In this document: positions 1-64,000 of the stretch, piece by piece
How the letters are laid out: the number at the start of each line of letters is the position of its first letter
How positions within the stretch are numbered: the stretch's first letter is position 1
Assembly: GCA_963722385.1 (NCBI GenBank)
Contig: CAVRKK010000001.1
Location: 64,001-128,000 of the forward strand
Direction: 5' to 3'
Source: an uncultured bacterium
GTDB lineage: Bacteria > Babelota > Babeliae > Babelales > Babelaceae
Length of the DNA stretch: 64,000 bases
Notes under the pieces: model-generated
The model's database searches: none
What the model was told of the DNA's origin: nothing
What the model saw: only the letters and a program-made list of their open reading frames with translations
Position numbers and translations under genes: made by a program

Positions 1-97
1 CAAAATAGCCTTTTTTATCTTGTAGATCCTAAGTTTTGTATAGTCTAGCATAATCAAAGAGATATTGAAATGGCGGCAGCAAACGCCTTAGGCTCGT

Positions 98-1693
98 TCA
101 GGAGCTCTTGCAGATATGTCCCATTCCGGTGTTTTCATGATCGAGGTCCAGAGCTTGCTTTTCACTATGACAAGAATATGGTATCGAGGATTCTGGTGCT
201 CGGGGTGCTTCATGGAGCTCCTGCTGCCTAAAGCAGACTGATGGGTCTTCGTAAGAAGCAAAATATTTACAGAGCACTTTATCTTCAAGGTAGTTCATGA
301 GGCTGAGCTTTATTGTTCTGAAGCCCGGGTCGATATCAGCATCAACGAGTGTGTTAATTGCGTCCTGATCTGCTTGCGTAAAATCTGCTTCACTGAGGGC
401 AAGCGCGGCTTCTTGATGTGGCTGGAGGAGTGCAGGGTAAAGTGTTTGCCAGACAACCTTTCGTTTATACTCTTTGTCATAGGATGAAAACGGCACTATT
501 TGCAGGCGGTTTATGAGTGCTGCATCGGTCAATTGGTTATTTCCCGTCATGATAATACCAATGTGTGAAATATCTAGCGAAATATCTAAAAAGGGGCTGT
601 AAAACAAGCGTGTTTCAGGCTCCAACAAAGTAAGAAGAAAAGAAAGAAGATCTGCTTTTTGTGGATTCAGCAGTATACGATCAGCATCATCGATGAGCAG
701 GATCATGTTTTTATTTTTTTCACCGCTTGGATGTGATTGAGCTATGGTATTAAGAAAGAGCCCTGGCTGTTCAGGTGAGCCGACAAATTGCTCGATCGTA
801 AGGTCACCCAGCGAAATGGTTGCACATGGAACGCCAAGTGCTTGAGCGATAAGCTGTGCTGCTCGTGTTTTCCCCACTCCAGGAGACCCATGAAAATAAG
901 CGACCATTTTACGTACCGATTCTTGGTTGCATGCTGCTACGTGACGAATACAGAACCTTTTGAGTTCTCGTGTTGTTGTTGGATTATAACCCTGAAGAAG
1001 CTTGTTTATTTTCTGGCTATCGTAAGAGATCTTTTTTACCTCGCGGGGAAGATTTAAAAGAAGCTTGATGGCTTGCTTCCTTTCCTTGAGAGCGATGCTT
1101 TCGTACTGATAAAGGTAGATCTCAAGGAAGTTTTTTTCTAGGACAACTTGCCATTCTAATGGTAGCTCAGGCTTAATGCGTACGTAGTCTATTTCCAACA
1201 ACGAGGTTTCGCTTTGAGTCGAGGGAGATAGATAGAGCTCTTTAATCGCTTTTGCGCAATCTTTGATTTTAAAAAAAATAGTATGTGCGCCTTCCGCAAT
1301 TAATCCCGCGATAGTTATTCCTGAAGCAAGTGCCGTTACGGTCGGTATTTTCTTAAGGCGTTTGCGGAGCGCATAAGCAGTAATTATGGGGATGAGCACC
1401 GCAGGTGTTGTCCAAAGGGCATTGCTGGCCATCATGCGGTAATGAGCAGCTAAGCGCTTTTGGTGAAAAAGTGATTCGAGCATATCTTGTTGAGCTTCAG
1501 GAGGAGCATTTTGAAATTCTTCAGTCTCAATCAGATCTGTTTGATCGTAGAGAGTTCTTCCAGCATACCTGTAAAGATACGAAAGGTCTTTTGATTCAGA
1601 ATCATCATCTGGCAAGTTTGTTCGAAATGCGTCAATATTGCAGGTGAATAAGAAGCTAACTAGAGCAAAAATGATGGTGATATTAATTTTCAT
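98..1693 (-). CDS. Signal-peptide-bearing Lon-like AAA+ ATPase without a protease domain
   Basis: N-terminal hydrophobic signal; Walker A GSPGVGKT; Walker B-like LLIDDAD; LLTLLEPE...LDISLDISHIGIIMTGN resembles the Lon AAA module. Confidence 0.7.
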   Translation of the reverse strand: MKINITIIFALVSFLFTCNIDAFRTNLPDDDSESKDLSYLYRYAGRTLYDQTDLIETEEFQNAPPEAQQDMLESLFHQKRLAAHYRMMASNALWTTPAVLIPIITAYALRKRLKKIPTVTALASGITIAGLIAEGAHTIFFKIKDCAKAIKELYLSPSTQSETSLLEIDYVRIKPELPLEWQVVLEKNFLEIYLYQYESIALKERKQAIKLLLNLPREVKKISYDSQKINKLLQGYNPTTTRELKRFCIRHVAACNQESVRKMVAYFHGSPGVGKTRAAQLIAQALGVPCATISLGDLTIEQFVGSPEQPGLFLNTIAQSHPSGEKNKNMILLIDDADRILLNPQKADLLSFLLTLLEPETRLFYSPFLDISLDISHIGIIMTGNNQLTDAALINRLQIVPFSSYDKEYKRKVVWQTLYPALLQPHQEAALALSEADFTQADQDAINTLVDADIDPGFRTIKLSLMNYLEDKVLCKYFASYEDPSVCFRQQELHEAPRAPESSIPYSCHSEKQALDLDHENTGMGHICKSS

Positions 1694-1804
1694 GCTGATC
1701 TCAAAAAGTGCCGATATTAAGGTATTTTAACTCAAATTTTAGCAAAATGAAAAATATAAGCAATTATGATGATCGCGAGTGAGATCTGATTAACTATCAA
1801 AAAT

Positions 1805-1830
1805 AGGGACATGAGTTAATTCATGTCCCT
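1805..1830. terminator. Intrinsic terminator-like hairpin
   Basis: AGGGACATGA-gttaat-TCATGTCCCT perfect stem with flanking A/T runs, just downstream of the 1852..2370 gene. Confidence 0.7.
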
Positions 1831-1851
1831 TTATAAACGAGAAATTTAAAT

Positions 1852-2370
1852 TTATGCAGGCCTTGTTTTTATTGCATAATGTAAGGCTACCGCAATAATT
1901 CCTGTTATTACCGCTAAGCCCCCAAGCAGGATTTGCTTTTGATAACGTACGTTATTCTGTAATTTCTCTATATTCATAGCTTTAGCTGCTACTTCAGCAA
2001 GCTTGCCTTCTAGCTTTCTGCCTTCTTTTACATATAAGATCATTTGATTGATAAAATCATCTCCCTTAAGTTTGAGGACATCATCTATTTCTTGTTCAGA
2101 TAAACCTAAGCCTGACTTATCAGCTGTATTTGCTAGCTCCTTTTGGGCTATCATGCTTTCTCTCATATCAGCTTCCAATTGGGCCTCATTCTTGACAAGT
2201 GCCGTAGCAGCTTCCGCTAAGTCCTTGAGCTTGCCTGCTTCAAGGAGCTCTTTTTGTTCGCTTTCAGATAAAGCGCTACCGCGAGATACTTGTGCCTGTA
2301 AAGAATGTGTGAAAGCAAAAGATGCAATAACAAATAATGATAATATAGTCATTTTTTTAAACATAACCAT
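1852..2370 (-). CDS. Exported helical protein with C-terminal membrane anchor
   Basis: Signal peptide (..SLQA|QV), coiled-coil-like body, hydrophobic C-terminal ILLGGLAVITGIIAVALHY. Confidence 0.7.
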   Translation of the reverse strand: MVMFKKMTILSLFVIASFAFTHSLQAQVSRGSALSESEQKELLEAGKLKDLAEAATALVKNEAQLEADMRESMIAQKELANTADKSGLGLSEQEIDDVLKLKGDDFINQMILYVKEGRKLEGKLAEVAAKAMNIEKLQNNVRYQKQILLGGLAVITGIIAVALHYAIKTRPA

Positions 2371-2729
2371 CCCTTTTTGAAAAAATATTTAATATTAATA
2401 ATCTATCAATTTTTAATATAATAAATTTATAAAAGATATGTCAATTGTTTTTTGATCATGCATTTTCGTGTGAGTTGCAGGGCGATTATCTCTCGAGCTA
2501 GCCCAAGGTAGATGAGCGGGTGGCGGGCGTAAAAGATTTAGTAGGCGGTATCACCTTTCTTTTGATACAAATGAGCCAATATATTGAATTCTTCAGGAGG
2601 CCTTGGTTCAAAAAATTTACATTACCATGCAGCGTTTTTGCCGTGGTTGTGAGCCGTTTTTTAGAAGCCATTGAGCAAGGGCATTTTTTTTGTTTTCGGT
2701 TGCCAAATCTATCGGACGTTTTTTACTAA

Positions 2730-3310
2730 TTCTTCAGTTGATTGCGCCCGAATTAGCCTTATAACGTTAGCAATAGTACTTTCTGGTTGCTCCCAATTCT
2801 CCTTTATCAAGCAAATCAGCAATTTTTTTCTTGATGATTTTTACCTTTAAATCTCCGAGTTGGTGAATTGATAGGTCAAAGTTCTTTTTATAAAAGTCAG
2901 TCGCATCTCTTGCGGCAATTGTTATTTCGTTATCACCAAATTCTCCAAAAAAAAGTAGCTGAGAATTTATATGCTTTTATGATCTTGTCCCTCAACATAT
3001 CGCACACATCGGCGGCCTCTTCCCTCGTGGGAACTATACGAACAATTTTCCAATTCGGATGTCGAGCCTCTGGCTCGGGCTTTAAATGTGGTCAAGAAAT
3101 CTTTACGGATTCACATTCTCTCCAGCTGCCCAATCATCAAAATCGCAAAAATCGCAGGGATATGTTTTTCCACAAAGCTCGGCGCAGCAAGGCTCTCCAT
3201 ATTTTCTTGGTAGTTATCTAATAGCTTCGAGCGTATTTTATCCAATTCGTCTTTAGCCTGCTCTCTTGTGGGATAAGTCCCCACAATGACCCAGTTTGGG
3301 CATTTATCGC
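2730..3310 (-). pseudogene. Frameshifted C-terminal remnants downstream of the Hint gene, with two copies of a PNW.IV...PTRE.A.D module
   Basis: Minus-strand fragments CPNWVIVGTYPTREQAKDELDKIRSKL (~3305-3225) and HPNWKIVRIVPTREEAADVCDMLRDKI (~3062-2980), separated by stops and frameshifts. Confidence 0.45.
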
Positions 3311-4251
3311 TTTCGGCATAAAGTGCATGTTTTAAATTTTGGGCGAGTGTGTCTTTTAAGGGTCCTACTGTCTTTCTTATTATCTTTGTGGGAAGTTGTT
3401 GGTTGTTGCTCAGTTCGCGGAATCTCAAACGATGTTGGCCCCGTGCCAGGCTTCTCGCCGCAGCTAGGGGATGGCCTTGGCTGCTCAGTATATGCTTTCT
3501 CGCCGCAGCTCGTTGAAGTTTCTGCTTGTTCTTGCTTTTCTCCGCAGCCTGTTGAGGAGGGCCGTTGATGCCATTCAAAATCGTAGAAAGAAGAGTAAAA
3601 TTCAGGAGGCAAGTTTGGCTTTCCCCTAATGCTCTCATATGCCTTGTAGATCCCAAACCCTATGAGGCCGGCTATCCCTATTCCGACATTCCACGCTGGT
3701 GTTGCCCCTGAACCGCCTCCCCAAAAGTAGGTCAGCTTCAACGAAGCTTTGGGCGCAAAGTTATGTACGAGAACGGCATGCCTGCCAGCAAAGAAGTTAG
3801 TATTGCCGTAAAGCTTAATCCGATAACAAAATTTCCTCATTTCGGCAAATCCGGACCCACCGCATTGTATCAGTTTTGGTGTGTCTCCTATGCAACTGAG
3901 CAGCACATCCTCGGGCGAAAGATCTTGTGCCTCAATCCACTCATTCTTGTTTGCGACAAAGAACTTCTGCTCGGGGCCGCATTCGATTTCCTCATCGCCC
4001 ACCTGCACCACGACAATTCCGATGAGTTCTTTTTCTCTTTCGACAAGCGTGCTTACGGTAACACCTTCATCGCCAAAAGAATCTACGATCTCATGATAAT
4101 CATTGTGACGTAAGACAAGATCCTCGATTTTAACGAAGCCATAGTCAGCGGTTTTAACGAGCGTGCCGCGGGCCAAGCCGTCGCCCTTTTCATCGCCAGC
4201 TATTAATGGCATGAAGAAGGCTAAGATAAACAAAAGTCTAAAATTCTTCAT
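3304..4251 (-). CDS. Signal peptide + Hint (intein-like) domain + TM/low-complexity tail; polymorphic-toxin-like
   Basis: GLARGTLVKTADYGFVKIEDL (block A-like), WIEAQDLSPEDVL, NFFAGRHAVLVHN (terminal His-Asn); start taken at MKNFRLL. Confidence 0.75.
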   Translation of the reverse strand: MKNFRLLFILAFFMPLIAGDEKGDGLARGTLVKTADYGFVKIEDLVLRHNDYHEIVDSFGDEGVTVSTLVEREKELIGIVVVQVGDEEIECGPEQKFFVANKNEWIEAQDLSPEDVLLSCIGDTPKLIQCGGSGFAEMRKFCYRIKLYGNTNFFAGRHAVLVHNFAPKASLKLTYFWGGGSGATPAWNVGIGIAGLIGFGIYKAYESIRGKPNLPPEFYSSFYDFEWHQRPSSTGCGEKQEQAETSTSCGEKAYTEQPRPSPSCGEKPGTGPTSFEIPRTEQQPTTSHKDNKKDSRTLKRHTRPKFKTCTLCRKR

Positions 4252-4301
4252 TGAGTGTTTTTTCCCTTTACTGGTCATTTAAGTGAGTACATAGTTACGC
4301 C

Positions 4302-4655
4302 TCAAGCAGCTCTTTCTTTTTTGTAAAGAAGTTGTATGGCTTCGCCGATGAGCGCAGACTTATCAGCCTTTCTATTGCTCTGAAGGCGCTTAATATAGAT
4401 GTCGAGCAGGGCTTGATTTTCTTGCTCGGTCAAATAGTATGTCGCCTTTATTTTGCTTGTAGGCTCATTATTTTCTTGCTTTTTACCAAGCCGCTTTTTC
4501 TCTTTGCTGGCAGGCTGGCTTACTGGTATATTGGCATCCTGTTTTACCATCTCGCCACTTGACTGGCTTGCTGGCACGCTGTCTTTTGGTTGTTCATAGT
4601 CTTGGAAAGAAAGCTTTTTCTTTAAGCTGTTGCCAGCTTCATATATATTGCTCAT
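4302..4655 (-). CDS. Small putative ParA partner / DNA-binding protein
   Basis: Disordered N-terminus and C-terminal KATYYLT...KSALIGEAIQLLY (ribbon-helix-helix-like); downstream of a parA remnant. Confidence 0.45.
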   Translation of the reverse strand: MSNIYEAGNSLKKKLSFQDYEQPKDSVPASQSSGEMVKQDANIPVSQPASKEKKRLGKKQENNEPTSKIKATYYLTEQENQALLDIYIKRLQSNRKADKSALIGEAIQLLYKKERAA

Positions 4656-5116
4656 CTCTTATCCCCTTTAGGAAAGTTTCTCTCTAATGTTTTGATCATA
4701 AGATCGTAGTATGTTGGTATCTGTTGGGCAATTTCGTCGGCGCTTATCTCATCATATTCGTGAGAAGTGTTATTTCTTGCTTCAGTCATTTTAAAAAATT
4801 GTTTGGTTTCCTCTTCATTGATCAGCCTTTGTTGAAAGCATTCCTGAAAGACCTTGCGTGATTTTGCTGAGTCTTCTAACGAATGATTAGCTTTAAGATA
4901 TGTCTTCCAAAACTTCCATGTTAGGTCATAGCAAATTTCAAAGCGTTGAATAAGCGCGTCTCGATAAATTAGATGTTTTGGTTCTTCGCTAGAGTTCTGC
5001 TCTTGATTCAAGTTGTACGGGGATATCTTTGCAATATTATCATAAGCCTTGATCACATTTTTAAGACGATTATAGGCTTTGATCAAAGTATTGTAGCGTA
5101 ACTCTAGCCCTTCCAT
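4652..5116 (-). CDS. HEPN-domain protein (HI0074-type nucleotidyltransferase substrate-binding family), putative toxin
   Basis: RDALIQRFEICYDLTWK and an RxxxxH motif (RNNTSH); overlaps the upstream MNT gene. Confidence 0.85.
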   Translation of the reverse strand: MEGLELRYNTLIKAYNRLKNVIKAYDNIAKISPYNLNQEQNSSEEPKHLIYRDALIQRFEICYDLTWKFWKTYLKANHSLEDSAKSRKVFQECFQQRLINEEETKQFFKMTEARNNTSHEYDEISADEIAQQIPTYYDLMIKTLERNFPKGDKR

Positions 5117-5388
5117 ACAATTCCCTCATTTAAGATGAGAGCTTTCATCTGCTCCGATACTGCACGAAGATCAACAAGATCTATTTTTTGAGGAATATAA
5201 AGAGCCTCAAGTACATTCTTCGCCTTGGCTAATTCGAATATGGATAATCTATTGCCCGCATCAACCGCTATATCAATATCTGATGTCGGCGTGAAATCTT
5301 TTCCGGCCCGTGAGCCAAAAAGATAGATTTTGACATGGGGGAAAAGCGCAGATAGAAGACTAATAATTTCGTCTTTTTCCTTGATCAT
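5104..5388 (-). CDS. Minimal nucleotidyltransferase (MNT) antitoxin
   Basis: IYLFGSRA...SDIDIAV and KIDLVD motifs; about 95 aa. Confidence 0.85.
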   Translation of the reverse strand: MIKEKDEIISLLSALFPHVKIYLFGSRAGKDFTPTSDIDIAVDAGNRLSIFELAKAKNVLEALYIPQKIDLVDLRAVSEQMKALILNEGIVWKG

Positions 5389-5449
5389 AGGAGCCCGTCC
5401 TTCTTCGTATTGATATGCCAGCATAATAGCATGACAGTATACCTGTTTA

Positions 5450-6180
5450 CTGGTATGCTGTAAACTCTTTATTCGTTTGGTTGATTGATGCGCAAAAAGC
5501 TTGGCTTTTCCTGCTAATTACTTCATGTGCGAGATTGAGGTAAGCCTCTGCGCCTTTGCATTTTGGGTCAAAATCAAGGATTGATTTGCCCTGGGATTGG
5601 CCTCATTGAGCTTTATATTTTGCGGTATGGTGGTGCTAAATACTTTTTCTTGGAATGCGTCATGAACTGCTGCCAGGATTTCCCTCGCGAGCTTTGCACG
5701 GGTATCATAGAAGTTAATCAGAAGCCCCAGAATGGCTACGTAATGATCGATTAAAGGACCCATTGTTCTATTGATGAAATTCACTGTATCGATAAAAGTA
5801 TTAACTCCCTCAAGCGAAAAGTGGCCAAGCTGTATTGGTATTATTATTTCTTTTGCAGTAGTAAATACATTCATGGGCAGAGTACCGAACGTGGGCGCGC
5901 AGTCAAAAATAACAACGTCGTAGCCCTTTAATCCCTTAAGCTTATTTCTGAGTCTAAATTCTTTTGTTGGCATTATGGGATAGTTTTATCTCGGCGACAG
6001 CTAGCGAGAGATCGCTCACGCTTTCTTCACATAAAAGCTCTGCGATTGTTTGCTTGTTTTTTGTTGGTATGTTTAATCCTAGTTTCGTGTGTCCTTGCGC
6101 ATCAGTATCAACCAGAAGTACTCTGGCGCCCAAACAAACAAGCGCTGCGCCAAGATTTATTGTCGTGGTTGCTTTTTTTT
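5450..6180 (-). pseudogene. parA: Frameshifted ParA/Soj-family ATPase
   Basis: Fragments TTTINLGAAL..RVLLVDTDAQG, YDVVIFDCAP, FSTTIPQNIKLNEA and GKSIFDFDPKCKGAEAY lie in different frames; the Walker A N-terminus is missing. Confidence 0.75.
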
Positions 6181-6209
6181 ATAGAAATATTATAATTGAC
6201 AATAATTAA

Positions 6210-6956
6210 ATGGGGAGCATGATGAACAACGGCCATATATCTGCCGGCATAGACGACGCTACCAAGTGCCCTTGCATAGGGAGCATTTTTGTTGCTGGTG
6301 TTGCTGCTAATGAAGAGACTATTCAAGAATGGAAAAAGCTCGGGGTCAAGGATAGTAAGCTTGTCACGCGCAAAAAAAGAGAGAGTTTAGCTGAGATTAT
6401 TAAAGGGACTGCTACTTCATATCATATTGACCAAATAACTCCATCCATGATTGATGATAAAAGCTTTAACCTCAACGAATGGGAAATGCTCGTTGTTTTT
6501 AAGATAATCAGTGCACTGAGCAAGAGCTCGCCCGCTCCTATTTATATCGACAACTGGGAGACTTCTCAAAAAGGCTTTTATGAGCGATATACATTTTTAA
6601 TGAGCGGCGAAATGAAACTTCCCGTGGCTGAAAAAAATATCAAATTATCGAGAAAATTGCTTGCCAGTGCTCCTATCATAGCTGAGCATTATGCAGATGA
6701 AAATTATACGGTCGTAGGGGCAGCTTCGATATTGGCAAAAACATCGTCAGATGCTCAATATGAACAGTATAAGAAAGAATATGGTGATTTTGGCAGTGGG
6801 AGCCCAGCTGATCCCAAAACCCGCCTTTTTGTGTGGCAGCATCGCCACAATCCGCCGCCTATTGTTCGCACAAGCTGGCAGACTTATAAAATGTTATCTC
6901 TCTTGTCACGCATCGAAGATGATCCGCTTTACGCGCGGACAAAAGGGTGCTCATAA
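6210..6956 (+). CDS. rnhB: Divergent ribonuclease HII, archaeal/eukaryote-like
   Basis: AGIDDA..P.IG, GVKDSK, VGAASILAK, YGDFGSG.PADPKT. Confidence 0.8.
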   Translation: MGSMMNNGHISAGIDDATKCPCIGSIFVAGVAANEETIQEWKKLGVKDSKLVTRKKRESLAEIIKGTATSYHIDQITPSMIDDKSFNLNEWEMLVVFKIISALSKSSPAPIYIDNWETSQKGFYERYTFLMSGEMKLPVAEKNIKLSRKLLASAPIIAEHYADENYTVVGAASILAKTSSDAQYEQYKKEYGDFGSGSPADPKTRLFVWQHRHNPPPIVRTSWQTYKMLSLLSRIEDDPLYARTKGCS

Positions 6957-7237
6957 GGGCTTCAGGCGAGAGAGTGCTTAAAATGTGGGGTAGCGTTTGC
7001 TCGATTCATGGAGTTCGTTTCTAAGAAAATTTTGCTAGTTTTATTTTTTATTATATTGACTTCTGGTAATTAGATAAATTATATTAGTATTAAACAATGT
7101 AATTTATTTAAAGATGGTTGGTATATGACAATGTTGCAATTGCGCTTGCCTAATTTTAGAGCATCAAGAAATATTGACAGTTTGTTTATGGATTGATAAT
7201 ATTATTTATAAAAAAGCAAAAGTTAGAAAGGAATTAT

Positions 7238-8272
7238 ATGAAACAATTAAATTATGTACTTTATGCTCTTATGTATATAGGTGCCTTAATAATGTTGGTG
7301 CCGGCGAAAGCGGCAATCGATTGCGGCAGCAAGCCAAAGGTCACGCTTAAAAATTCTTTGGCGGAGATAGACAAGGCCTATCGGGAATTCATACTTACCT
7401 GTCACCCCGATAAGCGCCCTCACGTGGAGAGTAAAAGAGCGCAAGCTGAATATATAAGTGGCGTCGAAGCTTATGATTCGTTAAAAAGCATGAAGAAAGA
7501 AGAAGAGACCGGGTTTAAGGGTACCAAGCCAGAGGCTAAACCGGAACATAAGCCGAAACCTAAAGACAAAGACAAGGAAGAAGAAAAAAAGAAAACCTGG
7601 GAAAAATTTAAGAATATACTCAACGAGAAAGCGCTTTTTGATGCGATTAGCGAGGGCGATCTAGAGAAAGTGACTTCTTTGCTTGAGTCTGGAGTTTCAC
7701 CAGATACGATCTACGCCAGTCAACCAATGCTTGCAGTTGCTATTAGAAAGAAACAGCTGCTTATAATAAAGCTCTTGCTCAAACATGGTGCTGACGTTAA
7801 CATAGAAGACTTAGGCGTTCCGATGTTAATTAGAGCTATCGACTCAAATAGCCCAATTATAGTTAAGCTTCTGCTTGAGAAGGGCGCCGATGCAAATGCT
7901 CAATATATCATTAAGCCCGCCTTAACTCTTGCAATTGATAAAGGCAACCTTGATATCGTGAGGCTGTTGCTTGAGCATGGAGCTAACCCTAATGAAAAGT
8001 ACCTCTATACAACGGCCCCCCTCCATACAGCGGCTAAAAATAACAATATAGATCTCGCTTCTTTATTGCTTAAGCATGGTGCTGAGGTAGATATAACAGA
8101 TAATTTAGGGAAAACACCCCTCATGTATGCGGCTACAAATAATAACGAACAGATGATAAAGCTCTTGATAGCTCATGGAGCAGATGTATGTCTCAAGGAC
8201 TTCATGAACCAAAGAGCTTATAATCTGAGCTCTTTGCCGAAACTAAAGAAATTGCTTGTTTGCTTGAGATAG
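7238..8272 (+). CDS. Secreted J-domain + ankyrin repeat protein
   Basis: Signal peptide, IDKAYREFILTCHPDK (HPD motif), about 6 ankyrin repeats (LLLKHGADVN, KTPLMYAA). Confidence 0.85.
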   Translation: MKQLNYVLYALMYIGALIMLVPAKAAIDCGSKPKVTLKNSLAEIDKAYREFILTCHPDKRPHVESKRAQAEYISGVEAYDSLKSMKKEEETGFKGTKPEAKPEHKPKPKDKDKEEEKKKTWEKFKNILNEKALFDAISEGDLEKVTSLLESGVSPDTIYASQPMLAVAIRKKQLLIIKLLLKHGADVNIEDLGVPMLIRAIDSNSPIIVKLLLEKGADANAQYIIKPALTLAIDKGNLDIVRLLLEHGANPNEKYLYTTAPLHTAAKNNNIDLASLLLKHGAEVDITDNLGKTPLMYAATNNNEQMIKLLIAHGADVCLKDFMNQRAYNLSSLPKLKKLLVCLR

Positions 8273-8297
8273 CACGAGATACGACACGTAGTAGTCT

Positions 8298-8330
8298 AGC
8301 AAGAAGAGCCTGCAACAGGCTCTTCTTGCT
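8298..8330. terminator. Terminator hairpin between convergent genes
   Basis: AGCAAGAAGAGCCTG-caa-CAGGCTCTTCTTGCT perfect 15-bp stem. Confidence 0.8.
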
Positions 8331-9389
8331 TTATTTATTTTGGGGTACGTTGTGTGGTGTAAGGTCAGCAAGTTGCTCGGGTTGGTTAATAGGTATGACG
8401 ATCGGTGCTTGTGCATCGAGATTCATTTTCGTTAAGTCGACCATACGTATAACGTAGTTGTCATATGTGCGCATATAATAGCGTTTATTGTGTAAGTCAC
8501 TTGCGCTGGTCCACTGGGTATAGTCATAGTCTGACTTAGCCAGGGCTGTACTGTTCATGCGTGTAGATCTATCTTCTTGAGAAGCAGCTATGATGCCGAT
8601 TGGTATATCAAAAAGATTCAATACGTGAAAAGCAGCTCTCCGAGCAGCATCAGAATTCTTTATGTTAATAAGTGCTTGGCTAAAAAGAGCGGCGCGTACA
8701 AACCGTGATGGCGGGGTAAAGTCTCCTGGCAGGCCAAGCATTTCCGATCCTTGGCCGAGTGGCGTCAAGGTGAGTGGCCCAAGTTTTACCGATGGCGTGC
8801 TGAGTGCTGAAAGGTTGCTGTAGTTGCGCAGATTGGTTATGTGCCAGTCAAAGGTTGGCGCATTGGTGATCGTCCCAAGAGGATTATCGTAGAGAGATAG
8901 CTTTCCTTTTACGTATTCTATAACCAGGCTTTTTCTATGTGTATCATGTACTATCGCGTGGAGTGGTGGGGCAAAGCCCCATTGGTCAAGAATTGCTTTG
9001 CAGACCGTGATTTTGGGTAGCGCCTGCTTGACCTCATCGATATTGGCAAAGTTGGTGAGCAGCCATGTCATGAGTTGCCATGATGCAATTGTGCTATTGT
9101 TAGCGTGCTCCTCTTGGTATTCGGCGTAATCGGGAAAGTAAAAGAGTCCCCCAGCGAGCCCAACTTCGTTGATCCCATCGAGTATTTCAGTCATATTAAG
9201 GCCATTGGCGCCAACAACGGCATAGCGCGATTTCCAGTGTAATCCCGGCTTGGAAGATACGGTTATACCAGTAAAATCATGCAGGCGAGGTATCATAATG
9301 ATATTTGATTGCAAGTCTCTGCCGAATTCTAACGTACGGGCGTATAGAGGTGACCCATCTTCCGCGTCGATGCGAATACCCGTGCACAT
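8331..9389 (-). CDS. Choloylglycine hydrolase / penicillin V acylase family Ntn hydrolase
   Basis: N-terminal MCT nucleophile, ARTLEF, DGINEVGL, LPGDFTPPSRFVR, YTQWTS. Confidence 0.9.
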   Translation of the reverse strand: MCTGIRIDAEDGSPLYARTLEFGRDLQSNIIMIPRLHDFTGITVSSKPGLHWKSRYAVVGANGLNMTEILDGINEVGLAGGLFYFPDYAEYQEEHANNSTIASWQLMTWLLTNFANIDEVKQALPKITVCKAILDQWGFAPPLHAIVHDTHRKSLVIEYVKGKLSLYDNPLGTITNAPTFDWHITNLRNYSNLSALSTPSVKLGPLTLTPLGQGSEMLGLPGDFTPPSRFVRAALFSQALINIKNSDAARRAAFHVLNLFDIPIGIIAASQEDRSTRMNSTALAKSDYDYTQWTSASDLHNKRYYMRTYDNYVIRMVDLTKMNLDAQAPIVIPINQPEQLADLTPHNVPQNK

Positions 9390-9550
9390 TGGTTCGTCCT
9401 TTATTGCTTAAATGCTGTGCTCTTTATGCGTAGCATAGAGCTCGGTTGGATGACAAGAATTTTTTAGCGCAAATAATAGGCCTATGTTTGCCGAGCCCTG
9501 TTTATGGTTACGGTATACTTGGCCCATCACAACATGGTATACTATAGATA

Positions 9551-11101
9551 TTGATGGTAGCCAATTTTAAGCGAGAAATCATGATAAATATAACATTAAG
9601 CAATCGAGCCGTATACGAAGAAAAAGTTCAAGGCTTTGTCGTCTTTTGCGAGCAAGACAGTGTGGTAACGCATCCTGCTGTTATTGAGCTTGAGCGCTTT
9701 TATAAACCGCTTAAGGCATTGATTGGTGCTCGCGGTTTTACGGGTAAGCAGGGTAAATCGCTTGTTGTTGCGGGCGACGATGCAGGCCAGCCCGTATATC
9801 TTATGATGTATGGCTTGGGCAATTTCTCTGCTTTAGCGCCTGAGGACCAGATTGAGCAGTATCGGCGGGCATTGGGACTCATGGTACGCTCGGTTGAACA
9901 GCTTAAAATTTCTCGTCTTGCAGTCGGCTTTCCCGATCCTGCGCTTTTTGGTGTGACCGCCTATACGCTTGCCCAAGAGACGATGTCCACCTGCCAAATG
10001 GCCAATTTTCATTTCAATCGGTTCATGACCGATGCGCAGCACCAAATTGACGCTCAAATTGAGCTCGTGCTTTGTGTTCCTGATTATATTGCGGATGAAA
10101 GTCGCATGGGTTGTCAAAGCGGCCAATATATTGGTTACGCGGTCAATCAGGCACGCGACTGGTGCGACTTGCCCGGTAATGTAATAACGCCAACAACATT
10201 TGCCCAGCGGTGTGAGCAAATAGCAGAGACGCACGGGCTTAAGATTACCGTATTTAACAAAGAAGATATTATTGAGAAAAACATGGGGGGCATTTACGCG
10301 GTGGCCAAGGGCTCTGCTGAAGAACCCCGATTAGTAATTATGGAGTACCAATCGGGACACCCTAATGCGCCGACTGTTGCCTTGGTAGGTAAAGGAATCA
10401 CCTTTGATTCAGGGGGCTTAAGCCTCAAGCCTGCGGTGAGCATGGAGACGATGAAAGACGATATGGCTGGCGCGGTGGTTGTTATTTCTGCTCTTGAGGC
10501 GCTTGCCCATCTTAAACCTCATATTAATGTTATTGCTGCTGCACCCCTGGCTGAAAATATGCCAAGTGGGACAGCAACGAGACCAGGTGATATCATTACT
10601 TTTTATAATGGTATGACCGCTGAAGTGAAAAATACTGACGCCGAGGGGCGCCTTGTTTTAGCTGATGCGCTTTCGTACCTGGTTGCCCATTACAAGCTAG
10701 ACTGTATTATTGATTTTGCGACGCTCACTGGTTCATGCGCTGCTGCCCTCGGGCCCTTTTACGCAGGCATGATGACCAAGGATGATGCTCTTGCTCAGCA
10801 GCTTATTGCTTCTTCGCAGCGCTCAGGCGATCGAATTTGGCGCTTGCCGTTCCACGACGATTACAAGGTGGCAATACAGTCATCAGTAGCCGATCTTTGC
10901 AATATAGGCCAGGACAAGTATCGAGCTGGTGCTATCACCGCGGGCTTTTTCTTGTCCAATTTTGTCGGTACGGTACCGTGGGCCCACTTTGATATTGCCG
11001 GTACCGCCTTCAATGTGCCAGACATGAGCTATTTGCGTTCAGGTGCCACGGGCTTTGGCGTGCGGCTTTGCGTTGATTTAGCCAGGAATTGGCCTGTTTA
11101 A
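9551..11101 (+). CDS. pepA: Leucyl aminopeptidase (M17)
   Basis: VGKGITFDSGG, MKDDMAG, NTDAEGRLVLAD; true start may be 9581. Confidence 0.95.
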   Translation: MMVANFKREIMINITLSNRAVYEEKVQGFVVFCEQDSVVTHPAVIELERFYKPLKALIGARGFTGKQGKSLVVAGDDAGQPVYLMMYGLGNFSALAPEDQIEQYRRALGLMVRSVEQLKISRLAVGFPDPALFGVTAYTLAQETMSTCQMANFHFNRFMTDAQHQIDAQIELVLCVPDYIADESRMGCQSGQYIGYAVNQARDWCDLPGNVITPTTFAQRCEQIAETHGLKITVFNKEDIIEKNMGGIYAVAKGSAEEPRLVIMEYQSGHPNAPTVALVGKGITFDSGGLSLKPAVSMETMKDDMAGAVVVISALEALAHLKPHINVIAAAPLAENMPSGTATRPGDIITFYNGMTAEVKNTDAEGRLVLADALSYLVAHYKLDCIIDFATLTGSCAAALGPFYAGMMTKDDALAQQLIASSQRSGDRIWRLPFHDDYKVAIQSSVADLCNIGQDKYRAGAITAGFFLSNFVGTVPWAHFDIAGTAFNVPDMSYLRSGATGFGVRLCVDLARNWPV

Positions 11102-12217
11102 GGGTGTATCGGTTGGATCAGCTTGCACGCAGTTCATGATAATCCCCAGCATCCACATGTCGCAAATCAGGGCTGATCGGCCGTAGCTAATAAAGGGCAA
11201 GCCGATGCCTTTGGTTGGAAGTAAACTTGTAGCGACAGCAATATTTACTGCTGCTTGGATACTAATGAGCAGCACGAAGCCCAGGACGACATAGGCAGAA
11301 AACTGGTCTTTGAGCTGGTGAGTAAGCTTGAGCCCATAGTATAAAAAAAGTATATAAAGCATGATCAATAAGCACGAACCGATAAAGCCTGTTTCTTCAG
11401 CGATAATTGAGAAAATAAAATCAGTATGTTGCATGGGCAGGTAGAAATATTTTTGCTTTGAATTGGCGATGCCGACGCCGCCTAAGCCTCCCGAGCCTAT
11501 CGCAATGAGCGACTGTATAATCTGGAAGCCCGAGCCTTGCGGGTCTTTCCAAGGGTTAAGGAACACCAATATGCGCTTAAACCGGTAGGGCTTGAAATAG
11601 ATGAGCATGGCAGTGATTGGTATGAGCGGAACAATGGTAGCGATAAGATGCTTGGTATTGATTCTTGCCAAAAAAAAGAGCAGAAATGCCATTGAGCACG
11701 TTGTTACCATTTGGCCAAAGTCAGGCTGTTTGAGCAGAACGGCGGCGACCGCTGTTAATATGCATAAAAAGGGTAAGTAGCTATACCAAAATGAGTTAAG
11801 CGAGTAATGCTTTTTGGTTAAAATGTAAGCCAGGTACAGTATAAGTGATATTTTGAGCAGGTCGCTTGGCTGGAAAGTAAATTTCAGTATTGAGATCCAG
11901 CGCCGTGAGCCATGGATAGAGATTCCCAGTCCTGGTATGAGTGTCAGGGCGGTCACGAGCAATGAGCCGACAAAAATAAGGGGCGCGGTTTTTTTGATGA
12001 GCGCGAGAGGAATCAGTCGTATAATAATCATTCCGGCTAGGCCAAGTACAAATCCGGTCAGTTGCTTAAAAACGAAATAGTGCGGTGAGCCATAGCGATC
12101 AAGTGCGTAAATTGAGCTTGATGAGTAGACAAAAATAAAGCCCACGATGAAAAGAATTGCGCTTATGACAAGTAAGCCAATTAGAGGTCTTGTGGTAGAT
12201 CGTTGAAGTTGGTACAT
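11078..12217 (-). CDS. ftsW: SEDS peptidoglycan polymerase FtsW
   Basis: Multi-TM; GSRRWI, FQPSD, QPDFG, LPMQHTDFIF, GLPFISYG; adjacent to murD. Confidence 0.9.
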   Translation of the reverse strand: MYQLQRSTTRPLIGLLVISAILFIVGFIFVYSSSSIYALDRYGSPHYFVFKQLTGFVLGLAGMIIIRLIPLALIKKTAPLIFVGSLLVTALTLIPGLGISIHGSRRWISILKFTFQPSDLLKISLILYLAYILTKKHYSLNSFWYSYLPFLCILTAVAAVLLKQPDFGQMVTTCSMAFLLFFLARINTKHLIATIVPLIPITAMLIYFKPYRFKRILVFLNPWKDPQGSGFQIIQSLIAIGSGGLGGVGIANSKQKYFYLPMQHTDFIFSIIAEETGFIGSCLLIMLYILFLYYGLKLTHQLKDQFSAYVVLGFVLLISIQAAVNIAVATSLLPTKGIGLPFISYGRSALICDMWMLGIIMNCVQADPTDTPLNRPIPG

Positions 12218-12333
12218 GGCCAGCTCGCTGTTTTTTGTTTGTTCAACGTACTAAGTTTTGTTTTATAATAGCAAGTGATTCAGGCTATCTTGATAATTAA
12301 TTTATAGCACTTCTTATTGCTGCGTAGTAAAGA

Positions 12334-13683
12334 TTAGCGGTGCTCTTCGGTTATAGAACGTAGGTGTTGTCGAACTAACTCTTGGAATACCTGTCCGCGG
12401 TGGGAATATGAGGTAAATAGATCATAGCTTGCTCCTGATGGCGAGAGTAAGATCTGGTCGCCTTTTTGAGCATCTTGTACTGCTTGAGAAAATGCCGATT
12501 CAAGCGTCGTGTGGGGACTTGCGGGAATACCGACGTGATCGCAGAAGGAGGCGAGTTGATGTGCCTCAACGCCAAAGCAGTGCACGCTCTTTACCTTATG
12601 AGCAAGTGCTTGGACAAGGGGTTGGCGATTGATGCCTTTGCTGATGCCACCAAGTAACAAAATGATAGGCCGTTGTGCTAACTGATTGACGGCGGCGAGC
12701 GTTGATTCAGGTACGGTGGATTTTGAATCATCGTAAAAGTCGATCTGATGAGCTTTCCCTACATGCTGCAGTCGATGGTCTGGTAATTGGGTGTTAATCT
12801 GGCGTAAAGAAGACAACGGCCTGCCCAGCGTGTCCAGCGTGGCAACTACCGTCAGCCAATTAAGAGCAAACGAAATGGGCGGCATGTCGGTCTTGGAAGC
12901 GAGCGGAACGCAAGAGCCTTGGTGTTCCTTAATGACTACTGAACGGTCATAATAGTATAACGTATCGAATGTGGTAAAATAGGTCGGCTTATCAAGAGAG
13001 AACGTGGAGAGAGGCCGATCGCTTCCTAGCTCTAACCGTATCTGTTCAGCGCATTCGGCATTGACGAGCGCTCGTTGGTGATCTTTTTGATAGCGGAGTA
13101 GGTTGCATTTGACTTTTATGTATTTTTCAGTGCTTTCATGTCGATCAAGGTGGTTTGGGTAGAGATTGGTGATAACCGCTAAATCTGGTGCGAACTGGTT
13201 AGAAAGCTCAAGCTGAAAGCTCGAGAGCTCAGCCACGAGCCACTGGGCATCGGTCGATACAATATCAAGCAAGCCGACACCAATATTGCCAGCGGTTGCT
13301 ATCTTAAGGCCTGATGCCAAGAGCGCTTGCGATATCAAGTGGGTGACTGAGGTTTTTCCCAGGCTGCCGGTAATAGCTATGCTTGGCAATGATACGAGCG
13401 AACTAAAAAAATCGAGTTCACCAAGCCACTTATGAGCATGCTGAGCGTAAGGCCGCAGGTCGATTCCCGCGCTTGGAATAATCGTGTCATATGTGGAAAA
13501 AAAGAGATCTTTCTGATCTTCGGAATAAAAACAAGTGTTGTGCTGATTGAGAAATGTTTGTTCAGCTGGGTTTGGTGTGCGTTTGTCCATGCACCCGAGC
13601 TCATAACCTTGACTATAAAGGTATCTGATGGCGGATTTGCCGACGATACCCAATCCCCAAACACCTATCTTGTTTAGCCGCAC
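12334..13683 (-). CDS. murD: UDP-MurNAc-L-Ala:D-Glu ligase
   Basis: ITGSLGKT, ELSSFQL, HLDRH, DDSKST, LLSPSGASYDLF. Confidence 0.92.
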   Translation of the reverse strand: MRLNKIGVWGLGIVGKSAIRYLYSQGYELGCMDKRTPNPAEQTFLNQHNTCFYSEDQKDLFFSTYDTIIPSAGIDLRPYAQHAHKWLGELDFFSSLVSLPSIAITGSLGKTSVTHLISQALLASGLKIATAGNIGVGLLDIVSTDAQWLVAELSSFQLELSNQFAPDLAVITNLYPNHLDRHESTEKYIKVKCNLLRYQKDHQRALVNAECAEQIRLELGSDRPLSTFSLDKPTYFTTFDTLYYYDRSVVIKEHQGSCVPLASKTDMPPISFALNWLTVVATLDTLGRPLSSLRQINTQLPDHRLQHVGKAHQIDFYDDSKSTVPESTLAAVNQLAQRPIILLLGGISKGINRQPLVQALAHKVKSVHCFGVEAHQLASFCDHVGIPASPHTTLESAFSQAVQDAQKGDQILLSPSGASYDLFTSYSHRGQVFQELVRQHLRSITEEHR

Positions 13684-13696
13684 CTATGTTTCCTTA

Positions 13697-14724
13697 TCAC
13701 ATAAGCAGGCAATGGCTTTTTTTTGCTCCATGGTCTTTCAAGAGTTTTTGAATTTTAACGAGACGCTCAATTTTTTCTTTAGAAAGTTTCTTGGCGGGGC
13801 TATTGAGCTTTTTTTCTAAATACGCTAGCGGTGTTCCTCTTTCGCTAGGCCGATTGACGTCAGAGCCGTAACGAATTAACAATTCGACTAACGTATCATC
13901 GCCCTCTGCAATAGCTTTTTCCATTAATGTTAAACCTTTAGTGGTCGGGGCATCTGGTTGAGCACCATTTTGTAAAAGCAATTCGACCATTTCATAATTA
14001 ATAATTATTTCGCACTCGTCATAGCACCTTCTAACAATGTCTACTTTTGCGAGGACTATCTCTATTTTGTGACATTTGCTTATTAAGTACATTACCATTT
14101 CTCTATCGGCATTTGAGCCTCTTGCAGCGTTCGCCAGGCATTGTGGTGTGACTTCTACGTTATACTCTTCAACTATTACCTTTACCATGGCAATATGGCC
14201 AGCTAAAAGAGCAGAACTAAGACAATTATCAAGAGCAGAACCAAAACGATCATCTAAATCACTTACTATTGCTCCATGCTTAGTAAGTTCCCTCAATATT
14301 TCTATATTGCCTCTTTTTCCTACTAGCCGGATATCATGCCGGCTTACTTGAGCACCAAGCGCAAGAAGCTTACGCACCATTTTGAGGTACCTCCCTTTAT
14401 TGCCATTTCCAAAAGAGATGTTTTTTCTTCTTTATTGGTGTCGACATAGACGTGCAACATTTGTGACCCGCCGATATAGAGCTTTTTTTGAAGTATATTT
14501 ATATTGAAAGTTTTATCGACGGTATATCCGCTATTCATAAGCTCTTCGATCTGTTGATCAACCGTTATTTCTTCTAAAGTAGGAACTTGAACTTGTGGAG
14601 AAGTCCGGTGGGCCCACGGATTTTCCATAGCTATTGTCAGATTACTTATGCTAAGCAAGCTCAGCAAGCTGCCGATGTGGCACCACAGCTGACTTTTTTT
14701 ATGAAAAAATTGATTGGTAGCCAT
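13697..14724 (-). pseudogene. Secreted ankyrin protein split by one frameshift (~14385); C-terminal CaaX motif
   Basis: The signal-peptide ORF 14344..14724 ends mid-ankyrin (SLLEMAIKGG) and continues in ORF 13697..14380 (MVRKLLALGA...); ends KKSHCLLM. Confidence 0.7.
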
Positions 14725-15001
14725 GTTTTTTCCTCATAATCGTGCAATGCCTTAAGTGCTTTCAATTTATCACGAAAGGCATTTCCTGACAAACGCTCTT
14801 AGGGCGCAGTTAACAGGCGAGCAGATACGATTAATCAATTCAAGTGCAAAAGAGCGTTGTGTCGCTCATGCTAAAGAAATAAAAGAACAAGCATGCAGTT
14901 CAGCCACACGAAGCTTTATTTTTGTGGCTATTTTACGAGCATTAGTTTATTCTCAGGCCAATGGTATTCCGTCGACTTTCATCACTAAACGATAGGTCAT
15001 T

Positions 15002-15673
15002 ATGTTCAAAAGGATCATTGGTGGCGTATTATTCTGCGCAATGTTTGTAAGTTGTATAATGTTGCCTGATAATGCTCGATGCGCAGCAAGCCTTGCTGGA
15101 TCATTGGCCAACGGAGATGGTGGCATATTGCTCAGAATGCTCAAGCAGGCGTGTTCTCGCGATTGGAAGGAGTGCATTCCGCTCCTTGATCCAACATCAT
15201 CTGTTAACGATATTATGGCAATGCATGGAATTAATGAATACGTAGCGATACAATGTGGGGAGCTTTCGTGCATTTCGTCCAACATTTTCAGGACATTGGG
15301 CAAGCCTTTTCTCTGGGGTTGTGATAAAGAGGGCAAGCCATTTATTGCTGTTATCTATGACGTGTATACGCTTGGTGGGTCGGTTGTTGCCAGAGGCGTG
15401 ATTCAGACATTCGTTCAAGCGCAAGCGGATAAACCGGGCATATGGATATCTCGGGCTCATCGTGGACGCGAGAAATTTATTCGGCATATGCACGCTCTCT
15501 GTGATGATGCAGCGCAGGAAGAAGAGGTTAATTTTAATGAGTTTCAAACACTGGCCAAGCTTATGCTTGATGGCGAAGTTGTTGTCAAGCATCAAAAAAC
15601 TGGCTTTGTGAAGCTTGCTTTTGTTTCTTTGTGGAATGATATACGTCTATTTAATGCGAGTTATAAGTCTTAA
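15002..15673 (+). CDS. Hypothetical exported protein
   Basis: 223-aa ORF with N-terminal signal-like segment. Confidence 0.55.
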   Translation: MFKRIIGGVLFCAMFVSCIMLPDNARCAASLAGSLANGDGGILLRMLKQACSRDWKECIPLLDPTSSVNDIMAMHGINEYVAIQCGELSCISSNIFRTLGKPFLWGCDKEGKPFIAVIYDVYTLGGSVVARGVIQTFVQAQADKPGIWISRAHRGREKFIRHMHALCDDAAQEEEVNFNEFQTLAKLMLDGEVVVKHQKTGFVKLAFVSLWNDIRLFNASYKS

Positions 15674-15899
15674 GCTTGCTGCTTTTCGTGAGCAGCGGTT
15701 CAGCCCAAGAAACCAAAGTAGTACTGCAAAGCTCAACCTTTAGGTTCGGGTAGATCACAAAAAGTATGCCAATAACTATATGACATAATTGCTCGCCGCA
15801 CGAGTCGGATAACAAAGCTGTCAGATTAATAACTGTTTGCCTGTGAAATCAAAGAAGGTTAGAGCAGTGCTAGAAAGACGCTGCTCTACACGTAATTGT

Positions 15900-16165
15900 T
15901 TATTGGTGGTGAGTTTTTGATCCATGGAGCGGATTGAGCAGGAGGGACAAGGGCAGGGCAATCACATCAGGTGAAAGGCGTTGTAGCTGTGTAGCGCGTT
16001 GGTTAAGATTGAAGTCGAGAGCATGCGACTTTCCTGATGAGCTTATACTGGTTATAGCAGTAAGCAGGTCATGTAATGTCTCCTTCTCTTGTTCAGAAAG
16101 ATGAGGAAGACATCAACATTGCCGACAAGTGCAGCGCGGGCAAGGCCCTGCAGGAAGGCTAACAA
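15900..16165 (-). pseudogene. Remnant of the C-terminus of an ankyrin / F-box-like family gene
   Basis: Minus-strand fragments QGLARAALVGNVDV (cf. QGLRLAALRGNREV in 60565..62370) and LQRLSPDVIALPLSLL (cf. ISRLPSEVIDLIARRL); hairpin at ~15860-15888 downstream. Confidence 0.45.
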
Positions 16166-16226
16166 TCAAAACACTTGTGTAATTTTGCAATTTAATCTAA
16201 TATTTACACAAACTAGGGGAGGAGTT

Positions 16227-16568
16227 ATGTTTACTCGAGATCTATCGGCAAAGTTAAAATACTTTTCTTCTAAGTTGCCTGTGGTAGCTATTTTAGGGCC
16301 GCGGCAATCAGGAAAGACAACTTTAGCTCAAATGACGTTTCCGGATCATCATTATATTAGTCTTGAAGATATCGATCAGCGTCTTTTTGCTACGAGTGAT
16401 CCACGGCGATTCTTGAGAGAAAATGAAAATGAACACGGTCTTATTCTTGATGAAATTCAGCATGCACCGGACTTGCTCTCTTACATTACACCTCAAGAAA
16501 TTTGCGCACATCAAGATTCGTTAACGGGGCAATGCGTAAAGGCTTATATAGCAGCCAATCAGCCTTAA
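16227..16568 (+). pseudogene. Truncated AAA_14/DUF4143-family ATPase
   Basis: PVVAILGPRQSGKTT and LILDEIQHAP match the N-terminus of 62565..63740; similarity ends after about 85 aa. Confidence 0.8.
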
Positions 16569-16810
16569 CAACTATATACGCTGAACTCATAAAAGTCAGA
16601 GTGCTTACAGGGCTTGCTAGAGTATAAAAATCTTTTTCATAGAGTTTCTTGACTAAAAACTTCATATCTGAAATTTAATATAATTATCATTAAAAAAAGC
16701 AAGGGTTTTGTCCTCATAGGCAATGCTGCTTGCCAAAAAAGAGCTTGTAAAATGAATACTCATAGAGTCATACTTTAAAAGTGCTTTGATACAAAAGAAA
16801 AGGCTTGAAC

Positions 16811-18328
16811 ATGAAAATAAGGCTTTATCAAATTATTGCTCTTATGGTATGGTCATTAACGCATTTTAGAGCTGAAGCGCTTACGATGACACTCGAAAAT
16901 GGCGCTCCTGTTGGTGATAACGAAAATTCTCAGACGGCAGGTCCTGGGGGCCCTATCTTATTGCAAGATGTTCATCTTTTGCAAAAGTTTCAGAAATTCG
17001 ATAGAGAAAGAATACCTGAGCGTGTTGTTCACGCTCGCGGCATTGGGGCTTTTGGTGAGTTTGTCTCCGCAGGGAATGCTTCGGATATAACAAGTGCAAG
17101 TCTTTTTGCTCGTGCTGGCAAAGTTACATCTGTTTTTGTTCGTTTTTCTGTTGTTACGCATCCAAAAGCTTCACCTGAGACATTGCGTGACCCACGTGGA
17201 TTTGCTACAAAATTTTATACTGATCAAGGTAACTGGAACCTCGTTTGTAATAACTTGCCTGTCTTTTTTGTTCGAGACCCTTTAAAATTTCCCGACGTTG
17301 TACACGCATTTAAGCCGTCTCCTGTTACTAATGTACAAGACCCTAATCGTATCTTTGACCTTCTAAGTTATTACCCAGAGAGTACCTTTATGATGACGCT
17401 TGTATTCTCAGATCTTGGTATACCAGCATCATATCGCAGGATGGATGGGCATAGCGTCAATGCATACAAATTTGTCACTGCAAAAGGCAAAGTTTGTTAC
17501 GTCAAGTTTCACTGGAAAAGTTGCCAAGGAATAAAAAACCTTACGAGTGAGCAAGCACAAGAAGTACAAGGCAAAGATTTTAATAATCTTACTAATGATC
17601 TGTACGCTGCTATCAAGAGCCATGAATACCCACAATGGGACCTGTATGTTCAGGTACTGGATCCTGCAGACTTTGACAAGTTTACTTTTGACCCTCTTGA
17701 TGCTACCAAAATATGGCCCGGTATTCCCGAGCGCAAGCTAGGAACGATGACGCTAAACCGGATACCCCATAATTTTTTTCAAACAACGGAACAGTCGGCA
17801 TTTCCCGTTTCTGATCTTGTGCCGGGTATAGAACCATCAGAGGATAAAATTTTGCAAGCGCGCTTATTTTCTATGCAAGACTCTCAATTTCATCGCTTAG
17901 GTGCCAACTTTCACCAGATTCCTATTAACCGTCCGCATGTGCGAGTACTTAATTATGACCAAGATGGGCAAGGGGACCAAAGTAAGCGGCAGAACGAAGT
18001 TAATTATGAGCCATCAGTAAGTATGTGTACCTATAAACCAAATGCACGCTATCGCGCTGTTGAAACACCTCGGGGCACAAGGATTGCTAAAGCTAACGAT
18101 TTCGAGCAGGCAGGCATGTTTTACCGTTCATTAGATAAGGCAGGACAAGACCGCCTTATTGCAAACTTGGGTGGAGCACTGAAGGAGGTTAAAAATAATA
18201 ACGTAAAGCAAACTATTTTGAGCTATTGTTATAAAGCAGATGCTGATTATGGGTCTCGCCTTACTTTGCTGGTGGGTGGAGATAGTGCTGATATTAAAAA
18301 TCGTGCAAGTAAGCTTTCATCAGAATGA
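16811..18328 (+). CDS. Monofunctional heme catalase with signal peptide; proximal Tyr absent as sequenced
   Basis: FDRERIPERVVHARG, RDPRGFATKFYT, LVPGIEPSED; RLFSM in place of RLFSY. Confidence 0.9.
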   Translation: MKIRLYQIIALMVWSLTHFRAEALTMTLENGAPVGDNENSQTAGPGGPILLQDVHLLQKFQKFDRERIPERVVHARGIGAFGEFVSAGNASDITSASLFARAGKVTSVFVRFSVVTHPKASPETLRDPRGFATKFYTDQGNWNLVCNNLPVFFVRDPLKFPDVVHAFKPSPVTNVQDPNRIFDLLSYYPESTFMMTLVFSDLGIPASYRRMDGHSVNAYKFVTAKGKVCYVKFHWKSCQGIKNLTSEQAQEVQGKDFNNLTNDLYAAIKSHEYPQWDLYVQVLDPADFDKFTFDPLDATKIWPGIPERKLGTMTLNRIPHNFFQTTEQSAFPVSDLVPGIEPSEDKILQARLFSMQDSQFHRLGANFHQIPINRPHVRVLNYDQDGQGDQSKRQNEVNYEPSVSMCTYKPNARYRAVETPRGTRIAKANDFEQAGMFYRSLDKAGQDRLIANLGGALKEVKNNNVKQTILSYCYKADADYGSRLTLLVGGDSADIKNRASKLSSE

Positions 18329-18533
18329 GCTAAAGAAGGATGCCTTTCTTGGTATTCTTCTGAGCAGTAATATATTTAATTACTCCGCTCTCCTAAAATA
18401 CCGTCTTATTGCCACCAAGGAATCTCTCCTTCATAAATTTCTTCGAAGGCTAGCGCATTTTAGATTTCTTTTATCTGATCTCACTGATATACTGATGATA
18501 AAATATGATATAATTTAATTTTTGGTGAAGATT

Positions 18534-20093
18534 ATGAAGTTTTTTGTGTTTACTTGTGTTTTGTCTGTGCTATTAGGCTGTTCTTGTTTTTCATGGACCA
18601 TGACCGACATACCAGGGAAGGAGAAAGAAAAAGAGCATGAGCATGAGTCCTCCGAAGAAAGCAAGCAGAAACCTGCTTGGAGCAAAGAGGTCCAATCTCA
18701 ACTCTTTCATGCTTTGATCAGTGATAATGTTCTCGATCGGATTAAAGAAGATATTCGCAACAACGGTGAAGACCCGTTCTCCACGCTTCTTGCGGTCTTA
18801 GAAAAAACCAAAGTTGATTTAGAAGCAGCGCGAGAAGCGTTAGAAAATGGGGCCAATCCAAGCTCATGGGAAAAACTTAATTTCGGGCTATTTGCAGAAG
18901 ACGACATCTTACCAGAACCTCTTTGGATAGCAAGCGAAATAGGAAATAAGGATCTCGCTCAACTCCTCCTTACGTATGGTGCCAATCCTAATGCTCCCTC
19001 CGCAATGAGTCTTGAACCACTTTCAAATTCTATAAGCCAGGGTTTTTTTGACTTCGCACAACTCCTGCTTGGAAGCGGTGCACATACCATACCAAGCCAA
19101 GCATTTGAAGCCTTATCCATTTTCTCCCCAAGACAGACTCGACCAAAACTCGACTTTTTCAAATTATTGGTAACTTACGGTCTTAACCTAAATAACAGTG
19201 ATGCTATAGAGATCCTTTCAAGCTCTTTAAGTGATGGTATTTCCACCAGAAATTCGCTTCTTCGCGGGGAACAAAATCCCGAGACCATAAATTGGCTCCG
19301 AAATTATTTAAACCCCTCTCAAATCGCCCATCTTACCAGAGAAAAAAGCAATGAAGAAAAGGCTCAAATTTCAAATGAGCATTCACAGCAAATATCTTTG
19401 GCCATATCGCTTATTCTGTTTGGGGCTTATAGAAATAGTCGATTAAATCCTAGTTTCCGTGAACTTGCTAAGAACATAGGGCTACCTGAATCATCGCCCT
19501 TTTATCTGATACCTCTAGGCCAGATCGAACCAGTAATGAGGCGCCTTGAAGAACTAACTTCAGCGGAGCCTTTGGCTGAACAAAGATCAAAGGAAACAAT
19601 CAGCTACTTCACGGAAGTATTTACACTTGCAGCTGCTTACAGCATTGAACCTATTATCGAATTTATCATCAAAAACAACGCATATTCTGCAGAAACAATC
19701 ATCTTAGCTTTTAATACAGCCACAGCTATCGGCGACTTGCCCATTCTTAAAATTTTGAGATTTTACATTCCTCATGATGCGTTGTGGCAACTTATCAATA
19801 ATAATTTGCAGATCGCTGCTACTCAGTTACATATAGATATTGTTCAGTATTTTCTTCTGCTTGCCAATGAGCTTGGCAAACGAATTGATATAATATCGGT
19901 AAATAACTTCATCAGCAATCTCCTTCGTGATCAATTACTCGAGCCCAATATAAGAAGTATTTATCTACATATTCAATCGCTTTTATGGGATTACGTTCTC
20001 AATCAAACCCGAAGACAAAGTTACTTAGGCCAAATAATGCCCGAAACCCTTCATCACATTCGTAGTTTTGTGGTACATGGTCAAAAACCTTAG
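18534..20093 (+). CDS. Secreted ankyrin repeat protein, paralog 1
   Basis: Signal peptide, PLWIASEIGNKDLAQLLLTYGANPN; colinear with the next gene. Confidence 0.8.
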   Translation: MKFFVFTCVLSVLLGCSCFSWTMTDIPGKEKEKEHEHESSEESKQKPAWSKEVQSQLFHALISDNVLDRIKEDIRNNGEDPFSTLLAVLEKTKVDLEAAREALENGANPSSWEKLNFGLFAEDDILPEPLWIASEIGNKDLAQLLLTYGANPNAPSAMSLEPLSNSISQGFFDFAQLLLGSGAHTIPSQAFEALSIFSPRQTRPKLDFFKLLVTYGLNLNNSDAIEILSSSLSDGISTRNSLLRGEQNPETINWLRNYLNPSQIAHLTREKSNEEKAQISNEHSQQISLAISLILFGAYRNSRLNPSFRELAKNIGLPESSPFYLIPLGQIEPVMRRLEELTSAEPLAEQRSKETISYFTEVFTLAAAYSIEPIIEFIIKNNAYSAETIILAFNTATAIGDLPILKILRFYIPHDALWQLINNNLQIAATQLHIDIVQYFLLLANELGKRIDIISVNNFISNLLRDQLLEPNIRSIYLHIQSLLWDYVLNQTRRQSYLGQIMPETLHHIRSFVVHGQKP

Positions 20094-20235
20094 CGAGGCT
20101 GAGGACTGATTCATTTTTCTCTTATTGAGGTTATTAAGTGCTCATTTTCGCCAGAATTTACCTCATCCTTGACTTAACTTGACTTAAATCGAAGATTTGC
20201 ATATTATAAATACTATAATTTAATTTTTAGAACTC

Positions 20236-21708
20236 ATGAAGAATATTAATTTAAATTGCATCATGCTTGCTTTGCTCGGGTGTTCCGTTTTCACCTGGAC
20301 TATGGATAATGGATCGATCGAAGAAAAAGAGCACGAGAATGAAACATCTGCTCCGGAATCGCCGTCTGAGGAAAGCAAACTAAAGCCAGCAGGGAACAAA
20401 GAAGCCCAAATTCAGCTTTTTCACGCCTTGGTCAGTGACGATACATCGAAAGAGCTTAAAGAAATTCTTCTCAACGACAGCTCATTCTCCCATAGTCTGG
20501 CAAGATTTGCCGATATCTTATTGCAACACAATCATATTGACTTAGAGGCGACCCTCATCGCCTTAAAAAACCGCGCGGATCCGAACGATTGGGAAGAATC
20601 AGACGTTAGGCCTTATATGCCTAGTCCATTATGGATGGCAACTGAATCAGGAAATCACAAGCTCGCTCAACTCTTACTTGCTTACGGAGCTGATCCCAAC
20701 AGAGGGTCTTTGCTCTATGGATCCCCACTTAGAACAGCTATGACTCATGGATATATTGAAATTATTGAATTGCTTCTCGAATCTGGCGCAGACATTAAAA
20801 TCGAGCGCGTACTTAGCCAATTAATGTCATCTAAAGGCCTTGTCTTTCTCCGATTATTCGTAAATTATGGCCTGAACCTTAATAATCATGAAATCGTGAA
20901 AGAAGTTTCGTCTTGTTTAGAAAGCTATCTTTGCTTTCCTTATACTTCACTTTTCGCACATCATAGCCAAATTACTCAAGAAAGTTTAAAACAGCGAAAG
21001 CAAGTAGAGAAAATATTCATATCATTTATCTTTTCTGGTGCTTACAAAGATGAAGTATTACATCCTATTTTTCGTAAAATCGCCGAAAAAATAGGGATGC
21101 GAGAATCCTCATTTCTTTATCAAATCCCTTTAGGTATGACTGAGCCTGTATTAAAACGTCTGCAAAAATTAATTTCAACCGACCCAACATCACAAGAAAT
21201 TTCTAGACTTGTTAATAATGCTTTTGCTCTTGCAGCTGCGTATGACCTTGAACAAATCATTAAATTCCTTATCGACCATAACGCGGTCTCTGAAAATGCC
21301 TTAATCGAAGCTTTTAACGCTGCTACCACTATCGGTAACCTGTCGATATTAAAAACACTTAGACCACTTATTTCTAATACGCTTTTATTGAAACTCACCA
21401 AAAAATATTTGCGAATTGCTGCAGTTCAGCTCCATAGCGATATCGTTCAGTATTTTCTTAAGCTTACTAACGAGATATCCGACAAACCATTCGATATAAT
21501 CCCTGTAAATAAATTCCTAACAAACTTACTGCGTAATAAATATCTAGACCCCAATAAAAAAACCATTTACCTATACATACAATCTCTTCTATGGAATTAT
21601 TTTCTTAATTATAACCCAACTCAACGTTACTTTGGTCAGCTAATGCCGGAATTACGGTATAATATCGGCAGATTTATAGTAAGCGGCCAGAAACCCTTAA
21701 GTCAATGA
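20236..21708 (+). CDS. Secreted ankyrin repeat protein, paralog 2 (tandem duplicate)
   Basis: PLWMATESGNHKLAQLLLAYGADPN; shares QLFHAL.SD, FALAAAY and IQSLLW.Y with paralog 1. Confidence 0.8.
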   Translation: MKNINLNCIMLALLGCSVFTWTMDNGSIEEKEHENETSAPESPSEESKLKPAGNKEAQIQLFHALVSDDTSKELKEILLNDSSFSHSLARFADILLQHNHIDLEATLIALKNRADPNDWEESDVRPYMPSPLWMATESGNHKLAQLLLAYGADPNRGSLLYGSPLRTAMTHGYIEIIELLLESGADIKIERVLSQLMSSKGLVFLRLFVNYGLNLNNHEIVKEVSSCLESYLCFPYTSLFAHHSQITQESLKQRKQVEKIFISFIFSGAYKDEVLHPIFRKIAEKIGMRESSFLYQIPLGMTEPVLKRLQKLISTDPTSQEISRLVNNAFALAAAYDLEQIIKFLIDHNAVSENALIEAFNAATTIGNLSILKTLRPLISNTLLLKLTKKYLRIAAVQLHSDIVQYFLKLTNEISDKPFDIIPVNKFLTNLLRNKYLDPNKKTIYLYIQSLLWNYFLNYNPTQRYFGQLMPELRYNIGRFIVSGQKPLSQ

Positions 21709-21923
21709 TCCACGACTAAAATCGTTAGCTTCCTTGCTCCTTTTCTCGTGAAATTAACAAGTTAAAGAAAAAAGTAGGCTGGTTCCAGAATTTACGAGAA
21801 TGGAGACCAGCCATACCCAACTCTGTAAACAGCCTGCAGAAGCTGCTGTACTAGTTTCTGTACGTGCATTTTCTGTGGTCGTTCAGATAGACAGTATTTC
21901 AAATGAAAATAGATAGATATCTA

Positions 21924-23165
21924 CTAATTAATTAGCTTAGCATGTTCTCCTAATGCACGATTAGAAAAGTATTTTTTGAGGAAGAATCCGCCGGCTGCAA
22001 TTGCTCCGACCCCAAGAAGGGCAGCCGTACCACCACCAGCACTGATTCCTATAATACAAGAACTACCACAGGGCTCATCGCCATCAGAACTATTTTGTGA
22101 TCCTAATGTTGCTATAGTTATGCTATTTGAGCTTGCATTTGCAGTAGCAAGGCATGTGTTATTTGGCGAAAACGCTACGGATCGAGGATTTGAAGAACCG
22201 GGTGGTTGAGCGTAGGAAGTTGCATTGCTTAAGATTTTTTCAGAGGGAGATGACGCGGTGGTTATCGTGAATAGCGTTATATTATTTGAATCAACATTAA
22301 CGGTTGCAAGGCAGGTACCTGTTGGCGAAAACGCAATTGAATTTGGAGAATTAGAGCCTGAAGGTAGAATATAAGAAGTGCCGTGATCTAGTATCCCATC
22401 GGTTACGGTAAAGAGCGTTACATCATTTGAACTATTAGCAGTAGCAAGCAGAGTGCCGTCTGGCGAGAATGCTAATGCTACCGGCCAACTAGAAGTAAAA
22501 GGCAACCGATATGAAGTTCTATTGCTCAATGCTCCTTCTGTACCTACACTAAATACTATCACATCATTAGCATTGCCATTAGAAATGGCTAGGCAAAGAC
22601 CATCTGGTGAGAATGCTATTGAATTAGGGCCTCCGGAAGGTACAGCATATGATGTTCCCGCATTTAATGTGCCATCTTGATTGACCGTAAATATAGTCAC
22701 ATCATTTGAGCCACCATTAGCAGTAGCAAGATATTTATTATTTGGTGAAAATGCTACCGCGTACGGACGATAGGACTGCGATGGCAAAGCATACGATATG
22801 CCTGGGTTTAATGTACCACTTGGATTCACCGTAAATATAGTTACTTCAAGTGTATCGTTATTCGTGGTAGCGAGATACTTACCATTGGGCGAAAACACGA
22901 CTGAGGTGGGGTGACTAGAACCTGAAGGCAAAGGATACGTAATGCCTGCATTTAATACCCCGTTGATGATCGTAGATATGGTCACATTAGCTGAGTTCTC
23001 ATTAGCGGTAGCAAGGTGTGAGCCATCTGGTGAAAATGCTATTGAACAGGGCCATTGAGCGTTAGCATGTAAAGGGTAAGCACTCAATGACGATAATACA
23101 CAATCCCTAGATTCTGCAGCGCTCGCAAATGCGAGCATCAGGTTTAAAAAAATAAGCGCTTTCAT
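21924..23165 (-). CDS. Exported beta-propeller protein (lactonase/YVTN-like) with C-terminal TM
   Basis: About 7 repeats of P.S[IV]AFSPDG..LATAN..SNDVTIF; signal peptide; hydrophobic C-terminal helix. Confidence 0.8.
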   Translation of the reverse strand: MKALIFLNLMLAFASAAESRDCVLSSLSAYPLHANAQWPCSIAFSPDGSHLATANENSANVTISTIINGVLNAGITYPLPSGSSHPTSVVFSPNGKYLATTNNDTLEVTIFTVNPSGTLNPGISYALPSQSYRPYAVAFSPNNKYLATANGGSNDVTIFTVNQDGTLNAGTSYAVPSGGPNSIAFSPDGLCLAISNGNANDVIVFSVGTEGALSNRTSYRLPFTSSWPVALAFSPDGTLLATANSSNDVTLFTVTDGILDHGTSYILPSGSNSPNSIAFSPTGTCLATVNVDSNNITLFTITTASSPSEKILSNATSYAQPPGSSNPRSVAFSPNNTCLATANASSNSITIATLGSQNSSDGDEPCGSSCIIGISAGGGTAALLGVGAIAAGGFFLKKYFSNRALGEHAKLIN

Positions 23166-23495
23166 TAGGCAGATCCTTTGTAAACAAAATCAATTACCAA
23201 TAATTTTTATAGCTACGCGGGTAGACGCGCCAACTATAGCACAGGAGAGCAGCAAAAGCAAAATGTTGGGATTTTGAAATATGGCTAAAAAAATTTTTCG
23301 TTCCATTATTGCAACTCGAGAAAATGATGCAGGCATTGCAAAAAAGCGCTTCCATCATTTCCCGAATTCAAAGAGGCAAGAGATTTTATTGAAAAAACAA
23401 ACCAATAGCAAAAATATTGATCATGAGAAACCAATCTTGTAAATCGCAGTTCTGCAGACACCGTCTGCAGTTTTAGTCAAGTGCTCCTGATCGGC

Positions 23496-24524
23496 TTATC
23501 GCTCAATTTGCCCAATAAGCTTTTCAATCTGGTCTACACTAGGCAATTGGTCCTTGAGCTCTTTTGGAAGCTTTTTAACGGTAGCATATGAAGCAACACC
23601 GATTGGTTTATGCGACTCCTTAAGGGTGTACTCAACCGTGGTCTTTTGTTTAGATTTGCACAAGATAATTCCTATCGAAGGATTTTCGCCAGCAATCTTA
23701 ACTTCATGATCCAAGCCTGCTAAATAAAACTGCATCTTGCCCACGTACTCAGGAATAAATTCGTCTTGCTTAAGCTCTATAGCGACCAAAGATTTCAAAT
23801 GGCGATGATACAGTAATATATCTATAAAATATTCTTTATCATCAATCTCAAGCCTATATTGCCTACCTATGTAAGCAAATATGCCGCCCATTTCTCTTAA
23901 AAATTGATCTATATTGGCGGTGAGGGCATTTTCAAGCTGGCGCTCGCTGTAGTCGTTGCCGAGCTCGAGAAAATCAAACATATACTCGTCTTTGACCACC
24001 ACCCTGGCCTTATCTTTAATATTTACTGGCAAGGTAGTATCAAAATTGTTTTGACCAAGAAGAGTCTTTTCGTAAGTCTGATTCTCAATATTACTAAGAA
24101 GAATACGATAGCTCCATGAATGCTTACGGGCCATTCTGACGTAAAATTCACGCTCGCTATCGTCATTGCACTTTCCAAGTATCGCCACATTATGGGACCA
24201 ACTAATTTCTGCAGACAGTGTCTGCAGTTTTTCTTTGTCATGATAATTTGTGTAAAAGTCTCTCATATACCAGAGATTCCTGACTGAGAATCCTTTTATG
24301 CCCGGAAATGTGCCTTGCAAATCTTTGGCAAGGTTCTCAATGACAGCGTCGCCCCATTTTTCTCTTTTTTGTTTTTCTGCGATCAGTCTTCCGATATCCC
24401 AATATAATAATACAAGTGCTCGGTTTACCGCTTTTAACGCTGCTGACTGAGCGGCGTTTATGCGACCTTTAACTTCGTTTAAAAATTCGGCATATTGCTT
24501 TGTTTCTATAATTTCCATAGCCAA
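23496..24524 (-). CDS. yhcG: YhcG/DUF1016 PD-(D/E)XK nuclease family protein
   Basis: LYWDIG, GFSVRNLWYMR, KDEYMFDFL, FIDILLYHRHL..LVAIELK, GKMQFYL. Confidence 0.9.
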   Translation of the reverse strand: MAMEIIETKQYAEFLNEVKGRINAAQSAALKAVNRALVLLYWDIGRLIAEKQKREKWGDAVIENLAKDLQGTFPGIKGFSVRNLWYMRDFYTNYHDKEKLQTLSAEISWSHNVAILGKCNDDSEREFYVRMARKHSWSYRILLSNIENQTYEKTLLGQNNFDTTLPVNIKDKARVVVKDEYMFDFLELGNDYSERQLENALTANIDQFLREMGGIFAYIGRQYRLEIDDKEYFIDILLYHRHLKSLVAIELKQDEFIPEYVGKMQFYLAGLDHEVKIAGENPSIGIILCKSKQKTTVEYTLKESHKPIGVASYATVKKLPKELKDQLPSVDQIEKLIGQIER

Positions 24525-25066
24525 TCACTGCCTTGGTATAGTCGTTCGTATCACCGTTGCCCGCAACAACTATAGCATTTTGCTATCTATTTGACACGGC
24601 TCTGCGTATAAGCACGGGGACCTTTATGCTTTATGGCAAAATCGTCATGATCCCGCGAAATTCAATTTTTTCTAGATGCAAGCAAATCATTTAACGTCGG
24701 AGCGGAATAAAATCCATCCAAAATCGGAGCTCTTCAACAACTGCTTGCTTATAAAGCATAAGAAATTTTACTTTGAAGATTGTTATGAGCTTTTCTCTGT
24801 CAGGAGAATGCGAAAGTGCCGCACCCTCGTAGTCTGCAGGGGTACGGCACAATTATAAGCAATAGGCAGCATGTTGAGCGCCAGCAAAAACTCATGGGTT
24901 AGGCTATGACAGGTTACGGTACTGCGTATCGCGATGTTGCCATGGGGTGGCGCCTACCCTGAGTCGTATTTTTTTCGTTGGCCGTCAATACCATCTACTA
25001 GTAGGCGAAAAGGATTACTACATAGATCTGCATGGAATTTACGAAGTTAAAGGAACAGCCGGAGTA

Positions 25067-26557
25067 TGTCAAGGCAAGGTAATTAGTTCCGGTTTTAAGC
25101 AAAGTGATTAGTTCCTCTTTTTTGTTGAGGGCCTGATCGCGGCCAGCGCGCTTCACCCTACTCTCCCAAACGAATTGAGCGAGTGGGAGCTGGCAATAAA
25201 CCAGCGGCCCAAAGTTGGCTATTTTTATGCGGTTTGCGTGGTTTATAGAGCTTAGGTTTTTGTTTCATCGCCTTCTTGGGCAAGCGATTTTTTATCTCTG
25301 AGAAATTTATATTTATATTCCTAATCGACAAGTTAATGCCACCATTTAAATCAGTATTCACCACGATTTTATCCTTTGGCTTTATAACAGTTTGCTGCTG
25401 TGTTTCAAGCTGAAAAATACGTTTGTTATAAGATAAAATACGTTTGTTATAAGATATTGTATAATCGTTATCCACAATTCGTTCTTCTTTAATACAAAAG
25501 ATAGTTTCCAAGTTGTAATATCTGGCGGGTTTATGAGCATCTCCTTCCCTCAGGGGAGATATGGCGAATCTTTGATTATGTTGGGCGATGAAATTATTTT
25601 CATGAAGAAACTTATTAGCCGCTTCAATAGAACATATCCCAGCCAAACGCATTTCTTTAACTAAGCGATCTTGTAACGTACCATGGGCTCGTTCAACACG
25701 CCCTTTTGCTTGAGGGCTGTGTGCATGAATGACTTCGATTGACAGCTCTTTTACCGCTCTTTCCCATTGCGTCTTTTTATCACCTTCTTCATTATTGAGA
25801 TTAACGCTAAAAACACCTCCAAAATCAACATAAAACGAATGTGGCCTACCATACAAACTGACATAATTTTTTGTCGCGCGCATAACATTGGCATGTGACT
25901 CGCTTTTAACGAATTCAAGCCATAATAGCTTGCTTGTCGCATTATCTATAAAGACAAGTAAGGTGCAACGTCCTGCGCGGCCCTCAAACCAATCATGTGG
26001 CGAGCCATCCAGTTGCACCATAAGGCCAGTCATTGCCCTGCGTTCTCGACGTTTACGCTGTTTTATCCTCATTGGCTTTGCCTGCCACAAGCCCGCTTCA
26101 ATCATCGCTTGGCGCAATGTTTCTTTGCTGATTTCTATACCCTTGAGCTCTTTGAGCTTTTCTGATGCAAACTTTGGTCCAAACCCTTGCCATTCAGAAC
26201 TTAGTAACTCGATTACTAAAACTTTTTCCTTTTCATCCCATCGCTTATTGCTTGTTATACCTCTATTTCGGTGAACCAATCCAACCACTCCCTCCTTCTG
26301 GTACCTCTTGAACTTCTTTCTTATCCATCTTTCTGTTACGCCAAGACGCAATGACGCTTCAACCTGGGTTATTTTCTTGCTTTTCAGCTTGTCAAATATT
26401 ATTAGCTGTTCTCTTTCTTTTCTGCTCATGATAACATGTTCCATGTAGGTTCCGCGTTTTAGGGCATTTTTAAATTCGTTTTCAAAAATTTAGAATACCT
26501 TAAAACCGGAACTTTTTATTTTGCTCTATTATCGGAACTTATCACTTTGCCCTAACA
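25067..26557 (-). mobile_element. Complete IS1202-like (ISNCY) insertion sequence with 17-bp target duplication
   Basis: Ends TGTCAAGGCAAGGTAATTAGTTCCG and (reverse complement) TGTTAGGGCAAAGTGATAAGTTCCG, with subterminal repeats; AAGGAACAGCCGGAGTA duplicated at 25050-25066 and 26559-26575. Confidence 0.9.
25158..26444 (-). CDS. DDE transposase, ISNCY/IS1202 type
   Basis: N-terminal HTH, VQLDGSPHDWF, YVDFGGVF, PQAKGRVER...LQDRL. Confidence 0.92.
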   Translation of the reverse strand: MEHVIMSRKEREQLIIFDKLKSKKITQVEASLRLGVTERWIRKKFKRYQKEGVVGLVHRNRGITSNKRWDEKEKVLVIELLSSEWQGFGPKFASEKLKELKGIEISKETLRQAMIEAGLWQAKPMRIKQRKRRERRAMTGLMVQLDGSPHDWFEGRAGRCTLLVFIDNATSKLLWLEFVKSESHANVMRATKNYVSLYGRPHSFYVDFGGVFSVNLNNEEGDKKTQWERAVKELSIEVIHAHSPQAKGRVERAHGTLQDRLVKEMRLAGICSIEAANKFLHENNFIAQHNQRFAISPLREGDAHKPARYYNLETIFCIKEERIVDNDYTISYNKRILSYNKRIFQLETQQQTVIKPKDKIVVNTDLNGGINLSIRNININFSEIKNRLPKKAMKQKPKLYKPRKPHKNSQLWAAGLLPAPTRSIRLGE

Positions 26558-26667
26558 CAAGGAACAGCCGGAGTATTGACATAAAGGAAACTATATTTTA
26601 TACTATCTCAATTTTCATCAAAACAAGGAAGTAAAAGGTATATCTTATTAATAAAAAGGAAATTGTT

Positions 26668-27159
26668 GTGAAAAGTTTAGCTCTATCTGTCTTTGTTATT
26701 TCTCTTCTTATAAGCTTAGAATTACAGGCTACTAATTGCACAGGAATATCATATGCTGCATTACCAAACTGTGGTAGAACTAGTTCTTACCTTTCCAATT
26801 CAATAGCATTTTCACCAGATGGTTTATGCCTTGCTATTGGTACCGATAATGGGTTGGGTGCAGGATGTGTAGCGATATTTCAAGTAGCAGCAAACGGTAC
26901 CTTATTAGGCGGAACATCGTATGGCTCTGGTACTAGCCCTATCTCAATAGCATTTTCACCGGGTGGGTCTTATCTTGCTACCGCTAATAAGGGTTCAAGT
27001 GATGTAACGGTGTTTATTGCTTCTAATTGCTTACCCATAGGAACAAGTACAACCACCGGTACGGGTACCGGCACAAGTACAAGTGGTACTTATACAGGCA
27101 CCAGCGCAGGTACCAATGCTGCAAACTCTTTACCATGTTTTATTACTTCTTTGTTTTAA
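26668..27159 (+). CDS. Short exported protein with two propeller-type repeats and a Thr/Gly tail
   Basis: NSIAFSPDGLCLAI identical to a segment of 21924..23165; TTTGTGTGTSTSGT tail. Confidence 0.7.
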   Translation: MKSLALSVFVISLLISLELQATNCTGISYAALPNCGRTSSYLSNSIAFSPDGLCLAIGTDNGLGAGCVAIFQVAANGTLLGGTSYGSGTSPISIAFSPGGSYLATANKGSSDVTVFIASNCLPIGTSTTTGTGTGTSTSGTYTGTSAGTNAANSLPCFITSLF

Positions 27160-27306
27160 CTAAAGGGTACCTAAATGGCCCAAACAGGTAAAAGGTAAAA
27201 AACCTGATTTGATTTGACATACCTATTGATTTATCATCTGTAATTCAGTCATTTGGTGATATCTACGTTAGCTTAAGAAGTTCTGCACAGAGGCAAGCTT
27301 GCCAAG

Positions 27307-27343
27307 AGTAAAACCTCCTTTCAAAAATGAAGGAGGTTTTACT
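27307..27343. terminator. Terminator hairpin
   Basis: AGTAAAACCTCCTT...AAGGAGGTTTTACT stem followed by a T-rich run. Confidence 0.7.
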
Positions 27344-27609
27344 TTATTTTACCTCGAATGTACACATCACAATGTTTTTTTGAAAGTATAAAGCATTCTG
27401 CTTCCAATAAAGAGGCTGCCTCCACTCCCTATGGCCGGTCAAGCCATGCGCCTATGTATATTAAAAGCCTCGAGAACGGCAGGAGGTGCGTGATTTTCTT
27501 GCCAAATATGACAAAGAAATGCATGAAACGTGCTGAATTTTGGTTTATGGGTAATTTCGGTTACACTAGAAGTTAACTGCTTTAATAATTACTTAAGAAA
27601 GGCTCCGCC

Positions 27610-30480
27610 ATGGCAGACGAGGAACGCACAGTAAGTTTTAAAGAAACCTTAAATCTTCCGCGCACCGATTTTCCTATTCGGCCTCAACCTGCTATTGACG
27701 ATCCTGCTATGATTATTCGCTGGCATGACGATGAGCTTTACGAGAAATCGTTTCATGCGCATGGGGGCGCCAAGAAATATGTTTTGCATGTTGGACCTCC
27801 TTATGCTAATGGTCATATTCATTTAGGTCATGCGTATGACTGGATTTTAAAAGACATTCTTACCAAAGCGTATCGTATGGCTGGGTACCATGTCCCGGTC
27901 AAGCCTGGTTGGGATTGTCATGGCTTACCTATTGAAATCAAGGTTGCGAAAGAAAATCCCGATCTCTCTGCGCTCGAGCTTAAGAAAGCGTGCCGTGCCT
28001 ATGCACAGCACTGGGTCGAGGTCCAAAGTCAGGAGTTTCAGCGGTTAGGCATTCTTATGGACTGGGCACATCCCTATCTTACTATGTCCCCGCATTATGA
28101 GGCCAAAACGGTACAGGCCTTTGGTCGCCTGCTTGAGCAGGGCTTTATTGAGCGAAAAAATAAAACGGTTCCCTGGTGTTTTGTCGATCAGACCGTCTTA
28201 GCTGCTGCCGAAATCGAGTATAAAGATCGCAAGGACCCTTCTGTTTATGCTCTGTTTCCTCTTGATCCTGCCTGGGTGAGCACTTACGTCCCCGGCATGC
28301 ACGAAGCCGTATCGCTTATTGTTTGGACGACAACGCCGTGGACCTTGCCACTTAATCGCGCAGTATTGCTCAAAGCTGGGGCGCAGTATGTCTTAGCCCG
28401 TTTGAAAGGCCAGCTTGCTATTGTTGGCTATGAAGCATTGCCACGGGTTGCCAAGCTTATTGATGCCGAGCCTGAGGTAATACAAGTGTTTCCTGCTGAG
28501 TTGCTTGCCTCTGCCCGTGTTTATCACCCGCTCAGTGATTATACCGTGCCGGTGATTTTTGACGAGTCGGTGGATTTGGCTGAGGGGACAGCCTGTGTAC
28601 ATATAGCTCCTGGCTGTGGGCAGCTTGATTATGAGCTCGGGGTTAAGCATGGGCTTGAGATTTACTCGCCCATAAGCCTTGTTGGAACGTATACCGAGGG
28701 AATTGTGCCCGCAGAGTTGCAAGGAAAATCTGTTACTGAGGGCCAGGGCTGGGTCATAGCCGAGCTTGCTCGCGCCGGCCGCTTATTTTATAAGGGAACT
28801 ATCACCCATAGCTATCCGCATTGTTGGCGGTGCCACAATGGTCTTATTTTTCGGGCGACCAGGCAGTGGTTCTTTAATTTGGCGCATAAAAGTGTTAAGC
28901 AGCGTGCTGTTGACGCTACCGATACTATCAGCTTTTTGCCGCCGCAGGGGAGAAATTTTTTACGAGCAACCTTAGAAAGCCGTTGGGAGTGGTGCCTTTC
29001 GCGTCAGCGTACATGGGGTACACCGATTCCAGCTCTTATGTGTGCTACCTGTGATTATGTTTATTGCACACCGGAATTTGTTGATCGTGTTGCGCAGTCT
29101 ATTGCCGTTGAGGGAGTTGAGTACTGGGAACGTGTGCCGGTTAGTGAGTTATTGCTTGATCATCCGATAACCTGCCCGCATTGCGAGACATCCCATTTTG
29201 TCAAAGAGAAGGACATTCTTGATGTCTGGTTTGACGCGGGAGTTAGCCATTATGTAATGCTCTATAACAATCCTGAGCTTAGTTTTCCTGCGGATATCTA
29301 CCTTGAAGGTATTGACCAGCACCGGGGCTGGTTTCAAAGCGCATTGTTGACCGGGCTGGTGCTTGAGGGTCAGGCTCCTATGAAGGCGATCATGACCCAT
29401 GGATTTACGGTTGACGAGAAAGGGCAAAAAATGTCCAAGTCGCTTGGCAATGTCGTGGCACCAATGGACGTTATGGCGCAATTGGGTACTGATGGTTTAC
29501 GACTTTGGGTCGCCAGTGTTGGGCATGAGGGCGATGCCGTTATCTCGGATGTTTTGTTGAAAAATGTGGGTGAGGTGTTGCGTAAGATTCGTAATACCGC
29601 GCGCTTTCTCTTGTCGAATTTATATGATTTTACTTTTGATCAAGATCACGTTGCCGTAGACAAGCTTGTTGTGATTGACCGAGCTATTTTGGCCTATGCT
29701 GCTCTTTTAAACCAGTCGGTTATTGGGCATTATAAAGCGGGTAATTTTACTGCTGTTTTTCATGGGTTGGCTGATTTTGTCACGGTTTACTTAAGCTCCT
29801 GGTATCTTGATGTTATTAAAGACCGTCTTTACGTTGAAAAGGCTGACGGTTACCTGCGTCGGTCAGCTCAAACGGCGTGTTGGTATTTATTAGACATGTT
29901 AACGAGGCTTATGGCCCCCATTATGTCATTTACTGCTGAGCAGTTAAGCGACCAGTATCAGAAAGACAAGAGCAAATCGGTTCACTTACAGCTTTTTGCT
30001 GAGCTTCCTGAAGTTCCTGTCGATGTATCGCTTGGAGGCAGCGTTGCTGCTACGCGCGAGATGCTTGGCCGCGCTGCGGAAGGCAGTGGATTTATAGCGA
30101 TGTGGGAGCTATTACGTGAACTGCGCTCTTGGGTGCTTAAGGCGATTGAAATTGAGCGCGAAAAGGGGTTGATCAAGCATTCCTTGGAGGCGCGGGTAAC
30201 CTTATTCGCAAGTCCTGCTATGAAAGGCTCTGTGGCATTTGGCGATTTTCTTAAGCTTTTGGCAACGCATGAGCAGTCGGTCGAGGACTTTTTTAAAGAG
30301 TTCTTAATAGTTTCGCAGGTTGTTTTTGCTAGCCAGCAAGATGATTTGCCAGAAAGCGGCTACAAGGGCTGGTATGTTCGTGTCGAGCATGCTCTTGGGG
30401 CTAAGTGTCCGCGATGCTGGAATTGGGATGTTGGCGAGCGTTCTCATCAGCTCTGTCGTCGCTGCTCATTGCTTGTATAA
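27610..30480 (+). CDS. ileS: Isoleucyl-tRNA synthetase
   Basis: GPPYANGHIHLGH, GWDCHGLP, WCLSRQRTWG, KMSKS, C-terminal CPRCW...CRRC. Confidence 0.97.
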   Translation: MADEERTVSFKETLNLPRTDFPIRPQPAIDDPAMIIRWHDDELYEKSFHAHGGAKKYVLHVGPPYANGHIHLGHAYDWILKDILTKAYRMAGYHVPVKPGWDCHGLPIEIKVAKENPDLSALELKKACRAYAQHWVEVQSQEFQRLGILMDWAHPYLTMSPHYEAKTVQAFGRLLEQGFIERKNKTVPWCFVDQTVLAAAEIEYKDRKDPSVYALFPLDPAWVSTYVPGMHEAVSLIVWTTTPWTLPLNRAVLLKAGAQYVLARLKGQLAIVGYEALPRVAKLIDAEPEVIQVFPAELLASARVYHPLSDYTVPVIFDESVDLAEGTACVHIAPGCGQLDYELGVKHGLEIYSPISLVGTYTEGIVPAELQGKSVTEGQGWVIAELARAGRLFYKGTITHSYPHCWRCHNGLIFRATRQWFFNLAHKSVKQRAVDATDTISFLPPQGRNFLRATLESRWEWCLSRQRTWGTPIPALMCATCDYVYCTPEFVDRVAQSIAVEGVEYWERVPVSELLLDHPITCPHCETSHFVKEKDILDVWFDAGVSHYVMLYNNPELSFPADIYLEGIDQHRGWFQSALLTGLVLEGQAPMKAIMTHGFTVDEKGQKMSKSLGNVVAPMDVMAQLGTDGLRLWVASVGHEGDAVISDVLLKNVGEVLRKIRNTARFLLSNLYDFTFDQDHVAVDKLVVIDRAILAYAALLNQSVIGHYKAGNFTAVFHGLADFVTVYLSSWYLDVIKDRLYVEKADGYLRRSAQTACWYLLDMLTRLMAPIMSFTAEQLSDQYQKDKSKSVHLQLFAELPEVPVDVSLGGSVAATREMLGRAAEGSGFIAMWELLRELRSWVLKAIEIEREKGLIKHSLEARVTLFASPAMKGSVAFGDFLKLLATHEQSVEDFFKEFLIVSQVVFASQQDDLPESGYKGWYVRVEHALGAKCPRCWNWDVGERSHQLCRRCSLLV

Positions 30481-30486
30481 CTCTAT

Positions 30487-32400
30487 TTACTTGCCGGGAG
30501 GTGCGAGCTTGCTGAGCATCTCCTCGGTGGGTGTTTTTTTCTTCTTTTCGCCAATTTCTTCTTGAATTTTGCCAAAGGTCTCTGAAACCGCTTTGATGTT
30601 TTCGCTTACTTTTTTTAATGTTTGCCCGTCGGGAGTGGCAAGCTGTTTTTCCGTGTAAGCATCAAATGCTTTTTGTGCGAGCTCAATATTTTTCGCAAAG
30701 TCTTTGGTATTTTTCTCTAAGCTTTTCCAGAGGGTTTTATATTGCTTCTTCTGGCGGTCTTTAGCCTTTTGAAGGCTTTTCTCTACGTACGTTAACTTCT
30801 CGGTCAGATCATTAAGATGGGTTGACTCGGCAAAGCGGGTGACATCAGCTGTCAGTTCTTCAGCAGGTGTTGTGGCCTTTTGAAGGTTTTCAAAAAATGG
30901 CTTGTCAAAATGCTCATTAAACATAAAGAAGCGCTGGTCAAGGTCTAGAAGCTGCTGTGCGAGTGCGTCATAGCTTTCTTTTTTCTCTTCTTTTTTTTCT
31001 TTATCTTTCTCTTTGCCCGCTGCTTTGCCCTTTTCTTGTTCTTTCTTTTCTTTATCTTTCTCTTCTTTCTTTTCTTCTTCTTTTTCCTCTTCTTTCTTAC
31101 CTCCTGGCTTTCCGCCACCGACGCCGCCCGGTTTCCCCTTGCCGCCTGGCTTTTCTGTCTTTTTTTGTGGTGGTTTTTCTGGTGCGCGCTCGCCACTTGG
31201 CTTAAAGGATGGTCGTTCACCGCTTGGCAGCGATGGCCTTTCCCATGGTGACCCGAATGCCCCACGCGAGGGGCGTTCGGGTCGTATATGAATCGTTTTG
31301 CCGTATGGTTCAGCGGCTGCAAATGCCTTGTGCTCTTTAAGTCGCTCAGCTTGTTCTTTTTCCATTTGCTTTCTTAGCGCGAGCTCTTCAGGTTCATACT
31401 TTTTTATAAATTGTTCAAGGCCATTGAGTAATTGGTCTTGGTAGATCGCGTTGCCCAAGATTGACGTAATTGCTTGGCGTGCGCTTTCCAATGATTTTGT
31501 TGTTGCTTGTTGGGCTGTCTGTATAGCCTGTAGCTCTTGATTTACGATGGCGCGTGATTGTGGGTCTTTGATTCTTTCGTAAGCATCCTTAACGAAGTCC
31601 GCATTTATTTGCGCTTCTCGTAGGGCTTTTTCTATTTCAGCGGCACTCCATTGTGCTTGCATGAGGCGTTGGCGCAAGCCGGATATATCGAACCGTTGGC
31701 TGATTTCGGCATATGCCTCATCGATAGCTTCTTGTGTAGCGGACGGCATTAATCCAAGAATTTCATAAGGGTCCTCCCATTGCTGGGGCTTTTCTATAGG
31801 CATGCTTAGTATTGGCTCATATGTTTCTAAAGCCCTATTAAGCCTTTCGAGCGACCAGCGGAGCTTGTCATTTTCAGTTGCTGCAAGCCGTTGATAGTTC
31901 TCAGACGTATTAATCGTTAATAATGTATTGATGAGCTTATTGGTATCAGGTAGCCATGTTTTTAGCGGCACTTTTAGCCTTGCAAGGTCAAGACGCCGAA
32001 TTAATGAGCCGAGCAGTCCGGGCATTTCCCGCACAATATTCTTTGGTGGCTCGATAACGGGTTTAGTTTCAGGCTTAATTTCCGGAACTTCCGGCATTGG
32101 CGGCTTTTTTTCTTCAACAGGTTGTTCGGGTGTTAGGGGCTTGAAGGTCTCAGGGTCAATACCCATACTTCTGAGGTTTGCTTTTGCTTGGCGCTCAAGT
32201 TCTGCAATCTCAGCGTCGTCGAGATTTTTCAAGTAATTGAGCATTTCGTCAATTTCTTTTTCCGATATTTCGATAGGTGGCAGTCCAGCTGGCGCGGGAA
32301 ATGCGGGCGCTGGAAGGCGCGCATGCAAGAAGATGAGCAAAAAAGCCGTTAGAGCTTTAAAATAGCGTGATGCTTTTTTTAAGAATGTAGTATACTTCAT
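30487..32400 (-). CDS. Exported protein with an HPD-less J-like domain and K/E-rich linker
   Basis: Signal-like N-terminus; DPYEILGLMPSATQEAIDEAY ... VKDAYERIKDPQSR. Confidence 0.65.
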   Translation of the reverse strand: MKYTTFLKKASRYFKALTAFLLIFLHARLPAPAFPAPAGLPPIEISEKEIDEMLNYLKNLDDAEIAELERQAKANLRSMGIDPETFKPLTPEQPVEEKKPPMPEVPEIKPETKPVIEPPKNIVREMPGLLGSLIRRLDLARLKVPLKTWLPDTNKLINTLLTINTSENYQRLAATENDKLRWSLERLNRALETYEPILSMPIEKPQQWEDPYEILGLMPSATQEAIDEAYAEISQRFDISGLRQRLMQAQWSAAEIEKALREAQINADFVKDAYERIKDPQSRAIVNQELQAIQTAQQATTKSLESARQAITSILGNAIYQDQLLNGLEQFIKKYEPEELALRKQMEKEQAERLKEHKAFAAAEPYGKTIHIRPERPSRGAFGSPWERPSLPSGERPSFKPSGERAPEKPPQKKTEKPGGKGKPGGVGGGKPGGKKEEEKEEEKKEEKDKEKKEQEKGKAAGKEKDKEKKEEKKESYDALAQQLLDLDQRFFMFNEHFDKPFFENLQKATTPAEELTADVTRFAESTHLNDLTEKLTYVEKSLQKAKDRQKKQYKTLWKSLEKNTKDFAKNIELAQKAFDAYTEKQLATPDGQTLKKVSENIKAVSETFGKIQEEIGEKKKKTPTEEMLSKLAPPGK

Positions 32401-32432
32401 GACGTTTCCTCAAATCGTGGCAAGGAAAGGCA

Positions 32433-32810
32433 TTGTCAATATTGCCTATTTTTAATTTTAAGCTTTGGCGCTGCCAAAGTCAACAAACCGGTTTTATTCT
32501 GCTCGAGTCAGCTCTTGCAATAGGTATTATAGCGCTTTTGATGGGATCTTTCATGCTTTTGTTGAGTAATGCTTCGTATCATGGTGCGTACGCTCGCCAC
32601 AAAGCGCAATCAATCAGATTTGTGCGCTCGGTGGTTGCACGGTTGATGATGGAGAATGATGTTGGCCCTGAGCGTATTATTAAGGGTGCTGGATGTACGG
32701 TTAATATTCAGATGCGCCCTGACGGTTCTTATAAGCGGTACTGGCATATATACGTGCATGTTATATGGCAGCATGGGGAATATAGTTTGTATACAGGTAT
32801 GCTTCGATGA
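32433..32810 (+). CDS. Prepilin-like protein (minor pilin/pseudopilin)
   Basis: Class III signal G|FILLE followed by a hydrophobic helix. Confidence 0.7.
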   Translation: MSILPIFNFKLWRCQSQQTGFILLESALAIGIIALLMGSFMLLLSNASYHGAYARHKAQSIRFVRSVVARLMMENDVGPERIIKGAGCTVNIQMRPDGSYKRYWHIYVHVIWQHGEYSLYTGMLR

Positions 32811-33292
32811 AGAAGGGCTTTTTTATGCTTGAGCTGCTTATATCAGTAGCTCTCGGTGGGTTAATCGCCTTGCTTGGTGCACAAGCTGCTGTTTTTTTGA
32901 GCATGCAGTCACGTGAGGTGCTTAAGAAAAACACTGGCTTTTTGGCTCTTTTGCACGCATCTTATTTTTTGGAGCGGACGTTAGCGCGCGCGCCGCGCGA
33001 TAAAAACCTGTGGTCTTTAATGGATGCTACCTGTATTGCTTGGCGAGTAGGCAATCGCCGGTGCTCATTGTGCTTGGAGCATGGAACTCTTTTTTTTGTT
33101 GAGCGGGTTGATTTTGAAAGGAGGACCAAGGCGGTCGTTCTTAAGAATGTGAGCACGCTTGCCTTTAATTTTTACCGTGGGATGGGGGGTGTTACCGGCC
33201 TGTCCTATGTTCTTGGTTGTTCTGGACAGATGATAAAAGGTGATATTTGTTTTGCAGGAAGCCGTCAGTTTGCGGTTGTTGGGGTGGCGTGA
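32807..33292 (+). CDS. Prepilin-like protein
   Basis: MKKG|FFMLELLISVAL; overlaps both neighbours. Confidence 0.75.
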   Translation: MKKGFFMLELLISVALGGLIALLGAQAAVFLSMQSREVLKKNTGFLALLHASYFLERTLARAPRDKNLWSLMDATCIAWRVGNRRCSLCLEHGTLFFVERVDFERRTKAVVLKNVSTLAFNFYRGMGGVTGLSYVLGCSGQMIKGDICFAGSRQFAVVGVA

Positions 33293-33696
33293 TGCAGCTT
33301 GTTTTTGTAGTATTTTTATCGCTTCTCTTGAGCATTTTTAGCTTAAGTATCTGGCAAGGGGTTGAGCACTTTTGTGATGACGCGCATTATTATTTTCAAG
33401 CCGAAGAACATGCTTTATTATTGGATGGGCTTGTGTGGTATGGCATAGCGATATTGGCGCAAGACCATCTCATGCGAAGGGCTTTGGAAGATGGGCCTGT
33501 CAGGCGCCATGAAAGCCCATGGCGGGGCCATGTTGCTGGCTATGAACCCATTGGGAGTTTGAGCTATACCAAAAATGAGCTTGGTAAGTATGTTTTAGTT
33601 GCTTCTCTTCGCTTAGCTGGTGATAGTGGCTGTGAGCGAACTATTGATTTAGGTTGGCTGTCGGAGAAGGGGGTTTTGGAGATTGTTCCTTCCTAG
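33292..33696 (+). CDS. Putative PilX/GspK-like third pilin subunit
   Basis: N-terminal hydrophobic helix; TGATG coupling to the upstream pilin gene. Confidence 0.45.
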   Translation: MQLVFVVFLSLLLSIFSLSIWQGVEHFCDDAHYYFQAEEHALLLDGLVWYGIAILAQDHLMRRALEDGPVRRHESPWRGHVAGYEPIGSLSYTKNELGKYVLVASLRLAGDSGCERTIDLGWLSEKGVLEIVPS

Positions 33697-33777
33697 ATCA
33701 ATTTTTTTCGTTTTGGGGTATACTGTAAGCTATGTTTTGAAAAAAGTTTTTTTGTATTCGTGTTAGAGGGAGCGCTC

Positions 33778-34227
33778 ATGAAGGTATTTCTTTTAGCCGA
33801 TGTTGACCGCGTAGGTATGTCTGGTGAAATCATTACTGTTTCTGATGGCTATGCTCATAATTTCTTGCTGCCGCGTAAATTAGCGATAGAGGTGACGGCT
33901 TCTAATGAGCATTCATTTGCTCGTCGTACGCGCCTTATTGAGAAAAGGCATGAGGTGATTGAGTCAAAATCATCGATGCTTGCTGAGCGTATTAAAGGTA
34001 CCAAGCTTGTCTTGAGTCGCAAGGTCCATAATGGCGATCGGCTTTACGGTGCCATTAGTTCTGGTGATATTGTTGACCTTTTGGCTGGTCATGGTATTTC
34101 CGTTGCGAAGAATCAGGTAATTATGGATAAAGCAATTAAGAAGATTGGTGTTTATACTGTTGCTATTAAGCTGTCTTCGCGCTTACAGCCTGCTTTAACG
34201 CTTGAGATAAAGGCTGAGGCTTTATAA
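33778..34227 (+). CDS. rplI: 50S ribosomal protein L9
   Basis: MKVFLLADV..G..GEIITVSDGYAHNFLLP, RLYGAI; upstream of dnaB. Confidence 0.95.
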   Translation: MKVFLLADVDRVGMSGEIITVSDGYAHNFLLPRKLAIEVTASNEHSFARRTRLIEKRHEVIESKSSMLAERIKGTKLVLSRKVHNGDRLYGAISSGDIVDLLAGHGISVAKNQVIMDKAIKKIGVYTVAIKLSSRLQPALTLEIKAEAL

Positions 34228-34253
34228 TTTTTTTGTGATCAGGGGGCAGGGAT

Positions 34254-35612
34254 ATGCTGAGTAGGCATAGCAATTCGGCCAATGAAAAGATCTTGGGCAA
34301 GTCCCTTCCCAGTAGTATAGATGCTGAGCGTGCTGTTTTGGGTGCGCTTTTATTGAATGATTCTCGGCTTGGCGAAATGTTGGAGATTCTTTTTCCTGAG
34401 AATTTTTATTTGCCGGCCCATCGCTTTATTTATCAGGCAATGGCAAGTCTTGCGGCGCGTCAGCAGCGGATTGACTTGATTACTCTGCAGGATGAGCTTG
34501 AAAAAAATCAAGCTTTGTCGGCGAGTGGCGGGGTTGCCTATTTGATAACGCTCCAGGAGGATATACCCGCCGTTGGTTTACTTGAGCAGCATGCGCGCCT
34601 TGTTAAAGACAAGGCTCTGCTGCGAGAGCTTATCAACTCAGCAAGCTCTATTATTGCCAATTGTTACACTCAGGATGACCGTGCGATCGAGGCGGTTATT
34701 GACGAGGCTGAGAAGACAATTTTTAGCCTGTCGGCGCAGCGCTCTGCACAGAATTTTGTGCAGCTTAACATTTGGCTTAAGCGCACTTTTCAAACGCTGT
34801 CGGAGATGAAGGGGCATTCTAGTGGTATTACTGGTATCGCCGCTGGTTTTAAAAAGCTCGATGAGATGACCTCGGGGTTTCAGAAAAGTGATTTAATTAT
34901 TCTGGCTGCTCGGCCTTCGATGGGTAAGACGGCCTTAGGGCTCACCTTGGCTGATTACGCTGCGCGTGCAGGGTGCGCCATCGGTTTTTTTTCACTTGAG
35001 ATGTCGGCTGAGCAAATTACTCTACGGTTATTGTCCGGGACCTCGGGTGTTCCCTTGCATAATATTCGTAATGCCACCGTTAATTCTGATCAGTGGATAG
35101 ATCTTACCAATGCTGCTGCCCAGATGGCTTGCCGCAAGCTTTTTATCGATGATGGTGCCGTTCAGTCGGTGCTGGATATTCGTTCGAAGGCCCGAAGATT
35201 GAAGCAGGAGCATGGATTAGATCTCTTAGTTGTTGACTATTTGCAGCTGATTCATACCCAGCGGCGCTATGAGAACAGGCATCAGGAGGTTTCTGAAATT
35301 TCACGTGCGTTGAAGGGGCTTGCAAAAGAGCTTAATATACCAGTTATTGCGTTGTCTCAGCTATCGCGCGCTGTTGATAGCCGCGTGGATAAGCGGCCGC
35401 TGTTGTCAGACCTTAGAGAGTCAGGTGCTATTGAGCAGGATGCTGACCTTATTATGTTTTTATATCGGGATAGTGTCTATAATCCTCACGCTGAGAATCC
35501 CTCTTTGGCAGAGCTTATTATTGGTAAGCAAAGAAACGGTCCTACGGGGACCGTTTATCTTAACTATTTACGTGAGTGTACGCTCTTTGAAGATTGCGAG
35601 CAACCGGATTAA
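34254..35612 (+). CDS. dnaB: Replicative DNA helicase
   Basis: AARPSMGKT, VVDYLQL, LSQLSR, SDLRESGAIEQDAD, KQRNGPTG. Confidence 0.97.
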   Translation: MLSRHSNSANEKILGKSLPSSIDAERAVLGALLLNDSRLGEMLEILFPENFYLPAHRFIYQAMASLAARQQRIDLITLQDELEKNQALSASGGVAYLITLQEDIPAVGLLEQHARLVKDKALLRELINSASSIIANCYTQDDRAIEAVIDEAEKTIFSLSAQRSAQNFVQLNIWLKRTFQTLSEMKGHSSGITGIAAGFKKLDEMTSGFQKSDLIILAARPSMGKTALGLTLADYAARAGCAIGFFSLEMSAEQITLRLLSGTSGVPLHNIRNATVNSDQWIDLTNAAAQMACRKLFIDDGAVQSVLDIRSKARRLKQEHGLDLLVVDYLQLIHTQRRYENRHQEVSEISRALKGLAKELNIPVIALSQLSRAVDSRVDKRPLLSDLRESGAIEQDADLIMFLYRDSVYNPHAENPSLAELIIGKQRNGPTGTVYLNYLRECTLFEDCEQPD

Positions 35613-35614
35613 TG

Positions 35615-35890
35615 CTAGATTATTTCTTGTTCCAGCAACACACCGTATGAACACTGGGCTGCGCAGTGTGTATGTGAATCACCATTAAGAGGCATTAGGC
35701 AGCACTTTTCATGCTTCTTGCACTTTGTCTGACATTTCTTATTAACTGCTCTGATATGGGCTTCTTCTTTGGAGAGTTTTTCCTTTTGCTCCTTTTCTTT
35801 TTGTTCTTTTTCGTGGTTGCTAAGTAAGGCGCCTGAGGCAAGGCAGAGTGTTATTAAGGTGGTTGATTGTAGTAATGTTTTGCTTTTCAT
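35615..35890 (-). CDS. Small exported Cys-rich protein
   Basis: RBS GGAG, signal peptide, C-x3-C-x5-CC...C-x3-C pattern. Confidence 0.55.
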   Translation of the reverse strand: MKSKTLLQSTTLITLCLASGALLSNHEKEQKEKEQKEKLSKEEAHIRAVNKKCQTKCKKHEKCCLMPLNGDSHTHCAAQCSYGVLLEQEII

Positions 35891-35996
35891 GATATTCTCC
35901 TTCAGGCTATTATGTGTTAGTGGCTTTTATTTTTCATATTATCATTATATGCTTTTATTTTTCAATAATTTTTTTATTTTCGATTAGAGGCGTTTT

Positions 35997-36467
35997 GTGA
36001 TTATCTTAGCGATCGATCCGAGTGTGGTATGTGCTGGGTTTGCCGTTCTTGGGAAAGGGGGCGGCCGTATTTTGTTATTGGACTCTGGTTTGGTTAAGTT
36101 ATCATCTGGGCTTGGGTTGCCTGAGAGGCTTGCCCGATTATATGAAGTTTTTGATTCTAAAGTTACCGAGTGGCAGGTTACGGATCTTGTTTTAGAGACG
36201 CCGTTTTTGGGGAAGAATGCTCAAAATTTTTTAAAGTTAGGGTATGTTCGTGGTATTCTCTACTTAATTGCTCATCGATATGGGCTGCGGCTGCATGAAT
36301 TTTCTCCACGTGAAATAAAGCATGCGCTGACGGGCTTTGGTGGGGCGGATAAGGAGCAGATTTCGCGAGTAATTTTGACGCTTTTCCCGGGGTTTGTGCG
36401 TCCCGAGCAATTTGATGTTACGGATGCTATTGCTTTGGCTCTTTGTTGTTTGTGGCGCTACTGTTAA
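35997..36467 (+). CDS. ruvC: Holliday junction resolvase
   Basis: ILAIDP, LVLETPF, TGFGGADKEQI, DVTDAIALA. Confidence 0.93.
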   Translation: MIILAIDPSVVCAGFAVLGKGGGRILLLDSGLVKLSSGLGLPERLARLYEVFDSKVTEWQVTDLVLETPFLGKNAQNFLKLGYVRGILYLIAHRYGLRLHEFSPREIKHALTGFGGADKEQISRVILTLFPGFVRPEQFDVTDAIALALCCLWRYC

Positions 36468-36546
36468 TTTTTTTATATTATTCTTGTGTTTTTTTGGCCA
36501 GTTTGCTTATATTGAGCGGCGTGTTGGTTGCTATGGTGGCATTGTT

Positions 36547-36954
36547 ATGTCTGAGAAGCTTTTATTTATTAACTCGCTTGCTTCTGATGAGCTTTTGGTG
36601 TTGCAGGATAGTTTTTTTCAGCCCGGGTTTCATCTAGTGGTAGTGCCATCATGTTCTTTTGGGCGCTCGCTTATGCGGACGTTTGCTTTTTGTTCTCGTA
36701 CTTGTTTATCGGTAGCGTGTTTAAGTGATGATTCATTTTTTATGATCGAGGGAGTTGTGCCGTTATTTGATGGTATTCCTACGGTTGCTTATGTTGATAG
36801 CTATTTGTTGTGCGATTTTTTTTATGAGCTGTGTTGGATTGAGTATACGCCGGAGTTATTTAGTTCGCCTTGGTTTCGGCATTTTTCTAGGCGGGTTTAT
36901 GATTTTAATCTTACTAATGCTTCTTCTTTTGTTGTTTTTATTCCGATTTGTTAG
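36547..36954 (+). CDS. Hypothetical protein
   Basis: ATG-started ORF co-oriented with ruvC; no recognised motif. Confidence 0.45.
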   Translation: MSEKLLFINSLASDELLVLQDSFFQPGFHLVVVPSCSFGRSLMRTFAFCSRTCLSVACLSDDSFFMIEGVVPLFDGIPTVAYVDSYLLCDFFYELCWIEYTPELFSSPWFRHFSRRVYDFNLTNASSFVVFIPIC

Positions 36955-38440
36955 GGTGCGCTCGTCTCCGTTCCCGCTGTCCTGGCTCCCTTTTTTTGTC
37001 GCGGTGAACATTGTGGGTACTCGTCTTGCGCTGTTTTGGCGATTTTAAGGTTCTTTTTTTTAGCAGGTGTTGGAGGCAGGCGCGCAGGGCTGCTTGCAGC
37101 GAGTGCTGCTTGCTTTTTTTTGTACGCCCGGTGACCTGAGCAAGGTGCGGGTCGAGTTGATGTGGCGCTGGTTGCTTGAGTAAGTAGTCTTTTAGATTCT
37201 TAAGAATTTCTTCGAAGCTACCCTCAAGCCTTCTGCTCTTTATGCGCTTTTTTGTTGCATTCATGGCATGGAGCATGAAGAGAGCGGTACGTATATCGAG
37301 CACGCCATGGAGCGATGCTTGGGGCGGGATATGAGGTATCTGAACGGCGGCTGCTTTAAAAATTGCCATAAGCTGCTGCTTTGAAAAAGCGAGCCTAAAT
37401 TCTGCGAGAGCGAGAGCGAGCGCGCCGGCGACGATAGCGGCGGCAGCGGACGTGCCGCTCAGAAATAAGTATGGGGTGGCGGAGCCTGGTACTGGTACAG
37501 CTGTTGAGAGGATGTCAACCCCGGGGGCAAGGAACGTTGGGCCTTTAGCTGGTTCGTATTGTGAAAAAGTTGGTAGGAAGCACGTATTATCTTGCTCATT
37601 GATGCCAAATGCCCCGACCGATAAGGTAATTGCGTCAAACCGTGCCGGGTATGCTAATTGCGCTGTATTCCCGCCATTTCCCGCCGCTGCTATGGTATAG
37701 GGAACTTTGTGTAGTAGGTCATTTATGTAAGCAGATGCCGGTGAATCAGGTATGATAGCGTCATCTATCTTGAGGCTTAAGAGCAGAATATCTGCCCTAA
37801 GCTCGATTGTCTTTTTTATTGCTGCTATCAGTGTTTCTTTGTCGCTCGTGCCGCTATCATCGAATGCCTTGATCATAATGATCTCTGCTTTTGGGCAAAG
37901 CGAGGACTCCGTCCCCTGAGCATGGGGGTTCTTCTGGGCAGCAAGAATTCCATAGGTATGGGTTCCGTGTGCTTGCGTAGGATTATATTCCTGTTGGCTC
38001 AGCATGGTAATTGGTGCGGCCAAAGGCAGTAACGCATTGCTTGTTATATCGAGGTTGCTCCAAGCATGCTTATAGCGGCATTTTAGGTCCGGGTGCGCTC
38101 TATGCTTGTTGTCTTTCGTGGTGTAGGCGGCTAGTCCAGTATCGATAAGGGCGAGGCGCACCCCTGAGCCGCGCCGTGGTGCCAGCTGGCGCAGGCTAAA
38201 CTGATGCGGTAGGTAGGAGCAACATGCCTGCCCGGGGTTGGTGGCGAGACCTACGGTAGGAAATGCAAAGTGCCACCAGAATTTTCGTGAGGCTGGGGTA
38301 TTTTTTTGAGGCAGCTGGTCGCTGCAGTACAGTTGGCAGGGTTTATTCCGAAGCGCCGGTCGGAATGGGTGTCCTGTCCAGGCACCGTTCATGCTCTGTG
38401 TGAGCGTGGCGATTAAGCTAATTATCTTTGTTGTCTTCAT
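36938..38440 (-). CDS. S8 subtilisin-like serine protease
   Basis: Catalytic triad motifs LIDTG, HGTHTYG, SGTSA; oxyanion AAAGN. Confidence 0.85.
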   Translation of the reverse strand: MKTTKIISLIATLTQSMNGAWTGHPFRPALRNKPCQLYCSDQLPQKNTPASRKFWWHFAFPTVGLATNPGQACCSYLPHQFSLRQLAPRRGSGVRLALIDTGLAAYTTKDNKHRAHPDLKCRYKHAWSNLDITSNALLPLAAPITMLSQQEYNPTQAHGTHTYGILAAQKNPHAQGTESSLCPKAEIIMIKAFDDSGTSDKETLIAAIKKTIELRADILLLSLKIDDAIIPDSPASAYINDLLHKVPYTIAAAGNGGNTAQLAYPARFDAITLSVGAFGINEQDNTCFLPTFSQYEPAKGPTFLAPGVDILSTAVPVPGSATPYLFLSGTSAAAAIVAGALALALAEFRLAFSKQQLMAIFKAAAVQIPHIPPQASLHGVLDIRTALFMLHAMNATKKRIKSRRLEGSFEEILKNLKDYLLKQPAPHQLDPHLAQVTGRTKKSKQHSLQAALRACLQHLLKKRTLKSPKQRKTSTHNVHRDKKREPGQRERRRAHPNKSE

Positions 38441-38484
38441 AGTGCTTTTAGCGTAGCATGGCGAGGTTTCTGTTCTCAAGAGCA

Positions 38485-38716
38485 GCGAATTGAATAAATG
38501 GCGCCTGCGCGGCCGACTTCGCCAAGGCTACGATGGGAACGCTTGCGCAGCGGGCGCGCCTGTGCGGCGGGCAGCAGGGCGGCGGCCCTGCACCCACACC
38601 AATATGCGTAGTAGCATACGATGTCTCCGTATTGCTCTATCTTTTATCTTTTCTCGCGTCATAACCATGCGGGGCGCATGATTATGACAAACGCAATTTT
38701 CCTGGCGGAAAAATAG
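38485..38716. repeat. Composite hairpin repeat, copy A (left half only)
   Basis: GC-rich block 38540-38601, unique spacer, hairpin GTCATAACCATGC..GCATGATTATGAC 38658-38688, hairpin ATTTTCC..GGAAAA. Confidence 0.85.
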
Positions 38717-38761
38717 ATTCTTCTTCTGCAGCAAGTGCTCTACCCAAAATTTTTAAGAAAT

Positions 38762-38886
38762 AAAAAACCACCACGCTAGCTTGCGCCAGCGTGGTGGAAA
38801 AAAGGAGAGTAGTAATGAAGCCTAATTGAGTATGAAGCGATTTTGAATTTTTGCCGGTTCTGCCAGCTCTTTTCTAATCTCTTCAT
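38762..38886 (-). ncRNA. Candidate ~125-nt small RNA with anti-RBS seed
   Basis: TTGACA-N16-TATCAT promoter (38920-38893), CUUCAUUACUACUCUCC segment, terminator stem 38797-38768 followed by U6. Confidence 0.5.
38768..38797 (-). terminator. Intrinsic terminator
   Basis: CCACCACGCTGGC-gcaa-GCTAGCGTGGTGG followed by TTTTTT on the minus strand. Confidence 0.85.
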
Positions 38887-38969
38887 GATTTAATGATACC
38901 TGTTTTTTTTTCTTTGTCAACATATTAAAAAAAGGAAAATGCGTGAAAGCCGCACCTTGTTTCAAAGGG

Positions 38970-40037
38970 TCAATAGGCAGGAAGCGCAATACGTTCATAA
39001 TCGTAGCGGGTGCATATTTCCTGGAGCGGTGCATGGGGAATGGGTGAGGTTATGAGAATTTGTGTCTGGTACGACGTGAGAAGCTTGAAAAAGCGGTCGA
39101 GTCGCTCATGGTCCAAATCCGAAACAACATCATCGAGCAAAAAGACGCAGGACTGCGGATGTTGCGTCGCAGGCTGCGCCACCTTGAGCAACATGGCCAG
39201 CAGTTTTTGCTGCCCGCGAGAAGCGTAGACTCGTGATGACTTTTGCGATAGGAGCGTCACGTAGTCGTCAAGATGTGCTCCGAATAATGTTCTTCGCGCG
39301 GCTTGCTCCATTCTCAACGTGTTCATGTCGTGCTGTAGTATTTCCTTAGGCTTGTAGGTTAGCTGAACCTTAAGCTGCTCACGGTCGAAGAAGAGCGCTA
39401 TCAGGTTATTAAGCCTCTGCTCAAGAGCGATGAGGACTTCCTGCCGTTTAAGTCGGACTGCCTGTGTTATGGCCAAGAGCTGCTCGGTCCATAATTGGTA
39501 GGAGTCGTAGTCGAGGCGGCTGGCAACAAGGAGTGCGTTGCGTTGCTCAAGAATGCTCAGGTATTTTCGGAGGAGTACTGGGTAGTCCGGGTCGATCAAC
39601 ATTATTGCTTGGTCCAAAAAGGCACGCCTGACCTCCGGTGCTCCTTTAATAAGAAGCATATCCTCATCAGTCATTGCAATGACGCGATAAAGTGTTATCA
39701 GCTCCTTATACGATTTAAGAGGGGCATCATTAATTTTTATGAGGCGCTTTGACTGTTTGCCTTGCTCAGGAGAGTAACCTGCGGTGATACTAATAGGCAG
39801 CCCGTTGTTGTTATCGATCTGCAGCTTGATTGAAAAGGCGCTTGCGCCAAAGTTCACCAGGTCACGCGTTGTTCGCGTTTTGAACGAGCGCAAGTAACAG
39901 GCATAATGGAGAGACTCAAGCAGCGAGGTCTTGCCAGAACCGTTAGGGCCTTCGATGAGAACAAGGTTCTTGTTAAAAGGGACCTCCAGGCTTGTAAAGC
40001 AGCGGAAATTTTTTAGAGCAGCTGATAGTATATGCAT
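38970..40037 (-). CDS. recF: DNA replication/repair protein RecF
   Basis: NFRCF, GPNGSGKTSLLE, GAPEVRRAFLD, ASRGQQK, LLDDVVSDLD. Confidence 0.93.
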   Translation of the reverse strand: MHILSAALKNFRCFTSLEVPFNKNLVLIEGPNGSGKTSLLESLHYACYLRSFKTRTTRDLVNFGASAFSIKLQIDNNNGLPISITAGYSPEQGKQSKRLIKINDAPLKSYKELITLYRVIAMTDEDMLLIKGAPEVRRAFLDQAIMLIDPDYPVLLRKYLSILEQRNALLVASRLDYDSYQLWTEQLLAITQAVRLKRQEVLIALEQRLNNLIALFFDREQLKVQLTYKPKEILQHDMNTLRMEQAARRTLFGAHLDDYVTLLSQKSSRVYASRGQQKLLAMLLKVAQPATQHPQSCVFLLDDVVSDLDHERLDRFFKLLTSYQTQILITSPIPHAPLQEICTRYDYERIALPAY

Positions 40038-40050
40038 GAAAACCCAATAG

Positions 40051-41166
40051 CTAGCCCATAGGGGCGACGGGCATGACCAGGTAGGTCACTTCCAGATCGC
40101 TTGCCTGAGCCTCAAAGATGATTGGCCGCGTATTATTTTTTAGGAAGAATGTAAGCGTGTCATGGGAGAATGACTGGAGGCCATTGAGGAGGTAGGGTGC
40201 GTAAAACCGTATATCGAGCTCATCGGCAAAGCCGGCCACGGGTAGTTCCTCATCAAGCGTGCCAACTTCTTTGTTGTGGACCGATACGCGTAGTTTTTCA
40301 GGAGAGAAGGTAAACTTGGTTGCCAGAAACTGCCCAGAGAGCAGGCACACCGACCGCCTCAGTGTTTTAACAAAGCGGTTACGATCCACCGTCGCTGGTG
40401 TAAAGGACGTTTTATCCAAGATTGACTGGTACTGTGGGAATGAGTCGCTGAGCAGCTTGGTAAAAAAGTTGAACAGCTCGCCGGAAAATACAAGCTGGTT
40501 GCCGCATATTCCCAAAAAGAGCGTTTGGTCTTGATAAGAATCTAAGATTTTTTTAAGTTCAAAGATTGCTCTTCGGGGCAGGAGCCAGGTGCGTGGCGCT
40601 TGCAGGCAGTGCTTGGACGAGCGCGCCTGGGCGAGGCAGTGGCCGTCGGTTGTTGTCATGGTGAGCTCCTGCTCAGATATTTCGAGGAGCAGACCGTTTA
40701 AAGCAGGGTTTGCGTTGTTCTGAGGTATCAAAAAGGCTACGCTATCCAAAATTTTAAGAAAGAGCGGCGCTTCGAGGTGCATAAGGTTTTCGATACGCTC
40801 AGGAAAGGGCGGGAATTCGTGTGGGTCCTTGATATTGAGCGCAAGGTTAACCGCGCCTGCTTGCAATACAAGCTGCTGTTGGTTTAAGAAGCATGTTATC
40901 GAGCCTTCAAGCTCTTTTACTATTTCGAATATGCGCTTTCCTGGAACCAAGAAGGTCTCTGGTTCAGTCAACGTACTTTCTGCAAGCAACAAGCTTGCCT
41001 GAAGGCTTATTTCCAGGTCGGTGCTTTTGAGCACGAGTTCTTTGTAGCCAACCTGGAACAGGATGCATGAGGTTGCCTCGAGCGTGGTGCGTTTTGTGCA
41101 AATAGGTTGCATTGATGCTAAGGAGTTCAGTAAGTTCTTTTGGTCGACAACGAAGCGCTTTTCCAT
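40051..41166 (-). CDS. dnaN: DNA polymerase III beta sliding clamp
   Basis: 371 aa; STDLEI, TTDGHCLA, FPQY, YLVMPV; upstream of recF. Confidence 0.93.
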   Translation of the reverse strand: MEKRFVVDQKNLLNSLASMQPICTKRTTLEATSCILFQVGYKELVLKSTDLEISLQASLLLAESTLTEPETFLVPGKRIFEIVKELEGSITCFLNQQQLVLQAGAVNLALNIKDPHEFPPFPERIENLMHLEAPLFLKILDSVAFLIPQNNANPALNGLLLEISEQELTMTTTDGHCLAQARSSKHCLQAPRTWLLPRRAIFELKKILDSYQDQTLFLGICGNQLVFSGELFNFFTKLLSDSFPQYQSILDKTSFTPATVDRNRFVKTLRRSVCLLSGQFLATKFTFSPEKLRVSVHNKEVGTLDEELPVAGFADELDIRFYAPYLLNGLQSFSHDTLTFFLKNNTRPIIFEAQASDLEVTYLVMPVAPMG

Positions 41167-41265
41167 GGTTTTTAATTCTTTTAAGTTATCGCAATTTTTT
41201 CTTTAGTATAGCAGACATCTTTCTTAGCGAAAAGTGTAATTCGCTGTATCGCCCGCGCGAAATAT

Positions 41266-41677
41266 CGCCTACGCGGCGAGCGCGCCTATGCGGCGGGCAG
41301 CAGGGCGCGGCCCTGCACCCACACCAGTATACACGTAAGCGAAGGGCTTGGTTATTGCTCACTGCTCGGTTTTTCTCTTTTAATGTCATAACCATGCAGG
41401 GCGCATGATTATGACAAACGCAATTTTCCTGACGGAAAATAGAAAGCGATATTAAATTTTTATCATGCAGCGCATGATAATGGCGTAAGTTATCGTACGC
41501 TTTGGCGAACGATAACTACACACACCAAGCCTGTAAGCATAACGCTTTGGGGATCGCTAAGGGACGATGTCCCTTAGCCGCTAGCCGCGCAGGCGATTTA
41601 ATTCGATTCGCTTTTGCTGGATCATATCTACGGTGCCCATTCCCGACTTCGCCGAGGCTACGTCGGCCGCGCAGGCG
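41266..41677. repeat. Composite hairpin repeat, copy B (both halves)
   Basis: Same blocks as copy A; 41420-41639 is identical to 45570-45789; ends with a REP-like CCGACTTCGCCGAGGCTACGTCGG hairpin. Confidence 0.9.
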
Positions 41678-41706
41678 ATTCGATTCGACTCAATTTTATT
41701 AAGCTC

Positions 41707-43140
41707 TTAATAAGCACGAGCTACGAGAACATCCCCCTGGCTTTCCTTATCGCAGGCGAAGCACTTGCTCAGCACCTTGCTCTCGAGCCTACAACGGATC
41801 GTTGCTTTGTGCTGCTTAAGCACGGCCTCACACTCGCGTGAACCGCACCAGCCTGTCTGATAAAAGCCACCCACCGTCTCTAAATCATGGGCAAACGGAT
41901 CCGGCCCTGCAAGAAGTGACTCACGAACAAACCATAACTGCTGCCGTTTCTCGAGAGCGCGCTTAAATAGCTCCTGCTGCATGTCATCGAGCTTTTGCTT
42001 TATAATAGCAGGAAGAGACGCTAACGCATAAGCCTGCTTAGGCTGCATCTCCATACGGTCACTTACCACTGCTTGCCGCTGCTCAAGATCACGTGGCCCA
42101 ATCTCAATACGCACCGGGACGCCCTTGAGCTCCCACTTGTAAAATTTTGCGCCTGACGTCTCCGTCTCCTCGCCATCAAAAAGGACACGTATACCATGAC
42201 TCTCGAGGTCTGCGCGTACCTTAATTGCCTCGTCTACTATCTGTTGCTTATATGGCTCTTTAAAAATAGGGATAATAACAACCTGAATAGGCGCAACCTT
42301 AGGCGGCACCACCAGGCCCCGCTTATCCCCATGCACCATAACAATCGCCCCTACCAAACGTGTCGTAACAGCCCAGCTTGTTAAATAAGGATACGAAATA
42401 CCCTCTTGGCGGTCCTGAAATGTTATGCCAAATGCCTTCGCGAAATTTTGGGAGATAAGATGCGAGGTCCCCATTTGTAAAGCCTTGCCATCAGCCATGA
42501 GCCCCTCAACTGTCAGCGTCTTGTCGGCCCCAGCAAAGCGCTCCGATTCAGACTTAATACCAGCAACGACAGGGATCGCTAAGTAATTTTGAATAAGGTC
42601 AACGTACTGGTCGAGCATCAGCTGCGCTTCTTCCTCAGCCTCCTTGGCTGTCTCATGCGCTGTATGCCCCTCTTGCCACCAAAACTCAGTTGTACGCAAA
42701 AATGGTCGCGTGCGCATTTCCCAACGTATAACGTTCGCCCACTGATTAATCTTCATGGGCAAGTCACGCCATGACTTTATCCAGCGAGCAAACATGTAGT
42801 GGATAATGGTCTCCGACGTAGGCCGTATAACCAAAGGCTCTTCGAGCTCTTTGCCCCCCGCGTATGTCACCACCGCGAGCTCGGGAGAAAATCCCTCAAC
42901 ATGCTGCGCTTCCTTTTTTAAGAATCCCTCCGGTATCAGCAGCGGGAAAAGGGCATTGTGGTGGCCCGTGTCTTTAATTTTTTTATCAACAATCTTTTGA
43001 ATGTTTTCCCAAAGGGCGCAACCATAAGGCATCACCACAATACAACCGCGCACCGGCGACTGATCGGCAAGCTCTGCCTTATAAACAACTTCTTGATACC
43101 ACTCTGAAAAGTCCTTTTCAATATCAGGCAACTGAGTCAT
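41707..43140 (-). CDS. proS: Prolyl-tRNA synthetase, archaeal/eukaryote-like type
   Basis: IRPTSET, RWEMRTRPFLRTTEFWWQEGH, LQMGTSH, C-terminal ARAY. Confidence 0.96.
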   Translation of the reverse strand: MTQLPDIEKDFSEWYQEVVYKAELADQSPVRGCIVVMPYGCALWENIQKIVDKKIKDTGHHNALFPLLIPEGFLKKEAQHVEGFSPELAVVTYAGGKELEEPLVIRPTSETIIHYMFARWIKSWRDLPMKINQWANVIRWEMRTRPFLRTTEFWWQEGHTAHETAKEAEEEAQLMLDQYVDLIQNYLAIPVVAGIKSESERFAGADKTLTVEGLMADGKALQMGTSHLISQNFAKAFGITFQDRQEGISYPYLTSWAVTTRLVGAIVMVHGDKRGLVVPPKVAPIQVVIIPIFKEPYKQQIVDEAIKVRADLESHGIRVLFDGEETETSGAKFYKWELKGVPVRIEIGPRDLEQRQAVVSDRMEMQPKQAYALASLPAIIKQKLDDMQQELFKRALEKRQQLWFVRESLLAGPDPFAHDLETVGGFYQTGWCGSRECEAVLKQHKATIRCRLESKVLSKCFACDKESQGDVLVARAY

Positions 43141-43215
43141 ATACGCATCCTATTGGTTGAGTTTTGCACTATTTTAGTGTACCAAACAGAAGACAAGAAG
43201 ACAAAAGGCCTTGAG

Positions 43216-43532
43216 CTATCCGGCTTCGCCAAAATTGCCAGGTAGGATAACAGATGTCGCTTCAGGAAATTCAGGTGTAGTTAGAGTTATCGTGGGTATG
43301 AGAACGTGGTTAATTGTTGAATTCGTACGAGCCTGCAATGCGCTTTCTTTGCGCACATGCCTGAGCGCCTCAAGCATGTGCTGATATCGCATTCGGGCAT
43401 CTTCTGGCATGCCATCTCGCTTAAGCAATAAAGTAATATACTTTTCGGCTGGATCAAGATTAAAAAGCAAACCACCGCTTCTTGTGAGGCTGCTGAGCAT
43501 AGGATGCTCAGCAAAAAGAGTAGAAGCATCAT
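43216..43532 (-). pseudogene. Internally deleted/frameshifted remnant of a secreted ankyrin-family gene
   Basis: Signal peptide in one frame; FNLDPAEKYITLLLKRDGMPEDARMRYQHMLEAL in another, resembling the C-terminal module of the ankyrin paralogs. Confidence 0.4.
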
Positions 43533-43549
43533 GGTAGCTCTACCAATTT

Positions 43550-44092
43550 TTATAGCTCTTCTTTGCCATGCTTTTTATGAATGGCTTGATAAGCTTTTTC
43601 TGCTTCCTTGAGCTCGCGGCGCGCGTCTTCCTCATTTTGCAGTACTGCTTGCATGAGGAGCTCTTTATTTATTTTTTCTTCGTTGCCCGCTTGCTTATTC
43701 CATGTATCAAGCCATTTATCTAGGTCTGCTTTATGGTCTTGTGCTTCAGTAAGTGCTTTTTCTGCCCAATACAGCCACTCGGCCTCCGGACTCTTATGGA
43801 ATTCCGCACCATCAAGGAGCTCTTTGAGCCGCACTTCTAATCGTAAAACGTCAAGGCTTGCTTCCTCTGCCTCAGCTTTGCTTTCTTTAACCGTTCCTTG
43901 AAAGGTCTCTGGAGAGTCGAAAAATTTTTCCAGGTCGTACAATAAACTTTCTCGTGCTTCTTTTGCTTCTTCGCGTGCTTCCTCAAGCTCAATTGCGATA
44001 CGCTGTATATCGCTCAGGTGCGTGCTTTGTGCGGCATATGTTTGGCCAAGCGTCGTTATGAGCATTATAAGCCAGGTTGCTGTAATTTTCAT
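43550..44092 (-). CDS. Exported acidic coiled-coil protein ending in KEEL
   Basis: RBS GGAG, signal peptide (TYA|AQ), E/A/K-rich helices. Confidence 0.75.
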   Translation of the reverse strand: MKITATWLIMLITTLGQTYAAQSTHLSDIQRIAIELEEAREEAKEARESLLYDLEKFFDSPETFQGTVKESKAEAEEASLDVLRLEVRLKELLDGAEFHKSPEAEWLYWAEKALTEAQDHKADLDKWLDTWNKQAGNEEKINKELLMQAVLQNEEDARRELKEAEKAYQAIHKKHGKEEL

Positions 44093-44240
44093 ATTATCTC
44101 CTTAGGTAGATTTCACGTATCGGAGGAAAAGCATAGACGAACAATATAAACTTTGCAACATTATTTAGTACAATTGGGCTAAGCTTTTATTTAAGATCAA
44201 TATGCTTAAGAAATTTACCATTTTTACGAAGGAGTTACCG

Positions 44241-45410
44241 GTGAAACAATTTATATATCTTGTGCTTTTGTGCGGTGTGTTACCGCTCGCTGCAGCTAAC
44301 GTAAGCATTCCTCTCGCTGACGCTGAATCCCCTATTTTCCAGGCTACTTCGGTGGCCCATGAGGTATATGGTGTTATACTTGCTGGTGGTATAGGGGAGC
44401 GGTTATGGCCGCTTAGTCGTCAGGATAGGCCAAAGCAGTTTTTGCCGCTTATAGGGGAGCGGTCGTTGTTGGAAATTACGCGTGATCGGCTTGAGGGCGT
44501 TAACGGGACCAAGCGTTATTGGGCAGTGACGACGGCGCCTCTTGAAAATGGCGTTCGCTTACTCTTGCAAGGCAAGCTTGATGATGTAATTGTCGAGCCC
44601 GCTCGTCGCAATACGGCTGCGGCTCTTTTATTCACATGTTTTCGCATCGCGCAGCGTAGTCCCGAAGCGCAGGTTATTTTTCTGCCGAGTGATCAGTATA
44701 TTTCTGATGCTCGTATTTTAGCACAAGCTCTTAATGCCGCTCTTGGCAATTCGTTGCCTGGCCACATAACCTTGCTTGGCATCAAGCCTTCATATCCAGC
44801 GACCGGGTATGGCTATATTAAAGTAGCAAGCGAGCTTACCGAGAGCAGCCCTAATTCCCCCGTACCACTTCAAGTGGCGCCTGTTGCTGGCTTTTACGAG
44901 AAGCCAACTTATGATAAAGCACAGGAATATGTACGTGCTGATAATATGCTGTGGAATGCGGGGATATTTTGTGGCAAGGTTTCATCGTTTATTCGCCAGT
45001 TTGAGCAGTATGCTCCTGACATTTATGAAAGTGTATTGGCATTTCTTGAGGGCCGGGCTTCTTATGAAGATATTCCTGCTACTTCGATTGATTATGCAGT
45101 TTTAGAAAAGTCTTCTGCTGTTTCTGTTGTTCCCGTAAGCTTTGAGTGGGCGGATATTGGCAGTCTATCGTCACTTTTAGGATTTAGGGCAGAGTATAAC
45201 AAGCCCGGGCATGCTGAGCTTTGTGTTAATTGCGCCGGCAATCTTGTGCATACGAGTAAGAAGCTTGTAGCGCTTATTGACGTTGAGGGGCTTTGTATTG
45301 CTGATACTGATGATGTTTTGCTTGTTGTTCCCTGCAAGAGCTCAGAGCGTGTTAAGCTTGCTCTTGAGGAGCTTAAGCGCGATGAGGGTGCTTATAGGCA
45401 GTATTCGTGA
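44241..45410 (+). CDS. manC: Mannose-1-phosphate guanylyltransferase with signal-like N-terminal extension
   Basis: ILAGGIGERLWPLSR..PKQF, EPARRNTA, TGYGYI, FYEKP, WNAGIF, SIDYAVLEK. Confidence 0.9.
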   Translation: MKQFIYLVLLCGVLPLAAANVSIPLADAESPIFQATSVAHEVYGVILAGGIGERLWPLSRQDRPKQFLPLIGERSLLEITRDRLEGVNGTKRYWAVTTAPLENGVRLLLQGKLDDVIVEPARRNTAAALLFTCFRIAQRSPEAQVIFLPSDQYISDARILAQALNAALGNSLPGHITLLGIKPSYPATGYGYIKVASELTESSPNSPVPLQVAPVAGFYEKPTYDKAQEYVRADNMLWNAGIFCGKVSSFIRQFEQYAPDIYESVLAFLEGRASYEDIPATSIDYAVLEKSSAVSVVPVSFEWADIGSLSSLLGFRAEYNKPGHAELCVNCAGNLVHTSKKLVALIDVEGLCIADTDDVLLVVPCKSSERVKLALEELKRDEGAYRQYS

Positions 45411-45431
45411 GCAAAAAGAGCTGGTTTGAAG

Positions 45432-45789
45432 CGCTTACGCAGCGGGCGCGCCTATGCGGCGGGCAGCAGGGCGGCGGCCCTGCACCCACACCATGGGAAT
45501 TTTTTGCTTTATAGCTTACCTTTGCTTGCCTAATGCCGTAACCATGCGGGGCGCATGATTACGGCAAATGCAATTTTCCTGACGGAAAATAGAAAGCGAT
45601 ATTAAATTTTTATCATGCAGCGCATGATAATGGCGTAAGTTATCGTACGCTTTGGCGAACGATAACTACACACACCAAGCCTGTAAGCATAACGCTTTGG
45701 GGATCGCTAAGGGACGATGTCCCTTAGCCGCTAGCCGCGCAGGCGATTTAATTCGATTCGCTTTTGCTGGATCATATCTACGGTGCCCA
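45432..45789. repeat. Composite hairpin repeat, copy C (both halves)
   Basis: Same blocks; hairpin variant GCCGTAACCATGC..GCATGATTACGGC; 220 bp identical to copy B. Confidence 0.9.
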
Positions 45790-45804
45790 AGCAAGCGATT
45801 TAAC

Positions 45805-46881
45805 TCAGCTCTTCTTGCGAGCACGCTGCTTTGGCGCCCCGGCCTTGCTTTTCAAATACTCAAGATCAAGCTTAATCCAGAAATGGTTACTCGGGTCGTC
45901 ATATACGATCCGATCTGAAGGAATGGTCTTTAACTGGCCACGATCAACCGCTTCAAAATAAATAACGTGCTTAAGAAACCGCTCATCAAAACCATAACTC
46001 GGAAACTCATTGCCAAAGCCATACGGATGCGTGCGTAACGCTATATCGGTAGGATGGCGGCCTTCGTCGCAAAAAAGCGTCCTGTGTAAGATATACCCCT
46101 TCATTGCCTTTTGCATATCAAGCCACCTGACGCGCTTAGCACCAAACGCACTAGCAAGAATTGGGCTGTATTGCTTGAGATGAACGACCCTCTGCGTTGC
46201 CCAGCGCCCAAAATCACGTATCCTAAAAAATCCTCGCTCCGCTTTTGCACTCGCCCACTTTAGTATCTGCTTGCTCATCCTAAAATCACCGTTGAGTCGC
46301 GCCGGCAGCTCGTCAGCATCACGGATATAGGCAATGGCTACCTTTGGATCGTCAAAAACAAGGAACCGCCACATCGATCCAGGGGCCGCAGCTATTGAGT
46401 TAGAGGCCATCAAAAAGATCTCCATATCGGCCGCCAATAGCCTCGGGATAAGGAACTTCAAGTCATCAGCAAGATATACACGCATAATCCACCCAGGAAA
46501 ATGCCGCTTTACCATCGCTACCTGAGCTAAGAGAGACTTGATAAACTTATCATAAAATGGTTGATTTCGCTTAACGCTGGGCGATGGCCGATACATTGCC
46601 TCTTCTGAAATAACCGGCATAGGCCCATCAGCAAAAGGCGGCTTCCAAAATAAGCTATACGCTATAACCTTTTTCTTGTTGCCACCCTTGACGTTGTAAG
46701 TATTTTTTATGGCGAACATAGCATTCAGCTCGCTGTGCCGTTCTGGATGATTATCAAACAAAGTGTACAAATACTTGAGCCGAAGTGGCTTAAATACTTC
46801 AGCAAATGTCTCAGCTTTAACGCTACCAGCGCTTAAAAAAGTAATTACGAGCATTAATGAAACAAGTCTATTTTTTACCAC
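45805..46881 (-). CDS. Exported putative GT-A-like (DxD) protein
   Basis: Signal peptide; KKVIAYSLFW, FPGWIMRVY, MWRFLVFDDP, IRDAD, GFDERFL. Confidence 0.55.
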   Translation of the reverse strand: MVKNRLVSLMLVITFLSAGSVKAETFAEVFKPLRLKYLYTLFDNHPERHSELNAMFAIKNTYNVKGGNKKKVIAYSLFWKPPFADGPMPVISEEAMYRPSPSVKRNQPFYDKFIKSLLAQVAMVKRHFPGWIMRVYLADDLKFLIPRLLAADMEIFLMASNSIAAAPGSMWRFLVFDDPKVAIAYIRDADELPARLNGDFRMSKQILKWASAKAERGFFRIRDFGRWATQRVVHLKQYSPILASAFGAKRVRWLDMQKAMKGYILHRTLFCDEGRHPTDIALRTHPYGFGNEFPSYGFDERFLKHVIYFEAVDRGQLKTIPSDRIVYDDPSNHFWIKLDLEYLKSKAGAPKQRARKKS

Positions 46882-47642
46882 GAGCTATCCTCTTCGCAAT
46901 CTAGTTTAAGCACAAGATCACCAGCTGCCTTTTTAAAAAGCGCCTTAACCTCAGCATCAAAATGCTTTTTCCATTCCCCTATGCGCCCGCTTCGATACGT
47001 CGGACCTTTGCCAAACATATTTTCAGCAACATACTCTATTCTTTGCCGATTAACCGGCACTCCAATATGCTTCGCAATCCTCTTTATTGCACGGTATTGG
47101 GCCGCTTTCGTGCCGCCACCCTGGGGACCAACAAGATTCTCAAATCTCACCAAGAGGCAGGACGGCTCACGCCTCCACCCAAGAAAGCCTTCATAGCGCT
47201 TTCTGATTTTCTGAATAACGTGTTTTAAAACCTTTTTAAACGGCCACTTTCTTATGCTGCTGGCAAACTGATCCCCCCGCCAGCCCCCTTGATAGATCCA
47301 ATAAACCCATGAAATCGCCATGTCCCGCGGATCGCGATAGATCAAAAATGTCTTATAATTGTGCTTCCTAAAAATCCGGGCAGCATAAGGCGAGTAGTTC
47401 ATATGGGTCGCATAAAAACAGTGGCGATCTTCATTGGTAATAATCCGCGCCCACTGCGATGTTGTGAGCTCTCTCAGGTCAATCTCATAAAGCGGCAAGT
47501 CCGCAAGTAGCTCAATGCACGCTGTCAATAAGTGAGTGCCACACTTAGGAATCGAATTTACGTAAATATTGGCCGCAGGCCCCGCGCCAGCACCCAAAAG
47601 AGGCACCGTTATACTCGCAAAGAATATCACCAGATTTTTCAT
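46875..47642 (-). CDS. Sulfotransferase domain protein with signal peptide
   Basis: PAPS-binding motifs SIPKCGTHLL, YRDPRDMAIS, RSGRIGEWKKHF. Confidence 0.85.
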   Translation of the reverse strand: MKNLVIFFASITVPLLGAGAGPAANIYVNSIPKCGTHLLTACIELLADLPLYEIDLRELTTSQWARIITNEDRHCFYATHMNYSPYAARIFRKHNYKTFLIYRDPRDMAISWVYWIYQGGWRGDQFASSIRKWPFKKVLKHVIQKIRKRYEGFLGWRREPSCLLVRFENLVGPQGGGTKAAQYRAIKRIAKHIGVPVNRQRIEYVAENMFGKGPTYRSGRIGEWKKHFDAEVKALFKKAAGDLVLKLDCEEDSSW

Positions 47643-47845
47643 TGCACGCTCATTCCCCTTAACGCCTATTCGTGAGACCAATTCTAAAGGTACAGATTTT
47701 GGCGTGTCAAGTGTTTTGGAGTCGCATTAATCAGGTCATACGGTTTGGCTTGAAGATTATCTGAGCTATGGCATTACAAACGATATTGACTATTTGGATA
47801 GTTTTTTTATAAAATTAAATTAATCATACAAAAAAGGAGAGCATC

Positions 47846-48637
47846 ATGAAAAGAACGCATAATTTACTTCTTGCCCTTGGAATAGGCATCTTCGGTGGGT
47901 CTTGGCTTGCGCTTGGACAAACGACAGATCTTAGCGAAGCCTTAAGCGAGACTTCTCCAGAGATTGCTCAGGCGATCACGACTGGTTTTTCGCAAGGTGA
48001 AAGCGCTACTCAACAAGCTGAGGCACTAAAAAGCGAATCAGCACAGCTTCCTAAGGCACTTGCCGCTGCTCAAAAGAGCGTTGCCAAAGCTTTAACGGCA
48101 GCAAAAACAATGCCAGACAATATTATTACTTATGCCCAATTTGCAAATAAGCAGGCTGGCCAAGCGCTCGCTCAGACCTATGCAAAATCTCTCGAAATAC
48201 TCAATTTCGCCCTTGGTGGTGCAACATCCCTTGCGGAAAATGTTAGCAATTTTACCAAAGCTGAACGAGAGAAGATCACACCTATTGTGTCTGGTCTTCT
48301 AGCCAAGGTCTCGTCGATAGCAGTTGATACCAGCAACCTCATTAAAGAGGTTACCGGAGGAGTCTCTGAGCAAGCACAAGAAATTGCTACCGATCTTAAG
48401 AAGAAGATTGCTGAATTGCAAGCTTTACGCAAAACGGACCAAGAATCTATAAATAAGCTGAAAGAGCAGAATGCTCCAGCCCCCACTCGCTTTAGGCCTG
48501 AAGCAGAACGTGGCATGGTCGAAGAGTCGCCATTCTCCGACTTCCTTTCAAAAATTGGGCACACACTTGGGCAAATAAACTCGGCATTAAGGCAGTTTGA
48601 TTATTTTATTGACAGCCTTGAGCCAGAGTACTCTTAA
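47846..48637 (+). CDS. Exported Ala-rich helical protein
   Basis: RBS AGGAG, signal peptide, coiled-coil-like composition. Confidence 0.7.
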   Translation: MKRTHNLLLALGIGIFGGSWLALGQTTDLSEALSETSPEIAQAITTGFSQGESATQQAEALKSESAQLPKALAAAQKSVAKALTAAKTMPDNIITYAQFANKQAGQALAQTYAKSLEILNFALGGATSLAENVSNFTKAEREKITPIVSGLLAKVSSIAVDTSNLIKEVTGGVSEQAQEIATDLKKKIAELQALRKTDQESINKLKEQNAPAPTRFRPEAERGMVEESPFSDFLSKIGHTLGQINSALRQFDYFIDSLEPEYS

Positions 48638-48664
48638 AAGTACTAAGAACATAACAAAAGGGCC

Positions 48665-49624
48665 TCAGCGAGGCCCTTTTTGATAAGGTATATTTGCTCG
48701 CGTTCGCCAAGCGTAGCCAAGCCCTCGAAGGTACCCCTTTATCCAGCTCTTGTTTCGTACAACAAGCGCTGCTTCAAGAAATAAGCCCATCATGCTCCAC
48801 GCGTAGGCAAGGAGTTTCCAAGGCTTTTTTTGATAAAAATTTTTAAAGAAAAGATACGTATAATTTGCGACGAACATAGCTTTATTTTCAATGATTGAGT
48901 CACGGCTTAGCGGGCTTTGGCGATGCTCCAAAATCGCGCAGGGGTTATAAAAAAGGGCCCAATCACGTGATACCCTATATGAAAAGTCACAATCCTCCAT
49001 ATAACCATAGTGCCTGAGAGCTTCATCGAAAGTGTGCTTTTTAAAAACATATGATCGAAAAGCCATGCAGCAGCCACCTAAAACCTCAACCTGCTTGATG
49101 CCTTGGGTGCCATAGGCATGCGTAGGCATCCCTGACCAGGTAAATTTGCCGTGTGCATAATTTCGCTGTAGAAAAAAAAGTGAACGACCGATATTTACCC
49201 ATTGCTTATAAGCGCCCAGGGGAGCAATCGTGCCCATACCGCCACCAAAAGCTTGATCTGTGCCAAATGCCTTGTTCATTTCTTCCATATAACGGGAAGA
49301 TAAGATAACATCGTCATCAAAAAAGTAGATGAGCTCGCCCGTAGCTAGTGCGATGCCCTGGTTTCTCTGAAAGGTAAGGCCCGGCGCCGTATGCTTATAC
49401 ACAAGCGTTGAAGGAAGGTGTGTGCTATTCCATAGCTGGTTGATACGGGTGTCCTCAAGCACCGGAGCATCACTGCTGTCAACAATAACAATTTCGGTCG
49501 GCAAAGCAGTCTGCTTGCCAAGAGAAACAAGCATAGCTGCTAAGTCGGAAGCGCGATTCCGCGTGCAAATAATAACGCTCGTTTTCAAGGTCGACCCTTC
49601 TAGGGGGAGCAGCTGAGAATGCAT
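48665..49624 (-). CDS. Family 2 glycosyltransferase
   Basis: SVIICTRNR, EIVIVDSS, RNQGI, FFDDD, GYMEDCDFSYR. Confidence 0.9.
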   Translation of the reverse strand: MHSQLLPLEGSTLKTSVIICTRNRASDLAAMLVSLGKQTALPTEIVIVDSSDAPVLEDTRINQLWNSTHLPSTLVYKHTAPGLTFQRNQGIALATGELIYFFDDDVILSSRYMEEMNKAFGTDQAFGGGMGTIAPLGAYKQWVNIGRSLFFLQRNYAHGKFTWSGMPTHAYGTQGIKQVEVLGGCCMAFRSYVFKKHTFDEALRHYGYMEDCDFSYRVSRDWALFYNPCAILEHRQSPLSRDSIIENKAMFVANYTYLFFKNFYQKKPWKLLAYAWSMMGLFLEAALVVRNKSWIKGYLRGLGYAWRTRANIPYQKGPR

Positions 49625-50085
49625 GATTTTCTGCAGTGCTTAAAAGGGTTCCAGAGGGCATATACTCCAGGCCCACCAATAATAATTGCAAGTGAAAAAA
49701 TTATTAAATTTAATGGGTATTCAAAGCCACCATTTTGAGCAAAGTACCCATGTGGCCAATGAACCACGAACACGGCCCCGATCATGACGCCAACGGCCAT
49801 CAAAGCGCCAATCTCGGAGGCAATCCCCGAAAGAAGCAAGATTCCACCAATAAATTCAGCAAACGCAGCAAGATACCCTAAAAATGTCGGTACGCCAAGC
49901 GAGCTTGTCCAATTAATAAAGCCCTTCAAGCCGGGGCCACCAAACCAGCCCAATACTTTTTGGGCGCCATGCGCAAAAAATATGCTTCCAAGCGCTAATC
50001 GCACTATCGTAAGCGCAATCTCTTGCTGGCGCCAGCAAGAACTCCCCTGTATTACTTCCATACCTACTTCCTTTCTCGTTACCAT
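49600..50085 (-). CDS. DoxX-family membrane protein
   Basis: RLALGSIFFAHGAQKVLGWFGGPG, AEFIGG, GGFEYP. Confidence 0.9.
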   Translation of the reverse strand: MVTRKEVGMEVIQGSSCWRQQEIALTIVRLALGSIFFAHGAQKVLGWFGGPGLKGFINWTSSLGVPTFLGYLAAFAEFIGGILLLSGIASEIGALMAVGVMIGAVFVVHWPHGYFAQNGGFEYPLNLIIFSLAIIIGGPGVYALWNPFKHCRKSCILSCSP

Positions 50086-50103
50086 GGTGCGGTCAGATAT
50101 TTA

Positions 50104-50499
50104 TCAAATTTTAGAGAATTTATTGATAAATTCAAGTGCGCCTTCAAGAGAAGGCACTTCATCGCTTTCATTGTTAAGCTCGTAAAGTGGGCCACTATAC
50201 GACTGGCCAAATAAGATATAGTCAGCGTAGGTATTAGGAAATTTGACAAGAATGGCATCTTTATTGTCGCCATCACGCGCTGAAATACGCTCAACCGCTT
50301 TATCATATGAGACGTTTAAGCGAATAACAACGTGGGGTATTTTATGTTGATAGAGAATATGGTCAATATTATTAAGCATTGGATAGTGGACCTCGAAAAT
50401 ACGCTCAGCATGCATCGGTTCAGTAAAAGTATGATCACCAATACCTACGTGTTGGCATAAGCTTGTCACAAGGAAAAAGATTAAGAACATTTTTACCAC
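50104..50499 (-). CDS. Small exported hypothetical protein
   Basis: Signal-like N-terminus after a GAGG RBS. Confidence 0.5.
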   Translation of the reverse strand: MVKMFLIFFLVTSLCQHVGIGDHTFTEPMHAERIFEVHYPMLNNIDHILYQHKIPHVVIRLNVSYDKAVERISARDGDNKDAILVKFPNTYADYILFGQSYSGPLYELNNESDEVPSLEGALEFINKFSKI

Positions 50500-50667
50500 G
50501 TCGGTTCCCTCATAATAATTATCAATAAAAATAGTTTAATGTTGTTGAAATAACACCTCAAGCATATTGTTGATCAATATTTTACAAACTAGCAATTATA
50601 GATAAAGACAGCAACTCTATACAACATTTGCAAGGCTTTGCTACGTTAGTCAAAAGGGAGAAAACCG

Positions 50668-51048
50668 ATGAACGAGATATTTGCGATCAAAAAAGTCCGG
50701 GAAGCTTGTCAGGTCTGCATAAAGCAATGCGAAGCCTGCAGGAACAACTGCCAAGATAGCATGGTGAAGCACGAAAGCTGTATAGCACTGTGCAAGGCAT
50801 GTATTAGAGCTTGCCAAGAATGTATTGATGCCTGTGGCAGCTATCTCGACCACGCCTTGACCGTCGAAGTGATCAAGGCCATGCAAGACTGCATAGCCGC
50901 TTGTCAACGATGTATTGATAAATGCTCAGTATGTATAGATGCGTGTCAATCAGGCGATAATGCAGCATGTCAGGCAGCACGACAAAATTGCGCACAAGCG
51001 TGTTATGAGTGTGTCAGTATCTGCAAAGTTGCTTTAAAAGAGATTTAG
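50668..51048 (+). CDS. Four-helix-bundle copper storage protein (Csp/DUF326-like)
   Basis: 22 Cys in 126 aa in CxxC/CxxxC spacing across four helices; no signal peptide. Confidence 0.8.
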   Translation: MNEIFAIKKVREACQVCIKQCEACRNNCQDSMVKHESCIALCKACIRACQECIDACGSYLDHALTVEVIKAMQDCIAACQRCIDKCSVCIDACQSGDNAACQAARQNCAQACYECVSICKVALKEI

Positions 51049-51124
51049 GTGACATTTTAACGCGACATGCTATGATATATAATAGTTTTAGAAGGAGTGC
51101 GTAACCCCAAAACGAAAGGGCACA

Positions 51125-51231
51125 ATGAGCGAACAACTTTATTTTGTTGACCTTTACATATCTTATCCAGCAATCACGACCACTTCCCTTCATACGCGAA
51201 CGACGAGGGCTTAAGCCCCTCTTTCTTTTTT
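51125..51231 (+). promoter_or_regulatory. Putative Thr-rich leader peptide and attenuator upstream of thrS
   Basis: ORF 51125-51214 MSEQLYFVDLYISYPAITTTSLHTRTTRA*, overlapping hairpin GAGGGC-ttaa-GCCCCTC plus T-run. Confidence 0.6.
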
Positions 51232-51311
51232 CCCTTAATCATTCATCTTCATCATTATAAGAAACGGCGTATACTAGTTATTAACAGTTTTTTACCCGTA
51301 AAGGCATATTT

Positions 51312-53048
51312 ATGAGCAAAAAGCATGACCTTAAAATCCTTCGGCATTCCGCAGCGCACCTGCTTGCGCACGCCGTCAGCGAGCTTTTTCCGGGCACCTT
51401 GTTAACGATTGGTCCGGCAACTGAAGAGGGTTTTTTTTACGACTTTCTGCCAGTTAAAAACTTCAAAGAAGAGGATTTGGTTCTTATAGAAGCGCGTATG
51501 CACATTCTTGCCGATAAAGATATACCCATTACGCACCAAGAAATAAGCAAAGAAGAAGCGCATGAGCTCTACAAAGACAACCCTTTTAAGCTTGAGCTTA
51601 TCGATGCAATACCTGGCGAAACCGTTGGGCTCTCCGTACAAGGCGACTTTTATGATCTCTGCCGTGGCGGCCATGTCGCATCTACCGGTCAGCTCAAGCA
51701 TTTCAAGCTTTTTGGAATTTCTGGTTCGTATTGGCGCGCAAATCGCGCAAACCCGGCACTCCAGCGAATCAGCGGCACTGCTTTTTTTACCAATGAGGAA
51801 CTTGCCGATTACGAGCACCAACAAGAACAAGCCCGCCTCTATGACCATCGAAGAATTGGCAAGCAACTTGACCTTTTTTCATTCCAAGAAGAAGGCGTTG
51901 GGTTTCCCTTCTTCCATCCCAGAGGCAAAGCCGTTCTTAATGTCCTCGTAGCACATATGAGAAAATTGCATGCTGAATACAATTATCAGGAAGTTAGTAC
52001 GCCAACGCTCTTGAATGTAAGCCTTTGGCAGCGCTCAGGCCACTACGACTATTACAAAGAAAATATGTACTTTTGTGATATTGACCAAACAAGATACGCA
52101 CTCAAGCCAATGAATTGCCCAGGGGCAATCTTGATCTATCAAAACCGGCCACGCTCATACAAGGAGCTACCGCTCAAGCTTGCCGAGTTTGGTCATGTTC
52201 ATCGGCACGAGTTATCTGGTGTACTTCATGGGCTCTTAAGGGTGCGTGCTTTTACGCAAGACGATGCGCATATCTTCTGCCAAGTCAGCCAACTGGAAGC
52301 AGAAATTCGGACTATCCTTGCTTTCATTAATCGCATATTGCGTACGTTCTCGTTCGGCAAAATTAAATTTGCCCTCTCCACCAAGCCCGATAAAGCTATG
52401 GGAAGCGAAGATGTTTGGGAAAAAGCAATAGTCGCCCTTGAGCGAGCACTTCAAGCAGAAGAATGCCCTTATGAGATTAAGCCCAAAGAAGGCGCATTCT
52501 ATGGGCCTAAAATTGAAGTCGATATCGAAGACTCGCTTAAGCGCTTATGGACCTGCAGCACCATTCAGGTTGATTTTTTACAGTCAGAAAATTTCGACTT
52601 GAGTTATATAGCAACAAGTGGCGAAAAAGAGCGGCCGGTTATAATTCACCAAGCAATCTACGGTTCGCTTGAGCGATTCTTTGCTATTTTGCTTGAACAT
52701 TACAAAGGCCAATTGCCGGTATGGCTTGCGCCTATACAAGCACGTATCTTGCCTATTACTGATGTGCAAAGGGCATATGCGGCAAAGCTTTATGCGGAGC
52801 TTAAGGGCCAGGGGCTACGCATTGAAGTCGACGAGAGCGGCGATCCTTTATCAGGCCAGATCAAGCGTGCTCAGGTAGAAAAAATTCCGTGGATGCTTAT
52901 TGTGGGACCAAAAGAAGAAGCAGCAGCGACCGTAACGCTTCGACATGCGACAGGGCAGCAAGAGCACGACGTTAAGCCAAGTGAACTCGCATATCGGGCC
53001 CTGCCTGAGGAGCGCGTATTGGAAAATAAGGCCCAGGTTTCTTCCTAA
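51312..53048 (+). CDS. thrS: Threonyl-tRNA synthetase (no N-terminal TGS domain)
   Basis: RHSAAHL, DLCRGGH, LKPMNCP, RVRAFTQDDAH, GAFYGPK, GSLERF. Confidence 0.97.
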   Translation: MSKKHDLKILRHSAAHLLAHAVSELFPGTLLTIGPATEEGFFYDFLPVKNFKEEDLVLIEARMHILADKDIPITHQEISKEEAHELYKDNPFKLELIDAIPGETVGLSVQGDFYDLCRGGHVASTGQLKHFKLFGISGSYWRANRANPALQRISGTAFFTNEELADYEHQQEQARLYDHRRIGKQLDLFSFQEEGVGFPFFHPRGKAVLNVLVAHMRKLHAEYNYQEVSTPTLLNVSLWQRSGHYDYYKENMYFCDIDQTRYALKPMNCPGAILIYQNRPRSYKELPLKLAEFGHVHRHELSGVLHGLLRVRAFTQDDAHIFCQVSQLEAEIRTILAFINRILRTFSFGKIKFALSTKPDKAMGSEDVWEKAIVALERALQAEECPYEIKPKEGAFYGPKIEVDIEDSLKRLWTCSTIQVDFLQSENFDLSYIATSGEKERPVIIHQAIYGSLERFFAILLEHYKGQLPVWLAPIQARILPITDVQRAYAAKLYAELKGQGLRIEVDESGDPLSGQIKRAQVEKIPWMLIVGPKEEAAATVTLRHATGQQEHDVKPSELAYRALPEERVLENKAQVSS

Positions 53049-53093
53049 ATTAGGGGTCTTCGTGCTATAACATTCCCAGCAGAGGGAGGAAGC

Positions 53094-54293
53094 ATGACAC
53101 GAAGATACACACTGGTTCGTAGAGCGCTTTGTATAAGCATATTAATACTAAGAACGCCCATGGTCGGAGCGCTCGACTATGGGCATTTTTACCGTGCTGC
53201 TTTCTGGCGCGGAGAACCTCGCACCGCGAAGCCGTTCATTTCGAGCCTCAATGTCGTATTTGGTGGAGCATCGGCAAGTACCTCATTTAATAGCCAGGGC
53301 GAGAAAGTCCCCCTTTTAGCTATTTTTGGCCATGAAGACCTTAAGGAACTGGGCGTGATTCCTGCTCATATGGCGCGGCCATGCAAAGACCTTTCTTTTG
53401 CAGGACAGTTCAGCCTTTTGGAGATGCAGCTCGATTACGTGGTAAATCTGGATAATGGTTTTTTTGGCCAGCTTCATTTTCCTGTTCGATCTTTTTTATT
53501 ATCAGATATACGGCCGAGTCAGACGACGGGGAAGTGCGAGCGCGCGTCCGAAGCACTTTTCAACGACCTAAAGCATCACGCTCTTGAGCTGAAAACAATT
53601 AATAAAACAGGCTTTGGGGACTTGACGATTCTTGGAGGGTGGGCTGGCTCAAGCTCTGAGAGCACTACTTTTGACTTTATTGATGTAAGTGGCCGTATAG
53701 GGGTTCTCTTCCCCACGGCATCGCGGGGCGAGCCCTGTAACGGCAATCTATGTAACATTATGTCTCTAGGGCAAGGCGGTGCCTTTGCTTTTCCGGTGAG
53801 CGCCAGTGCAGCGGTAGGCTTTTTAAACTGGCTCAGCTGTGGCGTGTACGGGCTTGGTTTATTCTTTCTTGAACGGACTGATATGTCCTTTTTGCGCACA
53901 AGCCATCGCCAGGAGGGATTCATAAGGGTTGTATCCGCTGATACCTTGGTTAAGGATGGTACGTTATGGGATTTCATTACGTACGTCAAAGCAGACCATT
54001 TTATACGCGGCCTTTCGTTGATCATAGGCTATAGCTATAACCAAAAGGACCCAACCTCGGTGCGGCCTTTTTCGGGAAAACATGACCTTAGTGTCATAAG
54101 CGGTGATCCAACACTTTTAGGCTGGAATATGCACGTAATTAACTTTTTTGGCGAGTATGATTGGTCAAATGAGGATAATCCGCTTGGCCCCCGCTTGGCA
54201 ATTCAGTATAACTATATTTTTAAGGGCCAGCGAATCTTTAACGCATCAACAGCAGGCGGGACGGTAGGTATCGACTTCCAGTGGCGATTTTAA
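53094..54293 (+). CDS. Putative outer-membrane beta-barrel protein
   Basis: Signal peptide, alternating beta-strand pattern, C-terminal GIDFQWRF. Confidence 0.55.
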   Translation: MTRRYTLVRRALCISILILRTPMVGALDYGHFYRAAFWRGEPRTAKPFISSLNVVFGGASASTSFNSQGEKVPLLAIFGHEDLKELGVIPAHMARPCKDLSFAGQFSLLEMQLDYVVNLDNGFFGQLHFPVRSFLLSDIRPSQTTGKCERASEALFNDLKHHALELKTINKTGFGDLTILGGWAGSSSESTTFDFIDVSGRIGVLFPTASRGEPCNGNLCNIMSLGQGGAFAFPVSASAAVGFLNWLSCGVYGLGLFFLERTDMSFLRTSHRQEGFIRVVSADTLVKDGTLWDFITYVKADHFIRGLSLIIGYSYNQKDPTSVRPFSGKHDLSVISGDPTLLGWNMHVINFFGEYDWSNEDNPLGPRLAIQYNYIFKGQRIFNASTAGGTVGIDFQWRF

Positions 54294-54696
54294 AATTTGA
54301 TTCGTTCAGAAAAGTTCGCAAGAGCGCTCATGGTCGAAATTCAGTCGTGGCCAAAGCTCACCAATGCGATAAATAATAGCAAGCTAAATTTCATGAATGG
54401 CCTTTCAATAGGGGCCTCAAAAATCACCATAGCTGTTTGCCAGGCTGCCAGGGGCGGGCAGAAATGGCGCAAAATTACGCGACATCATTTTAACATGCTT
54501 GCCGGCCTTTGCAACCACTTTCTCTGAAGATTCTTGCAGAGCTTTTCAGTCGCCATTGCCTATCTCCTGATTATGTTAGCAAGCATTCCATTGCCAATAT
54601 TTCAATTATAAAACTATTGAATTTTTAATCTGCAAACTGATACCATGAGATTAATGGGGGGAGTAGTAATGATCGCAATTTTAAAGGGGAGGTTTT

Positions 54697-55158
54697 ATGA
54701 AAAGGATACTTTTAGGAATAGCTTTAGCAAGCATTACTTTAGGGGCGTACGCATTACACGAAAGCAAGCCTCAAGATAGAGCAATAGATAACTTGATTGC
54801 CTATAATAAAATGGAAAAGGGCCACACGTATGATTGGGTTGAACTTTCGCGGAAGTTTCATGATGCAAAATCCAAACTGATCGAGAAGCACCATATCGAG
54901 TGTGCAGACCTACACGATGAGATGTTGCATCTAATCAAGAAGGAAGGATGCAGCGAAGATGTGTTCGAAGAAAAACTCGATCACAAGATCGCTCTCCACG
55001 AAAAGCAAGTAGAAGAGTGGCGTGCCTTATGTGAAGGCCATTCTAAAGACGCTATGAAGTTTTACCATGCACACAAGCAAGAGCTGGAGCAATTCAAAAA
55101 GCACGTTGGCTTTGAGAATGAAGCACCGTCAGGCGCTGAAAAAGAGGCGTGTGATTAA
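54697..55158 (+). CDS. Exported His/Glu-rich helical protein
   Basis: Strong RBS GGAGG, signal peptide (AYA|LH), followed by a terminator. Confidence 0.75.
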   Translation: MKRILLGIALASITLGAYALHESKPQDRAIDNLIAYNKMEKGHTYDWVELSRKFHDAKSKLIEKHHIECADLHDEMLHLIKKEGCSEDVFEEKLDHKIALHEKQVEEWRALCEGHSKDAMKFYHAHKQELEQFKKHVGFENEAPSGAEKEACD

Positions 55159-55180
55159 ATATTAAGAGAGCTTAATTAAA

Positions 55181-55213
55181 TGACAGGCTAGGAAATTAAT
55201 TCCTAGCCTGTCA
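55181..55213. terminator. Terminator-like hairpin
   Basis: TGACAGGCTAGGAA-attaa-TTCCTAGCCTGTCA perfect 14-bp stem. Confidence 0.75.
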
Positions 55214-55326
55214 GACCTCAAAATTAAAACAGATGTTTTAATTTTCAAACTATTAATATCGCAAACAGGACAACAATGTAATAATAACTCATAGCGCGTT
55301 TGCTATTAAAAAGTACTAAAGGAGAA

Positions 55327-56325
55327 ATGATGTTCGACAACACCAGAAACTATAAAATGATTTTTCTGCTGTGCATGGCTCAATCAGCTCTATGTTTAGC
55401 GCCTATTGAAGAAAAAATGCCCCCTGTGGAAGTAGAGCATCCAGAGACAGGTGAGCGTGAAATTACCCCCAAGAGAACCCCAGGGAAGCCCCAACCAACT
55501 TCGCCGGAACAAGGCGAAGAGATGCAGCCTCCTTCAGGTGGAGGTGGAACTGAAGAAGCTGGGGGTGCCGTTAATGTACCGACTATTCCTGTTGGTGAGG
55601 GAAAACCTGAAGGCGGCGTTATCGTTACACCTGGAAACCTTTCTGACCTTTCACCAGCAAATCTGGGTGAGACCTTAGCCGCTAATTCTAATTTTGTGCC
55701 TGAAACGGCAGGGTTTTCACTCCTCAGTACTTTTTCAGATGCTCAGTTTAGAGTGGTACAAAACGTATTTGATGCCTTTTTTGATACGACGTATGATATG
55801 GGACGTGTCATGGGCAAAGTAGCTGAGACTTTGGGCGAAGCGCTGTCGTCTCGTTCTCCAGCAGCTGCGAGGGTCCTGGATCGTCTTGCTGATATTCTCG
55901 ATATTTTGGTAAACCACATAGATGCATTAAAAAAATTAAGCGCACGAAACCTAGAAAAGGTTAGAACCGAGGTCGGTTCAGGTATGGACGCTCTTGCTTC
56001 GGGACGCTTGCTTGCGGAGATCGGCTCTGATGCCGTTCGCGCTCTCCGGCGAATCATTAATGTAGTGCAGCAAATAAATATTTACCAGAACCTTTTATCA
56101 GAGTCCGCCATTTTGGGTTTTGATATTAAAACAGAGAACCCGTTGGATGTAGATCACGCTTACGACAAACTATATACTCAGCTTGTAACCAGATCTGATA
56201 TACCGGAGTCAGAAAAGCGCGCGAAAGAATATAAGCTAGCTCGCGATATAGCCATAAAGAACATCAAAAGGCTTAATCAACTAAGAGAGCAATATACTGT
56301 GCTTAGCGAGCCCAGAAAGAAATAA
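55327..56325 (+). CDS. Exported hypothetical protein with P/E/G-rich N-region
   Basis: RBS AGGAG, signal-like segment, helical C-terminal half. Confidence 0.65.
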   Translation: MMFDNTRNYKMIFLLCMAQSALCLAPIEEKMPPVEVEHPETGEREITPKRTPGKPQPTSPEQGEEMQPPSGGGGTEEAGGAVNVPTIPVGEGKPEGGVIVTPGNLSDLSPANLGETLAANSNFVPETAGFSLLSTFSDAQFRVVQNVFDAFFDTTYDMGRVMGKVAETLGEALSSRSPAAARVLDRLADILDILVNHIDALKKLSARNLEKVRTEVGSGMDALASGRLLAEIGSDAVRALRRIINVVQQINIYQNLLSESAILGFDIKTENPLDVDHAYDKLYTQLVTRSDIPESEKRAKEYKLARDIAIKNIKRLNQLREQYTVLSEPRKK

Positions 56326-56418
56326 ATTTTTGATATAAAGCGCATCATTGACAAATTGGCTATACGCTGCGTATGCTATTAGTTACAAGTTCGAAAGTTT
56401 ATTAAAGGCGAGGTTGAG

Positions 56419-56982
56419 ATGAATATAAATACATTAAAACTTTTAGCAATATTTTTTGCTGCGGCAAGCGTGGAAACGCTCGTTGCGGGAATTGATCGCT
56501 ACCAATCAGTAAGGCAGCTTCCAACAATTATTAAGGCGACTGAAAAAAGTCGTACATTGACGGTTAGCAAAGAGCATATGTGCGGCATTGGGGTGCCCTG
56601 TCGCATGGTTTCTATCTGGAAGCCTCTGGTTATTTATGAAATTGTCCTCCAAAATAATGAAAAATTTGATTTAATTCTTGGCACCAACGCAGATAGTCAA
56701 AAAGAAGGGCAAGCTCTTCTCAAAAAATTTACGGTGCGCCCCGGAGATCAAATCTGTTACAGCGATTATACTCACAGCTCATTTCCATCCATGATAGCAT
56801 CTCGTGCTGAACCTTCTCTTGCAAGCCACTCATGCGTTTTCCCAATACTTTATAGAGATGGCAAGACTTTGTTAGCATATAATCTTAAGTTGTGCGGCAA
56901 GTCTATCGAAATAACGAAGGCTCGTGGACAGCAACAAGATCCAGGAATGAATCCGCACCTTTTATGTCCCCTCGTCGATTAA
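56419..56982 (+). CDS. Exported hypothetical protein
   Basis: TTGACA/TGCTATT promoter-like sequence, GAGG RBS, signal peptide. Confidence 0.65.
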   Translation: MNINTLKLLAIFFAAASVETLVAGIDRYQSVRQLPTIIKATEKSRTLTVSKEHMCGIGVPCRMVSIWKPLVIYEIVLQNNEKFDLILGTNADSQKEGQALLKKFTVRPGDQICYSDYTHSSFPSMIASRAEPSLASHSCVFPILYRDGKTLLAYNLKLCGKSIEITKARGQQQDPGMNPHLLCPLVD

Positions 56983-57154
56983 AGTCGGTTTTGATGGGCG
57001 ACGCACAATAAAAAGGCTCTCTTCTTTCATATCTCATCATTTTTAGCAATTTGAATCAAAAGCTACTTAAAATATATATTTTACTCTAATTTGCTATAGT
57101 GAAATTAAAACGGTAGACTATTGTTACAATATTATTGTCTGTTTGAAAGGTTTT

Positions 57155-58513
57155 ATGAAATTTTCATTTGCAAAAGGACTTGTGGTGCTTGTGCTTGTCG
57201 TAATGCCTCTGGTCGGCATGGAAGACCCAAGACAACCTTTACCTCAGGGAGAGGATGCTCAAATGAGCCTATCGGCTAAAACATGCAATCCTCAGGCACA
57301 ACGTTTGCTTTTGGATGCTCTCTCGTGCGATATCTTGGATTACCATGCGGTGTCATTGGCCCTTGAGCAAGGAGCTAATCCTTCTTCTTGGTGTAACGAT
57401 CTTGACGACGAGCTTTATCGTCCCCCACTCTTTTATGCACTCAGCCACATCGATATTGATGAAAATGGGCAAGTCAGGCCGGATGTTTTCGAAATAATCA
57501 AGCTGCTTATTGATTGCGGGGCTGACGTTAATGCTGATTTTAAATCAACTACCCCTCTTAAATATTATTTGAGTAAACATAGCAATACCCAAGTTCTAAC
57601 TTTTTTACTCGACCAAGGTGCCAGTATATGGGTAAAGCCTGGAGGGCTTATCAAATATGTGCTCAAGTCAAAAGATGTTTTTTTTGCCTTGATGGCGTAT
57701 GGCTTTTGTTTTAATGAATGGATAGCCCAAATGGCCAAATTTGCCAAACACCTGAAAAAGGTTAGCAACAAGCCCGGAGCAATCTCTGAATTTAAGGATC
57801 CGCTCTCCTGGTTGCTTGTGCGAAAAGTTCCCGTTGATAGGTCAAGCTTCTAGCGTAATCTTGGTCGCTGTTTCAAGAAGTCTTTACTTCTGCACCTAGC
57901 TTATCATGAGACAAAGAAAGCTTCCTCTATGCTTGAAAAAATGGCTTGCCGCCTGGAAGGTTTAGAAAATGTTGGCTCTTTAGCATGCTCGTCTGATACT
58001 GCCCTTCTTATAAATAAGGCTTTTAAGATGGCAGCTGCTTATGGCCTTACCGATATTGTATCGCTAATCGGGAAAAAATTCAGATTTCTTTTGAGGCCAA
58101 AAGCACTCCAAGAAGCTTTTTGGAGTGCTGCTCTGACAGGATCTCTTGGCGTTCTTGAAATTCTGTACCGAGAAGGCGCTATCGAAGAACATTTATCTCA
58201 AGATACCATTACCGATGCACTGGTAATAGCCGCTGCTCAACGCCATGACGATGTGGTACGATTTCTGCTCGATCTTGACCATGCGTTGGCTCCGTGCACA
58301 GGTCTCGTCTCTGAGCTTGACCTTGCTAACTTAGTTAGCCACCTTTGCATGCTAACGTAAGATAAGCATATGCCCCGACATGTACGCTTAAGATATGAAC
58401 AAATCAAAGCAATGATCATCCAGCAGGTTGAGTTAAGAACGATAACACATCGAGCAATAGGCATTCCCTCTTTGCCTGTAGCTCCAGCACCTAATTTTTT
58501 TATCGGAAGCTAA
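57155..58513 (+). pseudogene. Secreted ankyrin-family gene interrupted by two in-frame stops
   Basis: ORFs 57143..57853 and 57929..58360 are in the same frame; reading through TAG 57851 and TAA 58358 gives a protein colinear with the 18534, 20236 and 60565 paralogs. Confidence 0.75.
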
Positions 58514-58915
58514 CTCGATTTCTTTCTCGCCTAATCACCGTAGAATAGTAGGTGATAGGCTAGGCACAAACACGAAGAGCTACAACGCGACCTATTTCAC
58601 GGCTTATCTCATCTAGAAGATTCTCTTCTTCTATCTCTCCTCGGTCAAGTCTTTCAAATACGCTCGAGACAATATTTAATAGCCGTGGGAAGAGAACAAC
58701 GAGCGAACTAAAAACAATATTTGCGAAAACGCATAAAACACCCCTGAGCACATCTTGCTCCGGTTAAATTTTTTACAAGACCGCAAAGCTGAAAACTTTT
58801 GATATTAATTCTGAATTGAATCTTGACTTAAGCAATATCGCTATGATAGCATTATTTACAATTGAAGTTATAATAGCAATAAATTAATACGTGGGTTAAC
58901 TGAAAAGGAAAAATC

Positions 58916-59656
58916 ATGACACAATTATATCTCCTTTTGCTATGCTTGATCAGCTTCGGGGCATTGGCGCAAGATGAGTATGAGTGGCCAATTGGTGGAC
59001 ATCTTACCGAAGAGCAGAAAGAAAATGCCAGAGAAATAGAAGATTTTCTTGAAACGCAGAATCCTCGGGTTGTGGAAAGAATAAGGCAAAGCCCGCAAGC
59101 ATATATTAAGTTTATAGAAGAGCCTTTAAAGAAGATACGCGAGCATAGAAAAAATTGTAATGGGGTAGCACGGTATAGCATACAGCGAGATAAAGAAGAA
59201 ATAATTCGATTATTCAACGATAATTGGTATTGGCTCATAGCTACAGGAACTGAGTTCGATCCTGCAATGTTTTTAAACACAGGCGATAAGCAGCTCAGGG
59301 GAAAAAGCAAATCGGATTCCAAGATTTTTGTATATTGCGTCCAAGGAAAGCCCGTAGCGTTTATTGCTTATTATAAGGTGGGGCCACATACTGGCAAATT
59401 TCGATTTGTTGGCAACAATAAATATGATGATAAAAATTATGAGCACGTCGAGCAACTTGTGCAATTTGCCATAAATGACTTGAAAAAAATGGGTGTGTAC
59501 CAGATCGAATTGATTACCAGACTCAATAATGTGCGAGATATAGCTCTTTACAAAAAACTTGGTTTTCGTGAAATTGATCGTTTTGGTGATGATGAAGAGC
59601 ATGAAGATAGGTACGTAGAATTAAGAAAATCATTTATTCTTGAAGGAGATGTGTAA
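58916..59656 (+). CDS. GNAT-like acetyltransferase with signal peptide
   Basis: PVAFIAY..., IELITRLNNVRDIALYKKLGF (GNAT motif B-like). Confidence 0.7.
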   Translation: MTQLYLLLLCLISFGALAQDEYEWPIGGHLTEEQKENAREIEDFLETQNPRVVERIRQSPQAYIKFIEEPLKKIREHRKNCNGVARYSIQRDKEEIIRLFNDNWYWLIATGTEFDPAMFLNTGDKQLRGKSKSDSKIFVYCVQGKPVAFIAYYKVGPHTGKFRFVGNNKYDDKNYEHVEQLVQFAINDLKKMGVYQIELITRLNNVRDIALYKKLGFREIDRFGDDEEHEDRYVELRKSFILEGDV

Positions 59657-59840
59657 CATAACGTAAGCTTCTAGCATCTTTTCCCAAAGAGCCTTTACCG
59701 CAGCAGGCGATCATTTTAAGAAAGGGCGCTAAAGCTCTTTTACAAGAGGTTATCGGTGCTCTAGCGCAAGTGCGGCCAATTCCCTTCATATAACGCAAAA
59801 CACATAACCTATGCTGTGTTAAAAAAGCTGAGCACGAAGG

Positions 59841-60272
59841 CTATGAGTTTGGCTCCTCTTCGGTATAATATTTGATGAGGTAAGCAACAAGTTCACAGTA
59901 TTGCAAAACTTGTACTGCTGCATAAGTGCCGAGCATACCGTGAGCTAGTATTGATTCAGAAAAATATTTAGTAATGAGCAAAATTATAGCAGCATTGGTA
60001 AGTGCGACACCGGTAGCTAAGCCTGTTAAAAATTCTAATCGTTCTGCAAATGGCAACGCAATTATTTCCTTTAAGATGCCTTCTTCTTCCTCGGTATAGT
60101 AACTTTCACGCGTAGCTCTCGTCCAAGGTGATTTTACTGCAAGTTTTATTCCTTCGACGATATCTTCAAGAGCCCCTACAGGATTATATCGATTAGGCCT
60201 TGAAGATTCCTGGCCAACCAGAGGCAAAAATAGACTTAAGCACACCAATGCTGCAAAAAAATAGTTTTTCAT
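59841..60272 (-). CDS. Hypothetical membrane/exported protein
   Basis: Signal peptide plus two hydrophobic segments. Confidence 0.6.
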   Translation of the reverse strand: MKNYFFAALVCLSLFLPLVGQESSRPNRYNPVGALEDIVEGIKLAVKSPWTRATRESYYTEEEEGILKEIIALPFAERLEFLTGLATGVALTNAAIILLITKYFSESILAHGMLGTYAAVQVLQYCELVAYLIKYYTEEEPNS

Positions 60273-60564
60273 TAATTGTTCCTGAATTCAATAATAAAGA
60301 GCTATAGTTTATTTATAAAAATGCATATTAACAATCAGAATATGCCTTGGCCAAACAATGCCATTTTTCAAATAAATGCATGTCTACAAGTGTAAAGGAA
60401 AATTAACGGTTATTCCAGGCTCTTACTTCATAAGAACGAAACGAACCTGCGCATTTTTGCCAATCGACAAATAGAATAAAAATTATTAAGCTTGATTTTT
60501 ATATCAAATATATGTTAATGTTAATTTAAAGTTTGATAATTGATAATTAATCAGGAAATGTTTT

Positions 60565-62370
60565 ATGAAAAAGTTAACATCGATTGCGCTTATGTTGCTT
60601 TCGCTTGCTCTCTTCGGTAGCAATTTTACCGTGGCGATGGAGCACCCAGGAGAAGAGGAAGAGGAAACTGAAGAAGGCCGCGAGCAAGAAAAGGAAAAAC
60701 CAGGACCAAGCCAAAAACAGCCAGCACCGGTTGAGCCGGGCCGTAAAGAGGCTGGACAACCTCAGAAAAAACAAAAAATAGGTGAGCGAATTCGGAAACT
60801 TCTCGAGGCTTCTCGCAAGCGCTTGCAGTTGCTTGATGATCTTTTGGCTAAGGCTGTAGCTCGTGATGATATTAAGAATGTTATTGCCTACCTTGATCTC
60901 GGAGCTCGCGTTGATACGGCGATAGTAGATGAGCTTGGAACGCCCTGCTCGCTGCTCTATGTATTACTGGGTACAAAAACACCCGAGACTATCAGTGACT
61001 TTCCTTATAATAAACTTTTGCCAGACATCGAAATACAAACTGGCTCTGAGTGGGCACAGCCAAATGCTAAAGCTATTCTTGATCAGCTTCTACAGCATGG
61101 TGCCGATGTCAACCAACCATCAGGCGAGTGGGACGAAACACCACTTTATCTTGCTACTCTTAACTTCCCCTTTCTTGTTCAAGAGCTTATTGATAATGGG
61201 GCAGATATTAATATGCCTAATGACCAAGGAATTTTGCCAATACATCTTGCAGCGATAGAGGGCAATCTTGCGTTAGCAGACTTGTTAATAGCATGGGGTG
61301 GTGATATCAATGCGGAGGCTGAGTTTGAAGAAAACGCACGTCCGTTGACGATGGTGGTCGATGAAGTAGAAGTGGGGAAAGACATGCTTCCTGTTATTTT
61401 GTGGCTTTTAAAGCATGGTGCTGACCTAAATGCAGAGAGAACATATGAAAATGTCTTGTTAGGATTCTTTCAATCGCCTTTGCTCAAGGCGTTAATTGCC
61501 AATGATGAGAAAGGCGCTCTTGAAGCGCTTGAACAATTCAAAAATGAACCAGAGCTGCTTTCCTTAGAAAGATCTTCTTTTGCTACCGCTTTAGCAATCG
61601 CGAGCGGTCGAGGCCAGGAGGCAATCGTACGGTTTATGCTCGATAATTTTAGAAGATATCTGGGTCAACCTGCACGAGCACAAGCTTTATACGCGGCTAC
61701 TATTAACAACCGCGTTGATCTTCTAAAACTTCTGTATCGCTCACTAACAACGGAATCAGCAGAATTAGTCAACCAATCATTCATCGTTGTTGCCGCTCGC
61801 CGCCGCTACCATGAGATTTTCAATTTCCTGCTTTCTGCGCCATATAGCATGCTAACACCTTTGACTCTGCAAACAGCATTTGTTCGCTGCTGCTATGCTG
61901 ATAATGTCGAAGGTGTGCAGACACTCTTTACCGAGGCGCTATCAAGCGATCCTTTTGGTCGACCTGTAGTATCGCCTGCGTGGCTACCAACAATAAATCA
62001 GGGACTTAGATTGGCGGCGCTGCGCGGCAATCGAGAAGTGGTTGAGTTTATTCTTGATCGCTACAATGAGCTCCTTTTGGATATAGACTTAAGATCTGTT
62101 GCGCGTCGACTTGAGCATATACTCCACAATAGACATATGGGTGAAGAACGAAAGTGGCGATATGCCAGCATTCTTGATCTCCTCCTACTTTATGGGCGGT
62201 CTCGCGCAATCCGTCAGCTTGTGCTTCTACCGCGCCGCCAATCCCCTCAATCAACACAGGAAGGATTAGCGGCTGGAATTTCTCGCCTTCCGAGCGAGGT
62301 CATTGACCTCATCGCTCGCAGGCTTCCGTGGAGACCATACATCAACCAGCCGTTTCCTGTTTTTGATTGA
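60565..62370 (+). CDS. Secreted ankyrin repeat protein with C-terminal F-box-like motif
   Basis: Signal peptide, LLQHGADVN..ETPLYLA and LPIHLAAIEGN repeats, terminal ISRLPSEVIDLIARRL. Confidence 0.85.
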   Translation: MKKLTSIALMLLSLALFGSNFTVAMEHPGEEEEETEEGREQEKEKPGPSQKQPAPVEPGRKEAGQPQKKQKIGERIRKLLEASRKRLQLLDDLLAKAVARDDIKNVIAYLDLGARVDTAIVDELGTPCSLLYVLLGTKTPETISDFPYNKLLPDIEIQTGSEWAQPNAKAILDQLLQHGADVNQPSGEWDETPLYLATLNFPFLVQELIDNGADINMPNDQGILPIHLAAIEGNLALADLLIAWGGDINAEAEFEENARPLTMVVDEVEVGKDMLPVILWLLKHGADLNAERTYENVLLGFFQSPLLKALIANDEKGALEALEQFKNEPELLSLERSSFATALAIASGRGQEAIVRFMLDNFRRYLGQPARAQALYAATINNRVDLLKLLYRSLTTESAELVNQSFIVVAARRRYHEIFNFLLSAPYSMLTPLTLQTAFVRCCYADNVEGVQTLFTEALSSDPFGRPVVSPAWLPTINQGLRLAALRGNREVVEFILDRYNELLLDIDLRSVARRLEHILHNRHMGEERKWRYASILDLLLLYGRSRAIRQLVLLPRRQSPQSTQEGLAAGISRLPSEVIDLIARRLPWRPYINQPFPVFD

Positions 62371-62564
62371 TGAGGCATCTATCAATTTTCTAAATATAAG
62401 TATTTTTGTTGATAAATCTTTAAAAATCGTAAAAGCGAAAGGTTTTTTTGACGCAAGCGATACTCCTATTTCTAATAATGGGTTCTGTGCAATCTTTGCC
62501 CATAAGTCTATGAAAATCAATCACTATATGGTATGATTTTCATGAACTATGATATAGGAGAATT

Positions 62565-63740
62565 ATGTATATAAAGAGAGACTTGGCCGACTTGATAGCC
62601 TCGGCAGCTCAACAGGTGCCTGTTGTAGCTGTGCTTGGTCCTCGCCAATCAGGCAAGAGTACCCTTGTAAAGGCTATTTTTAAGGATCATCTATATTTAG
62701 ATATGCAAGATGTAGAGCTTTCAGACTTTGCCAACAAGGATCCCAAGGGCTTTTTAAACACTTATAGCAACCAACACGGGATCATTCTTGATGAAGCTCA
62801 ATACGCTCCAAGCTTATTTCCTCAGATAAAGGTTGAAGCTGACAAAAACCCACGGCCGGGCTACTATATTTTATCAGGGTCTCAAAACTTTCTATTACAC
62901 GAAAATATAAGTGAATCACTTGCTGGCAGGGCATATTTTTATACTTTACTCCCTCTTTCTATACAAGAACTGAAAGAAGCTCATATGCTTCTTAAGCGTC
63001 CAGAAGAACAAATTTTCAAGGGCTTTTATCCCCGTGTTTATCAGCTTCCTATAAATGCCCATGATTATTATGAAAGCTATATTTTAACGTATGTTGAGAG
63101 AGACATAAGAACGATAAGAAATATTGACAACATTTTGATTTTTAAAAAATTTATGCAACTATGCGCTTTGCGGGTTGGGACTACGCTCAACATGACCGAT
63201 CTAGCGGTGAGTTGCGGCATCACTGTCAATACCGTCAAAAGCTGGCTTGCACTGCTCGAAGCAAGTTTTATCTTGTTTTTGCTTCCTCCCTACCATGAGA
63301 ACCTTGGAAAGCGCATTACCAAATCGCCCAAGCTCTACTTTTATGATGTAGGGCTTGCTTCAGCCCTTATGGGAGTAGATGAAGAAACGATCATAAAAAA
63401 TCGGGCCCTCTACGGTATGCTTTTTGAAAATATGATCGTTGTAGATCTGGTTAAAAACTGTACGAATAGAGGTTCGCGCTGCGCCTTAACGTTTTTCCGT
63501 GACAGCAATAAGAATGAGATAGATCTCATTATAGAAACGCGAGGGAAAATAGTTCCGATAGAGATAAAAGCATCCGAGACCATGAGCAGTAAGTTTTTTA
63601 ATACTTTAGTGTGGTTCCAGGAGCAAACGAAAAGTAGTGAAAGTCCTACCGTTATTTACGCAGGCAACCAAATACAAAAGCGATCTAAGGGCAGAGTAAT
63701 GCCCTGGAATCAAACCGAAGACTTACTAAAATTCCTCTGA
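62565..63740 (+). CDS. AAA_14 ATPase + DUF4143 protein
   Basis: GPRQSGKST, ILDEAQ, ESLAGR, KSPKLYFYDVGL, EIDLI..PIEIK. Confidence 0.9.
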   Translation: MYIKRDLADLIASAAQQVPVVAVLGPRQSGKSTLVKAIFKDHLYLDMQDVELSDFANKDPKGFLNTYSNQHGIILDEAQYAPSLFPQIKVEADKNPRPGYYILSGSQNFLLHENISESLAGRAYFYTLLPLSIQELKEAHMLLKRPEEQIFKGFYPRVYQLPINAHDYYESYILTYVERDIRTIRNIDNILIFKKFMQLCALRVGTTLNMTDLAVSCGITVNTVKSWLALLEASFILFLLPPYHENLGKRITKSPKLYFYDVGLASALMGVDEETIIKNRALYGMLFENMIVVDLVKNCTNRGSRCALTFFRDSNKNEIDLIIETRGKIVPIEIKASETMSSKFFNTLVWFQEQTKSSESPTVIYAGNQIQKRSKGRVMPWNQTEDLLKFL

Positions 63741-64000
63741 TAAAAGAAAGTGTTTTTTACAAGAAAATTTTAGCCCTGATAAAAATTTAGAAAAGCATAA
63801 TATTTTAATTTGTAAATTAAACCGCCAAGCCCGTAAATTGATTAAAAAAATCAATCAAGGCAAAAACTCGAGCAAGCGCTAGCAAAATATCGACAAACAA
63901 TTTTTTCTTTCATTCTAGGGCATTCTTGCGACACTTTTTTTATTTCTCATAGAAGCAATATTAACTAAATTTTTATACTTTTAATAAAATAGAGCTCGGC

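Follow-up and report, generated by a model that had tools for sequence, protein, structure and literature searches.

A mosaic family of hairpin-rich intergenic repeats in a host-dependent bacterium, likely an old mobile element

BIMEs and REPINs of proteobacteria are mosaic intergenic elements in which short GC-rich palindromic units, 20-40 nt long, stand in direct and inverted order and form larger hairpins. Most of them are located between genes that converge or point the same way; they have a RAYT transposase and appear without a target duplication (PMC3733652, PMC2817692). An unpaired GTAG or CGTC tag marks one end of the REP palindrome (PMC3733652). The BOX elements of Streptococcus pneumoniae, of the form boxA-boxBn-boxC and 67-637 bp long, make target duplications and were judged to be parasitic with slow turnover (Croucher et al. 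2011, PMC3049150).

Here we describe a family of about 45 dispersed copies in the genome of one host-dependent, Dependentiae-type bacterium. Three of them, copies A, B and C, lie in the window (the whole stretch of DNA that was analysed, 64,000 nt). They are members of a mosaic, hairpin-rich, non-coding intergenic DNA repeat family. The family is probably an old, non-autonomous mobile element, of a kind with BIMEs, REPINs and BOX, that spread in the past and was moved by an enzyme not encoded beside it; an RNA gene and a replication signal are less likely explanations.

As in BIMEs and REPINs, small GC-rich palindromes (17-nt covarying mini hairpins, H0, H5 and optional modules) form mosaics in both orientations, and larger hairpins are formed; no target duplication was seen by eye either, at termini that pentamer repeats blur. 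Unlike REP elements, the family has mini-hairpin units of only 17 nt without an invariant tag, their loops reading TACGC, TATGC, TGTGC, TCCGC or TGCGC; its copies also contain long AT-rich or T-rich internal parts and extra hairpin modules, and have no RAYT (PMC3733652, PMC2817692). With BOX, for which architecture only was compared, the family shares modularity with a variable number of modules, a similar size range, inverted-repeat ends, predicted stem-loops and restriction to one lineage. It differs from BOX in its GC-rich ends within a 43% GC genome, and no target duplications like those of BOX were seen by eye (PMC3049150).

Architecture and extent of the family

BLAST of the genome returned 46-47 loci, with inter-copy E-values of 1e-32 to 1e-137 that exclude chance. 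Above the score cuts, nhmmer found 45 left blocks, 42 M2 modules and 27 right halves genome-wide. The initial annotation had described a three-copy element and had proposed the BLASTN search that yielded the further copies; A, B and C do lie where it placed them, and all the features it described were found in the sequence. The elements measure 170-480 nt. Twenty-four copies have the long dyad form of B and C, and 18 lack the B/C right half, 10 of which carry a different structured right module (M4). Identity between any two full copies does not exceed about 88%, which suggests that the family is old by now.

The chain of modules (Table 1) starts on the left with an inverted-repeat end, an optional CGACTTCGCC module and two or three 17-nt mini hairpins. 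It continues through H0 with its C-rich tail, the T-rich variable tract, H1 and H2, and is completed on the right either by a mirrored half (H3, H4, H5 and an inverted-repeat end) or by the unrelated M4, which carries the same kind of end. The left GC block terminates in CCCTGCACCCACACCA in A, B and C alike, and in all three an ATTTTCC..GGAAAAT hairpin is present downstream of H1. The inverted-repeat ends read ATC-GCCTRCGCGGC on the left and GCCGCGCAGGC-GAT on the right; the terminal 15-mer occurs 31 times in the genome (at most one mismatch), compared with once for the reversed control. The fold of B is closed by pairing of its ends. The left half, read in reverse orientation, is recognised by the right-half model too, so that the long form is a dyad, as the earlier description of mirrored, back-to-back halves had it.

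B and C are 98% identical over 259 nt (41381-41639 vs 45531-45789), where 220 identical bp had been noted. Both had been recognised correctly as copies, but their right limits were drawn too short, the true ones being at ~41697 and ~45808. Likewise, the stretch of ~68 nt described as a spacer of the right half exists, but it contains a further hairpin (41489-41516) and is not a plain spacer. The outer right extension of B is present in other copies as well. Copy A is not a truncated B: it groups with the 18 copies without the B/C right half, goes on into an AT-rich linker and finishes at the recF terminator. Its terminal unit and optional CGACTTCGCCAAGGCTACGATGGGAAC module also precede the left GC block of other copies, and its left end is an inverted match to the outer right end of B (repeat pair I6).

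Table 1. Features of copies A, B and C and of the adjoining recF terminator, in window positions
Feature	Position	Strand	Support
Copy A left end: GAAT-type terminal pentamers, terminal unit CGCCTGCGCGGC (38502-38513), optional module CGACTTCGCCAAGGCTACGATGGGAAC (38514-38540)	38487-38540	+	
Copy A M1: two 17-nt mini hairpins, then H0 CAGGGC-GGCG-GCCCTG (38575-38590), tail CA-CCC (CCC 38593-38595)	38541-38596	+	nhmmer match, alignment A3, covariation, tail register
Copy A T-rich variable tract, with small ATATGCGTAGTAGCATA hairpin insert common to other copies	38597-38657	+	nearest other tract 71% identical
Copy A M2: H1 (38658-38688), conserved linker, H2 (38696-38714)	38658-38714	+	alignment A1, covariation, model R1 match 75 bits
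Copy A AT-rich linker; element end	38715-38767	+	aligns with linker of M4-bearing copies
Downstream neighbour of recF, outside the element: intrinsic-terminator-like hairpin and T run	38768-38797	-	13 pairs, then TTTTTTATTT
Copy B left inverted-repeat end (AAATATC-GCCTACGCGGC) and M1: H0 (41301-41315), tail CCC (41318-41320)	41260-41321	+	
Copy B T-rich variable tract	41322-41384	+	nearest other tract 72% identical (C2:684719)
Copy B M2: H1 (41385-41415), H2 (41423-41440)	41385-41440	+	
Copy B right half M3: H3 (41460-41480), H4 (41489-41516), H5 GCTAAGGGA-CGATG-TCCCTTAGC (41556-41578)	41441-41610	+	
Copy B M3, outer part: right inverted-repeat end GCCGCGCAGGCGATT (41584-41598) and ATTC pentamers	within 41441-41610	+	
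Copy B outer right extension: linker, module CCCGACTTCGCCGAGGCTACGTCGG, second terminal unit GCCGCGCAGGCGATTCGATTC (41666-41686)	41611-41697	+	repeat families D9, D18, I6
Copy C left end and M1: H0 (45467-45482), tail CCC (45485-45487)	45427-45488	+	M1 100% identical to C2:448842
Copy C T-rich variable tract	45489-45534	+	86% identical to C1:183947, 83% to C2:473300
Copy C M2: H1 (45535-45565, arms GCCGTAA/TTACGGC), H2 (45573-45590)	45535-45590	+	
Copy C M3: H3 (45610-45630), H4 (45639-45666), H5 (45706-45728), end unit (45734-45748); shortened outer extension ending AAGCAAGCGATTTAACTC	45591-45808	+	

Pairing, mosaic make-up and position

The arms of H1 read GTCATAA..TTATGAC in A and B and GCCGTAA..TTACGGC in C, which confirms the two compensatory pairs reported initially. 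In M2, double-sided changes occur in 7 of 21 pairs (59 cells), which was reached by none of 500 shuffles, and the slid-register control gave at most 6 such cells. In M1 they occur in 9 of 13 pairs (60 cells; 0 of 500 shuffles). Pairing was preserved through compensatory change in every hairpin tested, internal stems remote from the ends included; the covariation check on a larger alignment bears out the initial view as far as maintenance of structure is concerned. All 23 full long copies folded far better than shuffles (z -4.6 to -12.6). The bottom strand was the better folder in 17 of these and is favoured by the wobble-compatible mismatches (16 cells vs 7, in addition to a conserved C.A mismatch in 26 of 42 copies), a bias that hints at a strand-specific folded form, which is also predicted by an RNA reading.

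M2 is nearly invariant, its unpaired CGCAAT linker included, and even between closest relatives it is conserved above the adjacent tract in 39 of 41 copies, with rare variants in ~1.7% of M2 cells. Plain decaying junk would not be expected to keep M2 so much better than the tract; a local function is indicated, or gene conversion that homogenises the copies. Both this contrast and the strand bias count against the mobile-element reading. The tracts of A, B and C, 63, 65 and 48 nt between model borders, correspond to the 56-, 58- and 41-nt spacers that had been called unrelated. They are instead a homologous, T-rich, fast-diverging tract with subfamilies, each type of which recurs in other copies; comparison with other loci, as had been proposed, found tracts 86% and 83% identical to that of C in two other copies.

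Modules within one copy differ in their closest relatives. Copy C and the copy at C2:448842 are 100% identical in M1 and 96% in M2, with only 54% identity in the tract between, while the copies at C2:741299 and C2:728931 have tracts that are 100% identical and M1 modules that are 86% identical. We conclude that the family is a mosaic with module swapping. Optional inserts occur within right halves. Present-day change may proceed mainly through recombination or gene conversion between copies, and the 98% identity of the B and C right halves, 4.1 kb apart, fits such exchange.

All 42 M2-centred copies are intergenic. Sixteen lie between convergent genes, 20 in tandem and 6 in divergent contexts, compared with genome-wide gap shares of 18%, 59% and 22%, respectively (chi-square p about 0.004, based on crude gene calls). 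The REP-like preference for convergent or same-direction gaps is seen here, with an excess between convergent genes. Copies in tandem contexts occur in either orientation (12 vs 8), and orientation relative to replication is weakly biased (28 of 42, p 0.04). Both A and B stand between members of a run of minus-strand genes (proS, B, dnaN-recF, terminator, A, protease gene) and, if read through, would be co-transcribed as passive structured RNA. Copy B lies upstream of dnaN, and the copy at C2:23572 upstream of dnaA.

The family is lineage-restricted. Using the whole element, BLAST found no match in 39 of 40 relatives and a single 21-nt match (E 5e-4) in the remaining one. The M2 covariance model had no match in 150 other genomes of the phylum and, in five relatives including a same-genus genome, nothing beyond one chance-level match (E 0.02). 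The gap between proS and dnaN measures 540 nt with copy B here, compared with 31 nt in the same-genus genome.

Mobility and alternative readings

No empty site was found in a close strain, and mobility is thus something that we infer and did not see. By eye, no target-site duplication was detected at 23 full copies, where GAATA/TATTC pentamers in differing numbers blur the exact termini. A search for a RAYT or HUH gene, which the initial annotation had recommended, found none beside any copy in this genome (93% complete). Of the three options offered at that stage, the REPIN-like non-autonomous element remains the best, but without a RAYT beside its copies. A role for the hairpins would lie in the copying or mobilisation of source copies, when the DNA is single-stranded, or on RNA; such a role would explain why compensation follows subfamilies.

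Matches to PF01797 comprise two intact and two broken IS200-type copies, which have other hairpins and no adjoining family copy. We rejected an IS200/IS605-derived palindrome element, as the end hairpins of the family (CATGCG..CGCATG) are unlike those of the resident IS200 (CCCCAGG..CCTGGGG and GCCGGC..GCCGGC).

An ordinary MITE, which a DDE transposase supplied in trans would cut and paste through its terminal inverted repeats, would have ends like those observed (inverted repeats of about 14-20 nt), and the short, non-coding, multi-copy and dispersed elements described above would suit it, with their hairpins being incidental to the palindromic layout. The genome also holds several active-looking IS families, with seven ISAs1-like and four IS630-like copies of 97-99% identity, and encodes other multi-copy IS-like proteins. 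However, no autonomous IS with the element's ends was found among the IS200-like, ISAs1-like and IS630-like ends compared, target duplication was not seen by eye, and compensatory pairing is kept in internal stems remote from the ends. We therefore regard a MITE as unlikely.

We consider it improbable that the copies are structured ncRNAs, or cis-acting RNA elements selected locus by locus, with the bottom strand as drawn being the RNA. Covariation in the hairpins tested, strong fold z-scores, an M2 much better kept than the neighbouring tract within each copy and the larger number of G.U-compatible cells on the bottom strand would all agree with such RNAs, and the bottom strand of A and B would be transcribed, given their position in gaps of minus-strand gene strings. 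Against this stand the two orientations in tandem contexts, the mosaic and truncated forms (which together also speak against the ncRNA option raised initially), a palindromic design that folds on both strands, and the absence of a conserved promoter or terminator. Rfam 15 gave no gathering-score match in the window, none at E up to 1 in 38300-46000 and chance-level matches only in 10 other copies; no named family had been recognised at the outset either. The relatives searched lack the element, and a conserved gene thus plays no part.

REP sequences bind gyrase and IHF. Roles in terminating transcription and in stabilising mRNA have been hypothesised for them (PMC3733652). Taking REP as a model, host co-option of copies as protein-binding or transcript-end sites, with M2 as the putative bound site, would accommodate the excess of copies between convergent genes, the near-invariance of M2 and its unpaired linker, and the copies upstream of dnaN and dnaA. 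The latter coincidence was noticed after the fact, however, the same-genus relative has no element at proS-dnaN and no binding protein is known, which makes co-option, in our view, quite improbable.

Contigs from public short-read runs end within the repeats, which they are unable to cross, as would be expected if B and C owed their nearly identical right halves to an assembly artefact. Nevertheless, at the left junctions of all three copies independent contigs run across with 0-2 differences, B and C have different flanks, and modules are 96-100% identical in other copy pairs too; an artefact is very improbable. A replication origin or single-strand priming signal, an earlier option that the positions of B just upstream of dnaN and of another copy upstream of dnaA and the weak orientation bias might suggest, is hardly credible, since the one strong cluster of DnaA boxes (8 in 500 nt at C2:597093) lies where the cumulative GC skew reaches its minimum (C2:597392), which puts oriC at C2:597.1-597.4 kb, whereas the window lies near the skew maximum and has no such cluster, and about 45 copies are too many.

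The H0 tail and repeats of Clostridia

Within the probable mobile element, the tail of H0 covaries with the stem in mirror (triplex) register. The tail rule is obeyed in 32 of 34 perfect-stem copies of this genome. In the parallel register, 91.7% of cells are complementary and 10 are compensated, which was reached by none of 500 shuffles, compared with 85% and 2 cells in the antiparallel register; only three tail positions stand in triplex register. For H0 and its tail, the predicted fold is a small hairpin with three base triples; together they may be a handle recognised by the mobilising enzyme.

TMECO/BoxC triplex repeats similarly have a hairpin followed by a third block in triplex register, are intergenic and multi-copy without one-strand bias, and would, like the present module, form a purine-motif triplex on the G-rich strand (Holder et al. 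2015, PMC4666352). They have three 9-nt blocks and their finder needs at least 6 nt (PMC4666352), compared with three covarying positions here, for which reason we rejected membership in spite of the agreement in parallel-complement register. In addition, the hairpin has its third block on the opposite side here, and the motif is built into a larger element as one of several modules.

The H0-plus-tail module also occurs in repeats of Clostridia MAGs (loci L059-L086; genomes G161-G164), where the tail rule is obeyed in 136 of 140 by hand count among the 150 rows listed. These repeats have the same 21 non-loop bases of H0 and tail, the same three stem/tail states (GGG/CCC, GGA/CCT and GAA/CTT) and, adjoining the module, a CTGCGCGGC..GCCGCGCAG hairpin. 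Tentatively, H0 with its tail could be a small intrastrand triplex that serves as the recognition handle of an undescribed DNA mobilising or processing system shared by repeat families of two unrelated phyla (Dependentiae and Clostridia), a handle to which unrelated hairpin modules can be attached and exchanged. Nothing else is shared between the two sets of repeats, M2 and M3 having no match in those of Clostridia, where the module is located at the 3' ends of ORFs and its loop TAA is the stop codon.

Organisation of the repeat family

The three intergenic hairpin copies A, B and C reported in the initial annotation are present in the sequence as described, and reading them as repeat elements proved right. 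They belong to a lineage-restricted family, new as a member or variant of the mosaic intergenic class (BIME/REPIN, BOX), with clear module exchange, one unusual end module common to two phyla, and no mobilising enzyme found in the host genome. A repeat search of the window recovered the left GC block (repeat D6), the hairpin block (D5), a stretch of 259 nt common to B and C at 98% identity (D2) and an inverted match between the left end of A and the outer right end of B (I6). Using A, B and C as BLAST queries, 46-47 loci were matched in the host genome (1.6 Mb, 43% GC, two contigs), and iterated nhmmer profiles gave 45 left GC blocks (M1), 42 central hairpin blocks (M2) and 27 mirrored right halves (M3) above the score cuts. 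The window contains a local cluster of three copies in 7.3 kb, whereas the 42 copies in the whole 1.6 Mb average ~1 per 38 kb. A large family of mosaic repeats is present even in this reduced 1.6-Mb genome, whose bacterium depends on a host, and the proS-dnaN gap holds one of the copies.

The ends of the family are inverted repeats with pentamer runs of variable number: (GAATA)n-ATC-GCCTRCGCGGC on the left and GCCGCGCAGGC-GAT-(TCAAT)n on the right. M1 comprises two or three mini hairpins of 17 nt, each with TAYGC enclosed by a 4-bp stem, and an end hairpin, H0 (CAGGGC-N4-GCCCTG), with a CA-CCC tail. A variable tract of 45-120 nt (median 52; 46% T compared with 28% in the genome) leads to M2, in which a conserved linker joins hairpins H1 and H2. 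M3 contains H3, H4 and H5, with inserted hairpin modules possible. H4 had been missed in the initial annotation; the dyad layout it proposed is confirmed by a reverse-orientation match of the M3 profile to the left half.

Of the 42 M2-centred copies, 24 share the long dyad form of B and C, and the remaining 18 are without M3. In ten of these 18, an AT-rich linker leads to M4 (150-280 nt), an unrelated module with structure of its own. M4 starts UCUGAUGAGGCCC and terminates in an end unit of the family type. Compensatory change was seen in 9 of 49 predicted M4 pairs (five copies compared), and some M4 copies carry two inserted hairpin modules. M4 had no Rfam match, and no ribozyme model matched its hammerhead-like CUGAUGA. 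In copy A the AT-rich linker is present and is followed by the recF terminator.

Positions of family copies and other features (plain numbers, window positions, the window being G000:C1:64001-128000; C1 and C2, contigs of the source genome G000; L, numbered loci)
Feature	Position	Strand	Context
Copy A	38487-38767		recF / subtilase gene (Pfam naming)
recF terminator	38768-38797		after copy A
Copy B	41260-41697		proS / dnaN (Pfam naming); directly upstream of dnaN
Copy C	45427-45808		mannose-1-phosphate guanylyltransferase-like gene / unnamed ORF (Pfam naming)
Repeat D2	41381-41639; 45531-45789		in B; in C
Copy upstream of dnaA	C2:23572-23729		directly upstream
M4 copies	L008:251-450; L017:262-462; L012:275-475		
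M4 copies	L015:164-363; L016:199-400	-	
Longer M4 copies	L009-L011, L013, L014		five copies
Likely oriC	G000:C2:597093-597600		
ISAs1-like IS	G000:C2:1023243-1024492		one of seven copies
M1-like fragment	C2:1023045-1023085		~200 nt upstream of an ISAs1-like copy
IscB-like protein	C1:291690-292889; C2:1160226-1161509		RRXRR + HNH motifs by eye
TnpB-like protein (putative)	C2:87434-88417; C2:1260354-1261337		
Coding tandem repeats	22103-23041 + 26797-27016; 7763-8187; 18924-21474; 30968-31114		SPDG-type (141-159-nt period), ankyrin-like, CT-rich low-complexity run
H0-like hairpins	L076:601-625; L069:601-625		Clostridia MAG contigs

Compensatory change and module exchange

Each of the 23 full long copies has a far stabler fold than dinucleotide-shuffled sequence (z -4.6 to -12.6). 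Across the 42 copies of M2, 93% of cells pair and both-side changes occur in 7 of 21 pairs (59 cells), a level reached by 0/500 shuffles, and slid registers gave at most six such cells. M1, for which 42 of the 45 copies were used (three were dropped for insertions or truncation), has both-side changes in 9 of 13 pairs (60 cells; 0/500 shuffles). The two compensatory pairs noted in the initial annotation are thus real and part of a wider pattern in both modules; pair 7-33, for example, occurs as A-T (20), G-C (5) and C-G (4). The compensatory changes track subfamilies, which is consistent with selection acting on source copies. They may also have arisen by a mutational route, the templated correction of quasi-palindromes. 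The family shows a weak strand asymmetry: top-strand A.C cells, equivalent to bottom-strand G.T, number 16 versus 7 G.T, a C.A mismatch is conserved in 26 of 42 copies and the bottom strand is the better folding one in 17 of 23, counts that are overstated because the copies are kin.

When each copy was paired with a partner chosen by M1 plus M2 likeness, mean likeness was 93% in M1 and 90% in M2, but only 65% in the tract between them. Copy C and the copy at C2:448842 are 100% alike in M1 and 96% in M2, but only 54% in the tract, whereas the copies at C2:741299 and C2:728931 share a tract at 100% and M1 at 86%. B and C agree at 98% in the right half and only at 51% in the tract. Since identities differ module by module, we conclude that the modules have had separate histories, via recombination or gene conversion between copies.

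The tract has a mean pairwise identity of 0.60; the corresponding values are 0.53 in tract shuffles, 0.79 in M1 and 0.83 in M2. The tract splits into subfamilies: that of C is 86% and 83% identical to those of two other copies, and the closest matches of A and B reach 71% and 72%. The tracts, described in the initial annotation as unrelated spacers, are therefore neither unrelated nor unique. M2 is much better conserved than the tract in 39 of 41 copies, closest relatives included, and rare variants per column are about equal in its stems (0.64) and unpaired positions (0.80). Simple junk does not explain the conservation of M2, which is the main point for local function or homogenisation. As a natural data set, the family is a clean one for studying how DNA repeats exchange modules and undergo compensatory change.

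Genomic context, distribution and candidate partners

All 42 copies are intergenic, with 16 in convergent, 20 in tandem (12 in one orientation, 8 in the other) and 6 in divergent gaps, compared with 18%, 59% and 22% of background gaps (p about 0.004, from crude ORF-based gene calls). The same gap-type preference is reported for REPs (PMC3733652).

The suggestion that the element is an origin or priming signal is contradicted by the replication landmarks. The cumulative GC-skew minimum lies at C2:597392. The genome has a single strong cluster of DnaA boxes, which begins at C2:597093 and packs 8 boxes into 500 nt, making this the likely oriC; the skew maximum near C1:154 kb places the window near the terminus. 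The copies show a weak orientation bias with respect to replication (28/42, p 0.04). The likely oriC is distant from both dnaA (C2:22.5 kb) and dnaN (C1:104-105 kb, within the window). Family copies stand directly upstream of both genes, a post hoc observation that may be chance.

A structured RNA was the other reading offered. No real Rfam match was obtained with the window at gathering score, with 38300-46000 at E up to 1 or with ten other copies, and no tRNA or tmRNA was found within the window.

BLAST with B returned nothing in 39 of 40 relatives and a 21-nt match (E 5e-4) in the remaining one. The M2 covariance model had no match in the 150 other genomes scanned from the phylum and, in five relatives including a same-genus genome, only one chance-level match (E 0.02), which adjoins the coding sequence of an SPDG-repeat protein in the same-genus genome and was taken for chance. 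The host genome has 31 occurrences of the terminal 15-mer and the same-genus genome 0. The exact M2 pattern had 0 matches in genome_contigs and 0 in metagenome_contigs, scans that may omit records of the host genome. A gap of 31 nt separates proS from dnaN in the same-genus genome (DnaN 74% identical), compared with 540 nt here, where B lies between the two genes. The difference supports a probable insertion of B, the flanks being too diverged for junctions to show. Contigs from four soil-metagenome runs break within the repeats; they show no empty sites, nor is the B/C identity visible in them. No RNA run appears among the public runs listed. A literature search found no account of such repeats in Dependentiae.

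Among candidate mobilising partners of the RAYT/HUH type, PF01797 matches were IS200-type elements only, with other hairpins. Two kinds of multi-copy IS in the host genome, ISAs1-like (7 copies, 8-9-bp duplications) and IS630-like (4 copies), were rejected as the source of the family ends, to which their own ends bear no likeness. No target duplications were seen at family copies. The ISAs1-like termini, CAGGGCCGGC...GCCGGCCCTG, resemble the H0 stem CAGGGC..GCCCTG. IscB-like and putative TnpB-like proteins are each encoded twice.

The end hairpin H0 and its tail

In perfect-stem H0 copies of the host genome, three base triplets vary together, namely the purines that follow CA, the pyrimidines that precede TG and the bases that follow TGCA; they occur as GGG/CCC/CCC (23 copies), GGA/TCC/CCT (7) or GAA/TTC/CTT (2), a rule followed by 32 of 34 copies (two exceptions). 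The stem/tail register is parallel-complement (mirror), as would suit a triplex of the pyrimidine motif on this strand and of the purine motif on the opposite one. It gave complementarity in 91.7% of cells and compensation in 10 cells (0/500 shuffles), versus 85% and 2 in the antiparallel register, although only about two independent stem/tail switches occurred within the host genome. On the top strand, an extended Watson-Crick stem tolerating G.T pairs is a possible rival reading. The triplex of H0 and tail is a prediction, and the motif falls below published triplex criteria (stems of at least 6 nt, TMECO 9; PMC4666352).

A scan of genome_contigs found the H0-tail module at 32 loci, many in Clostridia MAGs. 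A looser, rule-free pattern gave 64, 125, 73, 8 and 0 matches in five Clostridia genomes, and its reversed control 0 in all five. By hand count, 140 of the 150 Clostridia matches listed have perfect stems; 136 obey the stem/tail rule and 4 do not, the obeying ones among the matches listed being 73 GGG/CCC, 62 GGA/CCT and 1 GAA/CTT. The likeness of M1 to Clostridia genomes is confined to H0, and M2 and M3 had no match in those with the module. Their Y1 genes are also IS200-type, with no module within 1.5 kb. A short hairpin-plus-tail module under a triplex-type pairing rule thus occurs in two distant phyla, and makes testable the old question of whether non-B DNA structures serve as signals for mobile DNA. 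The Clostridia form of the shared hairpin is CAGGGC-TAAA-GCCCTG. At both loci checked, an ORF open from the locus start ends at the loop TAA, so the repeat seems to supply its stop codon.
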